A stretch of 64,000 bases of DNA, taken from positions 80,538,001-80,602,000 of the forward strand of contig CM069134.1 of the NCBI GenBank assembly GCA_035221665.1. Reading direction: 5' to 3'. This document shows, piece by piece, positions 1-64,000 of this stretch; within the stretch, counting starts at the first letter, position 1; every line of letters begins with the position of its first letter. Position numbers and translations under genes: made by a program. Below the pieces are notes generated by a model. That model was not told where the DNA came from and ran no database searches. It saw only the letters and a program-made list of their open reading frames with translations. The DNA comes from Okamejei kenojei. Lineage: Eukaryota.

Positions 1-225
1 CCTCCCCCATTCATCCCGTACTGATCCCCCCCATCCATCCCATACTGATCCCCCCCCCATTCAACCCCCACTGACATCCCCGCGCTCTCTACTCACAATT
101 TTACCTACTCCAACCAACACAAACTAATTCCCCTGCCTCAATCCATCCATTCCGCACCGATTTCCTTCTCAGCCCCCCCGCCATCTATCTATCCCGCACT
201 GATTCACCCACACCGCCCCGACCCT
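1..225. repeat. C-rich degenerate tandem repeat (unit approximately atcccgcactgatcccccc)
   Basis: Repeated cccgtactgat / catactgat / cccgcactgat units. Confidence 0.6.
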
Positions 226-2520
226 ACCGCTGGAAATGTCTTCAGAGCGAACATTGATTATATCTGATAACGGAATGCAAACAAATGTGTTTTAATTCAC
301 AATGTTATTATTTATCTTAATCTGTAAAGATGGATGAATTAAATTGTGAACACGAGATACATTAAAACCGGAGTGTTCGATTGTCACTGCTACCTTTGAC
401 ACATTATTACAGAATTCATTTTAATGGCAAATCAATGCTCTTAATATGGAGTATTTGTACTGTAGTTATTTAATGAGCAACATTCACAACTATACTTTGG
501 ATTTATCCAGGGTTTTATTTCTACAGTCGGTCATATACATTACGAACTTGGTCAGGAGATATTTCAGTTGAAATTTTAACATTAATTCTGAAGTGGGAAT
601 GATGGAAACATGTTTATCAATAATTTTTTTAAAACCTGGTGTATACAAACTGGGTATCTTCATTGCTGTTCACAACACATACATCTAATCTGAATGTCTG
701 GTAATGTGGCATTTTGACACCTTTAAACATATTGCGAAATGAACATTTGCTGCAGTTATGTCCTTTGGCCATCTCTTGTCACTTAGTGTAATGTTTAACC
801 TGTCAGATGGGTATAGTCAGTTTTAACAGCTATTATCATAAAATGCCTTTAGAAATGTCCTTGCAACCTGTATGTTTTGTTGTTGATAAATTATGTGGGA
901 AGCGAGAGCGTTTATGTACTAATAGCAATAACGACCCACGCTATGGCCATGTCATGATGATTTTCGGTCCTTCACAAAAAACATGCTTGCTTCAATCTGT
1001 AGTGTGCATGGTTAAGCATATATGTTACCATGGTCCAGGATTTATTGGCACAGGTTGATCATACGCTGAATAATCCAACCACATTTTTGTTTGGAAGTGG
1101 AAAGAAATAATAGAAATTGCATTCATTGCAATGTGTAAAAAGAGTTGAGATACTGTATTATAATTTTGCTGCATGTCATTGTGGTATATATCATGTCTTG
1201 ATTGGTGAATATGTTTAGTTTGTGACTTTATTTGAAGCAGAAATAATATGTGAATTCTTCATTGAGCATAATTCCGACAGGTAACTGCGCACTTCGTCCG
1301 AGCACATTATCGCACGCGTCATGCAAGCCGTCTTAAATGATCACCTAAACTGTCAAATGGCAACCTAAAAAGCTGCCTAGGTTGCCCGGCTGGCAACAGG
1401 GATAATAAGTTAAGTGAGAGCCCTGGTTGGTTCACAAACCTGATAGTTGTAGGAAAGTGGCTATACCTGAACCTGATGGTGTGGGATGATATCAGTGAAA
1501 AGAGGGCAAGGGTCCTTTGTTGGGGATCCTTGATGATAGATTCTTGAGGCAGCACCTCGTATAGAGATGGAGATGGAGATGAAAGCTGTTCCCATGATAG
1601 ACAAGACTAAGTCTACTGCTCTCTGTAGCTTCTTGCGTTCCTGTACGTTGGAATTGCCATACCAGGCCATGTCTTGCAACCAGTGAATATACTTTCTTCG
1701 GCAATATGTTTCAAAGTTTATCAGTGTTTATCAGTGTATTCAGAAACATGTTAAATCTCTTCCAGCATAAGAAAATAGAGGAACACAAAGCTGGAGTAAC
1801 TCAGCAGGCCTTTTTCATAGTGTGCCTTTTTCATAATGACATCTGTGTGCTGGGCCCAGGGCAAGTCATGTTGAGCGAGAAGTTGTTATTGTGCCACCTC
1901 TCAACCACATGTCTTATCTCTCTCCTGTATGCTGACTCACCACGACCAGTGATACAACCAACAACAGTGGTGTTGTCAGAAAGGACAACAAATTAGTTAA
2001 GTAAGTTGCATCTAGTGCAAAGAAGCAATGCTTAACAGAGTCACACTCTGTTCCTCAGAACCTCAGTGACTTTCCCTTTGAGAGGCTGTAGCAAGGTAAT
2101 TTATTGTTGTGTTCACTTGATTGTAGCTTCTTTTCTTCTAGACTGCCTGCTTTGTCTCTTAGACCCTGTTATTTTGTTTGCTTTGATCTGAAATATGTCT
2201 CCCAGACTATCTCTTTGCACAATAGACATCATTATTTTGTTTATCAGTCCTGTTAATTTACCTAACCTTGATGTGATAATCTTATCAGACTCTGCCACAA
2301 ATGTCCTTGTCTAATTCTCCCATTATTCCATCAATTCTTGTTTATTTATTATAGTTATATATAGTTAATTTATTTTTGGTTCTATCCATTGTTGGTACAT
2401 TCCTTGCAAATTTAATTAATAATTTAAACTTTAAAAAAAACTTAAATTAAGTACCATTTACCCAAATGCAGATCATTAATATGTATTAAGAAAAGTGGTC
2501 TTGGTATTGACCCTCGGGAA

Positions 2521-3097
2521 GGCAAGGCAAGGCAACTTTATTTATATAGCACATTTCATACACGAGGCAGACTCAAAGTGCTTCACATAAAAACATGTCA
2601 TACAATAAAATGAAATAATAAAAAGACGAAATAAAATAGAAGAATTAAAAGAAAATAAAAGCAAAGTAAAAAATGCATTATAGAAAAGTGCAAATGTTAA
2701 AAGTGCAATGTAGTTAGGATTTAGCTGAAAGCTAAAGTAAACATAATAAACGTTTTCAGTCTTGTTTTAAAAGTGGTCAAAGTTGGGGCAAGTCTTAAAT
2801 CTTCAGGAAGTTTATTCCAGCTATTTGATGCATAGTAACTAAATCCTGCTTTTCCCATGTTTTGTATTTACCCTGGGAATCACTAACAGATTGGTCTCTG
2901 AAGATCTTAGCAGTCTAGAAGACTTATATAGTGGAAGCATGTCAGTGATATACTTTGGCCCTAAACCATGTAGTGATTTATAAATGAGCAGCAAGATTTT
3001 AAAATCAATTCTCTGACAGACAGGGAGCCAATGTAATGATTTAAGAATTGGTGTAATGTGTTCAAATTTTTTGGTCTTTGTTAGAACTCTAGCAACA
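2521..3097 (-). mobile_element. L2-like LINE 3' fragment
   Basis: (ggcaa)n tail at 2521; the - strand near 3000-3090 encodes TKKFEHITPILKSLHWLPVCQRIDFKILLLIYK, typical of an L2 ORF2 C-terminus. Confidence 0.7.
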
Positions 3098-3262
3098 GTG
3101 TCCCATAAATATCTTCACATAAATATCCCATAGCCCAAAAACAAACTTTGAAAACTCAATTTCTTAATCAATATTGTACCCATGCTACTGCATCCCTTTT
3201 AATTCCATGAGTTTCAAGTTTGACAAATCAATTATTAATGTATAATCAATAAACCTTGTAGC

Positions 3263-3558
3263 CATTACATCAATGACCCCATGGATGTCCCTGGCCAGGT
3301 CCTGCCCCGAAAGCAGTGGGCAACCCCCAACCGCTTGAGCACAGGCATCGGACGCTATGGAGTAGCAATGAAGAGGTGGGGCCTCGTGGACAGCGCCTCC
3401 TGCGAGTGTGGTGACCCAACACACCCAGTGGAGCACATTTGCCCCAAACACCAGCCACCGAATGGTGAACGAGGTCTGACTGACCTGGATGATGACACGT
3501 TGGCCTGGCCCGCCTCAATGGAGCTGCAGGTCTAAAAGACATATGACAGAAGAAGCAG
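3263..3558 (+). mobile_element. 5'-truncated non-LTR retrotransposon 3' end (Ingi/Vingi-like)
   Basis: W..PNRLSTGIGR...KRWG...CECG....EHI.CP zinc-knuckle remnant, (AGA)n tail, 15-bp TSD aataaaccttgt(a/g)gc at 3248-3262 and 3559-3573. Confidence 0.75.
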
Positions 3559-3667
3559 AATAAACCTTGTGGCTGAAATGTATCATTGCTGAAACCATTC
3601 TAGTAGATATTAGTATATATTTATTATCGTCACTTATACAGAGGTGCATTGAGTGCTATCCAGTCAT

Positions 3668-4000
3668 TAGAAGCATAGAAAATAGGTGCAGGAGGTGGCC
3701 ATTTTGCCCTTCGAGCCTACACCGCCATTCATTGTGATCATGGCTGATTGTCCCCTATCAATAACCCGTGTCTGCCTTCTCCCCATATCCCTTGACTCCA
3801 CTAGCCACTCTATCTCTATCTAACTCTCTCTTAAATCCATCCAGTGACTTGGCCTCCACTGCCCTCTGTGGCAGGGAATTCCATAAATTCACAACTCTCT
3901 GGGTGAAAAAGTGTTTTCTCACCTCAGTCCTAAATGACCTCCCCTTTATTCTAAGACTGTGGCCCCTGGTTCTGGACTCGCCCAACATTGGGAACATTTT
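3668..4000 (-). mobile_element. CR1-type LINE 3' end
   Basis: GESRTRGHSLRIKGRSFRTEVRKHFFTQRVVNLWNSLPQ motif. Similar 3' ends occur at ~7597-7826(+), 7898-8232(-), 32350-32590(-), 46165-46437(-), 59560-60010(+) and 60715-61100(+). Confidence 0.85.
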
Positions 4001-5189
4001 TATTGTATGTGAGTATAATCACAGACACAATGTGTAGTGCAAAGAGAAAAAGAACTAGAGTGCAGAATATAGTGTTACAGATACACAGGAAAGTGCAGAT
4101 TAATAATAGTGCAAAATGAAGTAGGTTGGGACTACACCCTTAGTTTATGAGATGTCCACTCAGTAGACTGATAACAACGAGGATAGCTGCTCCTGAATCT
4201 GGTGGCTCGTGTTTTGCTCTTCACTCTTTATGGCTTTTGTGCCTTCCACCACCCTTTGGTGATTAAAATGGGAAGCAAACCTCTATTTACAACCTAAGTG
4301 GTGTTTTATTCAGGTTCAACAGTACTTCCCTGTTTTTGTACTCATAAGGTCATGTGATAGGAGCAGAATTAGGTCATTCGGCCCAATTCTGCAAAAAGGA
4401 CAACAATATATTTTCAAGACACAATTGCGTGTAACTTTAAGGAGAAACTGCAGGTGGTGGTGTTCCCATGCCCATGGTCCCCTCGTCCTCCTGATGTGCT
4501 ATTGGAGTGGCCTGCAATTTTGAAGGGGGCACATGGTGCTGCAACAACGATAGTTGAATTGAGTGGTTAGTATCTTAGTTGGGATGCTAATCAAGCAGGC
4601 TTTTTTTCTGAATAGTGTGCTGTTTGTGTTGTTGCAGCTACGTTCATGTAGGTGAGTGGAGAGCATTCTGTCATATCGCTGAGTTTACTTGCATAGCGGG
4701 TTGAAAGCCTTTAGAGTGTTGGGAGGTGAGTCACCCGCGACAGGATCCCCAGCTTCTGACCTGCTGTTATAACCACACTACTTGTGTGACTAATGACCCA
4801 GGTGGAGAGGAAAGAGCTAATTTGTGAGCAACAGCTCGTACAATACATTACCTACACTACATCCGTTTCACCCATCACCTCTGAGCTTGCTGAGAATCAC
4901 TGACTGACAGTTCTGGTTCTGGTTGATTACTGCGCAAACACCTCATCAGTGGTTATCTTGCGCAGGTCGGAGTGAGTAGAGTAGTGATTAAATTTTGAAG
5001 TGGGCCTTTTTGTTAAGCAGTGCTGCAATTATAATATCCTCATTCTGGTTTTCCATGTTCCTCCATGGTCAAGTTCTATAATCCACAGTGCTCTCTGATC
5101 CTTGAAATCTTTGTATTCCTCTATTTCTGGACATTGGGTCTTGATTATAATCACTCCATCACCTGTGGCCAAGTCTTCAGCTACTAAAG

Positions 5190-6345
5190 GATGCAACATG
5201 CTGGAGTAACTCTGGGTCAGACAGCATCTCTGGAGAAAAGGAATATGTGATGTTTCTGGTCGAGATCCTTAATCAGATTGAGAGTCAGGGAGGGGGGAAA
5301 CTAGAGGTATTGTAATGCCCCTGTCCCACTTAGGAAACCTGAGCGGAAACCTCTGGTGACCGCGACCCAAGGTTTCCACTCGCTTGGAAAGCCTTGACCT
5401 GGAAAGCTTCGAGCTGCATATTCCGACCAAAGATCCTATAGGATCTTTGCTACCGACCACACACAACACCGCGAAGGTGGGGGCCATGGAGAGCGGAGGA
5501 GAGCTGTCTGTCTGCAGTGAAGAGGAAGGTAAACGGCTGCCACAGAGCACGATAAGTCTTTAGAGAGCGCGGGGGGGGGGGAGGGGTGGAGGAGAGCGCG
5601 GGGGAGAGAGAAATGGGGAGAGAAAAGTGGGGGAGAGAGAAGGGGGGAAAGAAGGAGTGGAGGCAGTTTTAAAAGTTTAATAAATTTAGCGGGCATTTTA
5701 CCCTGGCGGGTCTTCGAAGTCCTGAAAACTCCAATGAGCCAATCAAAATGGCCGGTCAGCGAAGGAGATGGCCTTTGACTGCCTGTAAGTAAATAGCGAC
5801 CCCACCCCACTGGCTTCGACCAAACGGCAACCTATTTTTAGTCGAGGCCAGTTTTGATTTTGTTGAAACAATCGAAGCAACCTAGATGAAGCCTCAACCA
5901 CGCGGAAAACACTTTCGACCATTAGGGAGAGTGACTAAAACCTCCGGCGACCTCGTGGAAACCTTGGGTCGCGGGCAAGGTCACCCGAGGTTTCCGTTCA
6001 GGTTTCCTAAGTGGGACAGGGGTATTAGGTAGAGAACAAAGGAGATTCTGTATCGATGACTCAGGAAAGGTGGAGTCAACATTGGTTCATTGTTGGCAGG
6101 AGACGAAGGGATAACGAAGGGATACAAATGGTGAAATTAGCAAGAGGATTAGGGTCGGAGGGGGAGGGAATGCAAGGGTTACTTGAAGTTAGGAAAATCA
6201 ATAGGCTGGGTTGCAAGCTGCCCAAGTGAAATATGAGGTGCTGTTGCTCCAATTTGTGTGTGACTCTGACAGTGGAGGAGACTCATGGCAGAAAAGTCGG
6301 TATGGGAGTGGGAAGGTGAGTTGAAATGTTTGGCAACTGGGAGAT
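5190..6345 (-). mobile_element. Penelope-like element 3' fragment (GIY-YIG C-terminus plus terminal repeat), interrupted by a MITE
   Basis: LPVAKHFNSPSHSHTD..SLLHCQ remnant at ~6180-6345, continuous across the 5316-6024 insertion with the gctggagtaactc..cagcatctctggagaaaagg terminal repeat. Confidence 0.75.
5316..6024. mobile_element. PIF/Harbinger-like MITE
   Basis: Long imperfect TIRs tgcccctgtcccacttaggaaacctga...tcaggtttcctaagtgggacaggggta; TAA and TTA flanks. Confidence 0.82.
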
Positions 6346-8338
6346 AGCAGGGGTGCCAACATTGGGCGAGAGTTGGGAGTGAGAAATTGCGAGACCAAGC
6401 CCAAGGGAGCGCAGCGACCGGGGGGGGGGGGGGGGGGGGGGGCTGTGGGAGTAGGGTGTCCCCCCTCCCATTGGTACATAACTTTTGCATTTTTCAGCTT
6501 GAAATTGTGTAATATGGTGCATACTGTAGCGAGTCTTTTAACTTGCGCTTGAATGCAATATATATGCTTTAAATTGGATTAGCTATGAATAAGGTTAGAG
6601 TAAATTACATTCCTAATTACATTCCACAGAAGAGCCCAGGCTCTGATCCATACTTGCAGCACATGAATGATCTTAGTGTATTCATGTATGGAAATCAGAT
6701 TATAATCAAACACTTGGCCCATGTTGGCCAACCTGGGTCTCACTGCACACCTGGTGGACTACTGGCCCTGACTCAAGTTGCATACCTTCTCTCATTCCTG
6801 TCCCTGAGTCCAGCCCTACACCTGGCCCCATATTCTACCCTGAACACTCCCCTGGTCCCAGCTTTGACTGCACGCCTAGTACTGTTCCAGACCTTGACTC
6901 TAGATGCACATTTGGCCTTGCTCCTAGCCCCTTTGCACTGACAATATATCTGGTCCACACATAAAGCCCCATATCTGACCCCCTGGACTTAACCTATTAC
7001 GTTCAAGGCCACAGTTGCTTAGCTAATGCAGTAATCCTTTATGGGGCACTTCACAGACCAAATTATGGATAACACAATTTGCTACATTCATTGACTTCCT
7101 TGTTATCTAACATGCTAGTCACTTTGTCAAAGAAGTCATCAATTGGTTGAACACAATTCCCATCCATAAAATTATACTCACTCAGCTGTATAAGTAATCT
7201 GATACAATTTCTTTCATTTTCGTAACAAACTGTCCTGAAGTCATCAGGCTAATTACAAATCAATAACATTAGCCAACTCCGAAACCTGAAGCGCTGAGCA
7301 TTGGGATCCAAACATCATGGACTCAGTTCCCTGCTCACATCTGGCAGTGTTCTCCATCTGAACCAGGGGCCGCGGAACGTTTTTGAAAGTAGGGAGGCTG
7401 AGTAATCACTGATCACTGATCACTGGCCTTGGGGGTACCCGGTGAGGGAGTGGAGCAACCGAGTGGGGAGAGGGTGTGGAAGAAGGGTGTCCCCCCCTCT
7501 CCGGGTAGTAACTTTTTGAAATTTGATGTATTAAAATCATGTTTTAGTGCATTGTAGAAGTATGATTTCAATGTTTTTTGTATGAAGTATTTTTAAGGGG
7601 TAATTTATCCACGCAAAGGGTGGTGGGTGTTTGGAACAAGCTGCCAGAGGAGGTTGTTGAGGCAGGGACGATCCCAACATATAAGAAACAGTTAGACTGA
7701 TACATGGATAGGACAAGTTTGGAGGTATGGACCAAAAGCAGGTAGCGTAGCTGGGACGTTGGCGGGAGTTGGCAAGTTGCGCTGAAGGGCCTGTTTTCAC
7801 ACTGTTTCACACTGTATCACTCTATGACCACATTATACCTCCACCATGCATGAATGCTTCAAAATCAAGTGATCGAGTTTTATTGCCATATACTCAAGCA
7901 TAGAAACGTAGAAAGTAGGTGCAGGAATAGGCCATCGGCCTTTCGAGACAGCACTGCTATTCAATATGATCATGGCTATTCATCTAGAATCAGTACCTCT
8001 TTTCTGTTTTTTCCCCATATCCCTTGATTTCGTGAGCTAAATATAACTCTCTCTTGAAAACATCCAGTGAATTGGTCTGCACTGCCTTCTGTGGCAGAGA
8101 ATTCCACAGATTCACAACTCTCTGTGTGAAGAAAGTTGGTCCTCATCTCAGTCCTAACTGCCCCCCCCCCTTTATTCTTAAACTGTGACCCCTGGTTCTG
8201 AACTCCCCCAACATCAGGAACATTTTTCCTGCAGTTACAGTAAGTGAAAATCGAGCAGGCAAGCAGGATGCTTTCTCCAACCACCCCCATTTGAAGTCCA
8301 CTATCGTCCACCGTTTCTACCCAGTGCTTGGTACTTAC

Positions 8339-8476
8339 TTCCAGCAGCCACTGGTTGTCCTCCAGGATGCACCGAGCCGCCGCCTGATCCATGCTGGTCA
8401 CCTGGGCGAATTTGGCACAGAGACTCTCACGGCAGCGGCGCAACGCTTCCGACGCCTTGCACTGAGGCAGCTTCAT
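8339..8476 (-). pseudogene. TDP2-like exon 1 fragment (UBA-like N-terminus), orphan exon
   Basis: MKLPQCKASEALRRCRESLCAKFAQVTSMDQAAARCILEDNQWLLE|gtaagt resembles the TDP2 N-terminus (LCVEFASVASCDAAVAQCFLAENDWEME). No downstream TDP2 exons are recognisable in 1-8338. Confidence 0.72.
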
Positions 8477-8706
8477 GGCCGGAGCTGCAGTGAGCGACAC
8501 GCCAGCCCGGCAAACACTCGCCAGCCCCGCTCCCCGTCAGCATCTGTCCCCGTCGCTGCTTCTGTTTCAACTCCCTTGGCCCATGCAGTTGATATGAGTT
8601 TTGACATTTTCGTTGATCACAGAATTTCTCACGACAGAGCGCGAGAAATTTGTGATCAGCGTGAGAATTTGGCGAAATACGTGATTCTCACGCTCAGTGC
8701 ATGGGA

Positions 8707-9650
8707 NNNNNNNNNNNNNNNNNNNNNNNNNNNNNNNNNNNNNNNNNNNNNNNNNNNNNNNNNNNNNNNNNNNNNNNNNNNNNNNNNNNNNNNNNNNNNN
8801 NNNNNNNNNNNNNNNNNNNNNNNNNNNNNNNNNNNNNNNNNNNNNNNNNNNNNCTCCCCCCCTCTCCTCTCCCCTCTCCCCGCCCCTCTCCCCCCCCACC
8901 CCCACCCTCTCCCCCCTCAATTTCTCTCCCCATGTCTCCCTCCCCCCTCTCTCTCCCCCCCTCTCTCCCACCTCACTCTCCCCCCTCTCTCTTGTCCCCT
9001 CTCTCCTCTCTCTCCCCTTCCTCTCCCCCTCTCCTCTCCCTCTCTCCNNNNNNNNNNNNNNNNNNNNNNNNNNNNNNNNNNNNNNNNNNNNNNNNNNNNN
9101 NNNNNNNNNNNNNNNNNNNNNNNNNNNNNNNNNNNNNNNNNNNNNNNNNNNNNNNNNNNNNNNNNNNNNNNNNNNNNNNNNNNNNNNNNNNNNNNNNNNN
9201 NNNNNNNNNNNNNNNNNNNNNNNNNNNNNNNNNNNNNNNNNNNNNNNNNNNNNNNNNNNNNNNNNNNNNNNNNNNNNNNNNNNNNNNNNNNNNNNNNNNN
9301 NNNNNNNNNNNNNNNNTCCCTCTCTCTCCTCATCTCTCTCCCCTCTCTCTCCCCCTCCCCCTCCACCTCACTCTCCCCAGGCTCTCTTTCTCCTCTGTCT
9401 CTATCTCCTATTTCTCTTTGCCCCCCATTTCCCTCTTTCCCCCGTTTTTCTCTTTCCCTCTTCCCCTCTCTCTCTCTTTCCCCCCCCCTCTCTCCCATTC
9501 TCTCCTACCCTCTCCACCCCCCTCTCTCTCTTCCCTCTTTCTTCTCTCTCCCCCCCCTCTCCCTCTCCTCTCTCCCCATTCCCCTCTGTCTCTCCCTACT
9601 CTCTCCTCTCTCTCTCCCCCCGTCTCCTTCCTCTCTCTCTCCACCTCCCT
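8707..9650. repeat. CT-rich low-complexity tract with two assembly gaps (N 8707-8853, 9048-9316)
   Basis: Directly visible in the sequence. Confidence 0.95.
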
Positions 9651-9670
9651 TTGAGAGTCTCTGTCCCGTC

Positions 9671-10014
9671 GGCACAGAGACTCTCGCGGCAGCGGCACAA
9701 CGCTTCCGACGCCTCCGATCGGCCCGGGACTTGCACTGCTCCACGGCCGGAGATGCAGCGAGCGACTCGCAGTCCCCGCAAACACTCGCCAGCCCCGTAA
9801 ACACTCGCCAGCCCCGTCCGCATCTGTTCCCGCCGCTACATCTGCATCCATCCCTCCCTCAGCCCCGGCTCTCCAACACCCGCGGACCATGCAGTTTATC
9901 TGAGTTTTGACATTTTTGTTGATCACAGAATTTCAGAGCGTGAGCAATTTCTGATCAGCGTGAGGTCGTGAGAGTTTCTTCAAATGCGTGATTCTCACGC
10001 TCAGAGCGTGAGAG
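9671..10014. repeat. Diverged second copy of 8414-8706 (partial TDP2-like exon plus transposon subterminal region)
   Basis: Shared blocks ggcacagagactctc, caacgcttccgacgcc, aaacactcgccagccccg and ccatgcagtt..tgagttttgacatttt..gttgatcacagaattt..gtgattctcacgctcag. Confidence 0.88.
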
Positions 10015-10595
10015 TTGGCAGCCCTGGAGATAGTTACCAAGGTCCTTTACACTCAGATTGTTTCTCTACTTCCTTCTTTTCCTGCTTATCATGCCTATCA
10101 TGCTTATCATGTTTTTGGCTGATCAGTTACTATTTTCTGGTGTGTTTTTGTCAAATGTTGTTAATTTTCTTGGGAAGTGCATGTTACTATATTCTGTTGT
10201 GCTGCAGCAAGCAAGAATTCTATTGTCCCATCTGGGACACATGACAATAAACTCTCTTGCCTTGAAGTGCCTGGAGTGTTCTATTTTAAAGTTGCTCTCT
10301 AGCATAGTTATTATCAAGCTTATAATTGTAAATGAGTACTGTTCTGTGGGGACACATTATTTACTGGTATAAATGCAAGGGGGCGAAAGAAGAGAACAGT
10401 TTATTTCTCTTTTACTATATGATAATTTGTAGTTGCAGATTTCCACCAATAAGTTGTTCACTTTTATATTCATTCAAGTCTAGTTAGTTTTATTAAATTG
10501 TTTTAACTTTGCACTCCTGAGCTCTTACCTTTACGTTCTTTCGCAGCTCGTGGTGATGCTGAATCTGTTAATGATTGGCGCCAGGCCCTTGCAGG

Positions 10596-10820
10596 ATGAG
10601 CAAGTTGCCGACTGGCCCGGAAAATGCTGGAGTCAATTCCTTTGGTCACAGCGCCTCCATCAGTACTATGCAATCCATCACCGCATCCCAGGTTGCAGCT
10701 AGGCTAGACTCGTATAAACCAATTGGTAAAAGAAATATTTCTGATGTCAGGAGGACTTTCTGTTTATTTGTTACGTTTGATCTACTATTTGTTGGTTTGT
10801 TGTGGATAATCGAATTGAAT
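10596..10820 (+). CDS. STARD3NL: STARD3NL first coding exon (acceptor AG ends 10546, ATG 10596)
   Basis: MSKLPTGPEN...ISDVRRTFCLFVTFDLLFVGLLWIIELN followed by gtaagt. Confidence 0.95.
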
Positions 10821-13800
10821 GTAAGTACTAAACTTTTTATTGATTTGCATTCTGATGAATGGGTGTTAATAATTCTGTTGTTTCTTGAAACGACTTTGTG
10901 GATATAATTGTGGGGTGAAGTAACAGCTGAGAGAAGGAGTTGGTGGGAAGCTTGGCTTGTGGCGAAAGCATAGAGGGCAGGATCTCACCAAAAATGGATG
11001 GAGAGTAGTTGTACACAAGCTTTCCTTCGGAACAGATGGGATCAAGGCCTACAGTTTCTGGTTTTGTTTTCTGCCTTTGTCAGGAATACTCATTTTATAT
11101 TTTAGATGTCAGCAATGTTTTGGTCAGAAAGATTCTTGTTGCAAAATCAGATATAACAATCGGGTCATGGTTTTATTCATCTAATGACGGTAACTTTTTT
11201 GGGAAGTCACAGTAAACTATAGATAACTTCTGTATTTATAAGGTTTGTGTTGATATTTCTACCCCTGTTCCCTTTTCTATCCTGGTTCCCCACCATTAGC
11301 ATCCTTGCTCTTTGTCGAGAAAGAGTTGTAAACCGAATTATGGGTAAATTCTTCTGCTGGCCTGTGACTGAAGACTTTTGCAGTTTTATCTATTTTTCTC
11401 CTGACAGTAAATTCTGTTTTCCCGATGATCTTCAGCCAGCAACTTTATTTCAGTAGTTAGTTGACCAGAATTGCACAACATGATTTTTTGAGGATCTGAT
11501 TTATTTTCTTTTGTAAAATTCTGGGAACCTTTGCTTTCAATTTTGCAGTTGAGCCGATCTCCTACTTTCATTTTTTTTAAACTGGGTGGCACAGTGACGC
11601 AGTGGTAGACTTGCTGCCTAACAGCGCCAGAGACCCAAGTCTCTGACGCCGTTGTGACCCTATGACTGTGTGTTTTCCCCGTGGTGCAAAATTATAGGAG
11701 GGGGGGAACCTCTATAAGCCAATCACAAATAAAGATCATATACATTTATTGACAGTTCCCTAACCTAATCACAAAGTACCCCATTACATTGTTTCCACAG
11801 AAGACAGTTCACCAAAGTAAAGAAACATTTCCCCAGGTAGTATAAAGAATTTGAACAAGGCTCCATACATTGACCAATCATAAGATAACAGCACAAACAC
11901 TCCGCAGCATAATTAACAATACTTTGCAACACCCCAATCTATAACCAATCATGATCATGCATTTGCAACCCTGCCCAGCTCTTTCTGCAAAACCCTCATA
12001 CATATTAACAATAGGGAGGACATCTGGACATCACCTTGTACTTACTTCCTCCCAGGGTCCAGACACCCTGGAGCCATGACTTATGACCCTGCAGCTTTTC
12101 ACAGAAAGAAAACAAGCAGGCTTTGCAAATGCAGAGATCCTCCATTTTGTGACATATTTATTTGGCCAATATTATCAATGAGATCCATGGAGATCTAGCA
12201 AACTGGATACAGAATTGGCTTCATGGAAGGAAGGCAACGGTGGCAGTGAAAGGCTGTTTTTCGGACTGGAGGCCTGTGGAGAGTGGTGTGACTCAGGGAT
12301 TTGGATGAAAATGTACAAGGCAAGATTTAGTAAGTTTACAGCTGACATTAAAATGGGCGGTATCGTAGATAATGCAGAAGGTTATCAACAATAACAGCAG
12401 GCGCTTCATCATCTCACCAAGAGGGCTGCAGAATGGCTTATGGGGCTTAATGCAGATAAGTGAGATGTGTTGCGTTTGGACGCGATGGGCAATATTTAAT
12501 ATGAACCTAATATATGGACAACCACCCTCTGATTGAAAAAGTTGCCCTTCACGTTCTATAACAGCATTTAAAACACACTTGGACGGGTATGTATAGGAAA
12601 GGTTTTGAGAGATATGGACCAAGCACAAACAAATGGGACTAGCTATGATAGAGCATCTTAATCAGCGTGGACGACTTGGGCTGAAGGGCCTGTTTTCTTG
12701 CTGTATAACTGACATTAATAGCAGCACTGTTTAGAATCCCACAAACAGAACATTAATTTTGTTGAAATCATTATTAATAAAGTGTTGTCACTTTGAGTGG
12801 TAAAAATTGTTATGTGTATTTGATCCACATTTTAAATTAAATAGTTGCCAAACATTTCTAGATGTAACATTATTTCACTCAGTTTCAATAACAACTGTTA
12901 ACAAAGTGATTCTACTTATCTTTCCTTTTATGTTTTCCAGGTAGATGGAGGCATAATTCATAGTTTAAAGAATGAAGTTATTAATTATAATTTCAAGTAC
13001 TCTTACTTCGATATATTTGTGAGTAAATGTTCTCATTTCCCTTGAAGAACTTGCTAAATGCTACATTCTAAATCTGGTGTGAGTTTTATCTATCTCTCTT
13101 TGTTTTTGCAGTTACTGGCAGTATTTCGATTCTTTATGCTAATTTTTGCATACGCTCTGTGTAGGTTACGCCATTGGTGGGTGATTGCGGTGAGTGACTC
13201 TTCTTGGCTGTTAAGATGGGAAATTGACCTATTAAATGTCGCCCAGAAACGCGACTCTTTTCAAATCAGGCAAAAATTTGAAAAATATTGTACACATCTG
13301 ATTTTTAGGTTATGGCACTCTATTGCAGGGGAAAGAATCAATGGTCTTAATGCAAACTGTCCACATTAACAACTGTCCAAAAGGATATATTCTCTGCAAT
13401 CACCTGAGCAATAAACTTGCCTTTTGCCTGGTTGCAAAGGCAAGTCTAATACAAGGTGATTGTAGACGTTGTATCCTGACAACCAATAATCAATAACAAT
13501 TATCTGTTGGATGAGAACATTAGCAGCTTTCCTCCAAATGTTGTTTTCCCACTGCATAGACAACAGAGCCGCCTGAACATGTTGGAGACAGCGGGGCTAT
13601 TAGAAAGGGTAAAGCACCAAATTGCTTTTATATATGGTCATAAGGAATAGGAGTAGAATTTGGCTATTCGACCCATCAAGTCTACTCTGCCATTCAATTA
13701 TGGCTGAGCTATCTCTCCCTCCTCACCCCATTCTCCTTCTCCCCATAACCTCTGACACCTGTACTAATCAAGAATCTATCTCTGCCTTAAAAATATTCAC

Positions 13801-16800
13801 TGACTTGACTTGGCAAAGAATTCCACAGATTCACCTCCCTCTGACTAAATAAAATTTCTCCTCATCTTCCTAAAAGAACGCCCTTTAATTCTGAGGCTAT
13901 CACCTCTAGTCGCAGTCTCTCCCACTGGTGGAAACTTCTCTCCACATCCACTCTATCCAAGCCTTTCACTATTCTGTGTGTTTCAATGAAGTCCCCCCTC
14001 ATTCTTCTGAACTCCAGCGAGTACAGGCCCAGTGCCGACAAAAGCTCATCATAGGTTAACCTGCTCAATCCTGGATTATTCCTGTAAACCTCCTCTGGAC
14101 CCTCTCCAGAGTCAGCATGTCCTTCGTCAGATATGGTGCCCAAAATTGCTCACAATATTCCAAAGGCAGTCTTACCAGCGCTTTATAGAGCCTCAATATT
14201 ACATCCCTGTTTTTGTATATAAGCCCTCTTGAAATGAATGCCGTTCGCATTATGTTTGCTTTCTTTGCTACCGATTCGACTTGCAAATTAACTTTTTGGG
14301 AATCCTGCACCAGCACACACAAGTCCCTTTGCACCTCCGATTTCAGAATTCTCACTCCATTTAGAAAATTGTCTATGCCATTGTTCCCACTATCAAAATG
14401 CATGGCTGTACACTTTGCTACACAATATTCCATCTGCTACTTCTCTGCCCACTCCCAACCTGTCCAAGTCCTTCTGCAGAGTCCCTGCTTTCTCTACACT
14501 ACCTGCCTCTCCACCTATTTCCGTATCATCTGCAAACCTGGTCACAAAGCCTTCAATCCCCTCGTCCAAACCATTAATATAAAATGTGAAGAGTAGCGGC
14601 CCCAGCACCTTGTGAACCTCCATTAGTCACTGGCAGCCAACCTGAAAAAGCCCCCTTTATTGCCACTCTTTGTCTTCTGTCATCCAGCCAACCTGCTATC
14701 CATGCTTGTATCTGCCCTTTGATACTGTGGGCTCTCATCTTCCTTAGTAGCCTAATGTGTGGCACCATATCTAAGTAAACAACAGCTACTGACTGTCTGT
14801 GCTGCTATTTACTTTTTCAAAAAATTCCAGCAAATATGTCAAGCAAGACTTCCCCTTCACAAAGCCATGCTGACTTTGGCCTATTTTATCTGTAGCCTCA
14901 TCCTTTATAATGGATTCCTTTATAAAATCTTACCAACCACCAAAGTCAGATTAACTGTTCTAAAGTTCCCACTATTCTGTCTTTCTCCCTTTTCGTGCTG
15001 CGGGGTAATATTGGCAATTTTCCAGTCATCTGCGACCCCTCCTGACTCTAGTGATTCGTGGAATATCACTATCCATGCCTCCACAATCTCTAAAGCCACC
15101 TCTTTCAGAACCCTAGGTGCAGTCCATCCGGCCCCAGTGACTTATCCACCTTCAACCCTTTCAGCTTCCCAAGCATCCTGTCCCTAGTAATAGTCACTCC
15201 ACCATCTTTGACTCCCTGATTCTCTTGAATTTCAGGCATATTGCTGGTGTATTCCACTGTGAAGACTGATGCAAAAAAAGTTATTCAACTCCTCTGCCAT
15301 TACTTTATTCCCCATTATCACTTCTCCTGCATCATTCTCCAATGGTCCAATGTCCAGTCTTGCCTCTTTCTTGCTCTTTATATAACTGAAAAAACTTGCT
15401 ATCCTATTTTATATTAGTGGGTAGCTTACATCTGTAGTTCATCATTTCTCCCCTTATTGTCTAATTAGTTACCTTCTGTTATTCTTTAAAAACTTCCCAA
15501 TCCTCTGGCTTCCCACTAAATTTTGCTATGTTATACGCCTTCTCTTTTAGTTTTTTGCTGTCCGTGACTTCCCTTGTCAGCCACGGTTGCCTCTTTCTCC
15601 CCCTAGAATCTTTCTTCCTCTTTGGAATGAAAAGATCCTGCATCTTCCGGATTATTCCCAGAAATCTGTGCCATTGCTGTTCCACTGTCATCCCTGCTAG
15701 GGTCCTTTTCCAGTCAACTACGGCCAGCTCCTCCCTCATGCCTCTGTAGTCCCCTTTTGGCAAGCTGCAATGCTGACACATCCAATATCGGCTTCTCCCC
15801 CTCAAATTGCAGATTAAAACTTATCACATTGTGGTCGCTACCTCAGTGGTTCCTTTACCTTGAGTTCCCTTTTCACTGTAAATATGCCTTCATTCAAATA
15901 ACATTTAGATTAGGTGTAGAAGTTTTCATAGCCCCAACTCTGCTGTAACAGGGAATGCTTCTTCTGTTCCAGGTTACAACTGCTGTTACCAGTGCCTTTC
16001 TAATTGCAAAGGTCATCATTTCCAAGGTATGAAGTAATCATTGAAACTTACGTTCTGTCCAAAAGATTTATGCTGAGATATACCTGCAGCTAATTTCTTT
16101 GACCTAAACATGTCGGATTTCACTTTAGCTCTTGGCGGAAGGTACAGCCTTTGCCTATTTGCTGCCAATAATCTCCTTCATACTGGCCTGGATCGAGACG
16201 TGGTTTCTGGATTTTAAAGTTTTGCCACAAGAGGCGAAGGATGAAAACAGTTAGTAAAATTACTCTATTTACTTTTAAATTTACTATCCCTCAGTACACT
16301 AGGTAGAGCAGATGATATACAATGTCCTGATAAAAGATGAATCACGAGTATTGAAGTCTTTTCAATGTTGCCTGTCTGGTCTTTTGCTTTATCTACAACC
16401 TATTCCCGGTTTATTCAACTTACAGTACCATTTTTAAATGAGAAACAAATTTTCCACTGCCACTTCCTCCCCTGGGGTTACTGACATCGTCACCACTCTC
16501 CCTCCGTTGCCTTCTCCTCCTCAAGGTGGAAGATGTCGGTGACTCTGGGTGGAGGGGGGTAGTGGCAGAGTGGACAAAGTAATAGCCAACTGGATGAAGC
16601 AGCACCAGGTGAGAAGGGAGGAAGCGCCATGGTGACCAAGCGCCTCCTGGTGGCAGCCTAAAGAAGGCCCTGTGGGGCAAGGGCTAGAACGTAAACCGCA
16701 ACAGAAGCGTATCAACCAGTCGAGGGTACACAAAAAGCTGGAGAAACTCAAAAAAAAAAACAGCAGCATCTAAGTGAGCGAAGGAGATAGGCGACGTTTC

Positions 16801-19800
16801 GGGTCGGAGACTAGGCCCCGGTTCTCTGAGACCAGCAGTCGTTGTGGCATTGGTGCTAGTTTTAAGATAAAACAACACAAAGTACTAGAATACCTCAGTG
16901 GGTCAGGCTGACCTGCTGAGTTACTCGAGCACTTTGTGTCGTTTTGTGTTATAACCCAGAGGCCGCTAAACAAGATGAGCCCATGGTATTAGAGGGAAGA
17001 TACAAGCATGGCTAGAAGTAAGTAAGTTTATTGGCCAAGTATTCACATACAAGGAATTTGCCTTGGTGCTCCGCCCGCAAGTAACAACATGACATGCAGT
17101 GACAGTCATGATTAACTCAGAAAATACTAAACATTAATAATAGTAAAACATTAATGATAAAACATCATTGATCAAGTATGTGAAGATTGGCAATGGCAGA
17201 AGGCAAAGAGTGGGAATGAAGGTGGCTTTTTCTGGTGGGCTGCCAGTGGACAGTGATGTTCTGCAGGGGTTGGTGTGCACTGCTTTTCACGTTTTATGTT
17301 AATGATTTGGATGAAGGAATTGATGACTTTGTGGCCAAGTCTGCAGATGATACGAAGATATGTGGAGTGGCAGGTTGTGTAAGGAAACCAGTGAGTCTGC
17401 AGGAGGACTTGGGCAAGTTGGGAGAGTGGGCAAAGAAGTGGCAGATAGACTGCAGTACAGGAAAATGTGCAGTTATGCACTTTGGTTTTAGGAATACAAG
17501 TGTAGACTACTTTCTAAATGGGGCGAGAATTCAGAAATCAGAGGTGCAAAGGGACTTGGGAGTGCTGGTGCAGGATTCCCAAAACATTTACAGTTTGAAT
17601 CTGTAGTGAAGAAGACAAATTCAATGTTTGAGAGGACTAGAACACAAAAGCAGGGAGGTAATGCTGAGGCTTTTATAAGGCACTGGTCAGACTACATTTG
17701 GAGTATAGATTGAACACCGAATTTTCCGACACCCTCGGTTCCAAAGCCTATCTGGATTACCAGTTTTTCTGGACTAACAGGGGTCATGTGACAATGAATC
17801 GACAATACACATCTGGCTTGCTAATGACAGTCCTCCCGTGTCTCAAAAGCATCATGGTGTGCCAGAAACTTAAATAAAACAGATATAAAATGTAAACTGA
17901 ATGTCAATGGAAGGACCTGCCAACCTATCCCAACTACAGTTACATGGCCGTTTAGAGCCTCCGATACCTCGTACTAGCGAGCCCTTCTTCACCCACCGAA
18001 AGGACACAAAGTGCTGGAGTAATTCAGCAGGTCAGAATCTCTGGAGAACATGAATAGACAACATCGGGACCCTTCCTCTGATTCAGTCGGCTGCGTCACT
18101 CCAGCACTTTGTGCTTCATTATGCTCTCTCGGTCACCATGTGGCTCCCTCCCCTCTCACCTGCTGTTGTTTCGAACGGTGGAGTATATCGGTGACTGGGG
18201 GAGAAGGATGAGGTGGGGGGGGGGGGTAGGGTTTGGCCACACCTTCCGACCTTTAGGTAGCCACTTTCTTCTCCTCCCCCCCTCTCCCTCCTCTCCACCA
18301 CTACTGCCATCTCATCCTCCCCAGGAGTCGCAGATATACTCCACCTTGGAAGCAACAGCAGGTGAGAGGAGAGGGAGCCCCACGGTGACTGAGGGGCCAC
18401 ACTGAAACACAAAGTGCTGGAGTAATTCATCTGACTGAATGAATCTGAGGAAGGGTCCTGATTTCACCAATCTATGTTCTCCAGCGATCCTGACCCGCTG
18501 AATTACTCCCGCACTTAGTATCCTCTCGGTAGGTGAAGAAAGGCTCGCTGATGCACCTTGCTGGGCTGGAGTTGTGTCGGAGGCTGGGGTTCTAAACGGG
18601 TGGGGAGACAGTGTGAGCTAAGCATGGGTCGGCTGGTCCATCCACTACATTCAACATTTGTTAGAACGGGGCTTAAGAGAGAAGATTGCGAGCATAGTTA
18701 ATTCTTTCACGATGGAGGGACACGACCGGAAAGAGCTTTCCCCACTCGCAATGCCATCTGGACGCTCAGGGAAATTCTATTGAGCTCTCATAATTTTATC
18801 CAGGATTATAGGTGTGGGCGGACCATCAGTTGCTGGAAAATAGGTATTCAACCTTGATTGTGAGCAGTTTTTGGCCCCATGCCTCAGGAGAGATGAGCTG
18901 GATTGGAGGGGGTCCCAAGGAGGTTTACGAGAATATTCCCAGGAATGATTGGGTTAACGTATGATGAGCATTTGATGTCTCTGGGCCTGTACTCACTGAT
19001 GTTTAGAAGGATGAGGGAATAGATCTCATTGAAACTTACCAAACAGTGAAAGACCTGGATCGAGTGGATGTGGAGAGGATGTTTCCACCAGTGGGAGAGT
19101 CCAGGACTAGAGGGCAAAGCCTCACAATGAAAGTATGTACCTTGAGAGGAAAGGAGGAGGAATTACTTAAGCCAGCGGATGGCGAATCTGTGGAATTCAT
19201 TGTTGTGGAGGCCGTCTTTGGGTAGTTTTAAAGGGGAGATCAGGTTCTTGATTAGTAACGGTGTCAAAGGTTACAGGAACAAGGCAGTAGAATGGGGCTG
19301 AGAGGGAAAGATAGATCAGCCATGATTGAATGGCGGTGTAGACTCAATGGGCCGAATGGCCTAATACTCCTCCTATGAACTTGTGCTATCTAGTTTTAAG
19401 GTGATTCTGTCTTGCGTAAAATGTGACTTGCGTAAGGATTTACAGAACATAACCCTTACTTAGGACCGGGAGTGTCTGTAGTTTCTATGTAATGTAATAA
19501 TTCAGCTGGTGTCTTTCATCTCAATGTTACCCTTTTTATTCCAGGTGTCTTTACAATATCTGATTTTTCAGAACAAGCACCTCTTATTCTACCTGGCCCT
19601 ATCTCAGATGGCCAGTTTTATTCTCCTCCTGAATCTGTTGTGGGTGAGTATTGCTGAAGAATGCTGGAAATTGTAGCCTCATCTCTAACTGTGTTTGGTT
19701 TCGTTAAGCTAATAACAGCGTTTTATGGGAAATGTTGGCCATTAATTTCCCGTAGCTTGTGTTTATTGTGCAGCAATAACAAGAAGAATATGGAGGATTT

Positions 19801-22592
19801 GATGAATTCATTTTGAAATATACATTCGTGCGCCTACATGAATTGACAACATGGAGCAAAAGGCCCATGAGCTGTTGATAAGCCAGTTATTGCAGCAACT
19901 ATACACGTGGAACAACCAGGAACATTCAGCAGAAATGTACTAGCAATACCCTTTACCCCCTGTGCTCTTCTCATGGCTAGTGGTCCTCACGGTGTCTCAA
20001 TGCCAAAATAAATGCTAAGAAATTACAACGCCACTCCAATTATCTGACAACATTTCACACCTCTTTACTGTATAGGTTTTTCTCTCTTTGTTGTATGATA
20101 TGATACAGAATGTCTCAAACTATTGAGCCTGTTGCCAGAGTGCCTTTCACTCCTAACTTGTTTTATGGTTTTCATCCCCGTATAAACCACTTGCAATCTA
20201 ATGATCTCCTGGAACCTATTTTCTTGCTTAGTTTACATCATTTTTTATGGCAGAACATGTCCAAGAAGCTAACCAGTGAAACATTTTTACTCTATTCTAA
20301 AGAGTGTAAGTTTTAATATAACTGACAGATTATTGCTTTAATGATTCTTCCTGCCGGTATGACATCCAACTGGCGTTATTGGGCCTATTCTGTTGGACAC
20401 CCACACGGTATCGCTGTCATCGTAAAAATGTTGATAACCTGACTCTTATCTGGCACCGCCAATCATCTCCTAAGATTCCTGATGACAGCACATCTCTGTA
20501 TTTGCACAAGCAGTTTCTGGATTTCTTGCTTTTCCCTTCACCCGGATTTTGATCCACTTGTCTGTCTGCACTTGCGCCACTTACCCCTTCCCAAGGACTT
20601 AATTATTATCCCATTATCACTTTCCTGGCTTGCCCATTCATGGGAACAGGATATTTTCCTGCGAGAAGGACAAGGTTGGAACTTTCTAAAATGTTTTTGG
20701 ATTAGAAATATGATCACTTCTCAACACTCTTGAAATCTAAGCAGGGTGGTAATCTTTTAAGTTGAATATTTTGGCTTTTCAAATGTTTTACGTTTGCTCT
20801 AGTGTAGCTACCAGATCTCTATCTGATCAGAGCTTATGCACGGTCAATAAGCAATAGCCTCCTTATACAAACTATTATACACAAATATTCAGCAATTTAT
20901 TTGGATCAACATTATTTATTTTCTGGAATAATAGGAATTTATTATTTCTAATCAATAATAGGAATCTATTATTTCCCTAAGTAACCAAGGAATTTCCAGA
21001 AATAGTGTTCATCCCTATAACTGTAATTCTTAAACTGTGTTTAAAAATTACTTTGTAAGCATTTGCTGAATCAATCAAACAGATAGTGTGTCAGCTAAAA
21101 TCGGCACTTCTGCTTTCTGGTGGCGGGTTTTTCGTATTAATCCAGTTCTTGCCACTACAAGGAAAACTGATGGTGATTCTCAGAAGTGTAATTGTAGAAT
21201 TATAAATAAGTGCTGAGAAATGAATGGACCTTCAGCATATTCAAGCGGATGTCTGTCAGATTTTTGGCCAATCAACTTCCATTTTAGACTGCAGTGTTAA
21301 GGTGCACAGTTTAATGCTGTCTGTAGGGTGAGTTTGAACTAGCATTTAACTCTTCGTTGAATTTGACTTTGTGTTTTTCCACTGATATCCTGATTTTGTT
21401 TTGCAGTTTTTTTCCTTCCACTGTCTTGCACAATATGTGTATGTTATGTTGTGTGTGCTATCTGCATCTATGTTTATGTAATGCTGCTGCAAGCAACATT
21501 TTCATTGTACCTCTACCTCATTGCCCTTGTGCATGGCACAAAAACAAAGCTTGACTACCCTAGAATTTGAGAAGTGCTGCAATTAGATAGGTCTGATAAC
21601 CACATCCCCTGACTTACAAATATCCTCTGATACAGGGCCTTGTTTCTCAACTGAGCCAATTTCTGCATTTGTGGTTAAACCACAGCAATCTTTGTTATGT
21701 GTTAGGACTCTTGACTCTGCTGCCGAGGCTGAGGTTTCATTTTACAGGTGTTGAGTATAAGGGAATGTAACTGTTTTTGCAGCCACTTCACCAAGCTTGG
21801 GTCAAACACATTAACATTTAACTTTTTTTTTCTCTGCCTATTTCTCTTCTATTTTCTTCTTCTATGTTCCTACTGCTTTTGTGCCCGCTGTCTATGCGGC
21901 CCTCACGCCTTCCTTCCTGCCCACCACAGCATTACAAATTTGATCAGTAAAGATACAAATTTTCAATATCCGGCATGAAAGTAAATGGGGGTGGGCAGGA
22001 GGTCACCTGTTTTGGTCTCTGCTGCAGAAAGGATGTTGATGCAACATAGGATACGCCATTGATTCTCTAGATTGCTGTCTCCTCTGAAGAAATTTAAGAA
22101 AACATATTTTTGAGCGTATTTTCATTGGCAACATAGTCGTAGTCATAAAATGATACAGCACAGAATGTTGATGAAAAGTAGAGAATTTATGTTATGCTTA
22201 TGAACTTTGGGTATAACAGGAAAATAGAAAGCTGAACTGTTAAGTTCGAAAGATGATCCATTTCCACTAAAGCAGCTGGCAAAATGACATTTAGTTATTT
22301 AAAGAATCCTGGAATAAAAAGATAGCAGGGGTACTGATGGCCTTGGGACTATTCCATTGTTTTAAAAATATTTTGCTTTGGGAAAGGAAACCTGTTGTTT
22401 TTGTCCAATCTGTGACTCCAGATACAAAGTTATATGATAGCTGTCCCAAAGGCAGTTTTTGCTGGCATGAATACAAATTGCCAAACAACCGTTTTTATGC
22501 CACAGATTTCTATGATCTGGAAACTGATGCTAACCTGTTCTTAATTTGTAGGTTCTGAAGAAGAAGATGATTCTGAGTATCCAGTGCATTAG
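10596..22592 (+). CDS. STARD3NL: STARD3 N-terminal-like protein (MENTHO), spliced CDS: 10596-10820, 12941-13018, 13112-13189, 15973-16026, 16129-16249, 19545-19643, 22552-22592 (231 aa)
   Basis: Seven GT-AG exons join in frame (696 nt including TAG). They encode MENTAL-domain motifs ISDVRRTFCLFVTFDLLF, SYFDIF, LLAVFRF..RLRHWW, TTAVTSAFL, LPIISFILAWIETWFLDFKVLPQE and DGQFYSPPES, then stop with no START domain, so this is STARD3NL rather than STARD3. It lies next to TRG as in other vertebrates. Confidence 0.96.
12941..13018 (+). CDS. STARD3NL: STARD3NL coding exon 2
   Basis: ttccag|VDGGIIHSLKNEVINYNFKYSYFDIF|gtgagt. Confidence 0.95.
13112..13189 (+). CDS. STARD3NL: STARD3NL coding exon 3
   Basis: ttgcag|LLAVFRFFMLIFAYALCRLRHWWVIA|gtgagt. 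Confidence 0.95.
13633..15872 (-). mobile_element. CR1-type LINE ORF2 (reverse transcriptase) fragment, decayed
   Basis: VPHIRLLRK, WLDDRRQRV, VLGPLLFTFYINGLD, FADDT, LYKALVRLPLEYCEQFWAPY across frameshifted ORFs. Confidence 0.92.
15973..16026 (+). CDS. STARD3NL: STARD3NL coding exon 4
   Basis: ttccag|VTTAVTSAFLIAKVIISK|gtatga. Confidence 0.95.
16129..16249 (+). CDS. STARD3NL: STARD3NL coding exon 5
   Basis: ctttag|LLAEGTAFAYLLPIISFILAWIETWFLDFKVLPQEAKDEN+1|gttagt. Confidence 0.95.
17177..19380 (+). mobile_element. CR1-type LINE RT fragment interrupted by a MITE at 17706-18856
   Basis: LLFTFYVNDLDEGIDDFVAKSADDTK; host sequence ttggagta|ttgtgagcag resumes after the insertion. Confidence 0.88.
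17706..18856. mobile_element. Tc1/mariner-pogo-like MITE with a long internal palindrome
   Basis: Imperfect TIRs tagattgaacaccgaattttcc / ggaaaataggtattcaaccttg, inserted at a TA of the CR1; internal inverted arms at ~17975-18225 and ~18305-18550. Confidence 0.65.
19545..19643 (+). CDS. STARD3NL: STARD3NL coding exon 6 (FFAT-like motif)
   Basis: ttccag|(S)VFTISDFSEQAPLILPGPISDGQFYSPPESVV+1|gtgagt. Confidence 0.93.
22552..22592 (+). CDS. STARD3NL: STARD3NL last coding exon
   Basis: ttgtag|(G)SEEEDDSEYPVH*; phase matches the previous exon, and the acidic GSEE tail resembles the mammalian protein. Confidence 0.85.
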
Positions 22593-25500
22593 CAGGTGTG
22601 GAAAATAGTGCATCAGTTGACTCCTGTTTGCTTTGCTCAACTACAGGCCCGTGAGTGAATACAATGATTGACAGCTGCATGGTTTCACAATTATTCAGGA
22701 GGACAGATGTCTTCCTGAAATATTCCTCACGTCTGTGCTTGGGATGGAATTGAAGGGGTCTCTTATTTGCAAGTTATTGCTTTCCCGCCACCAATTTACA
22801 TTTTTACTTTCTCCTTTCTGGCCCCCCCTACGGCATTCTGACTGCCTTATATAAGCATGATATTTTAATTCTGCATCCAAGACCACATGCATTGATTTCC
22901 TTGGAAAGAAATATGCTGAACATTTCAATTCATTTTTGAAGCAAAAACTCCTCCAAATGTGGAAATCTGAAACTAATGCAGAAAGCACCAAAGAACATTC
23001 AGCAGGTCAGGCAGCAACTTGCAGAGGAAAACAGAGTGGATGTTTCAGGTCAGGGGAATCTTTCATCCACCAATACTGCCAGACTTATGTTTTTTTTCTG
23101 GCGTTTTCTGTTTTTCCTCAATTTTGTTGTTTTTCTTTGAAATTGTATGGTGAACCTCGATCCACTGGGATTATCTAAGGTGAGCAGCAAATCAGCTGCT
23201 GGCTGCCACTAAAGTTAATTAATTCCTAATACTTCAACTGGGCTGAGTAGAATATGCGTGTGTCAATAGTTCCTAATACAGAAGTTCCTAATACAGACCA
23301 GATGTTTTCCATGTGACTGTTTGCACCTGGTGATAGACTGTTGCGATGAATGTATGCAAATATCTTCAAAGAATTGAAAGTCCCTGACACCAGACTGCTA
23401 GGTTGTGTTCTAGTCGAAATGTACAAACTGTCTTTATTTCCTGTTGTGGTCCACAGCCCACATATCTTATTGCTTTAGATTCACAACTAAAAAATGCCTC
23501 CAGGGATGAACTTAATGACCACTGCAATAACTGGTATTTAATGTACTCGTGAAGTACATGTGAAACCTCATTGGAGATTATAGTCCGGTTTTGGACTTGT
23601 ATCTGCAGAATTTAGAAGTGAGAGATGAGATGTAATTGAAGCACAAATTCTTGAGGGGAACAAGATTTTCTCTTGAGATAGACAATAGGTGCAGGAGAGG
23701 GCCTTTCGGTCCTTCAAGCCAGCACCGCCATTCACTGTGATCATGGCTGATCATCCACAATCAGTACCCTGTTCCTGCCTTCTCCACATATCCATTGAAT
23801 AGAATCCCATTCTGGACTAGAATCCCATATCAATTAATCTAGAACAATGTTTGTTTAAGAAGGAACTGCAGACGCTGGAAAATCGAAGTTAGACAAAAAT
23901 GCTGGAGAAACTCAGTGGGTGAGGCAGCATCTATGGAGCGGAGGAAATAGTGACGTTTCGGGTCGAGACCCTTCTTCAGGCTGCATAAGGGACTTTGAAC
24001 AAGGGATCACTTTAAAACCCAGGGGTCTCCCATTTATACGGGTGAGGCAATAATTTGTGAAATCTTAAGAACTTAAGAAATAGGACCAGGCCAATCCATG
24101 CCTTGAATCTGCTCTGATGTTCAGTAAGGTCATGCTAATCCAGTTTCAGCCTCAGTGCTATTTCCTGCTCTTTCTCCATGGACCTTGAGTATATTTAATA
24201 ACTCCAAATCACAGCTCTCTGCGACAGAGAATTCCAAACGTTCTTCACACTCTGAGAGAAGAAATTCCACCACATCTTATGTCTTTCAAACATATTTTCT
24301 CAAAGGACATTGGAAGATTCTTTGAATGTTTTTAAGACAGCAAGTAAAGAAAAGGTGCAGAAATAGGCCATTTGGTCCGTCAAGCCTGATCTCTTCAGTA
24401 TGATTATGGCTGATCATATTCCATATCCCTGCACTTCCCATACCCCTCCATACGTTTTTTTTATGCACGTAAATCTACCTGTTTCTTGAAATATATTTAG
24501 TAACTAGGCCTCCATATAATCTGTGGTGGCATATTCCAGAAGTTAATCACCCTCGAGTGAATGAATACGTTTCTCCTTGTTTCAGTCCTGTATTCTTGTC
24601 AAATAAACCAGAGAGTGTGACTCGTGTTTGATATCCCACCAGGGGAATCAGCCTGCATGCATCATCAGAATTTGGTATGTTTCCATTATATCCCCTCATT
24701 CTCATTGATGAATACAAAGCTCGGCCACGACCTGTCATCAAAAGCCAGTTCTGCCATCCCAGAATGTAATAAATAGGAATTGCAGATGGTAGTTTATACC
24801 AAAAAATAAAGACACAAAATGCAGTATCCCTCTTGTGATCCTAAAAATGTGTCCCTCGTAGGATTGCACTGTCCCTAGAAGTTCGCAACAATGTATACCT
24901 CTTGGGATCGCACAGTCCTGAGCCAACAATCGGCCTATCAGGGAACCTCCCTTCCTGAGACCATTTGGTGCCGGCCCTGATTTGGCTTGGTCTTTTGCCT
25001 CCAGTCCTCTCTCTCTCTCCCCCCCTCACCCCCTTCAACAATAGGTCTCAAAAAGCTAAAATATTACTATCCATTTTCTCCAGAGATGCTGACTGACCAG
25101 CTGAGTTACTCCAGCATTTTGTGTCTATCTCTATCGTCCCAGGAATTAGTCCTGTGAACCTCAAGCTTTGTCTGTCCTTTGTGGGATTTGTGGAGCAGTC
25201 TTGTTTCAGGACCCACTCCCTCAGTTCTTTTTCCAATACATCAACAACTGCATTGGCGATGCAGGGGCCCTGGATGGAAGTTAAAGAGAACGTGCAGGGA
25301 CATGTGTCACGATTGCATGGGAAATTCATGGCAAGGGCTTTTTACAATTGAAGTGTCTGCCTGTTGAATATTTTTGGATTTATTTTGGTGTTTGCTGCCT
25401 GCCTTAGCTTCTACTCTTCCAGTGCAAGTGTTGCAATCTAGTGTGGTTATTGTCCAGTATATGTGCTTTCCTTTGACCCTGGTTTGCTGGTTCTGTAAGC

Positions 25501-28500
25501 TGAATTGTCCAATAGCTCCTCCATTGTATTAGACATAATATTGCAATTCAGAATTGTAATCCCTCTGGTGCTGAAGGAAACTATTATACTTTGCATTTGT
25601 ATGCATCAGGGGTGATATAAATTCAACCAGCCTAGTGCATTGATTACATTATTGCTCTTTGGTGTTTTGATCCAAGTAGAAGTTGTTCTAAAGTAATTTA
25701 TTCTATTCTCTTTCTACATTCTCCCTCAGCAGTGGACACATGAATGAAGTTCAGATTGAAAGAAACAATGGAAATCTCTGACATAGTAGAGTTTGAAGTT
25801 TCGCCTGGCAATTGAATTATTCTTGGGCAAGATTTGTTGTAGAAAGAAGTCTGTGATTCACTGTGCTCAAGAACTTTTCAGCTGTTGGGAGTTCATTACT
25901 GTACTGCCGACTGCCATCTCTGAAATGGCTTCTTTATCCTGCCTTTACTAAACCAGTGGTATCAATCGTGCAATCCATTCTGCACAAGATTATCTCACAA
26001 TATATTGTTTTGTTTGGAATCAATAATTTCAGTGTTAATCTACTTAAAATACCATTTAAAGATTACTGAAGTGTGTGATCAAATTACCTGCCCGCTGAGA
26101 TAGGACTTGTTCACTAAGCATTGTGTTGCACTATGATTCATGATTATGTTTGTTTGGTCTTTCATTATTTTAAATGAAATGGGCCAAACACAGAAAACCA
26201 TGTTAATTATAATGTGTTCTGAACTATTTTCAGATTTTGCCTTATTTGTAAAGGTATGTATGAAAAGGAGCATTGCATGTGTGTGTCAGCCCATGTCCCC
26301 AGAGCGTTAATGAATGTCATAACTTCAGGCATCGTGAGGAGATTATTACTTTTTAATCATGTGTCAATAGCAACAAATTCTCTACAGAAGCTTATAACAA
26401 GACTGTTAACTGACTGAGCACTCAGTGACCCTGTTCATCCTGTGGTTAAGAGAGTTCAAAATTCCCGTCCATGGTTTAGAGAATTTCTTGCTTTTTAATA
26501 GTTGAAGCTGTAGAAGTTTTTTAAAAAAATAACTCAGCATTTTAATTATTTACAGTTATAAGTATAAATAGCTCTCTAATTATATATTTTTTAAACATCT
26601 TGCACCTGCAGCAGTTGCTCGCTCCTCACTCAGGATCCTGGCCCTGTACAAAATATTTTTAATTGCAAATGTTGCAGTGATGTTGTACAAAGTTGGCTGA
26701 CCTCTACACCAAGCAAGGCAGCTGCCTTTTCAACCTCCCTTGCCCAAAGAGAGCATGCTATCCCACTCCAAGGAAGCCTACTTGCCTTTGGCCTGTAGAT
26801 AAATTGCCTAACCTAGATCTCCTCCTATGATCCTATACAATCTATATCCAGCATTCAGGTCTTCGAATTCCTAACCACCACTCACTAAGAGTGCTGCCTA
26901 TTGCCGGCGATGAGAGTAAAGCCTGTTTTTTACTTCACATCAGATTTTAGCTATTTGAGACTATGAAATAGTTGAAAAGGTTTGATTAAAAATAAGACAT
27001 CGTAATGATGCACATTCTCTTCCCAGGACCGCAAGAGACAATGAAAGTGAACTAGTAACATTGCAATTTACTAGATAATTGTGTTTGTGATAATTTGTTG
27101 CATAGCTTATCATGGGGCAAGTCTATTATTGGAGAAGAACAGCGGGCAGATAATATAATGCATTTAAAGACTATTTGCATGAAATTAATGGTCTGCCCAA
27201 ATTGAGAAAATAATGTAATGCATTTAAAATTTGAAGTGAATTTATTCATAATTTCACTTTATTAACGTAGTTTAATGTTTTCAGTAAGGCTCTAGTGTAA
27301 TTATGTGAATCACTAATTTAATGTGAATGGATTCAGCGAGATATTAATGTGTTGCAGCTCATGCTTGCTGCACTTACACTAAATTGCTTTGTGGCTATTC
27401 CAATAGCTTTGAATTGGCATCATATTTCATATTTTATCATCCGTTTTTAATTACAATTGAGAATTGTTTTCAATTTATTCAGATTATTGGAACATTAATT
27501 GTTTTATCTCAAATTACTTCAAGAGCAGGCTCTTTGTTCAACATGATTGAGTAATTAACTGACGTGCTCTTTCTGTCTGCAACCTCAGACTGTTTTGTAT
27601 TCTAATTATATTTTTAAGGTAAAGTTCCAACTCTGTTAATATTCTGAATGTATCCCTTCCTTTGCAGAACTAACAGTAAGTCATGGCCCAGTGATTATTC
27701 TTTTAGTCTCTCTACCTATTAATTCAATCTTTCTAACCTGTCAGCTGCCTTTCAAATAGGCATTGTACTGTGGGAACAAGATTGAGTATTGATAAAATAG
27801 AGGCAGAATGGCCCTGCTTCGTATTGATGCCAGGACAAATACAATTCTACACAAATACAATTACTGTCTCCTATTTCAAACTCACAGTTTGACCACTTAA
27901 GATTAGTTAATAAATAATTGTTGGAATTAAAAACGATCAACAAATGCAGAATCTGTTCTCAGCTGCTGTATGTAATACCTGCATCTAGTTATGGCCTGTT
28001 TTATTCATGAAGTAAATGGATTATCTTTATTTATTTACATGTACTACAGATCTGCATGGGTTTTCTCCGAAATTTTCGGTTTCCTCCCACGCTCCAAAGA
28101 TGTACAGGTTTGTAGGTTAATTGGCTAGGTAAATGTAAAAATTGCCCCTAGTGGGTGCAGGATAGTGTTAATGTGAGGGAATTGCTGGTCGGCATGGACC
28201 CGGTGGGCCAAAGGGCCTGTTGTCCGCACTGTATCTCTAAACTGGGTAAGTGGGCTGAAGAATGACAAATAGAATTTTATTCAGATAAGTGCAAGATGTT
28301 GCATTGTGGGAGTCAAACCAGGATAGGACTTTCACAGTGAACAATAGGGTCTAGAAATTGTTGTCAAACAGAGGGACCTAGAACAACAGTACCCTGAAAG
28401 TGACATCACAAAAGGGCTTTTGGCATGCTGGCCTTCATCAGTAACCCAGTTAGTGGGGAACATACCATTTTGTTGAAGAATGCAGGAATGATTTCCAAAC

Positions 28501-31500
28501 ATGTTGTTAGGGCTCAGTGGACTGAGTTATAGGCTAGGACTTTATTCCTCAAAGTATAGAAAACTGAGGGCTGATCTTATAGAGGTGTATAAAATCATAA
28601 AGGGCAAATGGTGAATGCACACAGATTGGGGAATTGAGAATTATGGGCCTGTCCTACAGGTGTCTTTTTAGGCGACTACAGGAGACTATGCAGTCGCCAC
28701 ATGTTCGCGGGTAGTTGTCGGGGAGTCGCCTTCATGGTCGTGAGGAGTTCCTGCATTCTGGGAACATGTTGAAAAATTAGCGGCGACTACAATAAAGCCG
28801 CCATTGAGAGTAGCGAGAACTCTCGTGCCGTAGGTGGGTCGCCAGGAGGTGCAAGTGGGTTGCCAGGAGTCGAAGGTTCTTGTAGGTTACAGCCGGTGCT
28901 GACCGGTGAATTTCATTGGCTCGTTGGGGAAAAAAAAAACGTAAGCAGTAGTTTTCAGAACCAAGGATATCCGACCGGTAAGCTTCACAGCCGTGTAGCT
29001 CTGGCTTGGACTTGAGCTGAGGCAAATTGTGAGCTAACCATCAGGGAAACGTGCTGATGGGAATCTGTCTGCCTAACAATCTGTTGTAGATGTATCTGTC
29101 CAACGCAGCACAGGTGATCACATTGTCCTAATAAGCATAAAATGATTTAGGTTTCTCCTTGTTTGTATCTGCCAAGGATAGTGCGTGGCCTTTTTGTGCC
29201 CCTAATTTATTTTGTGCTATTCTCCTGCACCATTGTTATTTCTCAAATGACTCACTTGATTGCAACTACACAAACCTGTCATGTTTCCTTCCCCCCCCCC
29301 CCCCCCCCCCCCCCCCCATCAAATCTTTAATGGCCTTGTTGCCCAATGCATTAAAGGGTTCAAAAGAGAATAGGAGGAGCAGCACTGAAGAGCGAGTGGT
29401 AAGGTGGTGAAGACACAGCAGTGGCGCCCTTGCACATTAGAGGGAAAAGTAACCATCCAACGAACACAATCAACGCCCAACATCTTGTCTCATTCATGCA
29501 TGGTTGCTGTTGGTCGCCGTGTGTGTGTGTATTGGGACGGGGATGGGCATTGTATAGGTCATCCTCAATGATAAGAGTAATAATCCGTAGTTGGTCTACA
29601 TTTTAACTGTATAGTTGAATAGCCACGGTGTCTTCTGAACTCCATTGATATACAGCACTCATAGGAATTGCTACAACGAATAAATAAAATTGAATCATTA
29701 CAATCAATACAGTGAATAAATAGAAAGCAACCCATTTCAAAGCGTTATAAAATATGATACAATTTAAAAAATAATAAAATCTCACTAAACAAATTTATTT
29801 CACGATAACCTAAGGGCCAAGGCCACCGGTGAGTATTTCCTGTAATGTTAATTTAATTCGGGGGTGGAACTAGTTGGCGCATTCACAAGAAATTCGCCCC
29901 TGACGTGAGCTGCATGCTACACACAATTAATCACAGCAAAAAGACGCACTCGCTCTTTTTAAAAAAAAAGTGATCTATAAGGTGCACCTTTAATCTGGTA
30001 TGAATCTAACGACAAAATGGCAATTTAATGAAAACTCTCCGAGATATTGAAACGCCATTTGGCGACTTGCCTAACGTGCGGAAAGGGCATGCTTGTCCAA
30101 AGTGACAGCGAGGCACAAGAACACGAGAAACAAGGGAGACTTCAGGCCTGCGGTTTATAACGAAAGTGGTTCACTTTGTTTAGTGGGTACTGTTTGGGAA
30201 TATTTTCTTTATCCTGCTGTGTTACTCCAGCACGATGCCCTTTTATCTGTTAACCAGCACCTGCAATTCTCTATTTCTCCATGTCAGTGCTCTCTGCCGC
30301 TTTACCTTACTCCACAACAAAGCAGCCACAGACCCAGTTCCAAACTGCCGTCAGCTTCCGAGAAAGGGTAATTTTACTCTGGGATTGTTATACATTCGTT
30401 TGATTTCAGCTGCAGCCTGTGCCTCTTAAATGATCTTAAAGCCGTAACAACTAACAATACGCTATGAAATAAATCACTGATTCCACACAAAATCTCACCC
30501 CACGCCTCTCAAATACCTACTAGTGTGGATCAACAAAATTCAAACCTGGACCCTTAGAATTTGCTAATTCATGTGGAACTCGAAGGATAAACTACTTTCT
30601 CAAACATACCTTACGCTTTATTTCATCAACCCAATACAATATCTGCAAATAAACTGACAGAAATATTTGACCAAAATGTTGCAAATTTTATTGTGCACTT
30701 GAAAATTACTTGATATCGGTCCCCCCAAAAAATGGTCCCGGACCATAATCATTAACCTGTTTCCTTTCTGTTGAGCCCTAATGTTTTCAGCAGTTCTTCA
30801 AAATCCCCAGCATTTGAGGACAGTTTTAAATGTGCCATTATAGGCAAGGCTAACATTTTTGTTCTTTCTGTAAGTACAGATTGTAAGCTGCATTAAAGTT
30901 CCACGTCGGCCATAGTGGGATCTGAGCTCAATTCACGAGATTGGCAGAGGGATAATTTAATCACAGTCTCATCACTATATGCCCCTCCCCCACGCTTCTG
31001 CCACACCGTGTTTGCTTTAATTTGTGAAAGTTATACTTTATTTATATTTGATCCCATAAACTTAGGACATCCCGATGTGTTATGTAATATAGCAGAAGAA
31101 TTAAATGTTCATTCAAGTCACACTTGAAGCGCCCATTTTGCGAGTTCTCACAAACAATATTATGATGCAGACTAAATGTTCTGTTTCGGAATGTTGACGG
31201 GGATAAATACTGAAATATTAGTTGCGACGCGCGAAATAACTTTTCCCTCTACTCAAAGGTTGTAGTAGTGTGAAATATATTTAAGTTCACATGTGGACCA
31301 AAGGGGCTCGGAAAGACGGCGTCGCTTGTAGCACATGAGCACCATACCAGATTGCCAGCCTGGATAAAGGGACTCGAGTCTCTGGAATGGTGTTGGAACA
31401 TAACCTACTAAAGCCTAAAGATAAAAGTGCATATTGACATGGCACTAATATCCCCATGTTTTTGATCCATTATCGAAGGATCATTTTCAATGCAATTACC

Positions 31501-34500
31501 CGAGCAAATCGTGTTAATTTTGTGAACGCCTTAAATCAGATCATACCCCAGTCGTTTGTATTTGACAGAAAAGAAAGTAAAGCCCACGGGGAAACATTTT
31601 ATTCCACTATTGTCACGTTATTAATTTGTCTTCGTTTTTTTTTAACTATCATCACATACTTTGCTACTTTTAACATGTTTTAAGGGAGGGTGAGGCAGGG
31701 AGGAAGTAAGAGAAGAATAAACAAATGTGCTAGGTATTCGTGGCAGAAATATGTAAATTCTCAAGTAACTGAACAGAACAAAGATGGACGAGTCTCTATA
31801 GGTTCAACCACGGCCTATCTGATAACTAGGCTAAGAGCTAAAGATTAAAGTTTACGGTTAAATGAACATTATTTCCTGTTTTGGCAACTTCGCGGACGGT
31901 TAATCAGATCTGCTAATGCAGAGGAAGTGGCATGCTGTGAACAGTTAAAATAACCGTTTGCCGTTCTGTAAAATATTTCAAACCTCTCCATTTGTTCCAC
32001 ACTGCACTTCTAAACACATACACAGATATTGTCACAGCACGTAGTACTTTCCTATGCTTATCTAGTTCCCTTTTTCACGATTGAATACGCTCCCATTTGA
32101 TTTAAACTAATGAATTCCACATCACATCAACTCATTGTTTAAAATGAAATAATATTCTTTTAACGTACCCCGACTATTTTCCCCAGAATGTAGGAACGTA
32201 GAAATAAGAAAGAATTGGTTATTTGACCTTTGAACCTGCTCCAAAATACTTTAGGACCATGGCTGATGCACTGCTGTATCTGTATTTTCTCATCCCATCT
32301 CTATTTCTTCCATTTCCATTCTTGTCTAAAAAGCCATGAACCCTAGTTACATACATAGACAATAGGTGCAGGGGTAGCGCCGCAATTCAATGTGATCATG
32401 GCTGATCATTCACAATCAGTACCCCGTTCCTGCCTTCTCCCCATACCACTTGATTCCCCCAGCCATAAGAGCTCTAACTCTATTTTGAATGCATCCAATG
32501 ATCGTCCACAATGATTTCCACAAATTCACGACTCGCTGTGTAAAAAAGTTTTTCCACATCTCAGTTCTAAATGGCCTACCCCTTATTCATGTTCGAATAT
32601 AAACGATAACTGAGCATTCACAGCAGTCTTAGATAATGTCAGAATACGTGTAACTGTTTGTATGGAGAAATGTCTCATCGTGTGAACCCTAAATGCTCAC
32701 CCCTTTTCTGAGATTCTGCACCTGGATGCAAACTCTCCACTCCGAGGAAACAGCCTTGTAATGTTCACTCTGCTAACCACCCTCTCCCTCAAAACCTTCC
32801 TCCACGAGATTACCCCCCATATTCCCAACTCTAGTGTGTATTGGACTGTCTTAATCTCGGCCCGTGGGACATTCTTTCCTATCCAAATATCAATGTAGAA
32901 AATCTGCACCACATTGACTTGGAAGGAAACGAATTCCTCCTTCGCTGTGGGCATCAAAACGATTTAAAATGGCTCACTAAACCCAAACTTTCTAGCTTCT
33001 CTTCTTTCAACCTTTGAACAGTTGTACTACATTTTCCATCCGAAAAGAGCTGCCCAGCATTTCCGGACTAAGCACGTGATTTAAGGCCTCTTTCCCTCGT
33101 GTTGCCCTTGTGATTCCCATCTGTGACGCTTCTCAGGCCTTGACATCCTTCCTAGAGCACGGTGCCGAGACCGGAAACAATATTCCACTTGAGGCAAACC
33201 TGTATTTTCTGTATGTATAAGCATTTGGTTAACAGGATTAAACTCAACAAGTAACTGAACATAGCTCAACAAGGAGCCATTCTTTACAACCAGTTCTTAT
33301 CAATGCTCCACATGAGCCTGCTCTCATTCCTTCGCATCTAAATCTCTCTAACTTGTTATTCCTGCCTCTCTGGTACGATTGTCTGGTCTCCCTTATAAAC
33401 GTATCAACAAAACCGGAGGCAGGAGTATTGACCAATCAAGGCCGCTGTATGATTTAACAAGATTATGGTTGATGATTTTTTTGAAATTCCAGCAACATTT
33501 TCTTGTCCTACCCGATTCCCCTAATATCTAGAATTTTTTGTCCCGAGGCAGATACGATAGTGGCATTTAAGCGGCTTTCAACTGGTACAGGGATATGGAG
33601 GGAATGGAGGGGTGTGGATCATATAGAGGAGATTCGTTTAACTTGGCACCATCTTCGACACGGACGGTGTGCTGTACTGAGTGGGATAGGTTGGATGCAG
33701 CAGATTAAAAATAATTTCCATATTTTACCCATCAGAGAATAAACTTTAAGTGCAAATTTTAGAGCTGAGAAGATCCCTTTATGCCTCTACCCACCAGGTC
33801 TCCATATTCTTCCTAGCAAAATGTATCACTTCACAGTTATCACTATTCCAGTATTTGTAAATGAGACATGTCAAGGGCACACACTGTAATCGTGTTAACA
33901 GCAAGTCATGTGCGCGCTCCAGGGTGGATTTAGCAGCAGCTCGTAAGCATGACATTACCACATCGCCTTTCGCGGAGCTGATCACACCAATGTATTCGAT
34001 GTTTATTATATTTTCTTTATCTTAATTATTGCGCAAAACTCAGACAAATAACTTCAGTAATTTGGATTTTTTGTTTTTGTGATTGGGAATCGGTTTCACT
34101 TTTCTGTCCCGGATGAGATCAACGCAAGTGGCTGCAATTAGATAAAACTAAATGCTGAAGAAGGCAAGTAGGAGAGGATTGAATTCCGGAAAGCGTGCTG
34201 TACAATTCCATGCTGGAAATTTTCAATACACATTGGGTTTATATTTCGGCGGTAAAATGGGATTGAGAGGGAAAGGTAAATCAGCCGCTATTGAATGGCA
34301 GAGTAGAATTGATGGGCCGAATGGCCTATTTCTGCTGCTTGAATGTATGAACTTGTATTTCAGAGAACACAGAGTGCTGGAGTAACTCAGGGGGCCAGGC
34401 AGCATCTCTTGAGGACATGATAGGCGACATTTCATGTCGGGACGCTTCTTGTATTGCAGGACTTTGTATCTTTTAGCACGAGTGAATTCCGTTGGATAAA

Positions 34501-35854
34501 TGAACCCACAAAATTCCAAAGCTAGACAAACGCGTTCGCCTGTTTGAGGAGATACAAGAGGCCCAATTCACTCCCAGCCCCATCTCTGGCATCACGCCAG
34601 CGCGGTGTTCACGCGATTTCGGTCTCTGAAACGGCCGTTAAGGTTCAGATCCTCACAAACAATCTTCCCAGAATTCACATTCACTTTCTTGAGAGGATTT
34701 CAATTCCTGGATGAGATTCGAAAATATGCCAGAGCAAAGAGATAAAGTCAGACTTTCCATTGCGCTTGCTAGATCATTTATGATACTTGTGAGTTTTTAA
34801 GTTCCTTTATGTATATTTTCTCGACGAAACTATCTCTCATTAAAAGCATGCTTAATAAAAACTGTGTCGATTTATTACAACTTACCTTATTACACGCTTA
34901 GGTTTTACCCAGCAACATCCGCGGAAAGAGAAGCAGTAAACGTTGCAAGTCGAGGCCACTTCGGAAATAAACGTTATTTATTTTTCTTTCATGTATGCTG
35001 CTTGGCCTTCTGATGGGTTTTTTTTTTCTATTGTTTCCGATTTACAGTATATGCAATTCAATTTTTTTTTATTAGTCTCCTTTAGGGGCAGCTGCACTTT
35101 GTGTTGAAATGATCACGAACTCAAGCAAAAGCATTAAACACTCACGGTGGAGGCAAGGAAGATGTAGTGTATAGTCACAGTCCCTAAAAAGGGTGCTAAA
35201 TTGCAACTATTGGGAAGATCTAAAGTATAATGGATTCAAACATCTCCATGTCTTATTACAGAGAGGCATCAACATTAACCTCATCTACACTTCACCCTAT
35301 CGTGGGAAAGCATCCAACAAAAATCGGGGTCTACTTTCACCCTTGTCATTCCCCGCTTCTTCTATCGGATGAAATAAACCAAAGCTTGAGCACATACTAT
35401 GAGATTCACAAACAGCTTTGTCCTTGCTATTATCAGATTACTGAATGTCCTCGCCTAAACTAGGATGTACTCCTGATCTACCAAACTACGTCATTGGGAA
35501 TCTTGTACTTTCTCTGCACCACTAATGCTGTACCACGATAATTTGCACTTTGATGGTTTTTTTTCTCTTTGCACTGCCTGCTGTACTTGTGTATGGTTTA
35601 ATTGTACTTGTGCGTGGAATGATTTGCAATATAGCATGCAAATTAAGTATTTTACTGTGTCTTGGTACATGTGACAATAAACTAATTCCTAAACAAAACA
35701 TTCAGCCTCACCATCAAACGTTTCGAGTGTCACATTAATAATCACCATAAGCAAAATTAAACTGAAATTGATCTCGGTTGTTAAATACCCAGTTACTGGT
35801 GTCAACATTGGAATAGAGTTAGGCACTAAACATATTTTAGAGTGGTATTTGGTT

Positions 35855-37155
35855 CGAGTCATAGTGATACGGTGTGGAAACAGGCCGTTCGGTCAACTAG
35901 CCCACACCGGTCAACATGTCCCAGCTACACTAGTCCCACTTGCCCGCACTTGGTCCATATCCCTCCAAACCCGTCCTATCCATTTACCTGTCTGACTGCT
36001 TCTTAAACGTTGGGATAGCCCAGCCTCAACTCCTCCTCTGGCAGTTTGTTCTATACACCCACCACCCTTTGTGTGAAAACGTTACCCCTCAGATTTTGAT
36101 TAAATATTTTCCCCTTCACCTTGAACCTATGTCCGCTGTTCCTCGATTCCTCCACTCTGGGCAAGAGACTCTGTGCATCTACCCGATCTATTCCTCTCGT
36201 GATTTTGTACACCTCTATAAGACCACCCCTCATTCTCCTGCACTCTAAGGAATAGAGACCCAGCCTACTCAACCTCGCCCTAAACTCACAACTAGTCCTA
36301 GCAACATCCTCGTAAATCTTCTCTGACCTCTTTCAAGTTTGACAATATCTTTCCTATACCATGGTGCCCAGAACTGAACACAATATTCTAAATGCGGTCT
36401 CACCAACATCTTATACAACTGCAACATGGCCTCCCAACTTCCATACTCTATACTCTGACTGATGAATGCCAATGTGCCAAAAGCCTTTTTGACCACCTTA
36501 CCTACCTGTGACTCAAGGAACCATGCATCTGCCTTCCTAGATCCCTCTGCTGTACAACACTCCCCAGAGGCCTACCATTCAAAGTGTAGGTCCAGTGCCC
36601 TTGTTCGACATCCCAAATTGCAACACCTCACACATCTCTGTATTAAATTTCATCAACCAATCTCAGCCAGCTGGCCAATCGATCCAGATCCTGCTGCAAT
36701 CTTTCACAACCATCTTCACTATCTGCAAACCCACCCACTTTTGTATCATCAGCAAACTTGCTAATCTTGCTCTGTATGTTCTCATCCAAATCATTGATGT
36801 AGATGACAAACAGTAATAGGCCCAGCACCAACCCCGAGGTACACCACTAGTCACAGGTCTCCAGTCCGAGAAGCAACCTTCCGCCATAACCGTCTGCTTC
36901 CTTCCATGGAGCCAATTTGCTATCCATTCAGCTATCTCTCATTGGATCCCATGCCTTCCAGAGCAGCCTACCATGCGGAACCTTGTCAAATACCTTACTG
37001 AAATCCACGTACATAACATCTACAGCTCTACCCTCCTCGACCTTTTTTGTCACGTCTTCACCACACGTGAGACACGACCTCCCACGTACAAAACCATGCT
37101 GACTATCCCTAATCAGCCCTTGCACGTCCAAATGCCTGTATAACCTATCCCTCAG
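35855..37155 (-). mobile_element. CR1/L2-type LINE RT fragment
   Basis: SQHGFVRGRSCLT, YVDFSKVFDKVPH, LLFVIYINDLD, FADDTK, LVRPHLEYCVQFWAP. Confidence 0.92.
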
Positions 37156-39255
37156 GTTGAAAATGTACAGGCTTTTATTACCAAACCCTGCGTTCCCTCT
37201 TATTGAAAAGCATCAAGCTGCAACCAAGACCAACGTCCCAAATTCTCTCGGAACCTGGTCGATTTAATTAGGTGCAACGTAAAAGAACAATAAGGGAGTG
37301 CACCAGCTTAGTTTTCCCATTCTGGATTAGCCGGTGGCCAGCACATTGGAAGGCACCGAGACGAACAAACTCTTAATGTAGGGAATGTCTGGTGTAACTG
37401 CAAAATGATGCTCTGTTTCCAGCATTTTGTTTTTACTTCAGACTTCCAGCACTTAAGGATTATTTAATCACTGATATCTGTGCCGGGTTTAAAAGGATCG
37501 GCTTTGAGATGTTGCAAGGAGTTTGTTTGTGCGGCCACTGGCCATGTAATATAAATATTATAATCTTAATCCGTTCACTTCTTGCCCTTTCCGAGAGAGC
37601 GTTTTGCGTTCGGTGCAGTCAATTGCAATTGAATCTCATTTATCATTTTGTAAAAAAGCATCGTTATATCACTATACTCGCTTGGCAAGAGGCCAATGTC
37701 AAATAAGTTAAAGTAATATATGTAAAGGGATAGAATTGATGATGTCGGGTTGGAAAAATAGTGTCGTGAAGTTCAATATAAATCATTTCAAATAAAACAT
37801 TTTCGATTCCATCTGCAAAGTGCCAAAGTAACTAACTCAACGGGTCTACCTGACCCACTGAGTTATTCCAGCACTTAGTGTTTTGTTCGTTTCCCAACAG
37901 TTGCATTTCCCTATGTTTCAATTTAAAGTGACCGGGTTGCTTCGGCGTTGATGAGTATTTAGCAATTTTGACCATGTCTGCAAACCAACCGGAGCCAGAG
38001 AGATTTATTGGAGCGGGGTTAGCTATTATATTGGAAAACTCGAGATAAATTGGAATTAATGGTAATGGGAAATGTTCTTCTTCTCATCGAGTCCACATTG
38101 CAAGATTAGAAATTATTCAGCCACAGCTGAACACACGATCGGCATCTGCTACGATCGCGTCTTGCGCTTTTTGTGTTTATTGTGCGTGGTAGTGGAAAGT
38201 TTGGTGGAAACAGGGCCGCGACGTGAACGCTCTTCCCTTGACCCCTGGAATTTACTGAGAGTCAAGTTTTGATACTTGTCTGACGAAACAAAGAACAGCA
38301 GATGCTGGTTTACAACAAAAAAAAGCAAAATGCTGGAGCAACTCAGCGGATCAGGCAGCATCTCAGGAGAGCATGGATAGGCTTTTCGAGTTGGGACCAT
38401 TCTTTAGTCCCGACCCTAAATGTCACCTATCCATGGTGGTGGTGAGAAGTTCTCCAGAGATCCTGCGTGACCCACTGTTTTACTTCCAGCACTTTGTGGT
38501 TTTTTTTACCCTTGCCCCGCGCCTCGGTATTTCCATGCAGTCCTGGACCCGGGTGTTCAATTATTTGATTGGTAAAAGGCTAGTTTTCAGGCAAGCGAAC
38601 AAAATGTTATCGTAATTTAACAAATTGGCGGAAGTTGTCTGAAGCAGTTCAGAAAATGTTTACTGGTATCCGCTGGATTTAAGAAGAGTGAGCGAAGACT
38701 GGATTGAAATATACAAGAAACCGAGGGACCTTCACCGGGCGGATGTAAAGAGGTTATTTTCTCTCTTGGGAACATCTAGAACTAGGTGTCCCCGGTTAAA
38801 AAATGGCGGGTCGCCCATTACCTCAGAGATGAGGGGATTTGTATTTCTCTCGAGGAGGGGGTGGAAGCATAGCTTTTGAATAATTTCAGGTCGAGATAGA
38901 TAGACTATTTATGAGCAGGTGAGTGAAAGGTTGCCGGTGGTGGTGTTGGGGGGCGGAGATTATAGTCAGAATAACCATGCTCCGCATTTATCAGTGGTAA
39001 CAGAGAGCTACATTGTCGAACGTGCGTCGCTGTGATGAATCTTTATGCCGTGGGCCTCTATTATCAGAGACGTGTCTTGACCAACAACGTTCCACCTGCT
39101 GATTACCTATATTTCATGGGTATATCCTACCATTTCGCTGCTAATTCCCAATGTAATAAATGGTGCTTCCTATATTTTATTTATTTCGGAAATAAACAAC
39201 TCATCGGTCACAGAGCAAAACATTCAAAAATGCTAAAGTGAATCTTACTAACTCG

Positions 39256-39261
39256 TTTATT
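39256..39261 (-). promoter_or_regulatory. Candidate polyadenylation signal of TRGC
   Basis: AATAAA on the - strand about 340 nt after the TRGC stop codon. Confidence 0.45.
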
Positions 39262-39602
39262 GTCCGATTTATAGAATGATACATGCAGAATCACATGGGG
39301 TTTTTTTAAGGCGGCAAATTAATGTTAGCGAAGATTTCAGCAATAAAAGTGATTTGAAGAACACCTAACCGGCACCCCCATAGCAGTCTATCTGGCATTA
39401 GATTAACGCTGCTCGGTCTCTGTATTTTGCACTGTAATATATGTTTCAACGCGCGGCTTTCATTAGCCTCTTACAAGCCAACACATATTTTGCAACAGGA
39501 TGTACAATCCCTTTGTACGCAACGAAGACATAGACCGAAGCTGACAATGAAATGGAAGACATTTATCAAAATGTACAATGTACAAAATGTATAAAATACG
39601 AG

Positions 39603-39736
39603 TTACAATGGCTTCTTCGTGCCCCAGTATTCCATCTTGTAAAGTATGCACGAGATGATACCGCAGTACAACACACTCTTCATCAACAGAATGGTATATG
39701 TCAATGTCGCGACCTGCAGTGAGCTCACTGGTATTC
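39603..39736 (-). CDS. TRGC: TRGC exon 3 (transmembrane and cytoplasmic tail)
   Basis: cctag|(G)IPVSSLQVATLTYTILLMKSVLYCGIISCILYKMEYWGTKKPL*; TM segment with Y..LL.KS..Y and a single Lys, typical of TCR beta/gamma chains. Confidence 0.92.
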
Positions 39737-41305
39737 CTAGGTGAAATTGGAAAATGCAAAAATCGTTAGCTTCCGGTTTATTAGCAGAAATTATGATGTA
39801 TATCCGTATTTACAGATATATTTTGCTGTTTTTCGAAGCGATGGCGTGTATAACGCCACTATAAAAATAAGGTTAGCCAAAGTTTGGGCAAATGTCTCCA
39901 ACAATGTCAACTTCCCATGATCAGTGACTCAATTCGGCATATTTTCTATTCAAGATGGATGTAATGTTGAAATGAATGTAATGTTTACCTGCTTTGCTGG
40001 TACAAGCGAAATTAATGTCACCACACATATTCAATGATGGTGTTGAGTTTTCTAAATATGGACGCATTATATACAGCAAATAAACGGGAAAATCAACCCA
40101 ACTAGTTCATGCTCGTGTTCGTGTTGGGTTTTTTTTTATTACAATTTCGTGGACGTCTTAAAATAGAAATGTCCTTTAATGATACATGTCTACATGTATG
40201 TAATGGTTTGTCTGCCATCCTTTCCCCCAACTTGTAACATGCGCAGGTATAATCCACGTGAGCCAACAGACTCACAATTCATTATTTAATATTTTTTTTC
40301 TTAAACGTGTTTATTTTCTTATGTGATTTAATCTCATGTTATTTCAACCCATTTACGTCTTTGTAAGTACGTGGGCAAAGCCATATTAAAAATATTGTAT
40401 TACTTTGATGTTTTATTGGGTGAGTGTATGAAGATGTGCCCCTTATGGTAATTCGAATTTCACTGTATCTTAATTGGTACATGTGACAATAAATTGACCT
40501 TGAAACCTTGAAGATGTGCCCCTTAATGACAGTGATCGACGGGGTTATGGTGGGGGAAAGAATGGTTGGTTTCTGTGACCCAATGACTATAGCTACAGTG
40601 TCTTGGTAGCTTCGGTCGTTCTTATGTGTCTGCAAACTTCTTTATTTCTTTAACATTTCCCGTTAACTTAATCTTGGCGTTTCTAATTGCCTTTTCAACT
40701 GACCCTCTCTCCATATTTGCTAATTTATGTATATTCCTTATCATCGTCCTCGCTCTTGTTCATGCACCGAATATAACGATTTCCTTCAGTTTTCATTTTC
40801 TTCACTTCTTCAACTGGATAGTTTGATCGTGCATTTAACTTGTGTATCTTTCTGTGTTGACCGTGACTTCAACTGTGTTACACTGCTGATTTATATTTTA
40901 AAATGTCAAAATACATTCCAGTTTATTTGTGTCCGTTCCATTCTAATTCGGATTTTCTGAGCAACCTGTTACAATAAGCAGGTCTTTCTTTCATTTCTTT
41001 CCACAAATGGATATTGCTGGATACCTATCTAAGCCGCTTCAAATGACAGTGGGGGTCAGCCGACTGTACCTTAATTGGTACATGTGACATAAACGTTTGC
41101 CCTCATTGTCACCTTGCTCTTTCTAATAACATTACATGAACCGCCCCGTCCTGTGACAAGGTAAAGATTGAGTTGATTATTACCCTGTGCCGACAATCGG
41201 CAGATTTATTGAGCTATAGTGTCACCATTTGAGAGGTTACGATATTTGACCAGGCTAGGAGCCGAATAATACCCGGATCATCGTTTGATTTAAAACAGGA
41301 ATCAC

Positions 41306-41383
41306 CTTCTTCCGCGTTCTCTTGTAATTCCTGGACGCTCGGCGGGCAGGTGGGACCTCCTGGGTTAACAGCTTTGGGAACCT
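41306..41383 (-). CDS. TRGC: TRGC exon 2 (connecting peptide with interchain Cys)
   Basis: Pyrimidine tract+tttag|(E)VPKAVNPGGPTCPPSVQELQENAEE+1|gtgatt; 78 nt, phase 1-1. Confidence 0.85.
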
Positions 41384-41857
41384 CTAAAGGGTCGTAAAGA
41401 AATACAGAAACATTCATTGGAAATAATCGACAAATTCCGCAACGCGGGGCTGGATGGGAATAAGGAAATGAAACGAGCGAGCAGCCAGGAATTAATGTCA
41501 AGGCTTATGGGGAGGAGGCAGGAGAATGCGGTTTGCAGGAAGAGACAGATCAGCTATGACTGAATGGCGTGGACCCGAGGGGCCGAATGGCCCAATTCTG
41601 CTCATATCACTTATAACCTTATGATATTATGTTTGTGGGGGCACCGAAGAATTACACGTTCTGAGTCGGACCGTCTCTAAACTATTCCCTCCAGGCCCTC
41701 CCAGTGCAGAAAGGTGCGATAATAACCATCTGCCCCAGGCACATTATGCACAATGTACGCGAAGTCCCACACAAGCACCAAGAGGATGTTCTCATTTACG
41801 CTTTAAAGTTAAAACGAATTATATTTCAAACCCGTCCCCGCAGAAATGGGCTCTTCG

Positions 41858-42272
41858 AATAAGTTTATTGGCCAAGTATTCATATACAAGGAATTTGCCT
41901 TGATGCTCCGCCCGCAAGTGACAACATGACATACAGTGACAGTTAGGAATGACACATAAAATATTACACATTAATAATAAAACATTATCGATTAAACATG
42001 TGAATTAAATAAAATACCAGAGCAAAAGGAGGCTACAGATTTGTGGTTATTGAGTAGAGCTACTACTCGTGGAACAACACTGTTTTTTATGTCTGGCTGT
42101 GGCAGTTTTGACAGTCCGGAGTCGCCTGCCAGAGGGAAGTGATTCAAAGAGTTTGTGGCCAGGGTGAGAGGGGTCAGAGATGATCTTATCCGCTCGCCTC
42201 CTGGCCCCTGCAGTGTACAGTTCGTCAATGGAGGGAAGGTTGCAGCCAATAACCTTATCAGCTGATCGGACG
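41858..42272 (-). mobile_element. Rex1/Babar-like LINE 3' end
   Basis: RIVRSADKVIGCNLPSIDELY..IISDPSHPGHKLFESLPSGRRLR. The same 3' tail occurs at 17017-17178, with related fragments at ~1420-2000, 51385-51790 and 52400-53300. Confidence 0.8.
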
Positions 42273-42284
42273 ATTCGGCCCACC

Positions 42285-42510
42285 GAGTCCCCGCCGACCA
42301 ACGATCACATTATCCTATACACCAGGGGCAATTTACATTTTTTTTTACCGACGCCAATAAACCTAGAAACCTGTACGTCTTTGGAGTGTGAGATGAAGCC
42401 GGGGCACCCGGAGAAAACCTACAAGGAGAACGTACAAACTCGGTGCAGACAACTCCCCTAGTCAGGATCGAACCCGCGTTTCTGGCGCTGTAAGCCACCG
42501 GAGTGCCGCC
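42285..42510 (-). mobile_element. tRNA-derived elasmobranch SINE (HE1/V-SINE-like)
   Basis: Reverse complement of the 54575-54880 family; B-box GGTTCGATCC. Confidence 0.75.
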
Positions 42511-42952
42511 GTATTTGTGAGACGGTTTTGTGTTTCCTCCCTTTTTCCCCGGCCATTCTGCCGTTGTTATTATTGGGAGAATACTGCGAAATTAAATGAC
42601 TCTCCAGTGAAAGGTTGCCATATTTCCGCTCTGAATTTCAAGTGTGAGAGTATTTCTCGGTGCATTTGTAACACCAAACGGCGGCCGAATCCTGGATCTG
42701 GACCTAATTTCACATATATAGCATGAAACAGGAAAGTACATCAGGTGTCGGCGATATCAGAAGCGATGTAGTTACCAATAAAAAAGAGTATTATTGTTGG
42801 ATGCAATTGGTATATATTTATATAGAAAGTAATTGTGGGGTGGAAGATTGCAACCTTCACGTGGTCCGCCCTGTTTCGACTAATGCAATCAACTCGACGT
42901 GCTCAAACGGAAGATCAAATAGAACAAGTTGTCCTACAACGTTAGTCACACG

Positions 42953-42991
42953 GAAGAAGAAGAAGAAGAAGAAGAAGAAGAAGAAGAAGAA
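42953..42991 (+). repeat. (GAA)13 microsatellite in TRGC intron 1
   Basis: Directly visible in the sequence. Confidence 0.95.
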
Positions 42992-43341
42992 AGTAATTGT
43001 CATTGTTATATAAAATTAGAAATAAAAGAGTGTAACCCCACTAGAATTATGTTGTGAGTATTGGGTTCTGACCGACGCAAGGTACGAAGGGGAAAGAGGG
43101 TCGGAGGGAAAGGAGCGAGTCTGGCGGGAAACTTCATTCCGATTGACCCAGCGTGAGCGTTATTTGGGGAGCAGCTATATAATGTTATTATCGCTGCTTA
43201 TTTGGGGGGGGGGGGGGGGGGGGTGGTAGTAAAGGACTGCACTTGGAACTGTTTGGTCTAAGATTTAAATTTAGGAGAGCTGGTGAATTAAATGGATTTG
43301 CAAACATTCTGCCACATTGGCCGCGGAGCCCAGTACAGTAC

Positions 43342-43662
43342 CGTCTTTTGAATCCTTTGTAATCGTTAATTCTGGGACGTCGATTTCATGTTTCGCGTGG
43401 CAAGTAATGGATTCATCCTTCCATTGCAGCTTGGTGACACTGAGTCGGCTAATCAGCGAATAAGTATTTCCGTTCTCCATTTTCGTCACCGAATCCGTCT
43501 CAACGTTCAACGTCTGCTCCACTTTACCGATTTTCCACTCGACCTTGATCACCTCGGGGAAGAAGTCGGTCATCAGGCAGACCGCAACGGACTTGGTAGT
43601 GTCGCGCAGCTCATCGATCGACGGCGGGAAAAGACGAATTTTCGGAGCCCTGGGTGGTTCAT
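43342..43662 (-). CDS. TRGC: T-cell receptor gamma constant region exon 1 (Ig C1 domain)
   Basis: cag|(D)EPPRAPKIRLFPPSIDELRDTTKSVAVCLMTDFFPEVIKVEWK...TYSLISRLSVTKLQWKDESITCHAKHE...KD|gtactg; C1-set Cys-Trp-Cys pattern, phase-1 borders compatible with the J donors. Confidence 0.93.
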
Positions 43663-45907
43663 CTGATTGTAAAATATATTCTGCATTAAAGTGATTATAA
43701 ATTCCAATATTCGCGCTGAAAATCAGCGGCTGCAGATTTGAGAAAACAGTTAGAAATTTAACACCGACAAATCTGAGGGAATTCACTTTGCAAAGAATAA
43801 ACATAATGAGATTATCTAAAATTATAGAAATGTTGAGATTAAACAGACAAGTGCTTCCAATTCTGGGAGCGCCGGAGATTGGGTGGATTTAATGGGCTGT
43901 GGAAAGGGACTTAACACCTGTCCGACATGCTGAATGTCCTTGTCCTCAAAGTCATACAGTGGATTTGTGAATACCATGAATTTGACCGCCATTAGATATC
44001 TATGCTAATCCGATTTTCCACCACTTGGCGCGCATTTTCAATGCTCACCCAATAATTTCCCTGACAAGAGGCCCTGTCGCCACGAACCCTTCTCGTGGTG
44101 TGCATTCCGGATTTCAACCACCATTTGAGTGACACTTTTTCCTTCATATCGTCTTCAACACTTTATTTTTAATAAATGCACTGCTATTGTAGGCACTGGT
44201 TTACCTACGCGGCCAATGTGCCACCACATTTTGTGTACGTCAAACAGGTCCCGCATCATCTGTCTCGACTCCCAGTGGAATGAACCCAGCCTCTCCATTT
44301 TCCTCTCGTAACTCAACCGTTTCGTCCCAAGCTACATCTCCACAGCACCTTTCATGCCCAATCGTGTTCTTCCTATGGCGCGGCGACCGAAATATGCACA
44401 AATATTCCAGCGGTGTCTCAACTAGTCTTTTATATACACGTATCATTATCTCTCTGCTTTTATATTCTATAGCCCGGCTGATGAAGGCAAGTAGTCTTCC
44501 TAACGACTTTAATAACTCATGTTGCTGGTTATAGACATGTGCACGGAGACCCCACGATTCCTCAATACATTCACTGTTCCCATCAATCGTTGGGTATGCC
44601 CTAGCCTTAATAGTCCCAGAATATATGATTTCATTTTGATCCAGTGTTAAATTGCATTAGCCATTTCTTTGCACATCTGATGAATGAATCCTCACCATTC
44701 AGAACACTATCGACCTTGGTGTCGGCAGCAAGCTCGCTATTCATATACACCAAAAAACAAAGGTCCAGGCACTAATCCAAGGCTTCCAATTTGAAAAATA
44801 CCCTTCCATTACCGCCCCTACCTCATATTATCAAGCACAATTTTGTCCAAATTCCCGTATTACCCTGGATATCAGGGGAGGCATTTCTCCACAGCTTTAC
44901 TGTCTGGCATTTTCAATTTAGAACTAGTGCCGTTGCACTTCACAGAAGCTATAACTCGGTCGAATTAACGGGTTAATATCTTGGGTAGCAGGAAATCTGG
45001 GCTTTCCACTAAAAGAAATGAATCAATTTCTGAGCCGAGCGAAATCCCGATACAACCTCCGCCTTAATACCGGGTCCTGGGTTTTTTTCCTTTCCTCACA
45101 ACCATCTCTCTGGGGTTTGCAAGACTTCAAACTGATAACCTGGTCAAATTATACCCGCGGCTACCTTGTGTACAAGCTGCTACGGAACATAGAGAGTACT
45201 TTCCGCGATCACACGGATTTGCAAGAGATTCGACATCCGCAATTCACCAGTTGTTCGCCATCAAAGAACCCAGAAAGTCTCACTGAAACCCAAAGTTGTA
45301 AGTTGGATAAATCTTCTGCCATTTTCAATGAAAATTAATAACGAACTTCGACAGCGGTTATGTATGAAGCTGGTGTTAAATCGTTCGGGGTGTGATCTCT
45401 ACAACAGGTGTTGGATCTGAAAACCTGCGGAAGACCGCCGCCGCCAAAAGCCGAACTACATCTCGCTATCCCGGCCACTTAGCACCAACCAGTGGCGTGC
45501 CCTTCCAACGACAGGGCCGTTATCAAAAACCCAGCCTCATCGTGGAATTCAGCGGCCAGAAATACTATCCAACCATCAGCCACACAACCAGCTTTTGCAG
45601 ATATTCTGAATCAATAAACTACAGATTACTATAACCATCTGCAGCAAGTTGACCCGTTTCACAACCGGGTGATGCAGACCGCTTTGTGACATTAAAATAC
45701 AAAACGGCGGGATAGAGAAACAGAGTTAACTTTTTAATTCGAATAAGCATCCTCAATTTGTAACAATAACGCTGTTTCTCTTTCCACAGTAACTGTTTGA
45801 CATTCTGAATGCTACTGAGCTTTCTATTTTTAATTTCCTGCATCGTATTTTTAATGTTTGTGGCGGAGATGCTCGCGGGCCACTCTCGTTTAACCTCTTC
45901 TCGAGCA

Positions 45908-46002
45908 GAGTCTGATGAAGGGTCCCGACCCGAAACGTCACATATTCCTTTTCTTCAGAGATGCTACCTGACCCGCTGAGTTACTCCAACACTTTGTGTC
46001 TA
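45908..46002 (+). mobile_element. Short Penelope-terminal-repeat-derived insertion containing a minimal hammerhead ribozyme motif
   Basis: CTGATGA-A-GGGTCCCGACCC-GAAAC-GTC at 45912-45939; 12-bp direct repeat tcttctcgagca at 45896-45907 and 46003-46014. Confidence 0.65.
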
Positions 46003-46878
46003 TCTTCTCGAGCAAACCTGGCTTCGTACAAGATTCACAATAAATGACGGGGGCACGCCGCAGAGATGCATCTCTCAGTGGCACCGAATGTTTAAAATCA
46101 CCGGCCTCTCGTGAAAGGAGCCGTGTGTTATAAATGTAAGCGAGTGGCACGCTAGTGAATGGACAATAGACATCAGGTGCAGGAGTAGCCCATTCGGCCC
46201 TTCGAGCCAGCACCGCCATTCACCGTGATCACGGCTGATTATCCACAATCAGTACCCAGTTCCTGCCTTCTGCCGATAGCCCTTGACTCCGCTATCTTTA
46301 AGAGATCTATTAAACTCTCTATTGAAAGCATCCAGAGAATTTGCCTCCACTGCCTTCTGAGGCGAATTCCACAGATTCACAACTCTCTGGGTGAAAACGT
46401 GTTTCCTCATCTCCGTTCTAAATGGCCCACCCTTTAATCCACTTGACTGGTCAGAGTCGTGTACTCCGTCGGAGTTTGGTAGATTTATAAGGTGCACATT
46501 TTTTTCTATCCCTTTCGCACTGCCAAATTCCCAGTGAGGAGATTAAAATTGATGGAGGTAAAATTGGCGTCAGTCAGTCTGGACCAAGCCCCCGAGTCCC
46601 TCTCCGCCCCAATTCATTGCTTCAATATAGCACCCGGGAACCGATTTACAAGTCTGCGGATGGGGGCACGGAGTTTTCTCTTGTGGAAAGCTAGCACACA
46701 ACCCCTTGCTGCAAGCCCTCCCGCACTTTCAGTTCTTCATGCCCCCTCCACGTACCCTCTGCTGCCACCTCCCCCCCCTCCCCCCCAACCCTCTCCCACC
46801 CTCCTTCCAACCTTTCCCTACAGTTCTCGAACAGTTGCAACCTACCCCTGCCCCTGGATGCCCCCATCCCAGACCTAC

Positions 46879-46963
46879 CTGTGACGATGAGCCGAGTCCC
46901 GCTGCCGAATATTTTTCTCCATGTACCAGATGTGGCACGGTGTTCAGTGCATGTACAATAACC
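46879..46963 (-). other. TRGJ: TRGJ segment (C-proximal) with 12-RSS; coding 46879-46935
   Basis: TSGTWRKIFGSGTRLIVT+G|gtaggt; heptamer CACGGTG 46936-46942, 12-nt spacer, nonamer ACAATAACC 46955-46963. Confidence 0.95.
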
Positions 46964-47087
46964 GCCCGGCCCGGAATCTGCACCTGCCCTCCCTCCCCCC
47001 TCTCCCAAACCTTTCCCCGACAATCCTCGCTAGTAATCCGGCTTTCTCGTGAGTCCCAGTGGGTTCCGGTCATGCCCGAAGCCTCAC

Positions 47088-47172
47088 CTGTGACGAAGAG
47101 TTTGGTTCCAGTGCCAAATATCTTTCTATATACACCAGTGGTCGCACGGTGTTACACCGTCTGTCAAGAACA
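47088..47172 (-). other. TRGJ: TRGJ segment (middle) with 12-RSS; coding 47088-47144
   Basis: TTGVYRKIFGTGTKLFVT+G|gtgagg; heptamer CACGGTG 47145-47151, 12-nt spacer, degenerate nonamer TCAAGAACA 47164-47172. Confidence 0.92.
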
Positions 47173-48243
47173 TCGCGCCCCAACACAGGCACTTGTCAGT
47201 CATTAACTGAACTAAGATAGACACAAAAAGCTGGAGTAACTCAGCGGGACAGCCCATATCTCTGGAGAGAAGGAATGGGTGACGTTTCGGGTCGAGACCT
47301 TTCAAGGGTCTATCAATGTGTCTATCAAAGTCTTTCAATGAGTATCTTCGGGTTAAACCAGCATCTGCCATTCCCTCTTACACACTAACTGAACTAGTTC
47401 ATCTCGGGAAATCCCCGTACCCGGATCAGCCAGATGCAAGCAGTCATCTGCAAATTGCCCACGTCCTCAGTGAGAGTTGGGTGATCCCATGATTTCCTGA
47501 GTGGAATGGAAATTCCCACACTGCAATCTGCAGCAACACGTAGCTCGTAACTCGACCCGTTAACCCTAGGTCTCATGGGCAAGTCCAGAAAAAAATGAAC
47601 AAAGATCCGGAACAGGACAAAGAGTGTAGCGCATTGACAGCGGTCTTCTTATTGTCTTGGGTAGACGAAAAGGCTGGAGAAACTCAGCGGGTGCAGCAGC
47701 ATCTATGGAGCAAAGGTAATAGGCAACATTTCGGGCCACAGTACCTTATGCCCTCGGTGTCTACACAATCCACCGAGCACTCATTTATTCTAAATCTCAC
47801 ATCAATCCCATTTGTTCGACTCACATTCCCACCAATTCCCTCCGGATTCTATCATTCATCTCACAGTCGGAGCAATTTCTGCCGTGGCCTATTACCCAAC
47901 CAACCCTCACGTCTTTGGGGTGTGGGAGCAAAGCGGAGCACCCATCAGAAATCTCACGGTCACAGGGAGAACGTGACAACTCCACACAGTCAGCAGTGGA
48001 GGTCCGGTTTATTGGAATATGGAGGCAGCAGCTCTATAACCTTACGTAAAACTCCACACAACCATTATTTGAAGGAGCAGCAATGGGCGTCTCCTATCAA
48101 TCTCCTATCGATATCTATCCCTGAAACACGTGACAAAGAAAGAATGGATGGTCCTCACCATGATCCAGGCTGCAGTTTCTACATCACAAGTGCTTAGGAA
48201 AATGTTCAAGAGAGGGTCGGGATGCAGGTTGAATCACGTGTAC

Positions 48244-48331
48244 CTGTTACAACCAGTTTGGTTCCAAATCTGAAACAATATTGTTTCCCATCACTCGCAA
48301 CACCACAACATTAAATCAGCTCATAATAACT
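48244..48331 (-). other. TRGJ: TRGJ segment (V-proximal), non-canonical (FRFG), ORF or pseudo; coding 48244-48303
   Basis: VASDGKQYCFRFGTKLVVT+G|gtacac; putative heptamer CACAACA 48304-48310, 12-nt spacer, nonamer ATAATAACT 48323-48331. Confidence 0.72.
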
Positions 48332-51300
48332 GATTGCTCATTGTTTAACCTCACAATCTCACTTCCCCAGAATATCACATTGAATGGCGGTGCTGGCTCG
48401 AATGGCCTACTCCTGCACCTATTGCCTATTGTCTATTGTCTAGTGTCTATTGTCTATAGCGGAAATGACCTAGGACCTGATACAATAATTCAAGAGTGTA
48501 CTGATTGCCCAAGCAGAGTCAGACAAGTCTGTCAGACTATCACACCTATGCCAGTTCCAATTCAGTTCAGTTCAGTTTATTGTCACGTGTTCTGAGGTAC
48601 AGTGAAAAGTTTATGTTACGTACTTTCCAGCCAGTAAAAAGACAATACATGATTACAATCGAGCCACAAATATGTGTAGTGGTTTATTGCACCAATAAAC
48701 ATAACATAGCAGCAGTTGTAGTAATGTATGTAATACAATGCATTTACAATGCAGGATTTGGAAGGATGGAAGTTAAGCAGTGATTACAAGGCCAACCGCA
48801 GATCTAGGGTGCCGGATGACTGAATGCTGAGCCAGCGGTGCCGTACCAAGAGTTTGATCTAGTTCCATGCATTGCAGATTTCTGAGGTTTCATTTGCCTG
48901 ACCACTCGGGCAAGAAATTCTGTCCCTGAGGCGCCACAAGCCCGAAAAAGTGCTGTAACTCCATTATGTTATAACTTCCTGGCCTCCTAAGAGTAGGCCA
49001 GAGTGCGACTTCGTCCATTTGCTGCTGGCCTCTGAGGCAGCGTGAGATAAAGCAAGCCACCTGGCTAGTCAATATATGGGAGGTGTTGTTTATTCTGTGT
49101 TTAATTCTGCCCTGGGTTACGTCCAATGCAATCCGAATGCAACTTATTGCGGTTGTGGTAATGGGGTGATTCTTGGATAACAGTGGCAACATTGGAGATG
49201 TGCCCACACTTCAAAGAGGAGGGTATGGCGAGTGCGACTCGTCCTTGAATTAAATATCTAATTGCCAATTAAGAGGCATCCAATTACATTTTCTAATTCA
49301 AATTAAGAGGCTTCCACCATTGATCGGATACCCAAAGGTTCAGTTGCATTGGGTGCACAATACACACTGTATGCCAATATGGGAAGCCACGCTGAGGCAG
49401 GACGATGAGCAGAACGTGGGACTGATTTTAATGTATTGTAACTAGATAATCATTGCATGGCTGCCATTTAGTCCATTTGTTAAAGCACACCCAATTATTC
49501 CCATTCCCAGTTCTGTCCTTGATACCTTGCCAATTATCACCCTTGAATGGCTACCACGACACCTTATTTATTTTTTAGCTCTACCCATTTGGTCACGTGG
49601 ATGTGCCTTTTGTTATATTGTCCCTGGGTACCACTGTTGCATACTCTCTGATTAGAAAGGCAATTCCTCCACCTCTTATATCTCCCTCTCAATCATGTCT
49701 AAAACATTGAAACTCCAGAACGTTGAGCAGTTAGTCCTATATCTCTCGTAACCAAGTGTCCAAGTGGCCACAACTTCATAGTCCCATGCACTGATCCGGC
49801 TCTATGTTCATTTGCTCCACCTATAATAAGCCTTTATTGAAGTAATCAAGGTGTGCCCACCGGTTTCACTAAGTTGACGTGGGTCCTGAAGACATTACCA
49901 TGGACAGGACAGCTAATGCTTAATAAGGAAGGTGAGTTGGTATTTTTGGAAATTCTGCATTCTTCTGCCTTTTTATTGCTTTCCAAAAGGAGACCATTCA
50001 CCCCACTAAGTCCGCGCCAGCTACCTGCAAAGCAATCCCATCCATCCCATTCTCCTTCTCCTTATTCCCCTGTACTGTGCAATTATTCTCTATCAAATAC
50101 CCTAAATGACACAATTTTGTTGATTTTGCCAAATAATGCATTAAAATAGCCAATTAGCCTACCAGTGTGTCTTCGGGATGTACAGGGAAACCAGACCACA
50201 TGGGAAACACATTTGGACAACATACAAGTTTCACACGGTACCCAAGGTCAGAATTGGGCCCAGGCACCTGATGCAGTACTGCTCACTACTGTGCCACATC
50301 TCTTTACAGTTTCCCTCAATTCACTTGATCACTTCCCCTCTGCTACTCCCAAACGTGCTGTTCTATTTGGCACAAAGAGCTCAGTGACATCCTGGGAGCT
50401 CTGCGAATATACTTGAAGTGCCTTATTTGACCTCCTGTTAGTCTCTTGTCCTGGCTGAGTCTGGAGCAGAATGTCTGCACTGTAATGAATAAAAATGTGA
50501 AATTGTCCATTTTGGCAAAAGAAAATCTGGTGAGATTTAGTCCTGGCATGCAGAGAGATCTGGGTTTCCTAGAACATGATTCACAAATGGTGTACAGCAA
50601 ATAATAAGGAAAATTAACAATGTTTTTGTTTTACTACAGGTGCATGGAGTGGTTAGATTGACATGGGGGAATGATTGCATAGGCTTGACTTGCATCTGCT
50701 GGAGCTTAGATGATTGAAACGTAAGGTCATCAAGGGTGAGAATTTGCCAGGGAGAAAGGTTTAACAAGTTAGGTGAGCGCAGCAAAGGGACTTGATCTTT
50801 AAAATGATGAAAGGGATAGACAGAGTTGACCTTTTCCCATTGAGGGTAAGCAATCATAGGGGTAACATGAGGGGAACTTCTTTACTTGGTGGCTAGTGTG
50901 GAATGAGCTTCCAGCCGAAGGTGGTGAGGCATGAATCGATTTTAACATTTAAAAGTAAAGTGGATGAGGTATATGGACTCTTGAAGGGAATGTAGGTGGT
51001 AACTGAATCCTCCCGTGCTGGTATTATGTTAATATGGTAATAGAATGTTTCCCTCTTAAGTGGTCAGTTAAGAAGGAGTAAGGTGTATTTTTTCTCTCCC
51101 AGATGGATATGTGCGTCCTTGCAACTTTCTTCCTGAGAGAGTGTATTTTTAAGGCGGAGGTAGATAGACACCCGATCAAAACATTTCTACTCATCTCAGT
51201 CCTGAATTACTTATATCAAATACTGATACTATGACTCCCAGTTCCAGAATCTCTCAGCGAGTGGAAATATTCTCACTGAATCCAGCATATTGAGCCCTGG

Positions 51301-54300
51301 TAGATTTTTGTATATTTCAATGAGATATCTAATTTTACTGAATTTGAGAGAATACAAACGCATCAACCAAATCTCTTTTAATACAACAGTACCATCAAGA
51401 GTCAAGAGGCAAGAGTATTTAATTGCCACATGTACTGAAAACAAAATAATAAAAATCTTACTTGCAACAGCATAATATGCCTGTGAATATAATACTCATA
51501 GATAACATATAATAAAGAAAAAAGAAAATTAAAAAAATAATAACCTCAGCAGTATTCATAAAACCCCAAACTTCTTCGTATTTTGGCATTTTGTAGTGTG
51601 CAAGAGCCTGATGGTTGTTGGGAAGAAGCTGTTTCTTGAACCTAAGGATTATGTTTTTCTGACTTGTATGCCTCCTTCCTGATAGTAGCAGTGAAATGAA
51701 AGGATGGCCAAGGTGGTGTGGGTCTTCGATGGTAATTGGCTGTCTTTTTAAGGCAGGGCCTTCTATAGATCCCTTCGATGATAGGGAGTTTATAAGCCTA
51801 GGTACTGTCCGATCCACCTCTACCCCATTGAGGACATTGGACTTTGCCTAAGGAACTGAGAAGGAACAATGCTACAATGCTGAAAATATATAATTTGCAC
51901 TTTGTGGCTTCCCCTTTGCTCTGCCTATTGCACTTGCATTTGAGCTGATTGTGTCAATGTATGGCATATCTGATCTGTTTGGATAGCATACAAAACAATG
52001 CTATTCACTGTACCCCAGTACATGTGATAATAATAAACCTAAACCTAAATCTCTCTCATAATGATATATGGACACACTGATCTGTTTTGTAGTAAATGCC
52101 TACTATGTTCTGTATGTCAAAGCAAAGCAAGAATTTAATTGTCCTATCATGGACACATGACAATAAACTCACTTGAACTTGAACTATGGTCCAACTCATC
52201 ATTGTTACTATTTTGCATATCTTTCATTCATTGTTCTTTATCTTTCCACATCACCGTCTATATCTCTCTGTTTCCCTTATATCACCAATTCCTTCTCTCC
52301 AGAGATACTGCCTGTCCCATGGAGTTACTCCAGTTTTTTGTGTCTATCTTTGGTTTAAACCAGCATCTGCAGTTCCTTCTTACCAGTAATTTGTCTAACA
52401 ACTGTGATGTTGCGGCAAATATAAAGGTGGTGTTGGAATTGTATTGGCTACACAGTCATGCAGGAGTCGTGCTCCTGTGCAGATGGTTATTGAAGAGGAA
52501 TTCTTGTCAATCTGTACTAATTGTGGTCTATTGATGAGGAAGTCAAGAATCCAGTTGAAAAGGTATATACAAAGACCCAGTTCCCTGAACATGATAACAA
52601 GTTTGGTGGAGATGATGGTGCTAAACTCATAGTTGTAGTTGACAAATAACAGCCTGATGTACACCTTTTTATTATAACCATGAGATTACTGTGCCATGAG
52701 GCATATTGGTGTTCTCCCTATCAGACCATGTGTAGAAAGCATTTAGCTCGTGCTGGGAATGTTGCCTCACTACCGTTTGAGCCACCACTTGTTTTTGTTT
52801 TCCAGGAAATTATGGGATGCAAACCCTGCCACAGCTGCTAATTGTCCGAATCACCCTCCAATTTAGAATGAAAGTGTCCCTTTGCAGTTTTGATGGCCTT
52901 ACTAAAGTCATACCTGGACTACCTATACAAACCTACATTGCCAGACTGGAATGCCTAAGATCTAGTCCTCAGTAATTGCAGACATCCTGGTTCATTCATG
53001 GCTTCTGGTTGGGGAGCACACGGATGGTTTTGGTGGGAACACACTCCTCCACATATTTCATTATAAAGTTGGAAAAAATCATGGCATAATCTTTTATGTC
53101 CAACGCCATGTCCTCGAAATGTGCCCACTCTACTGAAACCAAGCAATCATGCAGTGGGTTCTCCACCCCCCCACTCCCTAACCAGTTCTGTGCTGTTCTC
53201 ACAGCTGGAGCTGCATTCTTCAGTCGCTGCCTATTTGCAGAAAGAAGAAGCAGAGCAGGTGATCTGATTTCCAAAAGTGAGGGCAAAGAGGAAGCAATAG
53301 GCACCTTTGATAAGCGTTCCAGATATCAGCTCTATGAACCTGCAATGTGGAGAAGATGCTAGTTCAACAACTGAATGGCAGAGTAGGGAAGGGGTCTACC
53401 ATTGCTCATAATGCGTATGTGGGTCTGTTTGTATGTCTGTGTTGTGAGCCTGTTGCAAGTGATGTAACCTGGCTGACCATTTTTAGAGCCTTTATACTAG
53501 GAAGCTGGCCAAGTGGGTGACACTGATGTTCCTTTCTGGCTTATCTGGCTTGTGAATTTAAAGAACTTTGCAGAGACAGCATGTGTAACACGTGTCCAGT
53601 GCTATAGATAATCTGTGTGCTTGAAGACAGAAAAATTAGGACAAATATATAAGAAATAGGTGCAGCTAAAGGGCAAATGCACCACTGGGACAACTATTCT
53701 GTCATTCAATGAATTAATGACATATCTAATCTTGCTCTCATTCTCACTTTCCTGCATCTGCCTGCTATTTTTTAAATGACTCTGGCCAAATTGACAAACA
53801 ATAAGGCCCGCAGCACCATCCTTGTTTTACATAACTAGCCACAGGTTTCTGGTCATAAAAACAACCATCATTACTTTCTGCCTCTTGTTCCCAAGCCAAT
53901 TTGTCAAATTGCATTGGATCTCATCAACTCTAAACTTTTGGGCCCTCGCGATGTGCCCAAACATCATGGATATGATATTTGGCCACATGACAACGTGGAC
54001 ATTAATATAGGAAGTATGACAAGTTAGTTTACAAATTATGTAAATACTAGTGGTGCTGTTGTTAGTGTGGAGGGTAGTCGGGTTGCAGAAGCTATAGATC
54101 ATTTGGTAAAATAGGAGAGGACATGGTGGATACAACATAATGTGGAAAATGTAATGTCATCCACTTTGATCAAAATAGAGAGCTGAGGTTTTTTTTTAAT
54201 GGTGAGAGATTGAAGGATGTTGGTGTTGAGATGGTTCAGGGGGGCCCTTTTCACAAAAAACGTGGATGCTAATATAAAGATCTAACAAGCAAATATTATG

Positions 54301-54574
54301 TTAGCCTTTCTTGGTAAGGGGATTTGAGGTTTTCATGTAGTGCCCTGGTATGATCACACCTGAAATATCTCCTGATTTAAGGATAGGAGGAAATTCACAA
54401 AGGTTTACCAGACTGAATCCTAGAATGGCGGGTTTGTCCTCTTAAGAAGGATTATGCAAAGAAGATCTAAACTCTCTAGAATTTAGAAGGATGAGAGGTA
54501 ATCTCATTGAATTTACACATTTGTAATGGGCAGGTGACATTGATGTCGCCCTTGGCTGGATTGTATGGAAGCAT

Positions 54575-54880
54575 GGCGGCACAGTGGCGCAGCTGTAGAG
54601 TTGCTGCCTCACAGCGCCAGAGATCTGGGTTCGACCTTGTGGCCACCAACGGTGCTCTCTCTACCGGGTTTGTACATTCTTCCTGTGACCGCATGGGTTT
54701 TCTCCGGGTACTCCAGTTTCCTCCCACATTCCAAAGACGTACAGGTTTGTAGGTTAATGGGCTTTGGTTAAAAAAAAAAAGTGTAAATATCCCTAGTGTG
54801 TAGGGTAGTGCTAGTGTACGGAATGATCGCTGTTCGGCGCAGACTCGGTGGGCCTAAAGGCCTGTTCCCACGCTGCATCA
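54575..54880 (+). mobile_element. tRNA-derived elasmobranch SINE (HE1/V-SINE-like), near full length
   Basis: A-box TGGCGCAGCTG and B-box GGTTCGACC, central domain and LINE-like tail. Partial copies occur at ~11585-11640, 28050-28240 and 47880-48030. Confidence 0.8.
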
Positions 54881-55641
54881 CTAATGTCTCAAGTCTAAAG
54901 CCATGGGGCACAATCACAAAGTATCTCTCGGGTCAGCCATTCACGATAGACTTGAGAAGAATTTCATGGACATTTTCTCCAATGGGATGCCCAGTGGCCC
55001 AATATACCAAGACAAAGATTGCTAGATTTTCAGGTGTTAGCGACATTAAGAGAAGTGGAGCAAAGATGGCCCGAAGGCGATCTTTCGGTGTTGTTCCGAG
55101 GTGCATACTAATACAGGAAATTTGATTGCCCCCGATATCTTAAAGAACAGACTTTGATGCTAAATATTCAGAGGGAGGCGAAACCACCGGGCAGCTCTAG
55201 GACAGTGCCGCGGGTAAAAAGGAGAGGCAGTGCAGATACAGAGGGGAAGAACGAGATTTCCACGAACCCCGTGGGGCTGAGGGGAGGGAGTTGGTAGAGA
55301 TGAGGCTACCACTGTGGACTGTAAATAGGGCAGTGGACTTCGCCTGATCCCTGTGAGTGGGGGGGAGGTGGGAGGGAGGAGAGGGGGGGGGGGGGGGGAG
55401 AGGGGGGGAGAGGGGAGAGTTGATGCGATAGTCCCAATGCACGATCTGTAATCTTTTTCGCGAGCGACAAATAATTGACTGTGTAATTGCATGAAAGGCC
55501 GACGAGGCTCGTTTGGTACTTTGGTTGCATTAGGTTGAAAACATATTCATCTGAAGAGAGACGAAGGGGATTTTCTTGTTAGTTACGAATTCTGTGTGAG
55601 TCGGAAGTGGTATGTGCGATAAGTGCATTGAGGTGCGCGAA

Positions 55642-55680
55642 GGTTTTTGTAAGCGACGCCGGTTGCTGTTTAACTCTGTG
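55642..55680 (-). promoter_or_regulatory. 23-bp-spacer recombination signal sequence of the proximal TRGV
   Basis: Heptamer CACAGAG (55674-55680), 23-nt spacer, perfect nonamer ACAAAAACC (55642-55650). Confidence 0.95.
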
Positions 55681-56145
55681 TATCCCAATATGCACAATAG
55701 TAGGTGGCGGAATCTTCTCTCTTGAGACCGTCCACCGTTAGAGAATACTGTCCAGTCACAACAAGTCGCGATTTAAATCTGTCCTCAAATCCATCATCCC
55801 CAGGTTGTTGACCCCAGATTCATAATACAGGATCCTCACTGGCCGCTGGCCCGCTGGCTGCCGATACCAGTGGACGATGGTCGCGGACGCTCCCTCCAGG
55901 TCGCATGTGATTGTGATACTTTTACTTGCCATTGAGACGAGGGACATCTGTGACTGTTTTATACCTATCACGAGATATTGCCCCTGTGAAGAGAGAATTT
56001 CAAAAAGTATAACTTGTAGGATGTAGAAAACAAAGAACAAAACCATTAACTTTGTTTCTCGAGACTGAATAAATCAACAACGAGTTGAATGGAAAATAAT
56101 GACTTACGGAGAAAAAAACATCACGAAAACGACGAGACGGCGCAT
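55681..56145 (-). pseudogene. TRGV: TRGV segment (J-proximal): leader 56108-56145, V exon 55681-55983; frameshifted as assembled
   Basis: Leader MRRLVVFVMFF..|gtaagt. V exon reads KQSQMSLVSMASKSITITCDLEGASATIVHWYRQPAGQRPVRILYYESG, then after a frameshift near 55800 DDGFEDRFKSRLVVTGQYSLTVDGLKREDSATYYCAYWD. The leader phase also does not match the exon. May be a real pseudogene or an assembly indel artefact. Confidence 0.88.
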
Positions 56146-58239
56146 GCTGGTTGTCGGGTAGTGACAGGATTTAACATCTGTCTCAACTTGGGTTGGCGGC
56201 ATATAATACCGTCAATCTTCAAGTGCTATTTCGTCGACCCGGCAGTGTCTCTTCTGACACAAACCACGCCTTCTAACCTCGTTTCTAACTTTTTCGAGGT
56301 TCGTCTTCGATTTTCTGAGACACAGCACGGAAACAAAGGGCCCCTTCGACCACCGAATCGCAGTCCGAGCGAGCGGATTCACACCCTGTAGACTAACACA
56401 TCCTACTGCCTACCGGACCAATGAACCTATAAACCTTGTGCATCTTTGTGAGTGTGGGGAGAAACCGGAGACACAAGTAAAAAAAACCACTGTGGTCACG
56501 GGCAGACAGCACTGTAGTGCCCAGTTCATAGGTTCGTAAGTTTATGGGAGCAGAATTAAGACCATTTGACACATCACAGTCTACTCCGCATACAAACCAC
56601 GCGATCTATCCGTCCCACTCAACCATTCACCTGCATTCACCCCCATAAACCCCAAACCGTTCTAATCAAAGAAATATATAACTCTCGACAAAAAATATCT
56701 AGATTGACCCTGGCCTCCACAGCATTTGTGGCAAATAATGCCACCGATTTATAACTCTCTGACGTCAAGAGATTCTATCCCTATTCTCTTTCTATAGACC
56801 GTTCTTTTGATTCTGAGGCCAAAGAGCCTTGGCCCTCCATGACTACTCCCACTCTCGCGTATCTAATATTGTATAGATCTCAATTCGATGGTTCCCCTCT
56901 CCCCCTTCTAAAACCCCATGAGTAATTGGGCCCATTGGCGTAACCGCTATCATATACGTTCATAGAAACATAGAAGATAGGTGGCGCAGAGGCCATTGCT
57001 TCGAGCCACAGCGGGGGGGGGGGGGGGGGGGGGGCCATTCGTTGTGAATGGCTGAATCGCCCGATCAATAAACCCGCCTGGCCTGCCTCCATATCTTGAC
57101 CTAACAAAAAAACAAATTATTGGCCTGGGGATCAATTCTCATTAACCTACCCTGGATTTCCTCTACAAAGCCCTCAGTTTTTTTCCTCAGATAATGCCCA
57201 AAAATGCTTACGAATATTCCAATGCCGTCCCCGGTACCATTATTAAAGCCCTGCGTTTTTAATATCCTGTCTTCTGGAAATAAACGTTCACACTTGTCCG
57301 CAATCAAAAACGTTTGTTCCCTGGGCGCTGTAGTCCTCTGACGCTGTAAACTCTAATTCCGCTGCCCGCCCCACATGTAACCCGGACAATTTTTGTTACT
57401 TGCAGACCATTAAAAGAACCGCAGATGCTGGAAATCTAGAGCTAAAAATCCGAGGTGTGGTGGAATCATAAACCCAGCTGGTCTGGCCGCATGGTGTAGT
57501 AGGAGGGGAATGGACAGGACGACATTTCGACCGGGGACACTTCTTCTGACTCCATCTAAAGATGTGTCCCAAACTGAAACATCTACAGAAATGAGGAACA
57601 TAAAAGGATACCAAGTGCTAGCGTAACTCAGACGGTGTGGCAGCATCTATGGAGCATGTGGAAACGTTCTATGTTCATTCCCCATTCCAGATGAAGCTTG
57701 GCCCGCCGAGTTCATCCAAAATGTTGTTACTGTGCGGAACATGATATTTTAGAAGAAATCCACCCCAGTCAATAAGATGACTTTTTCTGCGCCAAAAGCT
57801 GCTTCGATCTTCCCCTTGTTTATGTAACGTGATGAAGGCAGCCGCCTCCTCCTTCTGCCTGATCAGTCACAAACCACCCATATTTAAACTGTTCTCTCCT
57901 TCCTTCATCCCTGCTATGTTAAATTCCCAAACCCTTGCAAAATGGTTGGTGTAAGTAACTTCAGCAAAGAGGTGCTGCTCCGGATCCCGACATCCCAACA
58001 TAATTTTCCTGGCCTTCCTTTATTCCAATCTTTTGACGTGAATTATGTGATAATCAGAATAATGCGATCCAGGAGCTACTCCACAACCACAGAAAGACTC
58101 TCCCCATATTGACTGGCCGAGCGTTTACTGCACTGAACCTGGAACTGCCTCGCCGCCAACAATTCCGGATTCAACCCCAAACCACCAGTCTTTTCACGTG
58201 AGACAGAGGTTCACAAACCCGCTAGTCTTTTCTGGTGAG

Positions 58240-58560
58240 GCAGTGGTTTACTTGCGTCTTCTCCAACCTCATCTACTGTATCCACTGTTCCAGTTGCAGA
58301 ATCCTATATATCCGCCAAGAACATGTACTGGCTCGGCGATCGTTTCGCTGACCACCTCAGCTCAGTCCGCCTGAACCTACCTGATCTCCTGATTGCTAAA
58401 CACGTTAACTCCCCTTCCCGTTCCAACACTCACCCTTCTGCCCTGGGCCTCCTCACAATGGGGGCAGTGAAAATTGGAGGAACAGCACCTGATATTTCGC
58501 TTGGGCAGCTTACACCCCAGTGGTATGGATATTGACTTATCTAACTTCAAGTAACGCTTG
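58240..58560 (+). mobile_element. Penelope-like element GIY-YIG endonuclease fragment
   Basis: SNLIYCIHCSSC..LYI, LGDRFADHL, IAKHVNSPS, EEQHLIFRLGSLHPSGMDID across frames. Confidence 0.82.
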
Positions 58561-61255
58561 CTTTTCCTCTCTCTCCATCCCTCCCCCTTCCTCGTTCTCT
58601 GACGAGTCTGATTGCCCCCCTGATTAAATTTTATCTCTTCGTTGTCAGCCTCTCCTAGCCAACAACGTATGTACACGTGTTGGCGGGATGTGATGGAATG
58701 CCGCACGAATTTAAACCCCCACGAAAGTTAGTTTTTATGTTCAGTGTTCCTTGAAGCGTGTTTATTACTTTTGGGGCATCCAGGCGAGGATCGGTGACAT
58801 TGCGAATCAAATTTGTAATACATTTTTGCCTTGAAGCTACATGGCCCTTTGAATCTCCGTTTTTCACACCCTACACTTCCTTATGCTCTGTGTCCCTCTA
58901 ACCTGACTCTCAGTTCTGAAGAGGGTCTCGACCCAAAATATCTTCCACCCATTCCTTCTATAACATAAATTGCTGCCTGTCCCGCTGAGTGAACTCCAGC
59001 ATTTTGTGCCTATCTGAGCTGACCCGTTGGATGGGAAATGTCGTTGAGGCAGGAGGCCATCCCGAATGATTTCATTATGTCCCGTATCAGCTATGGACAG
59101 AAGCGCATTATTATTAAGTACTCTATTAATTTGTAAAGAGACTCGGTTTTTGTTAAAAAATAACTTTTACATTTGGCTTCCGCTAGAATTTGAAAGAACG
59201 ATTTTCAAATCAGGTGGTGCATGAGCTCTGCAGTCGGGGATCCCTTTCCCCTTGAGCTACCTACTCAGCTTTTCGTAAACATCCATGACACAAACTTTAC
59301 AACCTTCCACTGAAGGCGTCCTCCTTTACAATCTGCTCACTGGGTCAAAATTGTTTCTCTCTCCCCCAAAATCCCCTTGTAGTTCAGCAAGCATTTTTGT
59401 TCCGATATATGTGCATCGATTAACACACTTTCTAATGCGCACTCCGCCTGCCCCGATTTTCCCCACGAAAACCCTACAGCCACTGTAAGGGAGTAAGTGA
59501 AGTGTAAAAACAAGTGAAACCAGAGTAAAGGTTGTAAACAAGTTTAGGTCTTTATTCTTTGGGGAGTCGCAGCAGAAGGTTATAAGGGGGGACTTACTTG
59601 ATTGCAGGTCCTTTAAAACGATGAAAGGGATAGGACAGAGTTGAACGTGGATACGTTTTTGCCATTTGAGGGGGGTAGGGAGGGAGATTTCAAACAAGAA
59701 GGGCCAGGACATGAGAATTTAGGGACAGAGGTTTCAGGGTAACGTGAAGGGGGGAACTTTCTTTACTCAGAGTGGGTGGTGGCTGTGTGGAATGAGCTTC
59801 CAGCAGAAGTGGTGGAGCAGGGATCGTTTTACACATGAAGAGTAAAGTGGATAGGTATATATTGTGACGTGAAGGGAGATGGAGGGGTTATTGGTCTGAT
59901 GTGCAGGTAGATGGACTTGGGGAAAACAAATGGTCGGCACAGACTGGAAGGGCCGAAAGAGAGGCCTGTTTCCGTGCTGTAATTGGTTATATGGTTATAT
60001 GGTTATATGGTTAATATCTGTTTGGGATCACAGACATCACACGGTACTGAAGCTGCGGCGGGGCGAAAAGAAGAGGAACCTGCTTTAAGAGGGGTGATCT
60101 AGAACAGGGCAGGGGTGGGGGGGGGGATGATTTGTTAAATCCAGCGGACGGCTGTCTTATGAGCACATTCTCGGGTGGAAAGGGCATCATGCTTGTGAAA
60201 GTTGTTACTTGTGACTGTTTAATAAAGGATGAGGAGCGGTCAATAAATGGTAATCGCACGGTCATAATACAATTTTGTATTTGCATTAATTGATGCCATG
60301 CATGTTTTTTTATTGAGGTGACCAGCTTCCTGAGCCTCTAGAGTCGGCGTGATGAAGGTGCTCCCATGGCACTCCCCTTGGTTTTGACTCGGCTCGCTGA
60401 CTGAACGGGAAGTTTCAAATCAAGATGGTGTAGCACTTGGATGGAGAACTTGAGTAAGTTGGATGGTTTATGTATGCCAGTCATCATTCTAGATTATCGC
60501 CCTCAAATCTGTGTGTATCACAAACACTGCGACCGTAATGCAGAGGTCACCGTGGGGGTGATGATATCGGTGGGGTTCAAACACTTAGCTGCCTAGTATC
60601 GAGTGACCAGTGTTGTTGGATCTGCACTCATCCAGCCAGGCAGGCAAGTGTGGGTACATTTCATCACACTCTCTCACTACTACTACTCATTTAAAAGCGC
60701 CCCCGAATATAACAAAAGGACCTGGATAGAGTGGATGTGGAGAGGATGTTTCCACTCGTTGGTGAGTCTCGGACCAGAGGGCACGGCCTCAGAATAAAAT
60801 GGTGTACCTTGAGAAAGGAGATGAGGGGGGAATTCTTTAGTCAGGTAGTGGTGAATCTGTGGAATATAGATTGCCACAGACGGCTGGCGGAGGCCGTTCA
60901 TTGGGTATTTTTAAAGCAGCTAGCTTGACATAATCTTGATTCTAGGGTGTCACAAGGTTTTTATGCGGGAGAAAGGCATGAGAATGGTTTTGAGATAAGA
61001 AGGACGATAGAATACATTCCGCCTGTGATTGGAAATGGCGGAGTAGAAATGCAGCAGGGCCCGAAAATGACCTAATTCTGCTTCTATTGGCCTATAAACT
61101 TGTGAACTATTTCCATCATATTGCCGTGCTTGTTTCATCATTTTGAAACATCTGCGTTTACCGTAGACAGGAGATCTGCATGCAACCACACCCTGTTTAA
61201 TTGGTTTGTGGAACAAGGTTTAAACGTGCACAACGGATAAACTTGGTATATGTTG

Positions 61256-61782
61256 GGTTTTATGTACTGGTTTCCCGTCGCTCTCGGGCCACCGAGTGTG
61301 CCCAGTAGAGCATCAGTAATATGGTACCATAATCTATCTCTCGCCGCGGATGGTCTGCAAGAATCAGAGTGCACGAATAGTTCAATAACCTTTTTCAACA
61401 AATACCTTTGGTCGGGAACGTAAATCCCTTCTGTTGGTCCCGATGCTTATGAAATACAATAGCCCTGCAGCCCTTCTCCCTGCCTTCTGCCCGGGTACAA
61501 TGTATAATAGCTTCGCTGATCGCTTGCTTGAACTTCACAGTGAAAGGCGCACAGATTTTGTGGCAGCTGTGGTGATCGCTATAAACGGGGACTGTAATGA
61601 ATGTTTAGATGGTGTCGATTTACTGCTTTGGGAGAGGAGGAGAAAAAAGCACAAAGTTAATCGCATTTATTTCACAAGGGGGACAGCGAAACTTATGGAA
61701 TCGCGTTCGTTAACATCTGCCACTGAACCCGAGAAGTAAGGAGGATAAATATAAATGACAGCCAAACGACCCGGCCCTTCAT
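61256..61782 (-). pseudogene. TRGV: Second TRGV segment, multiply frameshifted or garbled: leader ~61730-61782, V exon ~61299-61622, degenerate RSS ~61256-61298
   Basis: Leader MKGRVVWLSFIFILLTS. V fragments across frames read LQSPFIAITTAATKSVRL, HCEVQ, AIIH(W)Y, QKAG..LLYF, CTLILAD, DYGT/YYC-like, followed by CACTCGGTG, ~24 nt, ACATAAAACC. Confidence 0.72.
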
Positions 61783-61800
61783 GTTTGGTGGGGTTGGTGT

Positions 61801-61841
<41 letters not shown>

Positions 61842-62949
61842 ACGCTTGTCAGCCAGGCGACTAAGATGCCGGCCCGTGTTTTATCTCCCAGTCGCCACCC
61901 CGCTCCGTCGAGTGTGCAGGGACAGCGCAAAAAAAAACGCTTGGTGATTAAAATGGTCAATGATGCACGGAGAATGTTGGAGAGAGTTCATAGAGTTCAC
62001 AGTTCTCATTCAACAAGCTAAACGTTTCCATTTGGTGCGATGATGATGTGCTGCCTCTCATTTACTATTCCTGGCCGCCGCAACGTTAAATGCCCACTCC
62101 GGATCTCTCCTCCCCCTCACCCATCACATGGCCAGCGGAGGCATTAAACCAGGCTGCTTGCAGGCAGCGAGCGGCGAGGAATCGTATTTTGATCGTGAGG
62201 TGGAGACTCAAGGTCTCATCCAAGTTCCTGACCCATTCTCAAGAGGTCAACCTGTCCGCTCTCCTCGCCACCCACTGGGTTTTAGCTCCAGGTTGTGTCC
62301 TGCTCGCGTTAACAACAATTGCACGCTCTTGCTTATTCAGAATGTATCTACCTACAGCCTTTAATTTGTTTGAAAGAATTGACTTTACTTCGTCACCAGA
62401 CCCACCGCCCTTTTGTGCTTGGAGTTCTCCAATTGACCTTCCGGTGGATTCATCTAGAGGAGCAATGGGCATCGGGCCATGTCCGTAGAATAATCCCTCC
62501 CCCCTCCCTCCCTATTTTTAAACAATCCGCTTATGTGATATATTTACCCACCATTATGCCACAGTTTTCTATTATTTTCCCACAGAACCACTTCACACAC
62601 ATTAGCAGCAGGAGTATAGACCACTCGACCCTTCATTACCTAACCCCCCCACTTCAGTATGTCATCTTATGCTGGACGTATAATCCTCTCTGTCCCATTT
62701 TCTACCCCCCCCCCACTCCTTGAAATTTCATTATCTTGATCGATTGGCATGGTGATCCATGGGTGACGGTTCGGGATTTTGGGAACCTCACAGTCTCTCG
62801 GAGTCCCAAGTCCATGTTCCTTGAAGTGGAGTCGTAGAAGATAAGGTGGTCAAAAAGACTTTCTCCATTCCTATCTCATGCCTATGAGTATTTTAGGAGA
62901 ATCATTTTGCATTTCTAAACATCAAATATTTTATATCACGTTGGTTCAG

Positions 62950-64000
62950 TAGGGCACAAGTCGGAAATGTCTTGAAAGGGTGCTTTTTATTAGAGGTTCT
63001 GGGTCTCCGGATCTTATAAAGCCCTAGGATTTTGTGGGAGCTGAGCGAGGTTTTGAGTTGGTGGCCAGGTGGGTGAGTGAGGAGGAAGGATTTAATACAG
63101 TGAGTTGATGGGGGGGGGAGTTGTGGGTGGATGTGGCGATGTCTAACAAAGGTAGGCAGACTGCCGACTGGTCCTTGACACGAGTGAGATGTTAAAGTGG
63201 TGAGGCCTCTGGGGGACTGACTGTGGAGAGGAGAAGCGGCGGGCAGACGGGGGACAAGAGTCTAATCAGGGAGGAGTGCCCTGGTGCATGAAACAGTTCC
63301 CTTGATGGGGTGGGATGTCCGTCGCTTAGGTATAGGATTAAGGAAAAGGTGGAGGGACGTCTAACAAAGAACTTTTTGGAAGCGCATTGGACAGAGGAGT
63401 CAGATCAGAGATTGGAGTGCTGAGAGTAGGGAAGGTTTCTAGAGGGTAGAGGGGATTTTGAGATGTGATGGATGAGAAGACGTGAGAGAGGGGGCCCGAG
63501 TTTTCTTGGGTGAGAAGGGGAAGAGTGAGACAGTTGAGTATAGAAAACAAGGAGGAGTGTAGTGTGAATGAACCGTAGTATAGTTTTACAAGTAAAGAGT
63601 TGTAGTAGTAGAGTGTTGACAGTAAGATTAGGGGCTGAGGCACCAAGAAGAATTTTTGAGGAAAATCGCACAGGGGGATTGTCAAGCTTGAGGGGGTGCT
63701 AAAGGAGGAAAGTGATAGGGTTGGGTGGGGGAAGGGAGGGGGGAAGCAGTGAAGGATTTAGATGTCGATGATAGTTTGGGGAAAGAGTCATAGGAGACAG
63801 AGGCTGGAGGGAGGAGTAGAAAAGGTTAAGGAGAGTAGGCCCGCTGGAGTCTCTAAGAAGTGAGGAGAAGAGTTATTGGAGCTTTGTGGTGAAGCTGTAG
63901 CGGGGGGAGTGAGGAGGAAAAAAAGCGTGAGAGAGAGGTCTGAGTAGGAGTAAAGCGTGAATAGGAAGAATCATGAAGTAGTGAATGGATATAGGGAAGA
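62950..64000 (-). mobile_element. Possible highly degraded Penelope-like reverse transcriptase region
   Basis: Weak resemblance of - strand peptides (TVNTLLLQL..., NSGPLSHVF...) to PLE RT segments; the sequence is very noisy. Confidence 0.35.

What the first reader, a model, noticed from the sequence alone, without database searches (positions are those of the whole stretch)
6341..10033. Pack-TIR-like DNA transposon that has captured a TDP2-like first exon
Seen in sequence: 13-bp terminal inverted repeats (12/13 match) at 6348 and 10026, and an exact 7-bp target-site duplication GAGATAG. Inside, on the - strand, is a 46-codon ORF ending in WLLE|gtaagt, plus about 100 nt of apparent intron. 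Established knowledge: the peptide resembles the UBA-like N-terminus of tyrosyl-DNA phosphodiesterase 2, and as recalled it ends where TDP2 exon 1 ends. Inference: retention of the splice donor and intron means capture happened at the DNA level, not by retroposition. A non-autonomous element would then be carrying a piece of a DNA-repair gene with its GC-rich 5' flank and a strong donor. It sits antisense about 500 bp upstream of the STARD3NL acceptor at 10546 and could seed antisense or chimeric transcripts. A 7-bp TSD is atypical for canonical hAT elements (8 bp) and closer to P/Galileo-type elements.
Basis: partly seen in the sequence, partly recalled or inferred. Interest (0 to 1): 0.78.

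Follow-up and report, generated by a model that had tools for sequence, protein, structure and literature searches.

The report
Skate jumping gene carrying TDP2 exon
A dead, non-autonomous cut-and-paste transposon next to the STARD3NL gene carries a copied start (promoter-like flank, first exon, splice donor, bit of intron) of the DNA-repair gene TDP2, and the same cargo travels in other copies of the element, which is a rare but already known kind of event in animals.

Summary
A 13-nt inverted repeat (12/13) at 6348 and 10026 is flanked by exact GAGATAG. A 46-codon minus-strand frame (8476-8339) ends in a GTAAGT donor. It matches only TDP2 among solved structures and meets Pfam UBA_4 narrowly.

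That copy, not the exon-bearing one, carries the right inverted repeat. The intact exon copy (8233-8706) stops at an assembly gap exactly 13 nt short of its expected end. It probably belongs to a second element nested in the first, with a left end near 7364.

Four unnamed public ORFs (P0001-P0004) repeat the upstream flank, exon and intron read-through, so this is a multicopy family. The exon is no better conserved than the intron stub. No TDP2 catalytic or transposase domain was found nearby.

The scan noted TDP2-exon copies on other DNA of this genome (s1-880127, s1-880509).

- **Verdict:** new member of the known Pack-TIR kind.
- **Unresolved:** 7 versus 8 bp duplication, hAT versus P superfamily, and DNA versus unspliced-RNA capture.

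The parts
6341..6347 (.). left copy of the target-site duplication GAGATAG (or 6340-6347 if 8 bp)
6348..6360 (+). left 13-nt terminal inverted repeat of the outer element
6348..6560 (+). left arm of the outer element, with a G run and a conserved core at 6434-6486
   Evidence: the core matches 7465-7516 with local score 43 against 18.0 +/- 2.5 in 300 shuffles (max 29)
6561..7363 (.). interior of the outer element, single copy in the window, CpG-poor, no protein family
7364..7580 (+). probable left arm of a second, nested element. It starts CAGGGG and has the same core at a similar offset (102 vs 87 nt).
   Evidence: Inferred; its partner end is hidden in the gap.
7585..7835 (+). LINE 3' fragment (repeat with other copies in the window)
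   Evidence: 77% to 36089-35864
7870..8232 (-).
   Evidence: 7901-8227 is 76.6% identical to 3668-4001, with further copies
8233..8338 (-). intron stub after the donor. It is conserved as read-through in P0001, P0002 and P0004.
8339..8476 (-). 46-codon TDP2-type UBA-like first exon with ATG and GTAAGT donor. It covers UBA_4 profile positions 2-30 of 43.
8477..8706 (-). GC-rich 5' flank and CGTGAG-rich subterminal arm of the exon-bearing copy. It ends at the gap at the position that aligns 13 nt inside the outer element's end.
8707..8853 (.). assembly gap, the expected place of the inner copy's inverted repeat and duplication. Not read and not filled.
8854..9652. CT-rich low-complexity filler with the second gap (9048-9316). 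Places 8994-9032 were left out of all searches.
9653..9685 (.). 16-nt-arm palindrome (94% complementary, 1-nt spacer) exactly where homology between the two module copies ends, at about codon 21
9671..10013 (-). right arm of the outer element: subterminal arm, 5' flank and the first ~21 codons of the exon. 248 of 300 aligned bases are identical to 8414-8706.
10014..10026 (-). right 13-nt terminal inverted repeat
10027..10033 (.). right copy of the target-site duplication
10547..10820 (+). neighbouring STARD3NL-type coding exon (ATG 10596, MENTAL domain start, donor at 10821). Context only, not part of the element.

Best explanation
The region is a dead, non-autonomous TIR ('cut-and-paste') DNA transposon at 6348-10026. 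It has 13-nt inverted ends and a 7- or 8-bp target duplication. Its right arm is built from a copied 5' end of the TDP2 gene: a GC-rich flank, the first coding exon (UBA-like N-terminus), the splice donor and a short piece of intron. That makes it a Pack-TIR or transduplicate.

The arm-plus-cargo unit is a multicopy family. A second member, carrying the intact exon, probably sits nested inside the first, from about 7364 to just inside the gap at 8707. The outer member's cargo was cut at about codon 21 by a fold-back repair event that left a palindrome and low-complexity filler.

The peptide is a passenger. It encodes two-thirds of a UBA fold, shows no extra conservation, and has no downstream TDP2 exons.

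Shown: ends, duplication, exon identity, two copies here, further copies elsewhere, absence of transposase.

Inferred: nesting, mobilisation in trans by a hAT- or P-type transposase, capture as DNA (gap repair or template switching, or two ends flanking the TDP2 5' region moving together), and neutrality.
For: - TIR 12/13 plus an exact flanking repeat. At least one such pair arose in 2 of 60 shuffles.
- Pfam UBA_4 at 22.0 bits against a cutoff of 21.8.
- The only solved-structure hit at E up to 10 is the human TDP2 UBA, 6q00_B, at 8.4e-5. With a profile of copies it scores 1.7e-5, and C. elegans TDP2 (4f1i/4gew) is the only other UBA-bearing hit (E 1.6, weak).
- The two right arms in the window are 82.7% identical over 300 aligned bases. 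The alignment begins right after the 13-nt end.
- P0001 was the only hit among 1.84 billion representatives. P0002 and P0003 were 2 of 2 candidates. P0004 came from cluster listing.
- All four hits repeat the 5' flank and at least part of the exon. P0001, P0002 and P0004 also read through the intron stub; P0003 ends within the exon. P0004 also reaches the subterminal arm.
- The exon is no better conserved than the stub. Window vs P0002: 6 of 46 against 1 of 28 differences. P0002 vs P0001: 10 of 50 against 7 of 28.
- None of 85 minus-strand frames in 1-8340, and none of 34 frames inside the element, hit a TDP2 catalytic or transposase family.
- Pack-TIRs, mostly hAT, are documented in animals (PMC8277862, passages).
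Against: - Beyond the 13-nt ends, the left and right arms are no more alike than shuffles (score 21 against 18.1 +/- 2.3). The pairing therefore rests on TIR plus TSD alone.
- The left flank is a copy of a host repeat whose paralogue (58384-58582) continues with sequence unlike 10034 onward. I got no paralogous empty site, and the host repeat simply ends at the junction.
- The element crosses two unread gaps. The inner copy's end and duplication cannot be seen.
- The native TDP2 locus was not available, so the parental copy, a defining item for a Pack-TIR, is not identified.
- No annotated TDP2 reached E 0.001 in the large library. A 46-residue query has little power there.
- The intron stub is fused to a LINE 3' end on the same strand, which also fits an RNA route.
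Confidence: 0.6

Rival explanations
1. The UBA-like exon is the family's own first coding exon. On this reading an autonomous master element encodes a protein, a transposase or an accessory factor, whose N-terminus long ago took up a TDP2-like UBA. The copies here would be internal-deletion derivatives that kept the 5' end of that gene.
For: - The exon sits where a transposon gene's first exon would sit: about 230-280 nt inside the end, pointing inward, behind a GC-rich flank.
- The arm and the exon travel together in every copy seen.
- A follow-up note in this genome (s1-880462) describes a transposase with an unexpected reader domain.
Against: - No transposase domain lies in or near the element.
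- The exon is not better conserved than the intron stub.
- The best and only solved-structure match is TDP2 itself.
- I know of no transposase with a UBA_4 N-terminus (recalled, not searched).
Confidence: 0.12
2. The module spread as RNA. An unspliced TDP2 transcript that ended in a LINE 3' end lying in intron 1 was copied by the LINE machinery. The inverted ends and the GAGATAG repeat are then chance, or belong to an unrelated older element.
For: - On the minus strand the order is 5' flank, exon, 106-nt stub, then a 5'-truncated LINE 3' fragment in the same orientation.
- Note s1-880509 (title only) reports the same fusion on other DNA of this genome.
Against: - TIR plus exact TSD is unlikely by chance.
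- The copies include at least 230-280 nt upstream of the ATG, with clustered CGTGAG motifs in both orientations, as in transposon subterminal regions.
- The outer copy lacks the LINE part.
Confidence: 0.12
3. This is the real first exon and promoter of TDP2 or of a paralogue, lying head to head with STARD3NL.
For: An intact ATG, a purine at -3, a perfect GTAAGT donor and a CpG-rich flank with o/e 0.81.
Against: - At least five other copies exist: one in the window and four public ORFs.
- No catalytic-domain frame lies in the 8.3 kb downstream.
- The exon has a 6-codon gap relative to three of the four other copies, and a 4-codon gap relative to P0001.
- CpG-rich stretches are common here, 33 in the window.
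Confidence: 0.04
4. The double right arm is an assembly artefact, for example mis-scaffolded contigs around repeats and low-complexity DNA, so the 3.7-kb 'element' is not one insertion.
For: Two gaps lie inside it. One contig ends exactly at a repeat boundary (8706) and a 194-nt low-complexity contig floats between the gaps.
Against: - The exact 7-nt repeat next to matching inverted ends ties the two outer contigs to one insertion.
- The two arms differ by 17% with several indels, too much for haplotype duplication.
Confidence: 0.08

Closest known systems
Multicopy Pack-TIRs of animals (e.g. Pack-hAT-N8_XT carrying a CAPSL 5'UTR piece in Xenopus tropicalis; Tan et al. 2021, PMC8277862, passages read)
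   Same: A non-autonomous TIR element carrying a short 5' piece of a host gene and amplified to several copies. The paper links multicopy cases to template switching, and there is a palindromic breakpoint here.
   Different: - The cargo here is a promoter-like flank plus a coding first exon plus a donor plus an intron stub.
- The host is a cartilaginous fish. The passage shown says 81 vertebrates were scanned; 'shark' does not occur in the paper's main text, and I did not see its species list.
- The parental copy and distinct TSDs of the other copies have not been seen.
Zebrafish P-like Pdre2 elements (bioRxiv 10.1101/2024.03.22.586318, passages read)
   Same: The inverted ends are 13 nt long. 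By my own count, 8 of 13 (left end) or 9 of 13 (right end) positions are identical to the Pdre2 end quoted there, including the inner TG-CAAC. An 8-bp duplication is compatible.
   Different: No THAP9-type gene and no matching subterminal 12-mers were seen. The resemblance is a lead only.
hAT non-autonomous elements
   Same: Short ends beginning CAG (recalled signature) and a compatible 8-bp duplication. hAT is the commonest Pack-TIR carrier (208 of 370, PMC8277862).
   Different: The 8-bp reading needs a right end one base short. No hAT domain was found and the target motif was not checked against a consensus.
Native TDP2 (UBA-like N-terminus, PDB 6q00)
   Same: In residues 15-46 the peptide aligns to the human TDP2 UBA, chain 6q00_B residues 3-34 of 45 (the chain has 45 residues).
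   Different: Only about two-thirds of the UBA profile is present. There are no catalytic exons, and the module is multicopy and inside a transposon.

Membership tests
Pack-TIR (transduplicating TIR transposon) | terminal inverted repeats at both ends | tested here: met
   12/13 over 13 nt
Pack-TIR (transduplicating TIR transposon) | target-site duplication flanking the ends | tested here: met
   Exact 7 nt (or 8 nt). Jointly with the TIR, at least one such pair arose in 2 of 60 shuffles.
Pack-TIR (transduplicating TIR transposon) | internal segment derived from a host gene | tested here: met
   UBA_4 at 22.0 bits (cutoff 21.8). TDP2 UBA is the sole solved-structure hit, E 8.4e-5 and 1.7e-5.
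Pack-TIR (transduplicating TIR transposon) | parental gene copy identified in the same genome | not testable with these tools
Pack-TIR (transduplicating TIR transposon) | no transposase of its own | tested here: met
   None of 85 and none of 34 frames hit a transposase family.
Pack-TIR (transduplicating TIR transposon) | several copies with different duplications (multicopy class) | tested here: inconclusive
   Copies shown, but their ends and flanks were not seen.
hAT superfamily | 8-bp target duplication | tested here: inconclusive
   7 and 8 bp fit equally, because 6340 and 10026 are both G.
hAT superfamily | hAT transposase (or a named autonomous partner with the same ends) | not testable with these tools
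   None in the window. The genome was not searchable.
P superfamily (Pdre/THAP9-type) | short (13-nt) ends like Pdre2 and an 8-bp duplication | tested here: inconclusive
   Length 13 is met. 8-9 of 13 positions are identical to the quoted Pdre2 end (my count). The duplication length is ambiguous.
P superfamily (Pdre/THAP9-type) | THAP9-type transposase partner | not tested
   No search was possible in this genome.
Native TDP2 gene | Exo_endo_phos catalytic exons downstream of exon 1 | tested here: not met
   None of 85 minus-strand frames of 30 aa or more in 1-8340. Longer introns are not excluded.
Native TDP2 gene | exon 1 ends at the same codon as in vertebrate TDP2 | not tested
The searches and the passages gave no exon boundary.
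LINE-mediated chimeric retrocopy | unit ends at a LINE 3' end on the same strand | tested here: met
   Inner copy only: the stub is followed by a LINE 3' fragment at 8227 to about 7880.
LINE-mediated chimeric retrocopy | duplication flanking the transcript start and the LINE tail, with no TIRs | tested here: inconclusive
   The upstream end of the inner copy is in the gap. The outer copy ends in a TIR.

The most novel reading that the evidence does not exclude
The arm-plus-TDP2 module is not a dead passenger but a mobile 'promoter + first exon + splice donor' cassette. Each insertion would plant a CpG-rich start site and a strong donor that can splice a UBA-like leader onto nearby host exons or drive antisense transcripts, here opposite STARD3NL. 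Alternatively, it is the first exon of the family's own, still undiscovered, UBA-fused transposase gene.
Probability: 0.1. Interest if true: 0.7.

Novelty: new member of a known kind. Interest (0 to 1): 0.42.

Why it matters
- **Rarity.** Gene-fragment capture by cut-and-paste transposons is well known in plants. In a survey of 100 animal genomes only four multicopy cases were reported, three in frog and one in alligator (PMC8277862, passages).
- **What this case would add.** A multicopy family in a skate that moves a promoter-like flank, a coding first exon and a donor would add a cartilaginous-fish example. It would also offer a natural set of promoter/first-exon insertions in which exon shuffling and chimeric transcripts can be studied.
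- **Annotation.** These copies will seed false 'TDP2-like' gene models. Four unnamed ORF predictions already exist in public collections.
- **As it stands.** The copy here looks dead and neutral.

Tried and rejected
- **Laying DNA and RNA runs on 6000-10700** to see empty sites, copy boundaries and use of the donor. The runs listed were therefore never laid. These were five organism labels with shares of 0.30-0.43 and two guessed RNA runs at 0.19 and 0.17.
- **Copies in JGI metagenome contigs.** 113 pattern matches, none confirmed.
- **Earlier-findings look-up by sequence.** Blank. By place near the finding: nothing to show.
- **Paralogous empty site.** The only paralogue of the left-flank repeat (58384-58582, 73%) continues with sequence unlike the right flank. 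There is no empty-site support and none against.
- **Similarity of the left and right arms beyond the ends.** At chance level.
- **CpG richness as a sign of promoter activity.** Rejected as evidence, because 33 CpG-rich stretches occur in the window.
- **Rfam.** No family on 5000-8706 or 9317-11500.
- **ESM Atlas.** UBA_4 clusters only, best 0.91. It adds nothing on TDP2 versus other UBA proteins.
- **Exon-1 boundary of TDP2 in papers.** Not found (search listings; passages of PMC6628236).
- **Prior description in print.** Searched 'TDP2 + transposon + captured' (7 papers, none relevant by title or abstract), 'skate + hAT + DNA transposon + genome' (9 papers, none on this) and 'Pack-TIR / gene capture / hAT'.
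- **Native full-length TDP2.** I could not obtain it. The length window of the search for homologous proteins excludes it for any stop-free query from this locus, and the one representative search returned only P0001.
- **Spliced models.** None was built or searched. Only the single exon was used.

Full report
**Observation.**
- CAGGGGTGCCAAC lies at 6348-6360 and its inverted partner, with one mismatch, at 10014-10026. GAGATAG directly flanks both.
- The inverted 13-mer alone is within chance: 2 matches found against 1.76 expected at up to 2 mismatches.
- The joint pattern is not. A 13-nt inverted pair with at most 1 mismatch and an exact adjacent 7-nt direct repeat, 200-8000 nt apart, occurred at least once in 2 of 60 Markov shuffles of the window (mean 0.033). 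It occurs twice in the real window, here and at 29836/31872.
- Base 6340 and the element's last base, 10026, are both G. An 8-bp duplication with a right end one base shorter gives the same empty site, so the '7-bp TSD' is not established.
- The minus-strand frame 8476-8339 reads 46 codons from ATG to WLLE, followed by GTAAGT.

**Identity of the peptide.**
- Pfam gives UBA_4 at 22.0 bits (cutoff 21.8), covering profile positions 2-30 of 43. That is about two-thirds of the domain.
- Against all solved structures, the only hit up to E = 10 is the UBA of human TDP2 (6q00_B, E 8.4e-5).
- A profile of four copies raises this to 1.7e-5. C. elegans TDP2 (4f1i/4gew, E 1.6) is the only other UBA-bearing hit. 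The three remaining weak hits are unrelated enzymes.
- The ESM Atlas returned UBA_4 clusters only.
- In the 1.84-billion-protein library no annotated TDP2 reached E 0.001. A 46-residue query has little power there, but this does limit the claim.
- I could not test whether the frame ends where TDP2 exon 1 ends.

- The segment 8414-8706 (5' flank, start of the exon, CGTGAG-rich subterminal stretch) has a second copy at 9671-10013. 248 of 300 aligned bases are identical, with several indels.
- That second copy carries the right inverted repeat and the duplication. Its exon stops at about codon 21.
- Homology ends at a 16-nt-arm palindrome (9653-9685), followed by CT-rich low-complexity DNA with the second gap.
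- The exon-bearing copy aligns to the outer arm from the base right after the 13-nt end, and it meets the first gap exactly there (8706/8707). Its own end and duplication, if present, are unread.
- A second 'CAGGGG' start at 7364 is followed, at a similar offset (102 against 87 nt), by a 55-nt core shared with the outer left arm. The local score is 43 against 18.0 +/- 2.5 in 300 shuffles, maximum 29.
- The simplest reading is two family members, one nested in the other in the same orientation. This is inferred.
- 17% divergence with indels argues against a haplotype or assembly duplicate.

**Multicopy family.**
- The large-library search returned one protein, P0001, 78% identical.
- The word-index search returned P0002 (83% identity, E 4.7e-36) and P0003, 2 of 2 candidates. 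The cluster of P0002 holds P0004.
- P0001, P0002 and P0004 are ORF calls that read from the upstream flank through the exon and on through the donor into the intron stub. P0003 ends within the exon. P0004 also covers part of the subterminal arm.
- So the arm, flank, exon and stub travel as one unit outside this window too.
- The exon is not better conserved than its non-coding surroundings. Window vs P0002: 6 of 46 exon against 1 of 28 stub differences. P0002 vs P0001: 10 of 50 exon, 7 of 28 stub, 9 of 32 upstream. P0004 vs P0002: 4 of 52 exon, 0 of 28 stub, 0 of 32 upstream. That fits neutral decay.
- Two first-reader notes on other DNA of this genome name TDP2-exon-1 copies (s1-880127, s1-880509; titles only). 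They are leads, not support.

**Not the native gene, and not autonomous.**
- None of the 85 stop-free minus-strand frames of 30 aa or more in 1-8340 hit Exo_endo_phos or any transposase family. The best hit was E 0.0051 to an unrelated DUF.
- Of 34 frames on both strands inside the element, the only credible hit was UBA_4.
- Introns longer than 8.3 kb are not excluded by this alone, but the copy number is decisive.

**Context.**
- The plus-strand exon 10547-10820 (ATG 10596, donor at 10821) starts a MENTAL domain (E 2.9e-5), as in STARD3NL or STARD3. The TDP2 module points away from it.
- The left flank (6020-6347) is a copy of a host repeat. Its one paralogue in the window continues with sequence unlike 10034 onward, so I have no paralogous empty site.
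- Beyond the 13-nt ends, the left and right arms are no more alike than shuffles. Pairing of the two ends therefore rests on TIR plus TSD.

**Route of capture.**
- A retained donor and intron exclude a spliced retrocopy but not unspliced RNA. On the minus strand the 106-nt stub is followed directly by a 5'-truncated LINE 3' fragment in the same orientation. By its title, note s1-880509 reports the same fusion elsewhere.
- Against the RNA route: the TIR plus TSD, the 230-280 nt of upstream sequence with CGTGAG motifs in both orientations, and the outer copy lacking the LINE part.
- I favour DNA-level capture. The candidates are template switching during gap repair, as proposed for animal Pack-TIRs in PMC8277862, or two transposon ends flanking the TDP2 5' region moving together.
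- The palindrome at the outer copy's breakpoint fits fold-back repair or template switching.

**Superfamily.**
- It is unresolved. The ends begin CAG, as I recall for hAT.
- They are 13 nt long and share 8 (left) or 9 (right) of 13 positions with the zebrafish P-like Pdre2 end quoted in bioRxiv 10.1101/2024.03.22.586318 (my count). Both superfamilies make 8-bp duplications.

**Comparison and novelty.**
- Tan et al. 2021 (PMC8277862; outline and passages) report 370 Pack-TIRs in 100 animal genomes, 208 of them hAT. Only four were multicopy, three in frog and one in alligator. 'Shark' does not occur in the main text.
- My paper searches found no description of a TDP2-carrying transposon or of Pack-TIRs in skates.
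- This is a new member of a known kind.

**Limits.**
- As a result, copy ends elsewhere, the native locus, empty sites, gap continuity and expression are all untested.

Noticed in passing
window 29836-31878: A second roughly 2-kb element with 13-nt inverted ends (12/13) and an exact 7-nt flanking repeat. Here too the base before the left repeat equals the element's last base, so 7 versus 8 bp is again ambiguous.
   Followed up: partly
window 5313-6027: A roughly 710-bp element with about 70-nt inverted ends (87-88% complementary), sitting inside the host repeat that forms the left flank of the finding.
   Followed up: no
window 10547-10820: The STARD3NL-type exon runs to 10820 with a GTAAGT donor at 10821, further than the point near 10692 that I had first taken for its end. 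Its first (5' UTR) exon was not located, so it is open whether the element lies in intron 1 or upstream of the gene.
   Followed up: partly
window 9653-9685: A near-perfect 16-nt-arm palindrome with a 1-nt spacer, exactly at the breakpoint of the truncated exon copy. It looks like a scar of fold-back repair or template switching.
   Followed up: partly
window 6420-6443 and 29291-29317, 57012-57035, 61804-61841: Long G (or C) runs of 23 nt or more recur in the window. One lies in the left arm of the element.
   Followed up: no
runs X15, X16: Two small runs guessed to be RNA, from the same organism label as the best DNA holders, hold 0.19 and 0.17 of the sampled words of 6000-10700. Which part they hold is unknown because nothing could be laid.
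   Followed up: no
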